Origin: Acidimicrobiia bacterium
GTDB taxonomy: Bacteria; Actinomycetota; Acidimicrobiia; Acidimicrobiales; JANYDT01
Length of the DNA: 27,479 nt
Direction: 5' to 3'
NCBI GenBank assembly: GCA_031431255.1
Contig: JANPDB010000823.1
Span: 1-27,479 of the forward strand
Positions within the stretch are counted from its first letter, which is position 1, and the number at the start of each line of letters is the position of its first letter. Below the pieces are notes generated by a model. That model made no database searches and was not told the origin of the DNA. It saw only the letters and a program-made list of their open reading frames with translations. This document shows positions 1 to 27,479 of the stretch, piece after piece. The translations under genes were made by a program, and so were the position numbers.

Positions 1-19
1 GCGGGGGTGGCGCGACACT

Positions 20-304
20 TCAGGCCTTCAGCAGACGTTGGATGGCTTTGGTCGCTTCCGAGATCTTGACGGCACCCTCGGGGCCGCTCGTGGCGACGGC
101 GCTGGCGACGCAGTGGTGGAGGTGTTCGTCGAGCAGGTTCACGGCCACGCTCTGCAGCGCTTTGCTGACCGAGGCCACCTGGGTGAGTACGTCGATGCAG
201 TAGATGTCTTCGTCGACCATCCGCTGCAGGCCGCGTACCTGGCCTTCGATGCGCCTGAGGCGGGCGAGGTGGTCGGCCTTGTTGGCTGCGTAGCCAGTTG
301 TCAT
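20..304 (-). CDS. csoR: Copper-sensing transcriptional repressor, CsoR/RcnR family (94 aa)
   Basis: Starts MTTGYAANKADHLARLRRIEGQVRGLQRMVDEDIYCIDVLTQ; contains the RLRRIEGQVRG family signature and the Cu(I) ligand set Cys (YCID) plus His/Cys (HLHHC). ATG at 304 is preceded by AAGGAG (complement of 313-318). The 75-codon upstream extension in the ORF track overlaps copA and is discarded. Confidence 0.95.
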   Translation of the reverse strand: MTTGYAANKADHLARLRRIEGQVRGLQRMVDEDIYCIDVLTQVASVSKALQSVAVNLLDEHLHHCVASAVATSGPEGAVKISEATKAIQRLLKA

Positions 305-316
305 CGCGTTGTCTCC

Positions 317-345
317 TTGACAGACGTGGGATACCCCCCTAGGGT
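317..345 (+). promoter_or_regulatory. Housekeeping-sigma promoter for copA: TTGACA-N17-TAGGGT
   Basis: Perfect TTGACA at 317-322, 17-nt spacer, TAGGGT (TANNNT) at 340-345. AAGGAG at 368-373 precedes the GTG at 381. Confidence 0.8.
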
Positions 346-347
346 AT
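331..347. promoter_or_regulatory. CsoR-type operator ATACCC-CCCTA-GGGTAT
   Basis: 6-5-6 inverted repeat with TAC/GTA flanks and C/G tracts, the known architecture of Streptomyces/Bacillus CsoR operators. It lies between csoR and copA and overlaps both predicted -10 boxes. Confidence 0.85.
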
Positions 348-369
348 ATTACAGGAAGTTCAAACGCAA
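341..369 (-). promoter_or_regulatory. Putative csoR promoter: TTGCGT-N17-TACCCT
   Basis: On the minus strand TTGCGT (369-364), a 17-nt spacer and TACCCT (346-341, TANNNT), pointing toward the csoR SD at 313-318. Confidence 0.6.
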
Positions 370-380
370 GGAGTGTCGCC

Positions 381-2696
381 GTGGCGGCCATCGCATCACC
401 GGGAAACGACAGCATTGCATCGAGCACGGAAACGGTTCGTCTTGACATCACCGGGATGACGTGCGCGTCCTGCGCCGCTCGGATCGAGAAGCGGCTCAAC
501 AAGCTCGAGGGTGTCGAAGCCACGGTCAACTACGCGACCGAGCAAGCCACCGTCAGGGTGCCCATGGGTTCGGTCACGACCGAGCAACTGGTGCATGCCG
601 TGGAGGCGATCGGCTATCAAGCCGCACCGGTCGTCACGACGCCGGCCGTCGCAGTCGCAACGAGTTCGGATGGGTCCCAACGCGGCGGCTCGCCGGGATC
701 GGCGAAAGACATCGACGCGGAGCGTCACGTGGCCGAGCTGCGTCAGCGGCTGCTGGTGTCAGCGTCGTTGGCAGTGCCGGTCGCAGTGATGTCGATGGTC
801 CCGGCCGCGCAGTTCGACAACTGGCAATGGCTTGCTCTCACACTGGCGTCTCCGGTGGTGGTGTGGGGCGGGTGGCCGTTCCATCGTGCGGCGTGGATGA
901 ACGCTCGCCACCGCGCCACGACGATGGACACGCTGATTTCCGTCGGCACGCTCTCCGCCTATGTCTGGTCGCTGTACGCACTGTTCTTCGGTCATGCCGG
1001 CATGGTGGGCATGAAGATGGGCTTCGAGCTGACGCTCCGCCGCGACAGTGCCGCGGGTCATCTCTATCTCGAGGTCGCATCCGCGGTGATCGTGTTCCTG
1101 CTCGCCGGTCGCTACTTCGAGAGCAAGGCCAAGCGGCAGGCGGGTGCTGCATTGCGAGCGCTGCTCACGCTGGGTGCAAAGGAGGCGACCGTCGTCGACG
1201 CCAATGGCCTCGAAACAACGGTGTCCATCGACGCGCTGGTCGTCGGGTCACGTTTCGTGGTTCGGCCCGGCGAGAAGATCGCGACCGATGGCGTGGTCGA
1301 ATCCGGCTCCTCCGCCGTCGATGCGTCACTGCTGACGGGGGAGAGCGTCCCGGTCGAGGTCCGGCCCGGCGATCCCGTCACCGGTGCCACGGTGAATGTG
1401 GGCGGACGCCTGGTCGTCCGGGCAACGAGGGTCGGCTCGGACACCGCTCTCGCCCAGATGGCACGGCTCGTCGAAGAGGCGCAGACCGGGAAAGCTCCCG
1501 TGCAGCGACTGGCGGACCGGGTGTCGGCGGTGTTCGTCCCGGTCGTGATCGGCCTCGCCGCGTTGACGTTGGCGTACTGGCTGGTGCGTGGCGAAGGCGG
1601 GCAGGCGGCGTTCACTGCCGCCGTAAGCGTGCTTATTATTGCCTGCCCCTGTGCGCTCGGGCTCGCTACGCCTACTGCGTTGTTGGTTGGCACCGGCCGC
1701 GGCGCGCAGATGGGCATCGTGATCAAGGGGCCGGAGATCCTGGAATCCACACGGCGGGTCGACACCATCGTGATGGACAAGACCGGCACCGTCACCACCG
1801 GCCGGATGTCGCTCGTCGACGTGATTCCCGCTCCCGGATTCGATGTTGACGAGGTCCTTGGACTCGTCGGCGCGGCAGAGCACGCCTCGGAGCACCCGAT
1901 TGCCAAGGCGATTGCACTGGCCGCAACCGAACGGCTCGGTGCGTTGCCGCCGGTCGAGTCGTTCGCCAACCACGAAGGTCTCGGTGTGCAGGGCGTCGTC
2001 GCCGGCCGGGCCATTGTGGCCGGTCGCCCGCGACTCCTCGCCGACTGGTCCGTCGTGATCCCCGACGTCCTCGTCTCCGCCCAACGTGAAGCCGAAGGTG
2101 CCGGACGCACGGCGATCTTGGCGGCGATCGACGGAAGGGCTGCTGCGCTCTTTACGGTGGCCGACACGGCGAAGCCGACGAGTGCCGAGGCCGTAGCGCA
2201 GTTGAAGGCGTTGGGGCTGCGGCCGATCCTGCTCACGGGTGACAACGAGACGGTCGCCCGAACGGTGGCCAAGGCGGTCGGGATCGATGAAGTGATTGCC
2301 GAGGTGCTTCCGGCCGACAAGGTGGCGCGGATCAAGGAGCTCCAGGCGCAAGGCCGGATCGTGGCCATGGTGGGGGACGGCGTCAACGATGCTGCGGCCC
2401 TCGCCCAGGCCGACCTCGGACTGGCCATGGGCACCGGCAGTGATGCTGCCATCGAGGCCGCCGACCTCACGTTGGTCCGCGGTGATCTTCGTGCTGCCGC
2501 CGATGCCATCCGGCTCTCGCGACGCACGCTCGCCACGATCAAGGCGAACCTGTTCTGGGCCTTCGCGTACAACGTTGCCGCCATCCCGCTTGCGGCGTTG
2601 GGTTATCTCAACCCGCTGATAGCCGGCGCAGCGATGGCCTTCTCCAGCGTCTTCGTCGTCTCCAACAGCCTGCGCCTGCGCCGCTTCGGCCGATAA
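381..2696 (+). CDS. copA: Cu(I)-translocating P1B-1 ATPase with one N-terminal HMA domain (771 aa)
   Basis: GMTCASC HMA motif, TGES actuator motif, [18 protein letters not shown] phosphorylation site, SEHP, GDGVNDA, and YN plus AMAFSS in the last helices (Cu+ site). SD AAGGAG upstream; divergent from csoR. Confidence 0.96.
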
Positions 2697-2801
2697 CTGC
2701 AGCGCTGCTTCGGTTGCGCGTCCATCCGCTTGTTGTGGACCATGATTCGCACTCGGAAGAACACGCACGATCCGCCGTACTCGGCAGGGGGGAAGCAAGC
2801 C

Positions 2802-3620
2802 GTGGAAGTCGTTATCGTCGCCGACCGGTCTGCCGCTGGCGCTCTTGTCGCGGACCAGATCGAACACCTCGTCCGGTCGAAACCGAACGCAAGGATCGGT
2901 CTCGCTACCGGGAGCTCGCCGCTGGAGATCTACCGTTCGCTCATCGACCGATGTCGCGCCGGCCGCGTGTCGTTCGCGGAATCGTCGATGTACATGCTCG
3001 ACGAGTATCTCGGTCTACCCGAGGGCCATGACCAGTCCTATCGGGCGTTCCTTCACACCGAGCTGCTCGATCACCTCGACGTCCCTTCGGAGCGGCTCTT
3101 CGGACCGAACGTGCATGCCGACGACCCGCGGGTCGCATGTGCCGAGTACGAGGCACTGCTCGCGGCGTCGCCGATCGACCTGCAGATCCTCGGCGTCGGG
3201 TCCGACGGTCATATCGGTTTCAACGAGCCGACGTCGTCGCTCAGCTCGCGTACTCGGGTCAAGACGCTGACCCGGCAAACCCGTCAGGACAACGCCCGCT
3301 TCTTCGACTCGATCGATGACGTGCCCCACCACGTCATCACCCAGGGCATCGGCACGATCCTCGATGCCGGCCATGTCGTGCTCATCGCGTGCGGAGCGGG
3401 AAAAGCATCTGCCGTCGCAAGCCTCGTGGAAGGCCCGTTGTCGGCGATGTTCCCTGCTTCCGCGCTTCAGCTGCACCCGCACGCAACGGTCGTCGTCGAC
3501 GAGGCCGCGGCCGGCATGCTCCAACTGGCCGAGTACTACCGCGACGTCTACGCCAATCGGCCGGCCTGGCAGAAGCTCCCGGACCTGACGGACAACCAAG
3601 CGAACAACGGTCTCCAGTGA
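2802..3620 (+). CDS. nagB: Glucosamine-6-phosphate deaminase (272 aa)
   Basis: GLATGSSP, LDEY, GVGSDGHIGFNEP and ITQGIGTI motifs. GTG at 2802 (MEVVIV) follows a G-rich SD at about 2786-2793; the ORF-track start at 2730 adds a non-family extension. Confidence 0.95.
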   Translation: MEVVIVADRSAAGALVADQIEHLVRSKPNARIGLATGSSPLEIYRSLIDRCRAGRVSFAESSMYMLDEYLGLPEGHDQSYRAFLHTELLDHLDVPSERLFGPNVHADDPRVACAEYEALLAASPIDLQILGVGSDGHIGFNEPTSSLSSRTRVKTLTRQTRQDNARFFDSIDDVPHHVITQGIGTILDAGHVVLIACGAGKASAVASLVEGPLSAMFPASALQLHPHATVVVDEAAAGMLQLAEYYRDVYANRPAWQKLPDLTDNQANNGLQ

Positions 3621-5374
3621 ACGACGGGACTGATGATCCGCACGTGCCGAGGCATGTGCCGATTCGAGTGCTGTTCAACCATGTCGGCTACGCCGCCGAC
3701 GGTCCCAAGCCGATCTTGGTCGAGGCACAGGCCGACGTGGGGTGGGTCGAGGTCGAGCAGATCGACGTTGCCTCCGGTGCCGCTGCCGGTGCGCTCGCTC
3801 CGAGGTTCGTCGGTGGCGTTGACGGGTGGTCGATGGGGCCGTGGTGGCGAGTCGATCTCGACGCGCTCGTGCGACCCGGGCGGTATGCAGTGCGCTGGCG
3901 AACCGCAGACGGTGGAAGCGGTCAGAGCGAGACCATCACGATTCGGGCCGCTCGCGACGAGCGTTCGATGATCTCCGACATTGTGTATTACCTGAAGGGT
4001 CAGCGTTGCACGGGCATCTACGACTCGGCCGATGCCAATGCCCCGCGCATCGATGACGGTAGGCGTCACGACGTTCACGGTGGTTGGTACGACGCTTCGG
4101 GCGACACGAGCAAGTACCTGTCGCATCTGTCGTATGCGGCGGGCATGAACCCGCAGCAGACACCGCTGGTGGTCTGGACGCTGCTTCGCTGTTGGCAGTT
4201 GTACCGGGCGGCCGGTGCCCACCCGTACTTCCTTGAACGGCTCCGTGACGAAGCCACCCACGGCGCCGATTGGTTGGTTCGGATGCAGGACGCTGATGGG
4301 TACTGGAACATGACCGTGTTCGACCGCTGGTCGAAGGATCCGGAGCAACGTTGCGTTTCCACCTACCGCACGCAAGCGGGTGACCTCTACGACGGCTATC
4401 GGTGTGGTTGGCGACAGGGTGGAGGGATGGCGGTGGCGGCGTTGGCGCTCGCCTCCACCGTCGACCGTGGCGGTGAGTTCGACAGCGACCGGTACCGCAG
4501 TGCGGCCCGATCGGGGTTTCATCACCTGGTCGAGCACGGTTACCGGTACCGCACCCATGGCCCCGCCGACGACCCCGACGAGAACGTGCTGGACGACACC
4601 TGTGCTCTGCTCGCGGCCTGCGAGTTGGCGCTCGTCGACGCCGACCCGGTGGTGGCGACAGAGTTGGCGCGTCGGGTGGCATCGCTGAGCGGCCGCGTGC
4701 GCAGCACCGGCGCCGTGACGTGGCTGGTTGCCGATCATGAGGAGCGCCGGTCGTTCTTTCACGCGAGCGATTCCGGCTTGCCGATCGTCGCGCTCTCGCG
4801 GGTCGCCGCGGCGTTTCAAGACCGCGGCGTCGCCGAGAAGGCCGGCTTGGCTGCGGCACAGCTGGTCGATGCGCAACTCTCGCTTGGGCGCCGTCTGGAG
4901 AATCCCTTCGGATACCCGCCGCACTGGGTCATGGCCCCCAGCTTTGGGGCGCATGCGAGGTGGTTCTTCCCGCATCGCAATCCGTCAGGCTATTGGTGGC
5001 AGGGCGAGAACGCCCGACTCGCCTCCTTGGCCGCAGCCGCATTCGGAGTAGCGAGAGGGGAACAGCGCACCGACGTTCGCGACGCAGCGTGGCGGTGGAT
5101 CGATTGGATCCTGGGTGCCAACCCGTTCGACGTGTGCATGCTGCAGGGCCGTGGGCGCAACAACCCGCTCTACGCCCCACCGTTCGACAATGCGCCCGGG
5201 GGCGTCGCCAACGGCGTCACGGCCGGGTTCGACAACGAGGACGACATTGCGTTCGCACCCGACCCCTGGGCCGACGATCCGCTCCAGAACTGGCGATGGG
5301 GCGAGCAATGGATGCCGCACGCCGCCTGGCTGATGTATGCCCTCACCCTGTCCGATACGGGTGGTGCCGCCTGA
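3617..5374 (+). CDS. Glycoside hydrolase family 9, Vibrionaceae-type exo-beta-D-glucosaminidase/chitobiase-like (585 aa, no signal peptide seen)
   Basis: NHVGY..GPK N-terminal motif, GGWYDASGDTSKYLSHLSYA (Asp159/Asp163), NPQQTP.VVW, GYWWQGENARLASLA and NWRWGEQW (Glu563), all recalled features of the Photobacterium/Vibrio GH9 glucosaminidase subfamily. GTG at 3617 overlaps the nagB stop (GTGA). Confidence 0.85.
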   Translation: MNDGTDDPHVPRHVPIRVLFNHVGYAADGPKPILVEAQADVGWVEVEQIDVASGAAAGALAPRFVGGVDGWSMGPWWRVDLDALVRPGRYAVRWRTADGGSGQSETITIRAARDERSMISDIVYYLKGQRCTGIYDSADANAPRIDDGRRHDVHGGWYDASGDTSKYLSHLSYAAGMNPQQTPLVVWTLLRCWQLYRAAGAHPYFLERLRDEATHGADWLVRMQDADGYWNMTVFDRWSKDPEQRCVSTYRTQAGDLYDGYRCGWRQGGGMAVAALALASTVDRGGEFDSDRYRSAARSGFHHLVEHGYRYRTHGPADDPDENVLDDTCALLAACELALVDADPVVATELARRVASLSGRVRSTGAVTWLVADHEERRSFFHASDSGLPIVALSRVAAAFQDRGVAEKAGLAAAQLVDAQLSLGRRLENPFGYPPHWVMAPSFGAHARWFFPHRNPSGYWWQGENARLASLAAAAFGVARGEQRTDVRDAAWRWIDWILGANPFDVCMLQGRGRNNPLYAPPFDNAPGGVANGVTAGFDNEDDIAFAPDPWADDPLQNWRWGEQWMPHAAWLMYALTLSDTGGAA

Positions 5375-5672
5375 CGGACGACAGCGCCGCCTCGGGAGTT
5401 GGCCGCGTGGGGAATTCGTGCGGGGGCGGGCCAGCACGTCGCGGCGCGTAGACGGCGAGTGCGACTATGAAACAGGAGAGGGCAGCTTGCTTTGCTGCCG
5501 ACTAGGTGGATGAGCGCGATGCCGCTCAACAACGACGGTCACGGCTGGGCGGACCTTTCGTACATCGTCGCTGGTGTCGCCGGACGCTCTGCCGTACCGT
5601 TGAGGCTGCCTGAGTGTTGGCCGGGCGTTGCATAGCTTCGCTGTCACAAGAACCCGCCGCGAAGGAGGACCA

Positions 5673-6404
5673 GTGAACAGTCCAGCCATTGAACTTCGCG
5701 GGTTGAGCCACCGCTACGACAAGGACCCTGTGCTGCGCGGCATCGACCTCACGATCGAGGCGGGAGAGATCTTCGGGTTCCTCGGTCACAACGGTGCGGG
5801 CAAGACCACCGCGATCAACATCCTCACGACCCTCATTGAACCGACGTCAGGTACTGCGAAGGTGTGCGGGTACGACGTCGTCGCGGAGCGGCGCGACGTC
5901 ACGCGTTGCATTGGGTACCTGCCTTCTGAGATCCGCATGTATGGCCACATGACCGCAGCCGAGAACCTCGTGTTCTTCGCCAAGCTCTCAGGAGTGTCCG
6001 AGCCGCGCAAAGCTGTCGCGGAAACCCTTGAGTACCTTGGCTGTGCCGACCTCGCCGACAAGCGCGTCGGATCGTTCTCTACAGGAATGCGTCAGCGGAT
6101 CGGGATTGCTCAAGCCGTGGTCCACCGGCCGCAGGTGCTCTTTCTTGACGAACCCACCTCCGGGCTTGACCCGCTCGGCGTTCGAGTACTGCGCGAGACG
6201 ATCCTGCGTCTCAACCGCGACTTCGGGATGACAGTGTTCATGAACACGCCTCTGCTCAGCGAAGTGTCCAAAGTGTGCACCACCATCGGCGTCCTCAATC
6301 ACGGCGAGTTGATCTACAAGGACTCGATCGAGGAGACCATCCGGAAGTTTCCCGACGAGGCCTCGCTCGAAGACATCTACGTTCGCATCGAGGCCCTGTC
6401 GTGA
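5673..6404 (+). CDS. ABC exporter ATP-binding protein, ABC-2/DrrA-like (243 aa); H-loop His replaced by Pro
   Basis: Walker A GHNGAGKTT, signature FSTGMRQR, Walker B FLDEPTSGLD. SD GAAGGAGG at 5661-5668 before GTG 5673. The switch region reads FMNTPLLSEV. Confidence 0.92.
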   Translation: MNSPAIELRGLSHRYDKDPVLRGIDLTIEAGEIFGFLGHNGAGKTTAINILTTLIEPTSGTAKVCGYDVVAERRDVTRCIGYLPSEIRMYGHMTAAENLVFFAKLSGVSEPRKAVAETLEYLGCADLADKRVGSFSTGMRQRIGIAQAVVHRPQVLFLDEPTSGLDPLGVRVLRETILRLNRDFGMTVFMNTPLLSEVSKVCTTIGVLNHGELIYKDSIEETIRKFPDEASLEDIYVRIEALS

Positions 6405-7315
6405 TCGCTACTGTCACCTCGCAACAGGTGTTGTCACTGCGTCGCCAGCGTGTGTTCCTCGCGATGCTCACCACGCTGCTGACGATGACCGTCTTCGCCG
6501 GGGTGCTCGGCTGGTCCAGCCATCGGACGATTGTCCGGGTCTACGACGAAGCGGTCAAGCTTTTGGCCTCTACCGGCAAACCGGCACCTCCCAACCCGTT
6601 CCTGCTCAAACCGACCCTGTCGATGCTGTCCAACATGGTCGTCTATATCCCTCTGATCGGCGCGCTTCTCGCACTCCTCATCGGCCACCTCAGCATTGTC
6701 GACGACGAAGTCGACGGCACCGGAAGGCTTGTGTTCTCCCGTCAGATCACCCGCACCAGCTACGCCCTCGGCAAGATGGTCGGGACGGCAATCGTGCTCG
6801 CCGCTATCGCCGCAGCCAGCCTTCTCGTCAGCGCCGCCTCACTCTTCGTCGTCAACCACACCATCGCCGTCGGCGACTTCGGACGCCTCGGGCTCTTCTA
6901 CGCGCTCTCGTGGTTGTACCTGATGGTCTTCGGTCTGATCGGTATGGTTACGGTGCTCAGCTCCCGCCGCCGCTCCATCGCCCTTCTCGCGGCCATGGGG
7001 GCGTGGCTCGTGTTGACGTTCGTGATTCCCCAGTTCACCTCCGGGCTGCGCCCTACCCAATCGCTCAATCCGATAACCGACCCATCGAGCAGCTCCCAAA
7101 CCTTCTTCAAGGTCACCGCGAAGCTGCGGCCCTACTCCGTGGTCGAGCAATACAAGGAAGCAAGCGGGCGCGTCCTGCAAACCGCGACGGCCGAATCGCT
7201 CGACCGCACCATCTTGCGAATTCTGGCGATCGTCGGGCTTGTGCTCGTCCTTGCGCTAGTGAACGTTCGACTCGTGCAACGCCACGATTTCTCGCGGAGC
7301 GCCGTTGATGAATGA
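6401..7315 (+). CDS. ABC-2 type (NosY-like) permease 1 (304 aa)
   Basis: About 6 hydrophobic segments; GHLSIVDDEVDGTGRLVFSRQITR resembles the ABC-2 coupling region. GTG overlaps the ATPase stop (GTGA). Confidence 0.85.
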   Translation: MIATVTSQQVLSLRRQRVFLAMLTTLLTMTVFAGVLGWSSHRTIVRVYDEAVKLLASTGKPAPPNPFLLKPTLSMLSNMVVYIPLIGALLALLIGHLSIVDDEVDGTGRLVFSRQITRTSYALGKMVGTAIVLAAIAAASLLVSAASLFVVNHTIAVGDFGRLGLFYALSWLYLMVFGLIGMVTVLSSRRRSIALLAAMGAWLVLTFVIPQFTSGLRPTQSLNPITDPSSSSQTFFKVTAKLRPYSVVEQYKEASGRVLQTATAESLDRTILRILAIVGLVLVLALVNVRLVQRHDFSRSAVDE

Positions 7316-8294
7316 CTCGACCAACCGCATCATCGCGCTCGCCCACCATGACTATCGCGCGGCTGTGCGAAGCAGGATCTTGTTCGTGCTGCTCGGCATC
7401 TGCGTCACTGTCACTGCGGTGTCCGTGTACATCGCATCGATCGATTACGCGGGCAATCTCGCCGACTATCAGGCGTACCGTGCTGCCGCCCAAGCCAGCG
7501 GACTTGCCCGTATCGCACCCTCGCCTTTCGCCGCGGCGTCGTTGCTGCGCGGCGCAATGGAGTACCTCGAAATCATTGGCGCCGTCGTCGCGATCACTCT
7601 CGGCTACCTCAGCGTCTCTCGAGAACGCAACAACCGGACGTTGCCCCTCATCCGCTCCCGGCCGGTCACCTCCCGCGAACTCGCTTTGGGCAGTCTCCTC
7701 GGCGCAGTTGGCGTGATCGCAACGCTGGTGGCCGTGACGGCCGCCGTCGGGGTGCTCTGCGTCGGCGTCATCGGCCACGACTGGGTCAATGCCAGACAAG
7801 CGCTGAAACTGTTTCTCGGGTACCTCGCCGCGATTGTCTATATGGGTTCGTTCTACTGCCTCGGCGCGATCGCCACTGCGAAGTCGCGAGTCGCGACCAA
7901 CGGATTGATGATCGCCCTTGGAATCTGGCTCATCGTCGTGCTCATCCTCCCTCAGATCGGTGACACGATGGATGCCGACAACCAGATCCCAGGTGGCCTC
8001 TTCAAAGCGCTTGGCCTAGGCCACGGAGGCGAGGTACAGATCCTCACCCACTTCACTGCCTACGAGCGCACTCGGACGTGGATCGAAGAAGCGTCGCTCG
8101 CCAAACACTTCGAACGCTTCTCGTTCGCCATGACCGACGTAAAGGAGCGCTACCGCCCGTTCAGCATCCCGCGACTGCTCGGCCAGACCCGCAACGACAT
8201 CGGCTGGCTCGTGGCGTACTCTGCCGGTCTGTACGCGGGTTTGCTCCGCACTCTTCGCTCGCAACCGACGATCCCCAGCGAAGGAACCCCATGA
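7308..8294 (+). CDS. ABC-2 type (NosY-like) permease 2 (328 aa)
   Basis: GYLSVSRERNNRTLPLIRSRPVT motif typical of ABC2_membrane_2 permeases; about 6 TM segments; 8-nt overlap (ATGAATGA) with permease 1. Confidence 0.87.
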   Translation: MNDSTNRIIALAHHDYRAAVRSRILFVLLGICVTVTAVSVYIASIDYAGNLADYQAYRAAAQASGLARIAPSPFAAASLLRGAMEYLEIIGAVVAITLGYLSVSRERNNRTLPLIRSRPVTSRELALGSLLGAVGVIATLVAVTAAVGVLCVGVIGHDWVNARQALKLFLGYLAAIVYMGSFYCLGAIATAKSRVATNGLMIALGIWLIVVLILPQIGDTMDADNQIPGGLFKALGLGHGGEVQILTHFTAYERTRTWIEEASLAKHFERFSFAMTDVKERYRPFSIPRLLGQTRNDIGWLVAYSAGLYAGLLRTLRSQPTIPSEGTP

Positions 8295-8980
8295 ACTCGA
8301 CCAACCAGAGCCACGGCGCCAAACGTAGGAGTGCCTCCCTCTTCACCGCGTTACTCCTCGCGAGCGGCGGGACGCTCGTCTCCTGCGGTTCCAAGTCCGA
8401 ACCAACAGCGAAGGAGGCTCCCTCGACGACCGCGGGATCCAGCACCGCGAACGTGGCAAACACGTCCGTTACAACGGACCCGACTACCGCCCCCCGGCCG
8501 GCTGACTCGAGCACTCTCACGACCGTCCGCACCGGGGGGCCGGTTCTTCCAGTGGCCGATAACCCGATAAGCAACGCCTCCACCGTTCAAGCGCTGAAGA
8601 TCGTCTCCGTGCTCGTCGAGAACAACGTCGACAGCTCAGGCAAAGCCGCCCCCGACCACCTCGAGATTGCGCTCTCAAACACCGGGACTACGAAGCTCAC
8701 CGCGTTCGAAACCTTCTATACGTTCACTGACACGGCCACCGGCGTCACCGAGAACTACTACGCCAAGCTGCCCGCCGATTTCACTATTGCCCCTGACGGA
8801 TCACGCACGGCGCACTTTGACAATACTGGCGCTGCCGATCATTTCCCGGTCAACCAGTTCAGCCTCTATTACACCGACACCAACGCGCTCGATGTCAGCG
8901 TCATCGTCAGCGCGAACGACTCCGCTCTGCAGACTGCCAACGTTCAGAAGGATGCCGGTGGGCCCGAGACCGCCGACTGA
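8291..8980 (+). CDS. Lipoprotein of unknown function (229 aa): Thr/Ser/Pro-rich linker plus probable beta-sandwich domain
   Basis: ATG overlaps the permease 2 stop (ATGA). Basic N-region, hydrophobic core and LVS-C32 lipobox, low-complexity linker, then a beta-rich domain with three spaced His (DHLE, AHFD, DHFP). Confidence 0.8.
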   Translation: MNSTNQSHGAKRRSASLFTALLLASGGTLVSCGSKSEPTAKEAPSTTAGSSTANVANTSVTTDPTTAPRPADSSTLTTVRTGGPVLPVADNPISNASTVQALKIVSVLVENNVDSSGKAAPDHLEIALSNTGTTKLTAFETFYTFTDTATGVTENYYAKLPADFTIAPDGSRTAHFDNTGAADHFPVNQFSLYYTDTNALDVSVIVSANDSALQTANVQKDAGGPETAD

Positions 8981-9041
8981 TCCCGTGATCGGTCTTCCAC
9001 CCCAAACGCCGACCCGCCCCGCTGGGTAGGCCGGAAATCCA

Positions 9042-10403
9042 TCAGCCCAGGGGCAGTCGAACGACGAAACGTGCGCCTTCGGTACTCGGTTCGATTCGGA
9101 CCGTCCCGGAGTGCGAGTCAACGATTTCGCGCACGATCGACAATCCCAGTCCTGACCCGCCAGAATGCCGGCTTCTGGAATCGTCGAGCCGTGCGAAGCG
9201 GTCAAAGACGCGTTCACGGTCGGCGGGTTCGATGCCTGGGCCGTCATCTTGGACTGCAAACATCGCGACTCCTTCCTCTTTCCGAAGTTCCACCAGCACC
9301 CGAGATGTTGCATAGCGCGACGCGTTCTCGAGGAGGTTGCGGGCGACACGGGCGAGTTGATCAGCGTCTCCCCTCACCTCGACAGGAGCGACGGCGTTCA
9401 GGTCGATCCGCACATTCGACCGTGGCTGCAGTCTCCGGGCTTCGGATCGCACGATGTCGTCGAGGTCTACGGCGGCGTACTGCGTCAGCTTCACACCGCT
9501 ATCGGATTTCGCGAGGAACAACAGATCAGAGATCAACCTCGTCATCCGACGGTTGTCGTCCACCAAAGAGACTGCGACTCCTTCCCACTGGACAGATGTT
9601 GGGTGCGCGATCGCCACCTCCAAATCGGCCAGGCTGGCCGCCAATGGGCTCTGAAGCTCGTGCGACGCATCTGCGACGAACCGGCGTTGACGTTCCGATG
9701 AATCCTGGAGACGGCCGAGCATGAGGTTCATACTTCGTGCTAGCCGTCCGATCTCGTCGTCGACAGGTGGTTCGGGGATCCGACGGGAAAGGTCTCCGCC
9801 TCCGATCTCTGACACTTTTCGTTGTAGAACGTCGACCGGGCGCAGCGCCGCCCCGACGAAGAACCAACTCACTGCCGCCACGATCAAGAGAAGGAGCGGG
9901 AACGAGATCTCTAAGATCTTCTTGACCGATGAGACGTTCTCGTTCACCCCGTCCAAGCTGAGAGCTACATATACCCCAATCGGCCCGGTTGGCGTCTGGG
10001 CACCGAAGGCCACAAGGTGAAACGGGTCGTCCTTCTGATCCCCGGTAATGGGCAGATCCGTCCGTGATTCCGACAGGAAATCGCCCAGGACCGGCCGTAG
10101 TGTTGAAATCCGCGAGCCGGGGATGACTTGCGCGCTGGCGGCGACGCTTTCACCTTTGCCGTTCACTACTTGGATCACGGCTCCCTTTTCGCCCGAGTCC
10201 GGAAGAGCCAGGGGCAGCTCGGTCTTCTGCGTAAGCAGTGCGACTTCCTCCGCCCGTGTTCTTGCCGAGTTGGAGACGTTGTTCTGCAGGGCCCGATGCA
10301 TGAGCGCCAAGAACAGAAGAGCAGTCACCAAGAGCGCCACTGCGACGACAATCGTGGCTGCCGATGCCATCTTCATTCGGATCGTCGCTGGCTTCATCCT
10401 CAC
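9042..10403 (-). CDS. Membrane sensor histidine kinase (2 TM, HAMP, HisKA, HATPase_c; 453 aa)
   Basis: ALRPV/DDEIGRLA HAMP motifs, H-box ADASHELQSPL, N-box NLLENA, G1 VQDDGPGI, F-box VFDRF, G2 GSGLGLSIV. Confidence 0.95.
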   Translation of the reverse strand: MRMKPATIRMKMASAATIVVAVALLVTALLFLALMHRALQNNVSNSARTRAEEVALLTQKTELPLALPDSGEKGAVIQVVNGKGESVAASAQVIPGSRISTLRPVLGDFLSESRTDLPITGDQKDDPFHLVAFGAQTPTGPIGVYVALSLDGVNENVSSVKKILEISFPLLLLIVAAVSWFFVGAALRPVDVLQRKVSEIGGGDLSRRIPEPPVDDEIGRLARSMNLMLGRLQDSSERQRRFVADASHELQSPLAASLADLEVAIAHPTSVQWEGVAVSLVDDNRRMTRLISDLLFLAKSDSGVKLTQYAAVDLDDIVRSEARRLQPRSNVRIDLNAVAPVEVRGDADQLARVARNLLENASRYATSRVLVELRKEEGVAMFAVQDDGPGIEPADRERVFDRFARLDDSRSRHSGGSGLGLSIVREIVDSHSGTVRIEPSTEGARFVVRLPLG

Positions 10404-10409
10404 TGGTGG

Positions 10410-11087
10410 TCACCCGCCATCGGGGTCGAGGCGGTAGCCAACGAGACGCAGTGTCTGGATGCTCGAGCGCGAAAACGGAATGTCAATCTTCTTGCGAAGG
10501 TACCCAACGTAGACCTCGACGATGTTCAGGTCCATGTCGTACGAGTCGGCCCAAACATGCTCCAGAATTTCCGTCTTCGAAAGCACATCGCCGGGGTGCA
10601 TCATGAAGAACTCCAGTAGAGCAAACTGGCGCGGCGTGAGTTCTACCTCAACATCGCCCCTCCAACAGCGGTGCCGGGCCGGATCGAGGCGAAGATCTGC
10701 GACACTCAGGATTGTTGGGCGCACTCGGCTGGTGCGCCGGATCAATGCGCGGAGATGAGCAACAAGAACGACATACGAGAACGGTTTCGTGAGAAAGTCA
10801 TCAGCCCCGGTATCCAGTGCTTCGGCGTGGTCGTGTTCACCGTGCTTCGCCGTAAGCATCAATATTGGCGTCCAGATTCCCGCTTCACGCAGGTCAGCAC
10901 ACACCTGGTAGCCATTGCGTTTCGGCAACATGATGTCGAGGATGATTGCGTCGTACTCGTTCTCCTCCGCGAGTCGCAGACCTTCTTCGCCATCGGAGGC
11001 GGTGTCGACCACGAAGCCCTCACGCACCAGGCCGCGTTTCATCGCAGCGGCAAGGCGCTCCTCGTCATCGACCAGCAAGAGCCGCAT
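10410..11087 (-). CDS. OmpR/PhoB-family response regulator (225 aa)
   Basis: MRLLLVDDE, LDIMLP phospho-acceptor, LTKPF, and winged-helix C-terminus (NIVEVYVGYLRKKID, TLRLVGY). It lies 6 nt upstream of the kinase. Confidence 0.96.
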   Translation of the reverse strand: MRLLLVDDEERLAAAMKRGLVREGFVVDTASDGEEGLRLAEENEYDAIILDIMLPKRNGYQVCADLREAGIWTPILMLTAKHGEHDHAEALDTGADDFLTKPFSYVVLVAHLRALIRRTSRVRPTILSVADLRLDPARHRCWRGDVEVELTPRQFALLEFFMMHPGDVLSKTEILEHVWADSYDMDLNIVEVYVGYLRKKIDIPFSRSSIQTLRLVGYRLDPDGG

Positions 11088-11191
11088 GAGATCTAGTGTT
11101 GCAGGTGTACCAGGCGACTAGCTGGCCAGGCCTCCGCGCGTCTCGGGGATCTCGCTCCCGTGACTGCAGTTCCTGTCGACCCGTCAAACCC

Positions 11192-12160
11192 TCACGCTCG
11201 TTGCACCGACGGATCGGCCGTCGAATACACGAGCGCCCGCTTCTCGAGCTCAAGTGCCCCCTTCGACGCCAAATCAAGCTTCTCAGGCGAGAGTTTCTCG
11301 GTGCGCACCATCAGGAGAGTTTCCTTCGACTCATCGGTCCCGTCCCATCCGACGCGAACCACCCCGACGCCCGGCGCGTAATACTTCAGCTGTATCGCGC
11401 TTGTCTCCTCTTCGTTGTATTCCTCCGTAAGGAGCACCCCTTTGTAGGTGCCGGTCGGAACGGTCGTCTCCTCGGTCATTGACCGCACGCGCGCCCGGTC
11501 GTTCCAGAAATACGGTGCTGGAGCGAAGCCTTCCGACCAGTCCGGCGCATTGGTCTTGGGATCGGCCTTCATCATGATTCCCGCCTTGGCATCTGCTGGA
11601 TGGCCGACGAACCACGTGCGACCCGCAGTGTATTCGCCCCCGTCCCACAACTCGCTGTACTGGCCCAAATGCCAGACATTACCCATCTTGTCCTGGGCAA
11701 AGAAGGTCAGTTCATCCTCTTCCAGGTCCCCCTCAGTGAAATCGCTTTCCCAGATGACGACGGTATTGACCCCATTGATCACCTTCGTCAGGTTCGTGAC
11801 GGTGAACGTGACCCGGTGTCCAAGAGTCTTTCCGTCCTCAAACGTCGAGCCATCATACTCATGTCGAGTGCCCGGGACCAACGGAAAGTATTTGTTGTCA
11901 ATATTGATCGAATTCTCGTCGAAGTTCGCGACCTGAAAGTCCTCTCGAGTGAACTTGCTCGGTACGACAACGGGCCGACTGCTAGCCGGGTTCTTGACCG
12001 CATCATCGGTCGTCTCTGCTGCCACGGTAGCGGCATCTACCGTCGTGTCGGAAGACGAGGACGAGCATCCAGTCCCGAAGAAAGCCAGAGCGACAACACC
12101 ACTCAGCAAAGTCAGAGCCTTCCCTCGATGACGAGCGGGCCGAGATCTGCGAACATTCAT
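11192..12160 (-). CDS. Acidic lipoprotein of unknown function (322 aa)
   Basis: ATG at 12160 with SD AGGAGT; Arg-rich N-region, hydrophobic core, GTG-C32 lipobox. Mature part has YFPLVPG, FFAQDKMGNVW, AGIMM.A.P, TVPTG and KYYAPGVG, which I recall from a widespread uncharacterised beta-rich secreted family. The ORF-track extension to 12754 overlaps the RND gene and is discarded. Confidence 0.85.
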   Translation of the reverse strand: MNVRRSRPARHRGKALTLLSGVVALAFFGTGCSSSSSDTTVDAATVAAETTDDAVKNPASSRPVVVPSKFTREDFQVANFDENSINIDNKYFPLVPGTRHEYDGSTFEDGKTLGHRVTFTVTNLTKVINGVNTVVIWESDFTEGDLEEDELTFFAQDKMGNVWHLGQYSELWDGGEYTAGRTWFVGHPADAKAGIMMKADPKTNAPDWSEGFAPAPYFWNDRARVRSMTEETTVPTGTYKGVLLTEEYNEEETSAIQLKYYAPGVGVVRVGWDGTDESKETLLMVRTEKLSPEKLDLASKGALELEKRALVYSTADPSVQRA

Positions 12161-12206
12161 TGGGACTCCTTCGACGAAGTTGGTTGGTGTCGGCGACGTC
12201 GTAGAT

Positions 12207-12236
12207 ATGCTATTTGATTCAAGTTGAAAGTCGAAA
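12207..12236 (-). promoter_or_regulatory. Possible internal promoter for the lipoprotein gene: TTTCGA-N18-TAGCAT, with TTCAA-N-TTGAA inverted repeat in the spacer
   Basis: AT-rich patch in the 104-bp gap. Minus-strand TAGCAT (12212-12207) fits TANNNT; the -35 match is weak; 5-1-5 inverted repeat at 12218-12228. Confidence 0.35.
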
Positions 12237-12264
12237 ACCATCGTCGAGACTGGCCTTCTGTCGT

Positions 12265-15200
12265 TCACGACGGGACCACGGCGATACGGGCCAGTCTCGC
12301 TCGCTCGGCCTTGGACTTGCCAAGGTGTAGGTACATCGGTGGAACGACGAAGAGATTCAAAAGCGTCGAGGTGAAGAGGCCACCGAGAATGACCGATGCC
12401 ATCGGAAACTCGATTTCTTGACCGGAGATGTTGCCTCGCACCAGCAGCGGCACCAGCGCGAGCCCGGTTGCGAGCATCGTCATGAGGATCGGTGCCAGGC
12501 GCTCGGTGGCACCTTTCAGGACGAGATCGGGACCAAACGGAACCCGCTCCTCCTTCTCCAGATGCTGGAAGTGCGTGATTTCCATGATGCCGTTTCTCGC
12601 GGTCAAACCGACGACGGTGAAGAAGCCTACGAACGACCCGATCGAGAGGACGCCGCCGCTCAGGTAGGCGCCCAGTACCCCACCGACGAGAGAAATGGGA
12701 AGCGTGATGAGGTGTAGGGCGACGTCGCGCCAATTTCGGAACACGGCGAGGCATAGCGCGACGATTCCTGCGAATGCGAGTGCAGCAAAGGCGAGAAGCC
12801 GCGTCTGGGCCGCTTGCCGTTCCCGGTACTCACCAAGAACCTGTGCAGTGTGTTCGAGCGGCAGTTTGATTTGGGCAACCTTCGCTTCCAGGTCGCGCGC
12901 GACCGCGCCGAGATCACGTCCATCGACTTCGGCGGAAATGTCAAGACGACGGAACCCTCCTTCGTGGCTGATGGCGTTGGGCGTGGGACGAATGCTCACC
13001 TTGGCGACGTCACCGAGTCGGACCTTCGCTCCGTTCGGGCCATTGACGAGTATTTCGCTGACGTCGTGGATGCTGTTGCGAGCTTCGGGCACGCTCCATA
13101 CCTCGACGTCGTAGGTCTTCCCATCACGGAATACGTCGCCCACCTCTTCGCTCGCCATGATGGTGGCGGCAGCACGCCTCACGTCTCCTGGCTTGACCCC
13201 CGCCTGCTTCGCCTTCAGGAGATCAACATCCACCTCAATCTGCGGCACCAGCAACTGCAACTCGACGTGCTCGTTCTTGACGCCCTCGATCTCGCCGAAG
13301 GCATCTTTGACTTCTTCGGCCTTCGTTCGCAGAACATCGAGATCCGGCCCGATCAGGCGCACGACGAGAGGGTCGCTCTGTCCGGTGATGGTCTCGCTTA
13401 TGCGTTCGGCGAGATAGGTCTCGACGTTGGTGAACATACCCGGATAGCTCGCCACCACTTCTTCGATCTTGGCGAGGGTCTTGTCGTAGTCGACCTTCGG
13501 GTCGATGCTGATCCAGTTCTCGCCGAAGTCAACGCCGGCGATTTCCTCGCCAAGGAACGCCTGCCCGATGTGAGAGCCAAAGTTACGGACTCCCGGAATG
13601 GCCCGAAGTTCGTTGCTGCCTTTGATCACGATCCGTCGTTCCTCGGTGATCGAGGTGCCAGGTTTCGAGATCCAGTGCATCAAGAAGTCCTTCTCCTTGA
13701 AGGTCGGGAACAACGATTGGCCAAGGGTAGGAACCAGGGCGATGCCGCCGATGGCCACCGCTGTCACGGCCGCGTAGATCGGGATCGGGCGCGAAAGGAG
13801 TGGGGTGAGCAGACGTCGGTAGCCGCGACGCAAGAAGACGGCTAGCGGAGATTCGTGATGGTCCCACATCGGAGACGCGGTGCCGCTTCGGGAATAGAGG
13901 ATCATGCTCAACGCCGGGGTGCTGATGAGCGCAACCAGCAGCGACACGGTGACGGCCAGCGCGTACGTGATTGCCAGAGGACGGAAGAACGACCCCGTCA
14001 GGCTCTTCAGGAAGAAGATTGGAACGAGCGACATGATCTCGATGAATGACGCGTAGACCACCGCGCCACGTACCTCGACCGAAGCGGCCAGAATGACCGC
14101 AGCCGTCGATCTAGGGCTGCCGTTGGCATTGTTCTCACGTAGGCGACGCACGATATTCTCGACGTCAACGATTGCGTCATCGACGATGGCGCCGAGCGCA
14201 ATGACCAAGCCCGCCAATACCATCGTGTTGATCGTGGCGCCCCGGGCGTAGAGCACCAGCCCGGCGGCGGTCAACGACAACGGCATTGTGATGACGCTTA
14301 TCAACGCCGAGCGCCAATCGTAGAGAAACAATCCGAGCACGATCAGAACGAGCAGCGCGCCGAGAATCAATGACGAAGTGAGGTGATTGATCGCTTCATC
14401 GACGAAACTCGCCGGACGGAAAATCGTCGTGTCAATGTCGATTCCCGGAAGTCCGGGAGCCATCTCAGCCAGCGCCTTCTCGGCCCCTTCCGTCACCTCC
14501 AGAGTGTTGCCCCAGGGGAACTTCTCAACGACAAGCATCAACCCGGTTCCGCCGTTGATAACTGCGTCTCCGGCGAGAGGCGGCGAACCAGTGACGACTT
14601 TGGCGACGTCGCCGATCCGCAGGATCTTGTCGCCGCGTTGGACGAGCGCGACTTGCGCGAGATCCTCCGGCGTAACGATTGACAACTTGTGGCGCACACC
14701 CAGCCGCTGATTCGGCGTATCGATGAACCCACCTGTGCCGATGAAACCGCCACCGGCATACTTGAGAATTCCCGCATCGAGAGCTTCAGCGGTGGCTTCC
14801 ATCACCTGGTCGAGTGACACGTTCTCGCTGGTCAGCTTGTCCGGTTCCACCTGCACCTGGTACGCCTTGATTCGTTCACCCCAGATGGCGACGTTTGCCA
14901 CTCCGGGTACTCGGAGCAACCTGGCCCGGATCTTCCAATAGGCCGTCATCGACATGTCTTCAAGGGAAATAGTTTTCGAAGACAGTCCGATCTTCATCAC
15001 CCGACTGGTTGCCGAGAGCGGCTGCATCATCACTGGGGGAGCGGCCCAGGTCGGTAGAATGTTTTGTATCGTTGCGAGCTTCTCCTGAACGAGTTGTCGG
15101 GCGTTGAGCTGATCGGTTCCTAGCTTGAAGGTCAGCTCCACGTATGACAACTGGGAAGCACTCTTGGACCTCATGATTTGAAGACCCGGAACGCCGCTGA

Positions 15201-15417
15201 GCGCCTGCTCCATCGGGATCGTTACGAGTGCTTCAACCTCGGAAGCGGCAAGCCCCAGACAGGCGGTTTGGATCTGTACGCGTGGCGGTGCAAATTCCGG
15301 AAAGACATCGACCGGCATCTTCTGCAGTGCGTTGAAACCAAACAGCATCATTCCAGCGGAGAAGGCAACTACAAGGTATCGAAATCGCAGACTATTCTTG
15401 ATTATCCATCGCAACAT
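12265..15417 (-). CDS. Heavy-metal efflux RND transporter, CzcA/CusA family, intact proton-relay motifs (1050 aa; RND-A)
   Basis: PVDVFPEFAPPRVQIQT N-terminal motif of HME/NrsA-like RNDs; TM4 GAIVDDAIVDVENI (D413, D414, D418, E420); TM10 TARNGIM; TM11 ERLAPILMT; TM12 GGLFTSTLLNLFVVP. Confidence 0.93.
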   Translation of the reverse strand: MLRWIIKNSLRFRYLVVAFSAGMMLFGFNALQKMPVDVFPEFAPPRVQIQTACLGLAASEVEALVTIPMEQALSGVPGLQIMRSKSASQLSYVELTFKLGTDQLNARQLVQEKLATIQNILPTWAAPPVMMQPLSATSRVMKIGLSSKTISLEDMSMTAYWKIRARLLRVPGVANVAIWGERIKAYQVQVEPDKLTSENVSLDQVMEATAEALDAGILKYAGGGFIGTGGFIDTPNQRLGVRHKLSIVTPEDLAQVALVQRGDKILRIGDVAKVVTGSPPLAGDAVINGGTGLMLVVEKFPWGNTLEVTEGAEKALAEMAPGLPGIDIDTTIFRPASFVDEAINHLTSSLILGALLVLIVLGLFLYDWRSALISVITMPLSLTAAGLVLYARGATINTMVLAGLVIALGAIVDDAIVDVENIVRRLRENNANGSPRSTAAVILAASVEVRGAVVYASFIEIMSLVPIFFLKSLTGSFFRPLAITYALAVTVSLLVALISTPALSMILYSRSGTASPMWDHHESPLAVFLRRGYRRLLTPLLSRPIPIYAAVTAVAIGGIALVPTLGQSLFPTFKEKDFLMHWISKPGTSITEERRIVIKGSNELRAIPGVRNFGSHIGQAFLGEEIAGVDFGENWISIDPKVDYDKTLAKIEEVVASYPGMFTNVETYLAERISETITGQSDPLVVRLIGPDLDVLRTKAEEVKDAFGEIEGVKNEHVELQLLVPQIEVDVDLLKAKQAGVKPGDVRRAAATIMASEEVGDVFRDGKTYDVEVWSVPEARNSIHDVSEILVNGPNGAKVRLGDVAKVSIRPTPNAISHEGGFRRLDISAEVDGRDLGAVARDLEAKVAQIKLPLEHTAQVLGEYRERQAAQTRLLAFAALAFAGIVALCLAVFRNWRDVALHLITLPISLVGGVLGAYLSGGVLSIGSFVGFFTVVGLTARNGIMEITHFQHLEKEERVPFGPDLVLKGATERLAPILMTMLATGLALVPLLVRGNISGQEIEFPMASVILGGLFTSTLLNLFVVPPMYLHLGKSKAERARLARIAVVPS

Positions 15418-15435
15418 GACAAGGGCTTCGTTCGG

Positions 15436-15900
15436 CTATTCGTCGCCGACGCCGATTTCGGCGCCGTAGAGCTGAGTTGCGCCGAGTGTCACGACCTTCG
15501 TACCTTCATCCGGACCTTCAGTGAGCGTTGCTACGTCGCCGACGATCTTCTCGACCGTGATCGACTTTCGCTCGAAGGAAAGACCTTTGACGTTCACGTA
15601 CGCCCATGTCTTGCCATCGGGGTCATAGAGCACAGCACCGTACGGAATCTCCAGGCCGGAGGGCCCCATCCTCGCTTCCTCCGTCTTCAGATCAATCCGG
15701 TCCGCGGCCTCCTTGGTCAGGGTCACACGCTGGAGTTGCGAACCTTGAATGTCTTCGACCTCGGCTGCACCATTTGTCGCTTCATCCTCACCCGCAGCGC
15801 TGCGGCAGCCCGATAGCGAGAGCAACCCGACTATCAGGAGACGTTGGAATAGCTTGTTTCGACGGATGAACTTCCCCGTTGTTTTCCGCGTCGTTTCCAT
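15436..15900 (-). CDS. Small lipoprotein resembling only the membrane-proximal domain of a CzcB/CusB-type adaptor (154 aa)
   Basis: ATG at 15900 with SD AAGGA; LSG-C32 lipobox. LQRVTLTKEAADRIDLKT resembles the adaptor N-terminal segment and is joined directly to IPYGAVLYDPDGKTWAYV..SFERKSITV..GDVATLTEGPDEGTKVVTLGATQL, which resembles the adaptor C-terminal segment. Confidence 0.75.
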   Translation of the reverse strand: METTRKTTGKFIRRNKLFQRLLIVGLLSLSGCRSAAGEDEATNGAAEVEDIQGSQLQRVTLTKEAADRIDLKTEEARMGPSGLEIPYGAVLYDPDGKTWAYVNVKGLSFERKSITVEKIVGDVATLTEGPDEGTKVVTLGATQLYGAEIGVGDE

Positions 15901-16025
15901 GATCGTCCGTTCCTTCGCTATCGTCGCTGTCTGCACGGGTAGTGGTTCTGTTCGCTTTGCACTCTCATGTCCTGATCGAGCCAGCAGTTTCGGGTCCGCT
16001 GACGCGGTTCCCCCGTCGGTCCATT

Positions 16026-19000
16026 TCACGAACGGACCAGATCGGGTCGAGTCGTTTCGGACGCGTTGATCAACTCGTCGATGTCCCAGGCAGGCAGGAT
16101 CTCCTTCGGTCCGAAATGTACGTACAACGGGGGTAGGACGAACAGCTGCGTCATCACGGTCGTAACCAGACCACCAAGGATTGCGACGACCATCGGGAAG
16201 AGCAGTTCTTGGCCGGCAATGTTGTTGAAGATAAGAACCGCAGCAAACGCGAGGGCGGTCAGAATACTTGCGTTCACTATCGGACCGACTCGCGATCGAG
16301 CCCCGAGAAGCATCAACTCTTCGTCGAGGGGGCGGCCGTCGTTGCGGAGAGCGAGGTATCCCTCGACGGTTCGCAGAGTGAACCGCGTGGCCAAGGCAAA
16401 CACCGCGGCCAACGCCGAGACGGTAGCGATGGACATGGGCTCTCCGAAGACGCGTGCAGCCACGGGAGCGCCGGTGACCGACACGATGATTGCGAGAAGC
16501 GTTATGGCGCCGAGACGCCAGCTTCGGAATGCGGCCTGCAGTACGAGGAAAACGCCGAGAATTGCCGCGATGGCAAAGGCCATCACCCGTCGTTGCGACG
16601 ATTGCTCGTCGTTGTAGTCCGATAGCACGGTCGTATGAAACTCCGGGGGCATGGCGATCCGTGCGAGGGCTTTTCGAAGATCCGCGGTGACCTCTCCCAC
16701 GTTTCGACTCTTCACATTCGCCGTCACGTCGATGTAGCGAGAGATGTCGTCATGCTCGATAATCGGCGGAGTTGATCTCACCGTGACGTTGGCGACGTCG
16801 CCGAGCCTGATTACTTTGCCGGCCGGAGTGTTGATCAACAGGTCCTGGACGCTCGAGACGCTCGTCCGGATCTCAGGGCGTCCCCAGACGGTGACTTCGA
16901 AGATCTTCTGATCCTGGAAGAGGTTTCCAACCCGAAGGCCCGAGAGGAGGGTTTCCGATGCCCGTCGGACGTCGCCGGGTTTGATGGCGAGTGCTTGAGC
17001 CTTCAGCAGGTCCACGTCAACTTGAATCGTGGGTTCGGCCAGTTGGGACGATATGCGTGCCTGGGAAACGCCCTTTATCCCGGACAGTGAACCCTTGATC
17101 TCGTCAGCCTTCTTGCGAAGCAGGCCGAAGTCCTGTCCATAGAGCCGAACGGAGACCTCGTCCCTACTGCGTCCGAGCGACTTACGAAGCCGTTCCGCAG
17201 AGTATGTGGTCACACGATGGCTCAACCCGGGGTAGCCGCCGACGATTCGACGGATTGCTCCGACCGTCTTCGAGTAGTTGGAAGCTTTCACGCTGATGAA
17301 CATTTCTGCGGCGTCACTCCCGACCGGTCGGTCTCCGCTCACTGCCTGACCAATCTGCGAACCGACCATTCGAACGCCTGGGACCGCTCGCAGCTCTGTG
17401 GTGGCCCGGGCGATGATCCGCGTCATCTCAGGCAGCGACGTGCCGTAGGGAGCCTGCCACCTGATCATCAGGTTGGTGTCTTTGAACTTGGGGAGCAGTA
17501 CCTTGTCCATCGATGGCACGACGGCTATTCCAGCGACAAGAAGAGCCGCTCCCGTTGCGAGTGCCGGAATCGCAGACTTCCCGAAAACCGCAAGCGCTTT
17601 CGTGTAGGTGGGCCCCAACGAGCGGGTCACGAGCGAAGTGTCGTGCTCGCTCCTGTCATTCAGTAGCTTGCGAAGTGCCGGCGTCAAAGTCAGAGCAACG
17701 ACAATCGAAGCAGCCATGGTGACCAAACACGAGATCGCAACAGGCGGAAAGAACTCGTCGCCTGAGACTCCGTTCAGAAAGTAAATGGGCAGCATCGCGA
17801 CCGCGAATATCACGGTCGACCACACCGCCATTTTCGCGGCGCCGTGTGCACCGTTCAGCAGGGCGCGGGACGTGGTCCCAACGGCACTTTCGCTCGGCGA
17901 CGAAGGCGTCGGCGACTCAGCGTCGTCGCTCAATGATTGCTCGATCACCGCACCGACAGCAACCGCCAACCCGGCAATCACGACAACGTTGAAAGCGACG
18001 TCGAGCAGATGCAAGATGGTCGCGGCCGCGCCGAAGGAGAACGCCACCGATACCAGCGCGATCAGCGCCTTCCTCCATCGCAGCAGAAGCAGAACCAAAC
18101 CAGCTGCGACCAGCACTACGCCGACCACAACCGATCGCAGGAGATTTGAATTGGATCGGTTGAGGTAGTCCGTTGGACGGAAGACGGTTGAGTCCATTTT
18201 GAGCCCGACGAGTCCGGGGCGCAACGTCTTCAACACTTCTTCTACGCTGCGCGCGACCTTCGCTGTGTCAGCATTTGGAAGCTTCTCGACCACGATCAGA
18301 AATTGCCCCTCGTCCCCGACGACGGCATCACCAATCAGTGGTTGATGATCCTCGACCACAGTCGCCACATCACCAAGCGTCAACGGAACCCCGACGGTGT
18401 CGTCAATGGCGATCGTGGCCAGATCCTTCGGCTCGATGACCGGAAGATTGTGTTGAATGCCCAGACGCTGGTTGGCCGTGTCGATGAACCCGCCGGTCCC
18501 CGGGGTTGAAGCTTCGAGAAACGTCAGAGGCGATACCCAAAGAGCATTTCCCGTCGAGCTCACCACCTGCTCGATCGAGACCCCCTTCTCACGTAGCTTC
18601 GCGGGGTCAACCAGGACCTGCAACTGACGTTCGCGCTGACCCCAGATCGCCACGTTTGATACTCCGGACACGGCGAGCAATCGGGGTCGGATTGTGAACC
18701 GTGCGAGAACACCGATCTGTATCGGCGTAAGTGTCTTCGACGACAGAGCAATCATCGCGGTACGACTTGTTGACGCCTGAGGCTGGAGCATTTGCGGAGG
18801 GCGCGACACATTCGGCAGGCCTGCCGCTTGGCTGATCCTCTCCTGCACTACCTGGCGTGCTCGGTACAGAGGCGTTCCCTCGTCGAAGATCATTTCGATG
18901 TACGACAGGCCAGGCACGGATTTGGAGTGGATGGAGTCGAGCCATGGGACGCCGTCGAGGAGATCCTGCTCTATGGGAACGGTGACAAGTTGTTCGACCT

Positions 19001-19175
19001 CTTCGGCGGACAGGCCGAGCGCATCGGTCTGAACGACCACGCGGGGAGGATCGAACTCCGGCAACGTCTCTGTCCGGGCGTTCTGCAGCTGAATGACTCC
19101 AAAGACCATCAGCAAAACCGCAAACGCGATTACTGCCCGATTGGCCTTCAGACTCCACGCAATGATCCGTCTCAT
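16026..19175 (-). CDS. CzcA/CusA-family RND paralog with degenerate transport motifs (1049 aa; RND-B)
   Basis: Collinear with RND-A ([43 protein letters not shown]), but TM4 reads [13 protein letters not shown]10 ATRFTL and TM11 SRVGPIVNA. Full-length uninterrupted frame; SD-like GGAAGG upstream. Confidence 0.9.
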
Positions 19176-19337
19176 TCCGAGCTTGCCTTCCGTTAGGTTG
19201 TGACTGCGAGCGAGCTATTCACCCTCTGATGCAAGAGCCTGGGGTGGAGTACAAGCTGTGAATTGGGAGTGTGGTCGATGGCGGCGATCGTCAAGGCTGC
19301 TGATTCGGGGCTTCAGCTGGCCGTTGAGAACCGGTGG

Positions 19338-19368
19338 AGCGAGTGCAAATCGTTCGACTAGCGAGTGC
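19338..19368. repeat. Direct repeat AGCGAGTGC x2 with 22-bp periodicity
   Basis: Exact 9-mers at 19338-19346 and 19360-19368, about 160-190 bp upstream of the RND-B start. Confidence 0.6.
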
Positions 19369-19463
19369 GTGACCAACCGGGCGAGCTGTGGTGCTGAACC
19401 CGTGTGGTCGGTGGATGGTGACGATTGAGCTTTCGTGCTCTGATTCGACTTCTGACGTGGTTA

Positions 19464-19481
19464 CTCAAGGCGCGCCTTGAG
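19464..19481. repeat. Perfect 18-bp palindrome CTCAAGGCGCGCCTTGAG
   Basis: The sequence equals its own reverse complement; it lies near the middle of the divergent intergenic region. Confidence 0.85.
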
Positions 19482-19650
19482 GTTCGCTGATCTGGATCCA
19501 GGGCAAGATAGGGGTTTGCCTGTGTGCGGGGAAGCACGGCACGTCAGGCCTCTCAGCGAGGACTCAGCACGGATTCTGTAACGTCGCGTTACCCAAACTC
19601 GCCCTGCGGAAACCGATCTGCAGAGCAAGCGTCGAGCACCTGTGCTGGCA

Positions 19651-19678
19651 ACTACGAGTTCGATGTCGAACCTGTAGT
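19651..19678. repeat. 28-bp near-perfect inverted repeat ACTACGAGTTCGA-TG-TCGAACCTGTAGT
   Basis: 13-bp arms with 11 Watson-Crick pairs, one G.T and one mismatch; GTGCTGG occurs directly repeated at 19642-19648 and 19677-19683. Confidence 0.7.
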
Positions 19679-19748
19679 GCTGGTTCCGGAGCGGACGTGC
19701 CGTGAACATACCCTTTCAATCGGAGGCTGTCAAATAGTTTCGAATATT

Positions 19749-19833
19749 CGCCGAGGCGCCTCTGTTCGCTGACCTTTAGCTCTGTATGTGTCGGAAGGGT
19801 ATCGGAGCGGGCACCTCGGCGTGCCTTCGGCAC
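19749..19833 (+). other. Possible structured 5' leader with mutually exclusive stems
   Basis: 19749-19760 can pair with 19810-19821 (11/12), enclosing ACCTTT/AAGGGT. GTGCC (19821-19825) can pair with either GGCAC 19810-19814 or GGCAC 19829-19833. No known riboswitch consensus recognised. Confidence 0.3.
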
Positions 19834-19890
19834 ATGGCAGGTAAACCAGAAACGCAGTGAAAATAGAGTCGTGTGAAACGAGGAATGAAC

Positions 19891-20898
19891 ATGAAACTTG
19901 TCGGTAGCCGCGTACGCACTCGTTACGGAGCCGCGAGTGTGCCTGTGATGTCAGTGCTTCTCGTAGCTGTCGCGTCGCTGACGGCCTGTAGCGGTAAGTC
20001 GGACAACAGCGGAACTCAGTCGGCTGCGGTGGATTCGCCCCTCGGCCTTGACGAGGCCGCGTCCGCGCTGATGCAGACGCGCGTCGAGGAATTGGTCAAG
20101 TCGTGCATGAAGCGTGCCGGGTTCGAGTACGTACCGGTTGACCCGAATGCCACGAAAGCGGCGATCACCGGTACGAGTGGGCTCACCGATGACGAATTCC
20201 GACGCCAGTTCGGCTACGGGATCAGCACTGTTTTCGAAAAGATCGTCGAGATCAGCCAGTCGTCGAAATCCGTGGATCCCAACGTGACGTACCGAAGTGG
20301 TCTAGATCCCGCCGGACAGCAAGCGTTCGACGTTGCGTTGACCGGCGGGAAGGCCGACGTCTCCGTCTCGGGCGCCGTGGAAGCGGCGAAGACCGGTGAC
20401 CTCGGTGGTCTAGGGGGATGTGTCGAAGAAGCCACAACAGCGGTGTTCGGAGGGGCCAACGTCGTGTCGGCATTGGCGAAGATCGAGGAACTCGATTCCC
20501 GGGCTGAGGCCGACGAACGCCTGGTCAAAGCCCGGGCTGATTGGTCGAATTGCATGCGGAAGCAGGGATTTGAGTATTCCGAGCCGAACGCTGTCGACGT
20601 GGGAATCACCGAGAAGCTTGCTGCATTGGTCGGCCCGGCTGCGGCGAAAGCACTGGGAGAGGAGGGGACATTCAGCCCACTGGTCTTCGGAACCAACGCC
20701 CTTCCCGCCTACGACAAGGCTGCCCTGGTGCAGTTGCAGGCAGAGGAGATAGCCACAGCCCAAGCCGACCTTCAGTGCGAGGAGAAGTACGTCGTGGACG
20801 TGGAGGACAAGGTGAAGGCCGAGTACGTGAAGAAGTTCGCACAGGAGAACGCCGTGCTCCTGTCCAAAGCGCAGTCCGAATTGGAGAAACGTAAGTGA
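19891..20898 (+). CDS. Lipoprotein with repeated CMxxxGFEY motif, four Cys in the mature part (335 aa)
   Basis: SD GAGGA at 19880-19884, ATG 19891, LTA-C33 lipobox. CMKRAGFEY (20104-20130) and CMRKQGFEY (20550-20576). Resembles the lipoproteins I recall leading actinobacterial adaptor-ABC operons. Confidence 0.85.
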   Translation: MKLVGSRVRTRYGAASVPVMSVLLVAVASLTACSGKSDNSGTQSAAVDSPLGLDEAASALMQTRVEELVKSCMKRAGFEYVPVDPNATKAAITGTSGLTDDEFRRQFGYGISTVFEKIVEISQSSKSVDPNVTYRSGLDPAGQQAFDVALTGGKADVSVSGAVEAAKTGDLGGLGGCVEEATTAVFGGANVVSALAKIEELDSRAEADERLVKARADWSNCMRKQGFEYSEPNAVDVGITEKLAALVGPAAAKALGEEGTFSPLVFGTNALPAYDKAALVQLQAEEIATAQADLQCEEKYVVDVEDKVKAEYVKKFAQENAVLLSKAQSELEKRK

Positions 20899-23222
20899 AG
20901 CGCTCGGTCGTCGCGGGTGGGATGGCGGTCGTTGTCGGTGTGTCCACGGGAGCCGGGTGGCTCGCAGCATCCCGCGTGAAATCGCCCGCCAAGTTGGCGG
21001 CCGAGGCTGCCCCTCCGGAAGCGTCGTTGATCACGTATCCGGTTGAAAAGCGCGTCCTGAGTTCGGATCTCATCATTCGAGGCACGATGCGTTATAGCGA
21101 TCCGATCGTGGTGGTGCTCGCGCCGTCGGCGCTTCGTCCCCCGCCCGTGCTGGTGAGTCAGGCACCGGTGAAGGGAGCGACGCTGAATGAGGGCGACGTC
21201 GCCATGGTCGTTTCGGGGCGACCCGTGTTTGTCGTGAAGGGAGCTACCCCAGGGTTTCGTGATCTCGGACCCGGTGCGGTCGGCGCCGACGTGCGGCAAC
21301 TGGAGGACTTTCTTCAGCGTCAGGGTTTTGACCCCGGAACCGTGGACGATCACTACGACGGAGCAACTTCCGCCGCAGTGGCGAGGTGGTACAGCAAGGC
21401 CGGCTACCAGGCGTTGGGACCAAACGACCAACAGCGAGCGACACTCCGAGTCGCCGAGTCCGCACTCAGCGTCGCTACCGATCGCCTGCTTCAGGCCAAA
21501 CAGACAGAACTCCTCAACCGCTCGGGAGCGAAGCCTGTCGAAATCATCGACGCGAAGGCGACAGCAGACACATCGAAAGCAACGGCGGCGGCGGCACGAA
21601 TCGCGGCACAGCGAGACGCAGACCGGAGCCAGGCGGAGCTTGCCCTCAAAGAGGCGGATCTCCTCAACAAAGGTGCTGATCTCGCGACCAAACGGGCCGC
21701 CGTCGAAGTGGCGGGAATCGTGCTCGACGACGCTCGTCGGCGCGATGGGCTCGTCGCATCGGGTGTGAACGTGGCGACCGGTGTCACCGTGACACCTCAG
21801 CAACTCGGGTTGTTGCAGGATGGCGTCAACGAGGCCGTCATTGCGGTGGGAGCCGCCGAAGCCGACTTGTCTGCTTCAGAAGCGGTTGCGAACAGCGTAC
21901 GAGTCGCCGGTGAAGCATCGGTGGCGGAGGCGCGCACCAAGCTGAACGGGGCATCCACCTACGTTCTCGATGGACTCACACAGCAAGAACAACTCAACGT
22001 GATTGCCGCAGCCAGAAATGCCCAGGCGGCGCTCGCGCTCGCCGAGGCGGCGGCGGCAAAGGACAACGCCGTCGCGGCGGCGGACGTAGCGACCAAGAGG
22101 GCAGTTCTCGCTACCGCGAAATCGAGGGCAACTCAGGCTCAACAACGGATAGAAAACGCGAACGCCGGGGTGGACCCGGCGACCGGTCTGCCGCTTTCAA
22201 CTGCAGGTGATCGCGCTAACAGTCAATTCGCACTGAAGCAGGCCGAACTCATCCTTCGTCAGGCGGAGATTGCCCTTTCCCCAGCAGAGGCTCTTCTGGC
22301 TGCGGCACAAAATGACGTCGAAACGCTACGACGCGTGAACACACTCACGGCGACGGCGAATCAACAAGCCATTGCAGAGTCCGACATGCGTGTCGAGTCG
22401 GCGCAAGCTCGACTACAGGCCCTGGGTCGTCCCGGTGCCGGTTCTGCGAATCTCAGCGAAGCGGTCAGAGTCGCAACGGCCGAGGTGGCCCGCTTGCAAT
22501 CCGACCTGGAAAGGTACGCGGGCGCTGTCGGGGTTCAGGTACCGGCGAACGAACTCGTCTTCTTTCCCAGCCTTCCACTGCGCATCGACGATACGAAGAT
22601 CAAGCGTGGTGATCCGGCGACGGCCGAAGTCATGACCGTGAGCGGAACCCGACTGGCTGTTGACGCAGCGCTGTTGACAACCGAAGCTACGCTCACGCGA
22701 ATTGGTGCAGCCGCCACCATCGAAGCGCCGGAGTATGCCTTCAGCAGCAAGGGTGCGATCACCTTTCTCGCCGACAAACCAGGCCTGCGTGGAACGGATG
22801 GACAGCACATCGCCATCGAGGTAACTCCCGAAGACAGCTCGACGCAATTGGTCGGCGCATCCGTGCGGATCACGATACCGACCAAGACGACCAATGGGGA
22901 GGCATTGATCGTTCCGGTGAGCGCGTTGTCGGTTCGTGCCACAGGGAGTACTCAACTTCAGATTCAAGATTCGCCCGGAGTCGTCCGGACGGTCGTTGTG
23001 ACCGCCGGGCTGTCAGCCCAAGGCTTCGTGGAGATCGTTCCTGTGAGCGGTTCGGTAAAGGCGGGCGATCGGGTCGTGATCGGCGCTGACGGGCCGACGA
23101 CTACTGACCCACTCGCAAAGGATGCGGCGCCGCTTGCCACTGCACCATTGGGCTCGGTCGAGCCCAACGCGGCAACGTCCGTCGAGGTCGGAGCTACTTC
23201 GACAGTTCCAACGAGCCCATAA
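20895..23222 (+). CDS. Peptidoglycan-binding membrane-fusion/adaptor protein with very long Ala-rich coiled coil (775 aa)
   Basis: N-terminal TM anchor; VEKRVLSSDLIIRG adaptor start; PG_binding_1-like segment FRDLGPGAVGADVRQLEDFLQRQGF..DHYDGAT..AV; helical region about aa 178-540; C-terminal LIVPVSAL..V.AGLSAQGFVEI..GDRVVIG. GTGA-coupled to the lipoprotein gene. Confidence 0.88.
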   Translation: MKRSVVAGGMAVVVGVSTGAGWLAASRVKSPAKLAAEAAPPEASLITYPVEKRVLSSDLIIRGTMRYSDPIVVVLAPSALRPPPVLVSQAPVKGATLNEGDVAMVVSGRPVFVVKGATPGFRDLGPGAVGADVRQLEDFLQRQGFDPGTVDDHYDGATSAAVARWYSKAGYQALGPNDQQRATLRVAESALSVATDRLLQAKQTELLNRSGAKPVEIIDAKATADTSKATAAAARIAAQRDADRSQAELALKEADLLNKGADLATKRAAVEVAGIVLDDARRRDGLVASGVNVATGVTVTPQQLGLLQDGVNEAVIAVGAAEADLSASEAVANSVRVAGEASVAEARTKLNGASTYVLDGLTQQEQLNVIAAARNAQAALALAEAAAAKDNAVAAADVATKRAVLATAKSRATQAQQRIENANAGVDPATGLPLSTAGDRANSQFALKQAELILRQAEIALSPAEALLAAAQNDVETLRRVNTLTATANQQAIAESDMRVESAQARLQALGRPGAGSANLSEAVRVATAEVARLQSDLERYAGAVGVQVPANELVFFPSLPLRIDDTKIKRGDPATAEVMTVSGTRLAVDAALLTTEATLTRIGAAATIEAPEYAFSSKGAITFLADKPGLRGTDGQHIAIEVTPEDSSTQLVGASVRITIPTKTTNGEALIVPVSALSVRATGSTQLQIQDSPGVVRTVVVTAGLSAQGFVEIVPVSGSVKAGDRVVIGADGPTTTDPLAKDAAPLATAPLGSVEPNAATSVEVGATSTVPTSP
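21675..22187 (+). repeat. Intragenic protein-level duplication in the adaptor coiled coil (135-aa period)
   Basis: aa 261-296 (21675-21782) ADLATKRAAV...SGVNVATG and aa 396-431 (22080-22187) ADVATKRAVL...AGVDPATG align without gaps at 15/36 identities. Confidence 0.7.
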
Positions 23223-23230
23223 GAACAGCC

Positions 23231-23977
23231 ATGTCTCGCGAACAGCAGTCCAACGAGACCGACAAAGAGGGAGGCGACCTACCGCAGGGGCCACGCGTCC
23301 TTCTTGAACTCATTCACGTGAGCAAGGTCTTTCCGACCACACCGCCGGTAAACGCACTCTCTGATGTGAACGTCCGGATTCTGCCTGGTGAGTATGTCGC
23401 GATCGAAGGCCAGTCGGGCTCCGGAAAGTCAACACTGCTGAATGTGCTTGGATGCCTCGACCGACACACCAGCGGTACCTACCTCTTCGATGGGATAGAC
23501 ACGTCGGAGCTCACTGACTCTGAGCGTGCCGAGCTACGGGGCAATCGGATCGGGTTCGTTTTCCAGGCTTTTCATCTTCTTGCCCATCGCAGCGTTCTCG
23601 AGAACGTGATGCTTGGTGAGTTGTACCTCGCCAACCCAAGGTCGGAGCGCAAGAAGGAAGCGCTGGTTTGTCTTGACCAGGTTGGGATGAACCACCGGAT
23701 TTCGTTTCTGCCGACGCGACTGTCGGGCGGCGAAAGGCAACGTGTGGCCATCGCCCGTGCTCTCATGGGTGACCCCGGGGTCCTTCTCTGCGACGAGCCG
23801 ACCGGCAATCTCGATACCAAGAACACCGAGATGGTTCTTGATCTTCTCGATGCTCTTGTGGCTCGGGGCATCACGGTGTTGGTCATCACTCATGAGAGTT
23901 CCGTTGCCAAGCGCGCTCAGAGACGACTTCGTATCGTGGACGGCTTCGTGTCGGAGCTCGTCGGTACCGTCTCGTGA
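23231..23977 (+). CDS. ABC ATP-binding protein, LolD/MacB family (248 aa)
   Basis: [44 protein letters not shown] and ITHE; all catalytic motifs intact. Confidence 0.95.
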
Positions 23978-25233
23978 GACTCGCTCGCAGGCCGCGGCAG
24001 ACGAGCGGGAGTGCGCGGCGCGCACACAAACAGACGAAGCTGAAGCTCGTTGACTTGATCATCGAAGCAAGCTCGGGCGTCTTGTCGCGTCCCGGTCGTG
24101 CTGTGCTGACAATTCTCGGAACGGTCCTCGGAATCGGCGCTCTCGTCGCAACGCTTGGCATCTCAAAAACGGCAGGCAATCAGATCGTTGGTCGCTTCGA
24201 CGCTCTGGCGGCAACGGAGATCATTGCCACGCCACGGGCCGTTGGACGGCTCACCGTGAACGCCATTCCATGGAACGCGCAAGATCAGCTCGAGCGACTG
24301 AACGGCGTGGTCGCGGCAGGAACGCTGGCCGACATCACGGTCAAAGGGACGTTGATCCGCGCGGTGCCGGTGAACGATCCGCTCGGGCAGAGCCAGTTTC
24401 AGATGCCTATCAAAGCGGCGTCGCCCGGACTGTTTCGCGCCACCCGGGCACGACTGGGATCGGGACGTTTCTTTGATCAGGGACATTCGGATCGCACGGA
24501 GCGTGTGGTTGTCATCGGGCGTTCGGCGGCCCAAAAACTCAATCTTGCGAGAGTCGATCAGCTACCGGCGATCTTCGTCGGCGACCAGCTGTACACGGTC
24601 ATAGGGATCCTCGACTCCGTTGCCCGGCAACCCGACCTGATTTCCTCGATCATCATTCCGGAAGGAACCGCTCGCAAAGAGTTCCGACTCAGCGGCCCGT
24701 CCCTGGTCGAGGTCGAAACGCAAATCGGCGCGACGAGTCTCATCGCCGAGCAGATCCCGCTCGCCCTATCGCTGAATGATCCCTTGAAGATCAAGGTCGC
24801 GGCGCCCCCCGAACCGAAGCTTGTCAAAGACGGAATCCAGAGCGATCTCAACTCGCTCTTTCTCGTGCTGGGCGCGGTGTCGTTGCTCGTCGGCGCGATC
24901 GGCATCGCCAACGTCACGCTCGTTTCGGTTCTCGAGCGGACCGGGGAGATCGGTCTGCGGCGTGCGTTAGGCGCCGGGCGTCGCCACATTGCGTCGCAGT
25001 TTCTCGCCGAGAGTACCGTCTTGGGTTTGATCGGCGGTGTTCTTGGGGCATCGTTTGGGCTGCTCGTCGTTGTCGGCATCGCGGTGACCCGTCAGTGGAC
25101 CGCCGTTATCGACCCGAAGATCCCACTTCTGGCCCCGCTCCTTGGAGCCGTGGTCGGGCTCGCGGCCGGACTGTACCCGGCTCTGCGAGCCGCACGACTC
25201 GAGCCCGTCGAGGCGCTTCGCTCGGGAACCTGA
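23974..25233 (+). CDS. MacB/FtsX-type ABC permease (up to 419 aa)
   Basis: GRAVLTILGTVLGI first TM, large extracytoplasmic domain (GRFFDQ, VVVIG, IGIL), GAIGIANVTLVSVLERTGEIGLRRALGA, and YPALRAARLEPVEALR C-terminus. The true start may be slightly downstream. Confidence 0.93.
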   Translation: MRLARRPRQTSGSARRAHKQTKLKLVDLIIEASSGVLSRPGRAVLTILGTVLGIGALVATLGISKTAGNQIVGRFDALAATEIIATPRAVGRLTVNAIPWNAQDQLERLNGVVAAGTLADITVKGTLIRAVPVNDPLGQSQFQMPIKAASPGLFRATRARLGSGRFFDQGHSDRTERVVVIGRSAAQKLNLARVDQLPAIFVGDQLYTVIGILDSVARQPDLISSIIIPEGTARKEFRLSGPSLVEVETQIGATSLIAEQIPLALSLNDPLKIKVAAPPEPKLVKDGIQSDLNSLFLVLGAVSLLVGAIGIANVTLVSVLERTGEIGLRRALGAGRRHIASQFLAESTVLGLIGGVLGASFGLLVVVGIAVTRQWTAVIDPKIPLLAPLLGAVVGLAAGLYPALRAARLEPVEALRSGT

Positions 25234-25279
25234 TCGCCTGTTTTCGGGTCAACGAAGCCGAGAGTCCGCGGGTGGTCGG

Positions 25280-27478
25280 TCAGGTCTCGCGAAGAATCGT
25301 GATTGCCTGCGGCCTGATGACCAGGGCAGTCGCAGCCACTGCGAAGGCAACCGTCGCAAGCACCAGTCCGGCGCTCAGCTCGACAAGAAAGCGAATCGGG
25401 ACGTGAAACTGCGGAGTGACGAGGAAAAGCGGTTGAAGGACAATCACGATGACATGCGCCATGACCAACCCGATCGCCAAGCCGCCGGCAAGTGCGAGGA
25501 GGATGACGAAGAGCGACTCGCCGAGTATCAATGCCGCCAGCGACGCCGTCGACATGCCGAACGCGCGCAACGCTACATACTCTCGACGCCGCTGGAGGAG
25601 CTGGAGAAAGACCACCATGAGTATCGAGGCGATCCCGATGGCAAAGGCGAACCCCATGCCCATTTCCACGAGTCCGCGGATATTTACCGCGGTGAGACTC
25701 GACTGGTCTTTGTTCAGGTAGGCGGAGGCGGTAACCACGCGAAGCGGATACCGATCTCCGACCGTACGCGTGATCCGGGATGCGATGGCCGCGGTCCCCG
25801 AGGGTGTTCTGTCTGGCGTACGAGCGAGAAAGAAGTCGACGCCCTCCAACGCTGTAGCCGATCGGTACGTTGAACGGTTGACGACGACGTCGAGCCCTTC
25901 GGGAAATCCCGGGAAGGCGTCGAACAGTCCTACGACGTCGAGTGTCTTCAGCTTCTGTTGTTTTGTCCCACGCGCCAACAGGACCTGAACCTGATCGCCG
26001 ACGCTGATCGAGAGATCGTCGGCGCGGGTGGCACTGACAAACGCTGCGTTGGGTCGTGCCAGCTTCCGCAGCGCTTTGTCGGCGCTTTGGTCGAACAATG
26101 ATTCACTGAGGGTGGCTGTGCGCGAGAAACTCGATGGGTCGATCGCCGCGAGATCCGTGCGGGCTTGGTCATAGGGCCCGATGAGTATCGAGTTCTCCAG
26201 TGAAAATGTGATCGGTGTGAGGGCGGAAACCCCCGCCGACTCGAGTTCTTTCCGGAGAGACGCCTCACTTGTGTCGGCATCGTCGCTCAGCGGGGTGATG
26301 CGAAGGTCGGAACCTAGGGCAAAGCGCGCGTCCGCCGATTTGGTGCGGTGATACGTCGAATGGATCGCGGCAAGATTTGCGGCAAATGCGACAACGAGGC
26401 CGATCCCGACTACTGCGTTCGCCACGGACCAAGGCCTGCGCTGGACGCTACGCACCAGCGATCCTCGGATGAGCCTCTCGAAACGTCCTATCCCTGGTTC
26501 TCGGCGACGCGCGGCGATTCCGTGAACGACGCGGCCGAACGCGAGCGTGCCGCCCAACCAGATGGCCATGGGCACGACCATCAGTCCGAGTGGCAACGCT
26601 GCTGCCTGACCCTGCGAAACCGACACACGTTCGGGCGGCGACATCAAGGCCTCGACTCCGACGCCGATGATGGCGGTGAAAACCAGGAGCAGGTCAATCC
26701 GCTGACGATGCCAGACGGGTCGGATTGCATCGGTCAACTCCTGTCGCTCGCTCCCGATCTCGCGTGCCGAGGTCTGCCATTGCTTCCCGGTGAGCACCAC
26801 CAACACGATGATGACGTTGGCGCTGATTGCCATCAGCAATGAAATGGCTATGAGCCGGTGAGGTGTCGCCAGAACAGCAGGCCTGCCGAGTACCAATTCG
26901 GCTGCTCCGAAGCCCAGCGCTGCTCCGACCAGCGCGGCACATCCGGCGAAGATCAACGTCCGCAGCGCTGCCATGCGGATGAGCATCGAACGGTCAGCAC
27001 CATGCAGGCGCATCGTTGCGTGCTCTCGGCGTTGCGATTCGGCTTGGAGATTTGCGCTGAACACGACGAGCGCGATTGCGACGAGGACGCCTGGTAGACC
27101 GAGAAACAAGAACATCTTGCGGCCTGTTGACGCATCGTCGGCGGCGACCTTCAGCGCGTTGGAGATGTTATCGATCAGCAAAACTCGGTCGGAGCTGACC
27201 TCGCGGATCGATTGGGCGATCACCGTCGCCTGCGTCAACGCTGTACCGGGGGAGGACTTCAGTTTCGAGCGCTCAACTTGTATGTCTACTTCGGACAGCG
27301 GAGCCATCTTCAGTCCCGCGCCCGGTACCGCGCTCGCACGCCGGAACGCAGGGACGATGCTCTCCGTGAACAGCTCTATTGGTACAATCACCGTGAACGG
27401 TACGTACAGAAAGTCTTCGAATTTGCTGGCCTTTCGACTCATGAAGAGTTGTTGGGCATGCGAGAAGTCCGCGATCCC
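25280..27478 (-). CDS. Large two-FtsX-domain ABC permease, 5'-truncated by the window edge
   Basis: Frame stays open upstream of the ATG at 27442 to the window end (GIADFSHAQQLF). Two FtsX-like motifs: QRREHATMRLHGA and QRRREYVALRAFGM. Confidence 0.85.
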   Translation of the reverse strand, partial: GIADFSHAQQLFMSRKASKFEDFLYVPFTVIVPIELFTESIVPAFRRASAVPGAGLKMAPLSEVDIQVERSKLKSSPGTALTQATVIAQSIREVSSDRVLLIDNISNALKVAADDASTGRKMFLFLGLPGVLVAIALVVFSANLQAESQRREHATMRLHGADRSMLIRMAALRTLIFAGCAALVGAALGFGAAELVLGRPAVLATPHRLIAISLLMAISANVIIVLVVLTGKQWQTSAREIGSERQELTDAIRPVWHRQRIDLLLVFTAIIGVGVEALMSPPERVSVSQGQAAALPLGLMVVPMAIWLGGTLAFGRVVHGIAARRREPGIGRFERLIRGSLVRSVQRRPWSVANAVVGIGLVVAFAANLAAIHSTYHRTKSADARFALGSDLRITPLSDDADTSEASLRKELESAGVSALTPITFSLENSILIGPYDQARTDLAAIDPSSFSRTATLSESLFDQSADKALRKLARPNAAFVSATRADDLSISVGDQVQVLLARGTKQQKLKTLDVVGLFDAFPGFPEGLDVVVNRSTYRSATALEGVDFFLARTPDRTPSGTAAIASRITRTVGDRYPLRVVTASAYLNKDQSSLTAVNIRGLVEMGMGFAFAIGIASILMVVFLQLLQRRREYVALRAFGMSTASLAALILGESLFVILLALAGGLAIGLVMAHVIVIVLQPLFLVTPQFHVPIRFLVELSAGLVLATVAFAVAATALVIRPQAITILRET

Positions 27479-27479
27479 T

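Follow-up and report, generated by a model that had tools for sequence, protein, structure and literature searches.

The locus described here raises the question of how an RND pump would operate in a cell for which an outer-membrane channel is not found, and what a second, altered RND paralog would contribute to it. The window, i.e., the whole stretch of DNA that was analysed, comprises 27,479 nucleotides and belongs to an Acidimicrobiia metagenome-assembled genome (MAG) from sediment, whose assembly is 78% complete. An initial annotation had placed in it four co-oriented genes, encoding RND-B, a small lipoprotein, RND-A and an acidic lipoprotein, followed by a two-component pair; all of these are found in that arrangement, the four genes on the minus strand (Table 1). 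The reading we favour, to which we assign a probability of roughly 0.58, is a monoderm, HME-related form of RND efflux without an outer-membrane channel, in which RND-A would be the exporter, RND-B its partner and the small lipoprotein a stub acting as a clamp.

Locus organization and conservation

Table 1. Features of the locus, with positions in the window.
Feature	Position	Strand	Evidence
RND-B, upstream (p1-type) RND paralog, 1049 aa	16026..19175	-	Pfam ACR_tran, 470 bits
Stub adaptor lipoprotein, 154 aa, lipobox Cys32	15436..15900	-	No Pfam match; fold of the adaptor membrane-proximal domain
RND-A, downstream (p2-type) RND, 1050 aa	12265..15417	-	ACR_tran, 676 bits
Accessory acidic lipoprotein, 322 aa	11192..12160	-	YmcC/LolA-like open beta-barrel, then C-terminal helix
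OmpR-family response regulator, closest to heavy-metal regulators	10410..11087	-	Response_reg and Trans_reg_C
HAMP/HisKA/HATPase sensor histidine kinase	9042..10403	-	Pfam domains
Candidate sigma-70-like promoter upstream of RND-B, TTGACA-17-TATGTT, 10/12	19705..19733	-	Consensus scan

The response regulator shares 43% identity with E. coli CusR and scores 218 bits against TIGR01387, under the cut-off of 279, while the histidine kinase scores 214 bits against the heavy-metal sensor kinase model TIGR01386, under the cut-off of 293. This CusRS-like pair, downstream of the four genes, probably controls the operon. The promoter scan gave three matches against a shuffled mean of 2.4, a count not above expectation. 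A search for RNA data returned none. A P1B ATPase with an HMA domain is encoded at 381-2696 of the window.

Nearly all of 74 loci fetched from other genomes retain the order RND, small lipoprotein, RND, which also recurs on metagenome contigs; hence, the layout is not due to chance. Most of these loci are from Actinomycetota or Chloroflexota, and a few come from MAGs that carry the label of a diderm phylum. The fourth gene, which had been expected to be part of the conserved order, does not share this constancy: homologs of the acidic lipoprotein (35-48% identity) adjoin the RND pair in only 20 of the 42 loci with full flanks. A literature search found no paper that describes the RND-stub-RND layout.

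Host envelope and the missing channel

The initial annotation had presumed a monoderm host and a TolC-independent pump, and the searches bear this out. Within the window, tblastn with four outer-membrane factor (OMF) queries found no TolC/CusC-family gene. The genome-wide search that had been proposed was carried out with OEP (PF02321), which has zero matches in the entire 78%-complete host assembly, as do Omp85 and LpxC; the positive control, a Leptothrix genome, was matched, with about ten OEP genes. OEP was also not found in four other carrier genomes, two of them records titled complete chromosomes. The only ACR_tran genes in the 78%-complete assembly are RND-A and RND-B.

Alternatively, the host could be a diderm that encodes a cognate OMF and a full adaptor elsewhere, given that 78% of the genome is assembled, that a few carrier MAGs are labelled Gemmatimonadota, Planctomycetota, Verrucomicrobiota or Leptothrix, and that the Leptothrix carrier has its own OEP genes. 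The searches above speak against this, however, and the nearest relatives carry the Acidimicrobiia label. Moreover, none of 74-78 related loci, including the diderm-labelled ones, has an OMF within 10 kb, and an adaptor of 123 residues and a single domain would, judging by known adaptor architecture, be too short to span to an outer-membrane channel. We regard a diderm host as very improbable.

RND-A and its putative substrate

RND-A was proposed to be the competent, proton-driven subunit, and for this lineage its residues agree: the proton relay is intact, with D413, D414, Arg at the K940 position, Arg at R971 and Thr at T978, and the relay reads DDRR in 43 of 43 p2 sequences. R139, E575, H581, E625, E633, E671 and E675 are likewise invariant in all 43. 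Five of these (R139, E625, E633, E671 and E675) align with ZneA proximal-site positions 136, 602, 610, 654 and 658, so that four of the five are acidic and the invariant Arg occupies the position of ZneA's fifth ligand. The same five residues are common to RND-A and the diderm single RNDs. RND-A does not retain the ZneA distal site (A72, N175 and L622 in the RND-A/ZneA alignment, the first two also from residue comparison), and the CusA methionine triad is replaced by H581, F631 and E675. The nearest solved structures are ZneA (345 bits) and then CusA (291 bits), and the dN/dS of RND-A is 0.03. With its relay and a carboxylate-rich site at the ZneA/CusA metal positions, RND-A has a metal cation as its likeliest substrate, probably a divalent one, as judged from sequence.

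The same architecture could instead serve a substrate other than a metal: an organic compound of cationic or amphiphilic character, or a lipid of the envelope. The acidic lipoprotein would then accept hydrophobic ligands, much as LprG and LppX do for mycobacterial transporters. The TM4 motif DDA-VEN is common to RND-A and the HAE-1 drug pumps, MacB-type ABC systems lie near the module in 15 of 42 loci, and the Hymenobacter homolog adjoins lipid-A and undecaprenyl genes. The fold of the lipoprotein, considered below, is also of a YmcC/LolA/RseB/VioE-like kind. Against this stand four invariant Glu and a His exactly at the ZneA/CusA metal-site positions, the four Glu positions being non-acidic in AcrB, MdtB and MdtC in the main alignment. 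Furthermore, the nearest adaptors are CusB and ZneB, in line with the nearest pumps, and the half-barrel lipoprotein does not occur in the diderm operons or in half of the loci. A non-metal substrate is, in our view, rather unlikely.

Relation to the HME family

The initial annotation had filed the pumps as HME, which is not supported as written. TIGR00914 (CusA/CzcA) is still the top-scoring NCBIfam model for both proteins, yet the scores, 533.5 bits for RND-A and 312.2 bits for RND-B, are both under the cut-off of 701.45. The signatures of TM helix IV are DFG-x3-DGA-x3-VEN for HME1-3a and AVG-x3-DAA-x3-IEN for HME4 (PMC7060636, supplement 9), whereas RND-A has ALG-x3-DDA-x3-VEN, outside the HME1-4 motifs; in that table it fits no rows other than those of HAE-1 and the tentative 'HME5?' row for NieA. 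As for the tripartite operon that is a criterion of HME systems, no OMF was found in the window, the 78%-complete genome or 78 related loci, and the adaptor comprises the membrane-proximal domain only. In the tree, the clade of the RND pair joins CusA, apart from AcrB, MdtB and MdtC, with a support of 100, where CusA is the sole HME reference and long branches meet. This clade would be a sister to CusA rather than an HME member proper.

The outgroup nearest the pair consists of single RNDs of TolC-adaptor-RND operons, from Methylomonas, Hymenobacter and Sphingobium plasmids, with CusA outside all of these. Support is 99-100 for both the p1 and the p2 clade (100 for p1), and their inner groupings match; RND-A and RND-B are products of one old duplication and have been co-inherited. 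Co-inheritance of p1 and p2 would follow from operon linkage alone.

RND-B as a probable partner subunit

RND-B, proposed to be the degenerate subunit, is indeed so in this lineage. It has Glu-Gln at the positions of AcrB D407/D408 and Ala in place of Thr978, keeping both relay Arg, and its residues aligned with the ZneA proximal site are R138, R616, E624, E661 and K665, i.e., two of five acidic, with two charge reversals at ligand positions. Given the Glu at the D407 position and the two remaining Arg, RND-B may not be fully dead.

RND-B could be a decaying pseudogene without function: relay and site residues are lost, the TM4 segment is altered, and the protein evolves about four times faster than RND-A. 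We find this hardly credible, however, since the frame is open at full length in all close relatives, dN/dS is 0.12-0.14 over dS of up to 0.8, and identity within the clade is 87-89% for the docking and PN1 subdomains. The drift is uneven: within the clade, TM2-6 identity is 55% for RND-B against 91% for RND-A, whereas identity in the docking subdomain DN is 87% against 86%. The p1 TM domains diverge at about twice the p2 rate, while DN, DC and PN1 do not (divergence ratios of 0.68, 0.95 and 1.03).

These evolutionary patterns are consistent with a putative mixed trimer of RND-A and RND-B. This heterotrimer reading does not generalise: of 43 upstream paralogs, 30 retain a complete relay and 11 have the entire acidic site intact as well, so that p1 could elsewhere form a pump of its own. 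The same counts favour two independent homotrimeric pumps, with RND-A and RND-B separate, different in substrate and sharing the stub, with no heteromer at all; the arrangement RND-stub-RND-stub-RND of some Gaiellaceae loci resembles modular stacking and points the same way. Yet in this lineage RND-B is without the Asp pair and two ligands of the site under a dN/dS of about 0.13, and its docking domain is conserved where its membrane domain drifts. In addition, the p1 relay changed state at least four times on the tree (13 of 43 p1 sequences are non-canonical), losses of the relay left the gene in place, and p2 accompanies p1 in every complete locus. Two separate homotrimers therefore appear unlikely for this locus.

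The stub adaptor

The mature chain of the small lipoprotein has 123 residues in one domain, and its model has a core pLDDT above 90. The best fold matches are CusB (VIA Z 13.9; 96 residues, chain 79..393, N- and C-terminal segments) and ZneB (Z 13.7), and the C-terminal 60-100 residues of the Sphingobium, Hymenobacter and Methylomonas adaptors share 35-50% identity with it. The beta-barrel, lipoyl and alpha-hairpin domains of membrane-fusion proteins are all missing, and scores are low against TIGR01730 (17.9 bits, cut-off 94.9) and TIGR00999 (21, cut-off 319). The family numbers 565 representatives at E<=1e-30. Docking on the head of RND-A, the only partner tried, was predicted with a score of 0.80 against 0.06 for the best control; the mark applied is reached by 51 of 78 solved complexes and two of 108 mismatched pairs, and the pass may reflect the predictor's memory of CusBA. 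The modelling agrees with the adaptor-like role first suggested for this protein, which consists solely of the membrane-proximal domain of a CusB/ZneB-type adaptor, and predicts its docking on RND-A.

The acidic lipoprotein

This protein was proposed to accept exported metal in place of a channel, a role that it may still have but that its features do not support. Its mature part is acidic (pI 4.6, with 48 Asp and Glu in 291 residues), but no His/Cys/Met cluster was found in it. The model (pLDDT 83) is a half-barrel of the YmcC/LolA-like class, which usually binds hydrophobic ligands. Foldseek matches in the PDB are 3fzx (1.2e-6) and 4fvs (1.4e-5), then VioE, nitrobindin, RseB and LolA3; those in AFDB are uncharacterised, DUF3108 or LppX-like, with LppX_LprAFG at rank 14. 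The sole Pfam match of the sequence is DUF3108_like at 18.2 bits, under the cut-off of 27, and there is no NCBIfam match. Missing as it is from about half of the loci, the half-barrel lipoprotein is an optional accessory.

Comparison with known systems

The plasmid operons of Methylomonas sp. DH-1, Hymenobacter radiodurans and Sphingobium yanoikuyae, of the order RR-HK-TolC-adaptor-RND, are uncharacterised and annotated only generically. Their RNDs are 47-51% identical to RND-A and have the same D413/D414, R139, E575, H581, E625, E633, E671 and E675, and a two-component pair stands alongside, as in the present locus. They differ in having a TolC gene, a single RND and a full-length adaptor (314-405 aa), with neither a second RND nor a half-barrel lipoprotein. 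The plasmid homologs adjoin mer and ars genes.

ZneCAB, CzcCBA (HME1-3) and CusCFBA (HME4) provide the nearest solved pumps and adaptors, the regulator of the present locus is CusR-like, and RND-A has acidic residues at four of the five ZneA proximal-site positions. In contrast, the present locus has two RND paralogs, no OMF and none of the adaptor hairpin, lipoyl and barrel domains; it also differs in the TM4 motif and lacks the CusA methionine triad.

MdtABC of E. coli, like MuxABC and SmeJK, has tandem paralogous RND genes from one old duplication that are co-inherited. However, both MdtB and MdtC keep the relay residues that RND-B lost, the MdtABC adaptor is full rather than a stub, and MdtBC requires TolC. 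MdtBC falls in HAE-1 clade B, and in the tree MdtB and MdtC are a long way from the present pair. A review describes MdtBC as functioning as a heterotrimer (PMC8277102), and all tandem RND repeats were placed within HAE-1 clade B by a survey that omitted Gram-positive phyla (PMC10872679).

Naturally reduced adaptors are also represented by the hairpin-less BesA of Borrelia and by Gram-positive MacA-like adaptors. BesA is among the fold matches of the stub at Z 9.4, with a chain of 262-275 residues. It keeps the lipoyl, barrel and membrane-proximal domains and partners with an OMF, whereas the present stub has the membrane-proximal domain only.

Proposed mechanism

In the monoderm efflux reading, RND-A would act as a proton-driven exporter through its TM4/TM10/TM11 relay, with its site of four Glu and a His at the Zn(II)-binding positions of ZneA and the Cu(I)-binding positions of CusA. 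RND-B, derived from the old duplication, would have lost the relay and half of the site here while its docking and pore subdomains stayed under purifying selection; by analogy with MdtB2C, it would most likely join RND-A in a mixed trimer, itself pumping weakly or not at all. The lipid-anchored stub would clamp the PC1/PC2/DC face of RND-A, and its function may be to stabilise or activate the pump instead of linking it to a duct. A layout of one intact and one degenerate RND, a one-domain adaptor and no outer-membrane duct is widespread, and in such a pump the substrate would exit the funnel directly into the wall zone.

Operon genes and their neighbours

The initial annotation placed RND-B (the upstream, p1-type permease), a small lipoprotein, RND-A (the downstream, p2-type permease), an acidic lipoprotein and a two-component pair one after another, and this gene set is indeed present in that order on the minus strand. 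Both RNDs are full-length ACR_tran proteins, and the top NCBIfam model for each is TIGR00914 (CusA/CzcA), with scores below its cut-off of 701 bits (312 for RND-B, 533 for RND-A). The small lipoprotein, hereafter the stub, has no Pfam match, and among NCBIfam models it yielded only faint matches to the C-terminal end of adaptor models. The terminator scan returned nothing meaningful within the operon, and the promoter scan gave a count not above that of shuffled sequences.

Features of the window discussed in the text
Feature	Position	Strand	Details
P1B-type ATPase with N-terminal HMA	381-2696	+	E1-E2_ATPase 184 bits, HMA 53 bits
Ser/Thr/Ala-rich lipoprotein	8078-8980	+	up to 300 aa, no Pfam family
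HAMP/HisKA histidine kinase	10403-9042	-	
OmpR-type response regulator	11087-10410	-	
Second (acidic) lipoprotein	12160-11192	-	322 aa
RND-A	15417-12265	-	1050 aa, ACR_tran 676 bits
Small lipoprotein (stub)	15900-15436	-	154 aa, lipobox Cys32
RND-B	19175-16026	-	1049 aa, ACR_tran 470 bits
MacB-type block, divergent from RND-B	19873-25233	+	341-aa lipoprotein, 775-aa PG_binding_1 protein, ABC ATPase, MacB_PCD/FtsX permease
Protein with two FtsX-type permease stretches	25280-27442	-	720 aa

A second metal-export gene, encoding the P1B-type ATPase, is located about 6 kb from the two-component pair. The Ser/Thr/Ala-rich lipoprotein is encoded on the opposite strand, immediately downstream of the kinase gene, and its likely start is an internal Met before a lipobox. 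On the other side of the operon, the 775-aa protein of the MacB-type block is probably a MacA-like adaptor, and the 720-aa protein is a second MacB/FtsX-family gene beside the first. In five related loci (L003, L005, L007-L009) the MacB-type block keeps its synteny with the RND operon, and related blocks adjoin the RND pair in four others (L030, L055, L064, L068).

Conservation of the module

Searching a profile of the stub against species-representative genomes yielded 74 loci, carried by Acidimicrobiia, Gaiellaceae, Solirubrobacterales, Nocardioidaceae, Chloroflexia, Limnocylindrales, Thermomicrobiales and Caldilineaceae, together with a few MAGs labelled Gemmatimonadota, Planctomycetota, Verrucomicrobiota, Leptothrix or Methylobacter. 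The order RND, small lipoprotein, RND is kept in nearly all of them and also appears in metagenome contigs. A homolog of the second lipoprotein adjoins the RND pair in 20 of the 42 loci with full 10-kb flanks. In the same 42 loci, a related response regulator is found in 12 and a MacB-type ABC system in 15. Given that the second lipoprotein and the regulator are present in only part of these loci, the trio is taken as the core of the module, with the second lipoprotein and the two-component pair as accessories.

Of 401 genomes sampled from the host's phylum, 26 contain the stub; none of the same-order genomes listed has it. A search of 1.84 billion cluster representatives gave 565 family members at E<=1e-30 and 1844 at E<=1e-10, mostly of 140-180 aa. 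Some members reach 240-290 aa (P0038, P0048, P0074, P0078, P0091 and others), with about 90-100 extra residues inserted between two matching stretches; these may represent an intermediate state of the adaptor, with one additional domain retained.

An extended form, RND-stub-RND-stub-RND, occurs in four loci of Gaiellaceae and relatives (L011, L017, L018, L028). Its third RND belongs to the RND-A type, with 59-61% identity, and is preceded by its own stub, which suggests the stub pairs with the downstream-type RND. In seven further loci (L013, L019, L029, L041, L077, L078, L080; MFD-series MAGs, probably long-read), the RND genes are broken up into numerous short frames. Because both paralogs are equally hit, this is most likely assembly indel error and not decay, and the fragmented frames are excluded from the residue counts below.

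Host and outer-membrane factors

The host assembly is a 4.9-Mb MAG of 989 contigs, 78% complete. The closest relatives of the locus are MAGs titled Acidimicrobiia, and DNA of the window is seen in freshwater-sediment metagenomes. The sequencing runs that contain the operon are all sediment DNA runs; RNA-seq runs gave no match. The assembly has only two ACR_tran genes, RND-A and RND-B. That no TolC/CusC-family gene lies in the window, as first noted, was borne out by tblastn with three TolC proteins and CusC, and no outer-membrane factor was found within 10 kb in 78 related loci. At genome scale, searches for OEP/TolC, Omp85/BamA and LpxC found no match in the 78%-complete MAG, while the same searches were positive in diderm control genomes. 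OEP likewise had no match in four further carriers (Gaiellaceae and Solirubrobacterales records titled chromosomes, an Acidimicrobiales MAG and a Chloroflexia MAG); the Leptothrix MAG, a positive case for this search, has about ten OEP genes.

Descent of the two permeases

Trees were built with FastTree and a quick IQ-TREE run, which agree on the relationships below. All p1 proteins, including RND-B, form one clade and all p2 proteins, including RND-A, another, with support of 99-100 each, and the inner groupings of the two largely match. Their sister group consists of single RNDs encoded on plasmids of Methylomonas sp. DH-1, Hymenobacter radiodurans and Sphingobium yanoikuyae, which are 47-51% identical to RND-A; E. 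coli CusA branches outside this assemblage, and AcrB, MdtB and MdtC further out. Given the tool's warning that long branches meet at the base, the HME link rests on limited sampling.

The diderm sister operons are of the ordinary kind and encode a response regulator, a kinase, a TolC, a 314-405-aa adaptor and one RND. With the rooting used, these relationships point to a single old duplication, after which the pair was co-inherited, from a lineage that is tripartite in diderms. Two of the three sister operons adjoin mer or ars genes. The neighbours of the Hymenobacter radiodurans plasmid locus (L085, 839-13400) are a GT39 glycosyltransferase, an epimerase, a protein with the N-terminal domain of lipid-A-disaccharide synthase and an undecaprenyl-diphosphate phosphatase, a setting of envelope modification and not a metal island.

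Proton relay and binding-site residues

Residues were compared in an alignment of 43 p1 and 43 p2 proteins, the window's two included, with AcrB, CusA, MdtB and MdtC of E. coli K-12. All 43 p2 proteins have Asp-Asp at AcrB positions 407/408, Arg at the K940 position, Arg at R971 and Thr at T978. Among p1 proteins, Asp-Asp and both basic residues are kept in 30 of 43 and not in the other 13, with at least four state changes on the tree. In RND-B and the proteins nearest to it, 407/408 is Glu-Gln and 978 is Ala; in the next relatives, 407/408 is Asp-Gly or Asp-Glu. In a separate p1 clade (Gemmatimonadota, Planctomycetota, Leptothrix) the pair is Tyr-Asp and the K940 position is occupied by Cys or Tyr.

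The proximal zinc site of ZneA comprises positions 136, 602, 610, 654 and 658 (PMC7060636, supplement 9 table). RND-A has R139, E625, E633, E671 and E675 there, residues that are invariant in p2 and common to the three diderm single RNDs. The E. coli HAE-1 references are non-acidic at the four Glu positions in the main alignment, and AcrB has Glu in the E675 column in a smaller re-alignment. H581 and E575 of RND-A align with CusA Met573 and Glu567. By our reading of a structure-search alignment, the ZneA distal site is not kept (A72, N175 and L622 in RND-A; A72 and N175 were seen again). Compared with the TM helix IV motifs tabulated per HME class (PMC7060636, supplement 9), that of RND-A, ALG-x3-DDA-x3-VEN, fits the tentative NieA class and HAE-1, not HME1-3 or HME4.

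At the proximal-site positions RND-B has R138, R616, E624, E661 and K665, including two charge reversals. Across p1 the site forms a gradient: 11 copies, mostly from Chloroflexia and Limnocylindrales, have all four acids together with the relay, and others have one to three acids.

Selection on RND-B

Pairwise dN/dS between the window and relatives with unsaturated dS is 0.12-0.14 for RND-B, 0.03 for RND-A and 0.14-0.22 for the stub. When the permeases were split at what we take to be the approximate AcrB subdomain boundaries, the ratio of p1 to p2 divergence was 1.76 in TM2-6 and 2.04 in TM8-12, and 0.68 in DN, 0.95 in DC and 1.03 in PN1, where p1 is thus no faster. Inside the window's clade, identity in TM2-6 is 55% for RND-B versus 91% for RND-A, and in DN 87% versus 86%. 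The DN segment GTGGFIDT-x-NQRLG is conserved in both paralogs and absent from AcrB and CusA. This pattern implies that selection on RND-B acts on those parts that form the funnel and central pore of AcrB-type trimers, rather than on the proton engine. Such a pattern would be expected of a partner subunit, for which it is indirect evidence.

The stub adaptor

The core of the AlphaFold model of the stub has a pLDDT above 90. Foldseek against the PDB gave only weak E-values (best 5.8e-3), and the identity of the fold was settled by structural re-alignment: Z 13.9 to CusB of the CusBA complex (96 residues, rmsd 2.1, chain residues 79..393), Z 13.7 to ZneB, Z 8-10 to AcrA, MexA and BesA, and below 3.5 to unrelated folds. 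The match brings together both ends of the adaptor chains, N-terminal and C-terminal, that jointly form the membrane-proximal domain, and no stub residues are left over for barrel, lipoyl or hairpin domains. Sequence identity between the stub and the diderm sister-operon adaptors is 35-50% over the adaptors' last 60-100 residues.

When stub residues 33-154 were modelled in complex with the RND-A extracytoplasmic head (residues 36-342 plus 568-872), three runs gave a score of 0.80, and the best control had 0.06. Of the solved complexes 51 of 78 attain that mark, as do 2 of 108 mismatched pairs. Since the related CusBA complex is solved, this indicates likeness to CusBA and is not proof of binding. 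The predicted contacts are on PC1 (583-603, 654-662), PC2 (717-725) and DC (778-784, 808-812).

The acidic lipoprotein and the two-component pair

The mature second lipoprotein has a pI of 4.6, and its model (pLDDT 83) shows a long antiparallel sheet curled as an open barrel, followed by a helix. The top Foldseek matches are YmcC-like proteins of unknown function (3fzx, 1.2e-6; 4fvs), followed by VioE, nitrobindin, DUF1849, RseB/MucB and LolA-type proteins, and its AFDB neighbours are uncharacterised, DUF3108, PepSY-fused or LppX_LprAFG entries. Its invariant residues include five carboxylates and no His, Cys or Met cluster. The protein is absent from half of the loci, and none of the three diderm plasmid loci has a homolog. 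The earlier proposal that it accepts exported metal finds no support here but may still hold. The predicted fold class leans towards hydrophobic ligands. A lipid carrier of the LppX/LprG type, to which only a rank-14 AFDB match pointed, was set aside.

The best matches of the regulator and kinase are heavy-metal models, with scores below their cut-offs, and the kinase sensor domain has no obvious metal motif by eye. Co-inheritance of the pair with the pump was considered and rejected, since the regulator is nearer to E. coli CusR (43% identity) than to the regulators of the diderm operons (31-41%).

Discussion

We infer a pump in which RND-A would act as a proton-driven exporter of a cation, probably a divalent metal, and would form a mixed trimer with RND-B, a partner that is silent in part or entirely. 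The stub, held by its lipid anchor, would clamp the face made up of PC1, PC2 and DC and may have a stabilising or activating effect on the pump; from the funnel, substrate would be released to the wall zone. Both the half-barrel lipoprotein and the CusRS-like pair, with its putative regulatory role, would be lineage-specific additions.

On a bolder reading, RND-B may be a natural "pseudo-transporter", an obligate, catalytically silent scaffold of an RND-A/RND-B trimer at the far end of a decay series running from the fully competent p1 of Chloroflexia to relay-dead p1, with at least four separate origins of the latter. The stub, with its one domain, would activate the pump allosterically and have no bridging role, and the whole would be a monoderm-type RND architecture derived, given the rooting used, from a tripartite ancestor. 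We give this joint reading a probability of roughly 40%.

AcrB/CusA-type RND pumps are treated as Gram-negative machines, in which adaptors serve to reach an outer-membrane duct. Full-text literature searches found no description of the RND-stub-RND layout. The most relevant RND survey leaves out Gram-positive phyla and has tandem RND genes only in the MdtBC clade (PMC10872679), and a large review gives MdtBC as the heterotrimeric case among HAE-1 pumps (PMC8277102). The parts are known, being RND and adaptor proteins; the novelty lies in their architecture and in the second subunit's decay series.

An adaptor that evolution has pared down to its pump-contacting domain, in hosts without an outer membrane, offers a natural system for studying that domain's own role. 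The paired permeases span every stage from two competent members to one competent and one degenerate, and could open the division of labour within RND trimers to experiment. The stub family comprises hundreds of 50%-identity clusters from soil and sediment metagenomes, and if the substrate is metal, the module may matter for metal handling by abundant uncultured Actinomycetota and Chloroflexota.

Follow-up and report, generated by a model that had tools for sequence, protein, structure and literature searches.

Adaptors of RND pumps serve both to form a duct to TolC and to influence the transporter itself. These two functions are hard to separate in the model systems, because four domains share one chain and folding and assembly require the membrane-proximal (MP) domain. 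Small accessory proteins are known as well; MmpS is extracytoplasmic, membrane-tethered and encoded beside the actinobacterial MmpL (HAE-2) RND transporter. In MdtABC and MuxABC-OpmB, as in the locus described here, two paralogous RND genes are inherited together and their products are probably co-assembled; one full-length adaptor (MdtA or MuxA) is encoded before both permease genes, and TolC or OpmB is the further component. The nearest described domain loss is that of BesA from Borrelia burgdorferi (4kks/4kkt), which is without the alpha-hairpin only; its lipoyl and beta-barrel domains are retained, and its partner is the outer-membrane channel BesC. According to a review of 2015, Gram-positive adaptors keep their hairpins, contrary to expectation (PMC4446572). 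MP-only forms are unmentioned in two adaptor reviews of 2015 and one of 2026, and a full-text literature search, with subscription journals outside its scope, found no published description of an MP-only adaptor.

The window, i.e. the whole stretch of 27,479 nucleotides that was analysed, carries a small gene between two RND permease genes. Judged from sequence homology and a structural model, this gene encodes a predicted lipid-anchored RND adaptor homologue which consists of the MP domain alone. The cassette of upstream RND, small lipoprotein and downstream RND is inherited as a unit, without a nearby outer-membrane-factor gene. We consider the small protein to be, most likely, an accessory subunit that is independent of a duct, binds the paired RND pump and either activates it or contributes to its assembly. 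The genes of the locus are as follows.

16026..19175 (-): upstream paralogous RND permease, 1049 aa (Pfam ACR_tran, E 1.6e-140)
15436..15900 (-): coding sequence of the predicted 154-aa MP-domain-only adaptor lipoprotein (from translation, family alignment, dN/dS and AF2 model)
12265..15417 (-): downstream RND permease, 1050 aa (Pfam ACR_tran, E 1.5e-202)
11192..12160 (-): 322-aa lipoprotein with lipobox FGTGC (AF2 mean pLDDT 80; open beta-barrel)
9042..11087 (-): two-component pair, response regulator at 10410-11087 and histidine kinase at 9042-10403 (Pfam)

The reading frame of the small gene runs through 154 codons without internal stop (15439-15900, minus strand) to a stop codon at 15436-15438. 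The first-pass annotation had described this frame, its lipobox Cys32 and the short remainder correctly, except that 122 rather than about 123 residues follow the Cys. It had left the choice between two starts, ATG 15900 and GTG 16029, and comparison with related loci favours the former. The ATG and the Shine-Dalgarno sequence AAGGAA are identical in the three closest orthologous loci, and a block around the latter, GGAACGGA(C/T)GATCATGGAAAC, is kept in L003, L004 and L005, whereas the sequence further upstream is not. The GTG was rejected as start because the in-frame stretch of 126 nt 5' of the ATG is unconserved and contains indels in the three closest orthologous loci, and because the upstream frame of L001 is open for 23 codons only. 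With the GTG, the signal peptide would begin 43 residues from the N-terminus. Most homologues start at the equivalent Met.

Comparison with three orthologues gave dN/dS values of 0.14-0.22 for the entire small gene, about 0.3 for residues 1-45 (signal peptide and tether) and 0.075-0.14 for residues 46-154. By this sequence-based measure, the small ORF is a real gene under strong purifying selection. Close homologues, 139-172 aa in length, numbered 32 in a word-indexed search. When 1.84 billion cluster representatives were scanned exhaustively with HMMER, 1,822 matched at E<=0.001 and 1,077 at E<=1e-10, mostly of 140-160 aa. These data bear on the question of whether the gene is a decaying, functionless remnant of a full adaptor gene. 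The protein is indeed far shorter than the characterised adaptors and scores far below the family cut-offs. However, the low dN/dS of its conserved part, the 1,077 representatives, the conservation of start codon, Shine-Dalgarno sequence and lipobox, and the fixed position in 82 loci from several phyla leave decay with next to no probability.

Within the small gene and directly in front of it, we assign the following features.

15910..15915 (-): Shine-Dalgarno sequence, 10 nt upstream of ATG 15900 (from sequence)
15805..15900 (-): lipoprotein signal peptide, residues 1-32, lipobox LSGC, Cys32 codon at 15805-15807 (from sequence)
15670..15765 (-): N segment of the MP domain, residues 46-77 (two strands, helix 63-68 and strand 72-75 in the model)
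15649..15681 (-): linker EEARMGPSGLE, residues 74-84 (BLAST boundaries in long relatives)
15445..15648 (-): C segment of the MP domain, residues 85-152, holding the invariant G140 and the conserved tail LYGAEIGVG (NCBIfam matches)

The signal peptide opens with a basic n-region (KFIRRNK), followed by a hydrophobic core and then by the lipobox L-S-G-C32; in the close family alignment, this Cys is kept by at least 90% of the sequences. An N-terminal lipid anchor in the cytoplasmic membrane is predicted from this lipobox. Residues 59-73 read VTLTKEAADRIDLKT, and beyond the linker the sequence continues as IPYGAVLYD...VVTLGATQL (85-144). The AF2 model, built on a 31-sequence alignment, has a mean pLDDT of 78, with values above 90 for about residues 50-150 and low values for residues 1-41, which is normal for a signal peptide with its tether. 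It forms a single domain in which residues 63-68 and 141-149 are the only helices.

The leading Foldseek matches of this model are all efflux adaptors (CusB, AcrA, ZneB, MexA, TMexC, BesA, SilB and TriAB). The first-pass annotation had proposed a comparison with CusB, ZneB and MexA and had named failure to superpose on an adaptor MP domain as evidence against its reading; the model does superpose on adaptor structures, with an rmsd of 1.2-2.0 A across 56-72 residues. The matched ranges span the adaptor chain from end to end and thus include both chain ends, as expected for an MP domain. In the model, the fold is the adaptor MP beta-roll, formed jointly from the N- and C-terminal segments. The N segment matches the N-terminal end of CusB and ZneB and is also common to two long relatives, P0110 and P0147.

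None of the other adaptor domains was found. A beta-barrel domain is absent, with only the 11 residues 74-84 joining the MP segments. Neither the small lipoprotein nor 67 family members match the Pfam families HlyD_D23, HlyD_3 or Biotin_lipoyl, which would indicate a lipoyl domain. The alpha-hairpin that docks to the outer-membrane factor is absent from the model with its two short helices, and the sequence leaves no room for it. In Pfam, no family matches the small lipoprotein at E<=0.01 and none is common to the 67 members at E<=0.1. The last result, together with the fact that small beta-rolls are common, could be taken to mean that an unrelated small beta-protein has become MP-like by convergence and is independent of pumps. 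This explanation is highly improbable and is already contradicted. The first-pass annotation had named homologues away from RND genes as evidence against an adaptor, but 82 of 82 related loci carry an RND gene directly downstream on the same strand, and none lies away from RND genes.

Similarity to adaptors is also detectable in sequence. The protein matches TIGR00999 (CzcB/NccB) with E 1.4e-4 (21 bits against a cut-off of 319.3; profile positions 202-268 of 271) and TIGR01730 with E 1.2e-3 (17.9 bits against 94.9; positions 251-313 of 322), so that the NCBIfam adaptor matches are confined to the C-terminal 60-70 profile positions. TIGR01730 is matched by 39 of the 67 family members, with a best E of 6.7e-9, and a search of the PDB with the family profile matched the MP regions of TriAB, 4l8j and MexA. 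The family has no name, comprises over a thousand sequence clusters and is not detected by the Pfam models tried. Newer models, CzcB_C and RND-MFP_C, may catch some sister clusters, as suggested by Atlas. Public records name the members 'hypothetical protein' or 'lipoprotein'.

Eight longer relatives of 209-336 aa locate the missing domains. Their common N segment ends at residues 73-80, the C segment restarts at residues 83-85 and is 43-57% identical to that of the small lipoprotein, and 70-205 extra residues lie in between. These boundaries were taken from pairwise BLAST, since hmmalign cut back the largest relatives and put the insert column in the wrong place. P0110 (336 aa) and P0147 (305 aa) show 49-54% identity over residues 85-152 and fill the same slot, with one RND gene downstream and another upstream. 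The insert of P0110 matches Pfam HlyD_D23 (E 5.9e-12), and P0110 aligns to residues 175-365 of AcrA, a stretch that covers the latter half of the lipoyl domain together with the beta-barrel and MP domains. The insert boundaries and this alignment thus identify the linker as the site of the nested domains in fuller relatives. The proposal that the nested domains are missing exactly there, made from the sequence alone, is thereby borne out. The short form may be the product of a deletion or the ancestral state.

The invariant positions are A65, R68, P86, Y87, Y92, G96, T98, W99, R111, I119, G129, P130, G133, V137, G140, L144, G146, E148 and G152. G140, which never varies in the close family and is kept by at least 90% of the wide family, corresponds to G323 of P0110 (ungapped alignment, offset 183) and through the P0110-AcrA alignment to G363 of AcrA. 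The exchanges G363C in AcrA and G353C in MacA abolish the functional but not the physical interaction, and the C-terminal (MP) domains are critical for stimulating the transporters (PMC4338810). In the model proposed for AcrA and MacA, however, stimulation needs TolC-induced changes which are relayed via the very domains that are absent here (PMC4338810). It is therefore not self-evident that an MP domain on its own can activate a pump.

The features shared with the full adaptor family (TC 8.A.1) are thus the MP domain, the lipobox anchor, the slot before an RND gene and the coupling glycine, while barrel, lipoyl and hairpin domains and a score above cut-off are missing, and no outer-membrane-factor partner was found in the 78%-complete genome or the related loci. 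Compared with AcrA and MexA (HAE-1; TIGR01730), one of four domains is present, with neither a hexameric funnel nor reach to TolC or OprM. The likeness to CusB (3ne5, 3h94, 3ow7), ZneB (3lnn) and SilB (5a4g) lies in the MP domain ('domain 1'). In contrast to these, the 11-residue linker replaces the beta-barrel, lipoyl and alpha-hairpin domains, the protein is a lipoprotein without conserved metal ligands (CusB has its N-terminal methionines), and the gene is located between two paralogous RND genes, with no CusC/CzcC-type channel gene found. Unlike BesA, the protein also lacks the lipoyl and beta-barrel domains. Unlike in MdtABC and MuxABC, the adaptor gene stands between the permease genes and is MP-only, and no channel gene was found at the locus. 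MmpS is similar as a small tethered accessory protein beside an RND transporter in an actinobacterium, but the fold predicted here is the adaptor MP beta-roll and the partners are 12-TM AcrB/CusA-like ACR_tran proteins, not MmpL. No match to Pfam MmpS was obtained at E<=0.1 in the small lipoprotein or the 67 members.

The small gene and the downstream RND gene are separated by 18 nt. The two RND proteins, both full-length ACR_tran proteins, are 39% identical. They fall into an upstream and a downstream clade, with all 38 downstream sequences in one clade (support 1.0), so that the pairing must be old. A second RND gene is found upstream in all 78 loci that could be judged (four of the 82 contain too little upstream DNA); it is usually adjacent, with other genes between in three. 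Seven loci have a second small gene within the RND run, and several of these form RND-small-RND-small-RND arrays. In locus L070, a 1,233-aa frame suggesting an RND::lipoprotein fusion proved to be an out-of-frame read-through in GC-rich DNA, the small gene having its own ATG. The member from L070 is without the lipobox Cys.

The best solved relative of the downstream RND is ZneA (E 9e-102), and CusA and AcrB are also close. All 38 orthologues compared share its TM4 motif GxxVDDAIxDVEN without change. In the upstream RND of this genome Glu-Gln replaces the TM4 Asp-Asp, while most upstream orthologues keep the Asp pair. The relationship to ZneA and CusA raises the question of a metal chaperone or metal-sensing switch that resembles the CusB N-terminus, ZneB or SilB and feeds a heavy-metal RND. 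Consistent with this, the best structural and profile matches of the small protein are the MP domains of CusB, ZneB and SilB and the CzcB/NccB model TIGR00999, and a two-component system adjoins, as in many metal-resistance operons. Yet the downstream RND reaches 533 bits, below the cut-off of 701 for the CusA/CzcA family, and its TM4 reads VDDAIxDVEN rather than DFGIIVDGAIV as in ZneA. Furthermore, the 31- and 67-member alignments show no conserved Met, His or Cys in the mature protein, which disfavours a CusB-like metal site. A metal as substrate is not favoured, and we regard a chaperone or sensor of this kind as very improbable.

Apart from the RND genes, no neighbour is universal across the related loci. 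The two-component pair (Pfam Response_reg/Trans_reg_C and HAMP/HisKA/HATPase_c), a likely regulator, is present in only 11-13 of them. The 322-aa lipoprotein has homologues in 29 related loci and is absent, within 8 kb, from about 50 of 80. Its best Foldseek match is 3fzx (E 2.4e-6), followed by weak matches to VioE, RseB/MucB and LolA3. The model points weakly to a barrel of the YmcC/DUF3108/LolA-superfamily type. Since this open-barrel lipoprotein follows the downstream RND, the small protein could alternatively be a bridge for cargo hand-off, which couples RND exit or entry to the LolA-like lipoprotein rather than activating the pump. The cargo in this case would be hydrophobic (lipid, glycolipid or lipopeptide). 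The 29 loci with homologues, the ABC-2 exporters adjoining several loci and the AcrB-like Asp-Asp in TM4 of the downstream RND, in place of the D-G-A of ZneA, agree with such a bridge, which partly overlaps with our preferred explanation. That bridging is the main function is unlikely, as the barrel lipoprotein is missing from the majority of loci, all of which have the small protein and both RNDs, and the barrel fold matches are weak (TM 0.3-0.5).

A complex prediction lends support to, without proving, contact between the small protein and the RND porter domain. The prediction was run with the downstream RND only, using its loops 32-345 and 563-875 and residues 40-154 of the lipoprotein, with an alignment for each. 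The score was 0.77, against 0.06 for the best of three controls, with the qualification that the split loops differ from the calibration set and that like complexes are already solved. In the calibration, 58 of 80 solved complexes and 2 of 110 mismatched pairs attained this mark. Contacts agreed to at least 92% between three runs, and the pLDDT of the partners was at least 84. All confident pump contacts are located on the second loop, at 583-603, 656-663, 717-725, 778-784 and 808-812, which corresponds to PC1/PC2. On the lipoprotein they comprise residues 61-70, 92-96 and 140-153, the most conserved of the family. The passing score may reflect the likeness of the model to solved CusBA and AcrAB rather than real binding. 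The core pump contacts T588, S589, E592, R595, Y658, P659, G660 and P725 are conserved in both RND paralogues, and the conservation of the interface therefore does not tell which paralogue binds.

As to the outer-membrane channel, no match to TolC/OEP (PF02321) was found in the window's own genome, a MAG of 989 contigs and 78% completeness. Nor did an OEP profile, built from 16 OEP proteins, match any of 4,425 open frames from 84 loci and the window; a hold-out control recovered four of six OEP proteins, so that the sensitivity of the profile is moderate and the result of no adjacent outer-membrane-factor gene is limited accordingly.

The best 80 loci are distributed over Actinomycetota (41), Chloroflexota (26), diderm phyla (11), Patescibacteria (one) and one unclassified genome. 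The small gene is carried by 18 genomes in a 200-genome sample of the window's phylum. The diderm loci belong to Gemmatimonadota, Planctomycetota, Verrucomicrobiota, Eisenbacteria, Omnitrophota and one 'Burkholderiales' MAG. Five diderm carriers were tested, and four of them showed 6-25 OEP matches at other places in the genome. At three diderm cassettes, no OEP gene was found among the flanking genes scanned, and ABC-2 exporters are located there instead. The first-pass annotation had explained the short form by the lack of an outer-membrane channel to engage. This holds insofar as no channel gene was found nearby or in the window's genome, but 11 of the best 80 loci come from diderm phyla with many TolC-family genes at other places in their genomes. 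As the family also occurs in TolC-rich diderms, the lack of an outer membrane is not the whole reason for the short form. The short form rather tends to go with duct-independent cassettes, which are concentrated in monoderms and not confined to them.

Taken as an accessory subunit of the pump, the protein may function as follows. After processing by Lgt and Lsp, Cys32 would anchor it at the outer face of the cytoplasmic membrane, with a tether of about 12 residues. The conserved face formed by A65, R68, Y92-G96, G140 and L144-E148 would then dock on PC1/PC2 of the RND porter domain. In this position it would take over that half of adaptor function which is directed at the transporter, so that the transport cycle is stabilised or activated. 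Alternatively or in addition, it might help the two-paralogue pump to assemble or shape the entrance of the cleft. As the other half, the funnel to TolC formed by hairpin, lipoyl and barrel domains, is missing, no duct would be built. The cargo would leave the pump at the outer face of a single membrane and might be received there by the LolA-superfamily-like lipoprotein encoded alongside. The absence of the TM4 Asp pair from the upstream RND in this genome was counted against this explanation.

We may speculate further that the cassettes represent a hitherto undescribed but widespread type of RND exporter that is independent of a duct and occurs mainly in monoderm Actinomycetota and Chloroflexota. 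On this view, one MP domain would be enough for adaptor function on a hetero-oligomeric pump, and the cargo would be neither a metal nor a drug but a hydrophobic component of the envelope. We put this forward tentatively and are inclined to doubt it in this full form. The parts of such an exporter would be an upstream RND, an MP-only adaptor, a downstream RND and often a LolA-superfamily-like lipoprotein.

If the assignment of the family is correct, the review remark on hairpins (PMC4446572) missed a large class without them. A stand-alone MP domain would provide an experimental handle on the effect that this domain itself exerts on an RND pump. Candidate effects are activation, assembly of a two-paralogue trimer and gating of the PC1/PC2 cleft. 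Cultured actinomycetes of the genera Lentzea, Amycolatopsis, Kibdelosporangium and Micromonospora are among the carriers, and genetic experiments are therefore feasible.

The two RND genes of the cassette differ in TM4, which reads GAIVDDAIVDVEN in the downstream RND protein and has other letters at this place in the upstream one. The Asp-Asp proton-relay pair has therefore been lost from the upstream RND protein in this lineage, while 28–32 of its 38 orthologues elsewhere keep the pair. The genes of the window considered here are:

16026-19175, minus strand, upstream RND paralogue, differing from the downstream paralogue in TM4
11192-12160, minus strand, 322-residue lipoprotein (lipobox FGTGC), immediately after the downstream RND gene
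19873-25233, plus strand, MacB-type system, divergently transcribed

Homologues of the 322-residue lipoprotein were found in 29 related loci. AlphaFold2 models the protein (pLDDT 80) as an open beta-barrel, with weak matches to YmcC/DUF3108 (3fzx, E 2.4e-6), VioE, RseB/MucB and LolA3, a set of folds that hints at a carrier of hydrophobic ligands.

The MacB-type system encodes an ABC ATPase and a MacB/FtsX-like permease together with proteins of 341 and 775 residues, the larger of which carries a PG_binding_1 domain. The system also lies beside the cassette in locus L001, and only three to five related loci have such a neighbour. Genes for ABC-2 type exporters (ABC_tran plus ABC2_membrane_2) adjoin the cassette in two loci from Gemmatimonadota, both of which have DUF5916 proteins upstream, and at the locus of P0110, a 336-residue relative with a lipoyl/beta-barrel insert. 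Positions of these ABC-2 exporter neighbours are:

L035, 10013-12900
L059, 11528-12637
L084, 4531-7888

In G003, a 4.7-Mb metagenome-assembled genome labelled Burkholderiales that contains locus L072, no OEP/TolC match was found. A Burkholderiales genome with none at all would be unusual, and the result hints that a contig was mis-binned or that the taxonomic label is wrong.

A second small gene adjoins the first cassette in seven loci (L009, L010, L014, L015, L028, L052 and L066), so that two small genes share the locus with as many as three or four RND genes; several of these loci show an RND-small-RND-small-RND array. Within the proteins themselves, the C segment of the MP domain appears to be partly duplicated in tandem in the longer relatives P0081, P0134 and P0167, in place of lipoyl or barrel inserts. 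P0081, for instance, matched residues 14–138 of the small gene's product and then its residues 85–153. A few family members (L070:7869-8342, P0029) lack the lipobox Cys and retain a signal/anchor sequence; instead of being lipidated, these two products would be secreted or held by a signal anchor.

Follow-up and report, generated by a model that had tools for sequence, protein, structure and literature searches.

An upstream RND permease paralogue that has lost most of its proton relay is probably maintained as a non-pumping partner of its tandem neighbour

A contig of an Acidimicrobiia bacterium (assembly GCA_031431255.1, contig JANPDB010000823.1; the window is the whole stretch of 27,479 nucleotides) carries two tandem RND permease genes that appear to have taken on unequal roles. 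The upstream paralogue, RND-B (positions 16026..19175, minus strand, 1049 aa), has a degenerate proton relay and porter site, and is best read, with a probability of about 0.6, as a degenerate, non-energy-coupling scaffold protomer of an A/B hetero-oligomeric RND exporter in which the downstream paralogue, RND-A (12265..15417, minus strand, 1050 aa), with its intact relay and invariant acidic cluster, would be the working subunit. Since RND-B is under selection although most of its relay and site residues have been lost, it is most likely a non-pumping partner subunit of RND-A. Binding between the two proteins is suggested by synteny, by co-retention and by the pattern of conservation. A preliminary description had already called RND-B a maintained pseudo-transporter, but was not explicit about the reason for its retention, which is likely to be assembly with RND-A.

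The reading frame of RND-B is uninterrupted, free of stops and frameshifts as noted before, and matches the Pfam family ACR_tran (PF00873) end to end, with residues 6-1021 on model positions 3-1020 of 1021 (470 bits, compared with 676 bits for RND-A), indicating a full-length RND architecture of 12 helices and two periplasmic loops. The paralogues share 39% identity over 1034 residues (BLASTP), and this comparison reproduces every substitution in TM4, TM10, TM11 and the porter domain that had been listed from manual alignment. The relay of RND-A comprises D413, D414, E420, N421, R941, N942, R973 and T980. In TM4 (RND-B residues 408-420, positions 17916..17954, minus strand), D413-D414-A-I-V-D-V-E420 of RND-A (VDDAIVDVEN) is replaced by E412-Q413-S-L-S-D-D-A, such that E412-Q413 takes the place of the Asp pair and the VEN block is missing. 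In TM10 (16368..16391, minus strand) ARNGIM becomes TRFTLR, with R931 retained, the Asn changed to F932 and an extra arginine, R935; in TM11 (16266..16301, minus strand) ERLAPILMT becomes SRVGPIVNA, with R962 retained and A969 at the equivalent of AcrB T978. The coordinates of these segments, and of the porter stretch described below, were verified by translating 17916-17954, 16368-16391, 16266-16301 and 17181-17333. At the positions of AcrB D407, D408, K940, N941, R971 and T978, RND-B thus reads E, Q, R, F, R and A, and RND-A reads D, D, R, N, R and T. Judged by these equivalents, RND-B lacks an intact transmembrane proton relay. The earlier claim of relay loss holds for most of the residues, namely the counterparts of AcrB D408, E414/N415, N941 and T978, but was overstated, since E412 still provides a carboxylate in place of the first Asp, and the arginines of TM10 (R931, aligned to AcrB K940) and TM11 (R962) are kept.

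Orthologues from three other genomes share the EQ (TM4) and RF (TM10) state, as do two further metagenome protein clusters (78-96% identity). The substitutions are common to this whole near clade. Loss of the Asp pair in a single strain, or a sequencing slip, is ruled out by these orthologues. Within the EQ clade E412 and Q413 are invariant, R931 is nearly so (Pro in one cluster), and R935, which is confined to this clade, is fixed as a new arginine. In the metal-type pumps CusA, CzcA and ZneA, one TM4 Asp, at the position of E412, is enough for function. Given that such pumps need one TM4 Asp and that RND-B keeps E412, R931 and R962, residual or altered ion coupling is possible. RND-B could even transport autonomously by means of a remodelled coupling site (E412 together with R931, R935 and R962), using one carboxylate as in CusA and ZneA, coupling to another ion or mediating facilitated diffusion. 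The fixation of these residues and the sufficiency of one TM4 Asp in metal-type pumps speak for this, but the VEN block, the TM10 Asn and the TM11 Thr have all been lost, constraint on the protein is weakest in the membrane domain, and RND-B was never seen without RND-A where the contig permitted the check. Moreover, in some other upstream copies none of the seven relay positions is left (SHSYAST, AEHQQAA), yet the frame is intact and lies beside an intact partner, which makes autonomous transport a distinctly improbable reading.

The non-pumping reading is borne out by the family as a whole. In 24 upstream/downstream pairs found in named genomes, every downstream copy carries DDERNRT at the relay positions, together with R139 and the acidic cluster ([D/E]624, E625, E633, E671, E675), as does every single-copy relative from diderms, while the upstream copies are divided among DD (13), GD (7), HD (2) and DE (2). 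Seven further downstream copies have DDERNRT at every relay position covered. In all, the downstream partner retains relay and acidic site in 35 of 35 compared pairs, and the upstream copies have lost both repeatedly: in a larger tree, all but two of the 34 parsimony changes between DD and non-DD fall within the upstream clade. A series leads from DD over DE and DG/DQ to EQ, and RND-B of the window stands at its end. Relay loss is a family-wide property of the upstream paralogue rather than a peculiarity of RND-B; the designation of RND-B as a pseudo-transporter in the preliminary description remains the best inference in view of the intact partners and the repeated upstream losses. The full Asp pair persists in about half to two thirds of the upstream copies elsewhere, and the upstream subunit of these DD lineages may still pump.

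A comparable asymmetry is seen in the porter domain, where E625/E633/E671/E675 of RND-A correspond to R616/E624/E661/K665 of RND-B, so that two of the four acidic positions are now basic. The preliminary description had likened the RND-A residues to the carboxylates of the proximal zinc site of ZneA, and they do match: among solved structures ZneA is the best hit for RND-A (E 9e-102), phmmer aligns E625, E633, E671 and E675 to D602, E610, D654 and D658 of ZneA (4k0e), and a published residue table assigns positions 136/602/610/654/658 to the proximal site (PMC7060636 supplement). The fifth ligand, E136, is an arginine in both paralogues (R139/R138). At the five positions RND-A reads R, E, E, E, E (four of five acidic), a predicted site that is invariant in 36 relatives, and RND-B reads R, R, E, E, K (two of five), the corresponding PC1 stretch lying at 17181..17333 on the minus strand (D615, R616, E624, E661, K665). 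The suggestion in the preliminary description that Arg/Lys may replace the cation would in any case not hold generally. R616 and K/R665 are typical only of relatives with about 65% identity or higher; the change was dismissed as a general trait of upstream copies, which mostly have Gln, or Gln/Ala/Glu, at these positions. Based solely on the acidic cluster, the cargo is probably a divalent metal cation. NCBIfam TIGR00914 (CusA/CzcA) is the top model for both proteins, but with 533 (RND-A) and 312 bits (RND-B) they stay below its curated cut-off of 701 bits. The CzcA/ZneA TM4 motif D-F-G-x3-D-G-A-x3-[VM]-E-N is absent from RND-A, which has A-L-G-x3-D-D-A-x3-V-E-N like HME5 and HAE pumps, and from RND-B, which has A-V-G-x3-E-Q-S and no E-N. 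Upstream and downstream genes are routinely annotated as CusA or CzcA efflux pumps, a label that is probably wrong for the upstream copy.

Selection on RND-B has nevertheless been maintained. Over four genomes, at dS up to about 0.9, dN/dS is 0.11-0.14 for RND-B and 0.026-0.037 for RND-A, RND-B evolving 3-4 times faster. The faster evolution and the lost relay and site residues might suggest a gene in early decay whose frame is intact by luck. This is refuted by dN/dS values far from 1, down to 0.05 in the N-terminal periplasmic loop, by intact frames in all full-length RND-B orthologues examined, and by intact upstream frames of about 1050 aa in at least 35 lineages across several phyla, so that maintenance rather than decay, as originally proposed, stands. 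The constraint is unevenly distributed in RND-B (membrane domain 0.185, periplasmic domain 0.070) and nearly even in RND-A (0.029 and 0.023). An upstream lineage that is still DD already shows the same asymmetry (0.11-0.13 vs 0.06), and relaxation of the upstream membrane domain preceded loss of the Asp pair. Conservation scores follow the same division: upstream copies are below downstream copies in TM4 (0.51 vs 0.88), TM10 (0.50 vs 0.82) and PC1 (0.56 vs 0.76), about equal to them in PN1, PN2 and DC, and above them in DN with its protruding loop (0.73 vs 0.64). Residues specific to the upstream clade cluster at 123-225, including the protruding loop (G209, S215, P216, S223, P225), and a second cluster lies in DC (Q756, F759, G765).

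Strong constraint on the periplasmic domain of RND-B, most of all on its N-terminal loop, and PN1 and PN2 as conserved as those of RND-A, would also be expected if RND-B were the cargo-recognising subunit, taking part in transport through its periplasmic domain, and RND-A the motor only. There is a precedent in MdtB2C, for which a split has been proposed in which MdtC binds the drug and MdtB supplies the proton energy. However, the sole recognisable site, the ZneA-like acidic cluster, is invariant in RND-A and degenerate in RND-B, and the site-bearing PC1 is among the least conserved periplasmic parts of RND-B. A relay-less RND-B would in addition need RND-A to drive its conformational cycle, a kind of coupling that is not known for any RND pump. 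A role in cargo recognition is accordingly considered unlikely.

The genomic context points to a partnership of RND-B with RND-A. Both genes lie on one strand in the order RND-B, a 154-aa lipoprotein gene (15436..15900, minus strand) and RND-A, separated by gaps of about 125 and 18 bp (with the start of the small gene at 15900), and are the only ACR_tran genes of the genome. Comparison with NCBIfam models and pairwise comparison identify the lipoprotein as a periplasmic adaptor cut to both ends, which form the membrane-proximal part; Pfam has no family for it, nor for the upstream adaptor of a single-copy relative from Sphingomonas. The fourth gene of the module encodes a 322-aa lipoprotein of no named family (11192..12160, minus strand), whose Pfam search gave just a weak DUF3108-like match under the cut-off; related loci likewise have a gene of about this size after the downstream RND. 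Directly downstream of the module are a response regulator (10410-11087) and a histidine kinase (9042-10403), together 9042..11087 on the minus strand, a pairing also present at several related loci. This neighbourhood would fit an RND-B that has left the pump to become a sensor or regulator, signalling the state of the envelope or of metals to the neighbouring two-component system. Such a role for RND-B is very improbable: among the loci with genes listed, some pairs have no two-component genes beside them, the acidic site by which RND-B could sense metal is degenerate, and the conserved docking subdomains and protruding loop point to oligomer assembly.

The core of the module, an upstream RND, a stub adaptor of about 150 aa and a downstream RND, occurs in Actinomycetota, Chloroflexota and some other phyla, and is widespread in soil members of the first two; cultured carriers are strains of Arthrobacter, Pseudarthrobacter, Cryobacterium, Streptomyces and Bradyrhizobium. 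RND-B, the small gene and RND-A are in tandem in all eight related genomes with a long enough contig, each of the seven upstream-type proteins whose context was inspected belongs to such a module, and the tandem arrangement is kept in more than 35 loci. In trees, the 35 upstream copies form a single clade (support 1.0) whose sister group is the downstream copies, with single-copy pumps of two-membrane phyla as outgroup; from the common ancestor, branch lengths are 1.28 for the upstream and 0.77 for the downstream copies. The A/B pair goes back to a single old duplication. As trees and gene context show, the ancestor was an adaptor-RND-outer-membrane-factor pump of two-membrane bacteria with a ZneA-like acidic site. 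In the Sphingomonas relative, the one whose flanks were examined, an adaptor gene precedes and an outer-membrane factor gene follows the pump. In the module that arose from the duplication, the adaptor shrank to the stub of about 150 aa. Neither the loci with genes listed nor the genome of the window showed an outer-membrane factor gene.

In the proposed division of labour, RND-A would have kept proton coupling and cargo binding, and RND-B mainly the parts that build the oligomer, namely the porter subdomains PN1 and PN2, DN with its protruding loop, and the docking region DC, leaving the TM4/TM10/TM11 relay and the PC1 site free to drift. RND-B would then most likely be a fixed protomer, a stator or spacer, beside one or two pumping RND-A protomers, which would be tolerable if metal-type RND protomers cycle independently. 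Not every RND pump tolerates a dead protomer, as covalently linked AcrB trimers reportedly fail when one protomer is inactivated. A complex prediction for the two periplasmic loops of RND-A with the N-terminal loop of RND-B, run on these fragments with separate alignments, scored 0.15, below the mark of 0.32, and weighs neither way on binding. In a more speculative and rather doubtful extension, internal charge pairs would hold RND-B in a single conformational state: R616 and K665 would face E624 and E661 where the metal site used to be, and R931 and R935 would face E412 where the relay used to be. As a stator, RND-B would then set the geometry, and perhaps the cycling direction, of the RND-A protomers. 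If so, the module would be a natural experiment in which an RND exporter runs with a permanently dead protomer, it would indicate that pumps without an outer-membrane partner have abandoned three-fold functional rotation, and the family would offer a graded series from fully active to fully dead upstream subunits for dissecting protomer coupling.

The interdependence of RND protomers is debated between strict functional rotation (AcrB) and independent protomers (CusA). A literature search on relay-less RND paralogues and on paired RND pumps in Gram-positive bacteria found no description of the A/B family, which represents a second, independently evolved two-permease RND family in which the relay mutagenesis has already been done by evolution: one subunit always has the relay and the acidic site, and the other has lost them many separate times and to varying degrees under selection. 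With cultured carriers, it can be tested directly how the subunits assemble, in what stoichiometry, and what the dead one does. Tandem RND paralogues in one operon are also known from MdtB2C of E. coli, MuxBC of P. aeruginosa and SmeJK of S. maltophilia, which form heterotrimeric permeases. The subunits of MdtB2C have been proposed to differ in role, as suggested here for an A/B hetero-oligomer deduced from the genes; relay mutations abolish function more thoroughly in MdtB than their counterparts do in MdtC, and the mechanism, as well as why asymmetry is needed, is described as unclear (PMC4338810). In a survey of Gram-negative proteomes, which excluded Actinobacteria and Chloroflexi, tandem permease genes were confined to the MdtBC clade (PMC10872679). 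The A/B duplication is independent of that clade: RND-A and RND-B are each other's closest paralogues, in a clade to which E. coli MdtB, MdtC and AcrB do not belong, and a tree rooted on the AcrB/MdtB/MdtC group places the A/B family on the CusA side. Furthermore, E. coli MdtB and MdtC both have the full relay DDEKNRT, whereas in the A/B family natural evolution has removed it from one paralogue; RND-A and RND-B are 39% identical, compared with about 50% for MdtB/MdtC; and the A/B adaptor is a 154-aa stub between the genes, with no outer-membrane factor in the genome. Within the CusA trimer, each protomer binds and exports Cu(I) independently of the others (PMC8092243). By analogy, this would explain mechanistically how an oligomer of metal-type RND protomers could accommodate one that never cycles, although CusA is a homotrimer of three active protomers with methionine clusters instead of carboxylates. 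Heterodimeric ABC exporters such as TM287/288 and TAP1/2 have one degenerate ATP site, a half without catalytic residues being kept for assembly. They share with the A/B pair the loss of catalytic residues in one retained half after duplication, but belong to another superfamily with another energy source, and the degenerate ABC half still carries part of the translocation path. The proposed A/B arrangement would resemble that of MdtB2C, having arisen independently and gone further.

The two RND genes of the window lie in a compact operon on the minus strand, which runs from RND-B (B; 16026–19175, 1049 aa) through a small lipoprotein (15436–15900, 154 aa), RND-A (A; 12265–15417, 1050 aa), a 322-aa lipoprotein (11192–12160) and a response regulator (10410–11087) to a histidine kinase (9042–10403). 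Both permeases match Pfam ACR_tran end to end (676 bits for A, 470 bits for B) and are the only ACR_tran genes in the genome bin, which is 78% complete and in which no outer-membrane factor was seen. A heavy-metal P-type ATPase with an HMA domain is encoded ~10 kb from the operon (381–2696, plus strand), which is compatible with a metal-handling neighbourhood and is no evidence on the RND cargo. Divergent from the operon is a four-gene set (19873–25233, plus strand) that encodes two proteins of 341 and 775 aa, the larger with a peptidoglycan-binding domain, followed by an ABC ATPase and a MacB-type permease. Synteny between this set and the RND module also holds in a relative (L024, 2193–7594) in which B has only 68% identity; the RND module and this ABC/MacB-type export set travel together.

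A and B share 39% identity across 1034 residues, and every substitution listed in the preliminary description is present in their comparison: the TM4 segment VDDAIVDVEN of A is altered in B, where E412-Q413 replace the Asp pair, ARNGIM of TM10 becomes TRFTLR, ERLAPILMT of TM11 becomes SRVGPIVNA, and E625/E633/E671/E675 of the porter domain become R616/E624/E661/K665. The link to ZneA drawn there was also correct, since in an alignment with the ZneA structure (4k0e) the four carboxylates of A fall on D602, E610, D654 and D658, which belong to the proximal site (positions 136, 602, 610, 654 and 658) in the published table (PMC7060636 supplement). At the position of ZneA E136 both permeases have Arg, and the basic residues that, according to the preliminary description, may take the place of the cation (R616 and K/R665) are limited to relatives with ~65% identity or more. 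At the relay positions aligned with AcrB D407, D408, E414, K940, N941, R971 and T978, A reads DDERNRT, and B has E and Q at the first two, A or an alignment-dependent gap at the third, and R, F, R and A at the last four. One carboxylate and two arginines are therefore kept, so that the loss of the proton relay claimed for B holds for the substitutions themselves but is incomplete. An extra TM10 arginine, R935 (16377–16379), lies one helical turn past R931 in each of the six proteins of the EQ clade (B and its near orthologues with E412-Q413); this position is Ala in the nearest relatives with DG, DQ or DE at the Asp pair, Arg being fixed only in the EQ clade, and R935 might pair with E412. That B is an autonomous pump operating via E412 with R931, R935 and R962, despite the replaced remainder of the relay, appears improbable. 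In a metagenome orthologue 93% identical to B (P0005) the TM10 Arg is replaced by Pro (ATPFTLRT), which reflects either that the last relay arginine is dispensable too or a sequencing error.

B is maintained by selection. Across the window and three related genomes with orthologues of both proteins, orthologue identities are 96, 84 and 83% for B and 98.5, 97 and 95% for A, and Nei-Gojobori dN/dS amounts to 0.11–0.14 for B and 0.026–0.037 for A (dS 0.15 to 1.1). B is thus ~4-fold more relaxed than A, yet clearly under purifying selection, which excludes decay and bears out the earlier proposal of a maintained gene. The expectation that the substitutions recur in the near clade was likewise borne out, with E412-Q413 and R931-F932 found in the four genomes and in two metagenome clusters (93 and 78% identity). 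By region, dN/dS was 0.185 in B and 0.029 in A for the membrane domain, 0.070 and 0.023 for the periplasmic domain, and 0.050 and 0.018 for the N-terminal periplasmic loop. In an upstream lineage where DD and RN are both retained, the values were 0.11–0.13 for the membrane domain, 0.06 for the periplasmic domain and 0.03 for the partner. Membrane-domain relaxation is therefore already present in this lineage, so that the engine was relaxed before the Asp pair was lost, which explains that loss.

The relatives retrieved with B as query form a graded series, and relay and site loss is common to its clade. In a 221-sequence tree with E. coli AcrB, MdtB and MdtC as root, the A clade is tight and uniform, and its sister is a large clade with repeated loss of the Asp pair, one or both Asp being absent from ~62 of 189 cluster representatives. 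All but two of the 34 parsimony changes in Asp-pair state fall in this sister clade, the exceptions being E. coli CusA and one outgroup protein. The path to B is stepwise, from DD (clusters P0013, P0014) over DE (P0012) and DG or DQ (P0009 to P0011) to EQ. All seven members of the relay-losing clade checked for context are encoded upstream of a small gene (142–243 aa, 142–157 aa in five) and a second RND gene. Their downstream partners read DDERNRT at all positions covered, and the upstream proteins vary between DD and complete loss (e.g. SHSYAST, AEHQQAA). Four of the seven loci have a response regulator gene after the module, mostly accompanied by a kinase gene, as would suit a role of B as sensor for the neighbouring kinase, which we consider very unlikely. 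Two complete modules stand head to tail on the Acidimicrobiia contig JBFWRK010000016.1 (1–14800; small gene 149 aa), with DD in one upstream copy, HD in the other and DDERNRT in both downstream copies.

Scanning a single genome of each species with the aligned downstream proteins yielded 24 clean pairs, from Arthrobacter, Pseudarthrobacter, Cryobacterium, Streptomyces, Rubrobacter, Gaiellales, several Chloroflexota and a few two-membrane bacteria, and 36 single-copy relatives from Planctomycetota, Verrucomicrobiota, Acidobacteriota, Pseudomonadota and others. Every downstream and single-copy protein carries DDERNRT, R139, Asp/Glu 624, E625, E633, E671 and E675; the downstream paralogue never loses the relay or the acidic site. 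In the upstream proteins of the pairs the Asp pair is DD in 13, GD in seven, HD in two and DE in two, and the acidic cluster is degenerate; for the upstream paralogue as a class, both relay and acidic site are dispensable. The two-membrane bacteria with the paired module are Bradyrhizobium sp. sGM-13 (L044), an Ignavibacteriaceae (L036) and a Lewinellaceae member (L095), and the single-copy form is typical of such phyla, which suggests that the pair was transferred horizontally from Actinomycetota or Chloroflexota. One or both RND genes of the module are split into two or three frames on several metagenome or MAG contigs (L026 11716–14839, where the downstream copy is divided into 763 and 128 aa, L040, L049, L088, L099 and L106), representing either pseudogenes or assembly frameshifts.

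In a second tree (35 upstream, 35 downstream and 42 proteins scored single-copy) the upstream proteins form one clade (support 1.0) with the downstream proteins as its sister (0.97). Six proteins scored single group with the downstream clade; the loci of five are truncated or fragmented, and in the sixth case (L047) another RND gene lies ~2 kb downstream. The other 36 come without exception from two-membrane phyla and make up the outgroup, and therefore the pair goes back to one old duplication; the A and B genes are co-inherited. Branch length is 1.28 substitutions per site for upstream and 0.77 for downstream proteins.

Over the 35 pairs, mean column conservation of upstream proteins is about equal to or above that of downstream proteins in PN1 (0.73 vs. 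0.76), PN2 (0.75 vs. 0.79), DN with the protruding loop (0.73 vs. 0.64) and DC (0.67 vs. 0.69), but far below it in TM4 (0.51 vs. 0.88), TM10 (0.50 vs. 0.82), TM11-12 (0.56 vs. 0.84) and PC1 (0.56 vs. 0.76). Invariant columns lie almost all in periplasmic loops in the upstream alignment and include every relay and site residue in the downstream one. Upstream-specific residues, at least 90% conserved and unlike the downstream consensus, cluster in residues 123–225, including G209, S215, P216, S223 and P225 of the protruding loop, and in DC (Q756, F759, G765). In AcrB the protruding loop inserts into the neighbouring protomer. We infer that B is retained for its assembly with A, to which it contributes structure rather than pumping. 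A cargo-binding subunit would also retain periplasmic residues and is a doubtful alternative, the acidic cluster of upstream proteins being degenerate.

The 154-aa lipoprotein between the permeases is, as judged from its alignment, an adaptor of which only the membrane-proximal part is left. Its residues 24–79 and 82–150 align with 73–128 and 321–389 (42% identity) of a 391-aa Sphingomonas adaptor (L098:4315–5490), and ~190 middle residues are absent. In that Sphingomonas locus, the only single-copy one whose flanks were examined, the pump gene has the adaptor gene on its upstream side and an outer-membrane factor gene on its downstream side.

Literature searches found no paper describing a paired-RND, stub-adaptor module or a comparable relay-less paralogue; a survey that excluded Actinobacteria and Chloroflexi confined tandem RND genes to the MdtBC clade (PMC10872679). 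A and B are related to metal pumps of the ZneA/CzcA type, but score below the cut-off of 701 bits of their top NCBIfam model, the CusA/CzcA family (533 bits for A, 312 for B), and depart from the TM4 motif. CusA protomers act independently (PMC8092243), and in MdtB2C relay mutations impair function more severely in MdtB than the corresponding ones in MdtC (PMC4338810); both lend indirect backing to B as a structural, non-pumping partner. The A/B system may work like MdtB2C, yet the trees place it outside that family, and the natural relay loss in B exceeds this precedent, since the relay is complete in both MdtB and MdtC of E. coli.
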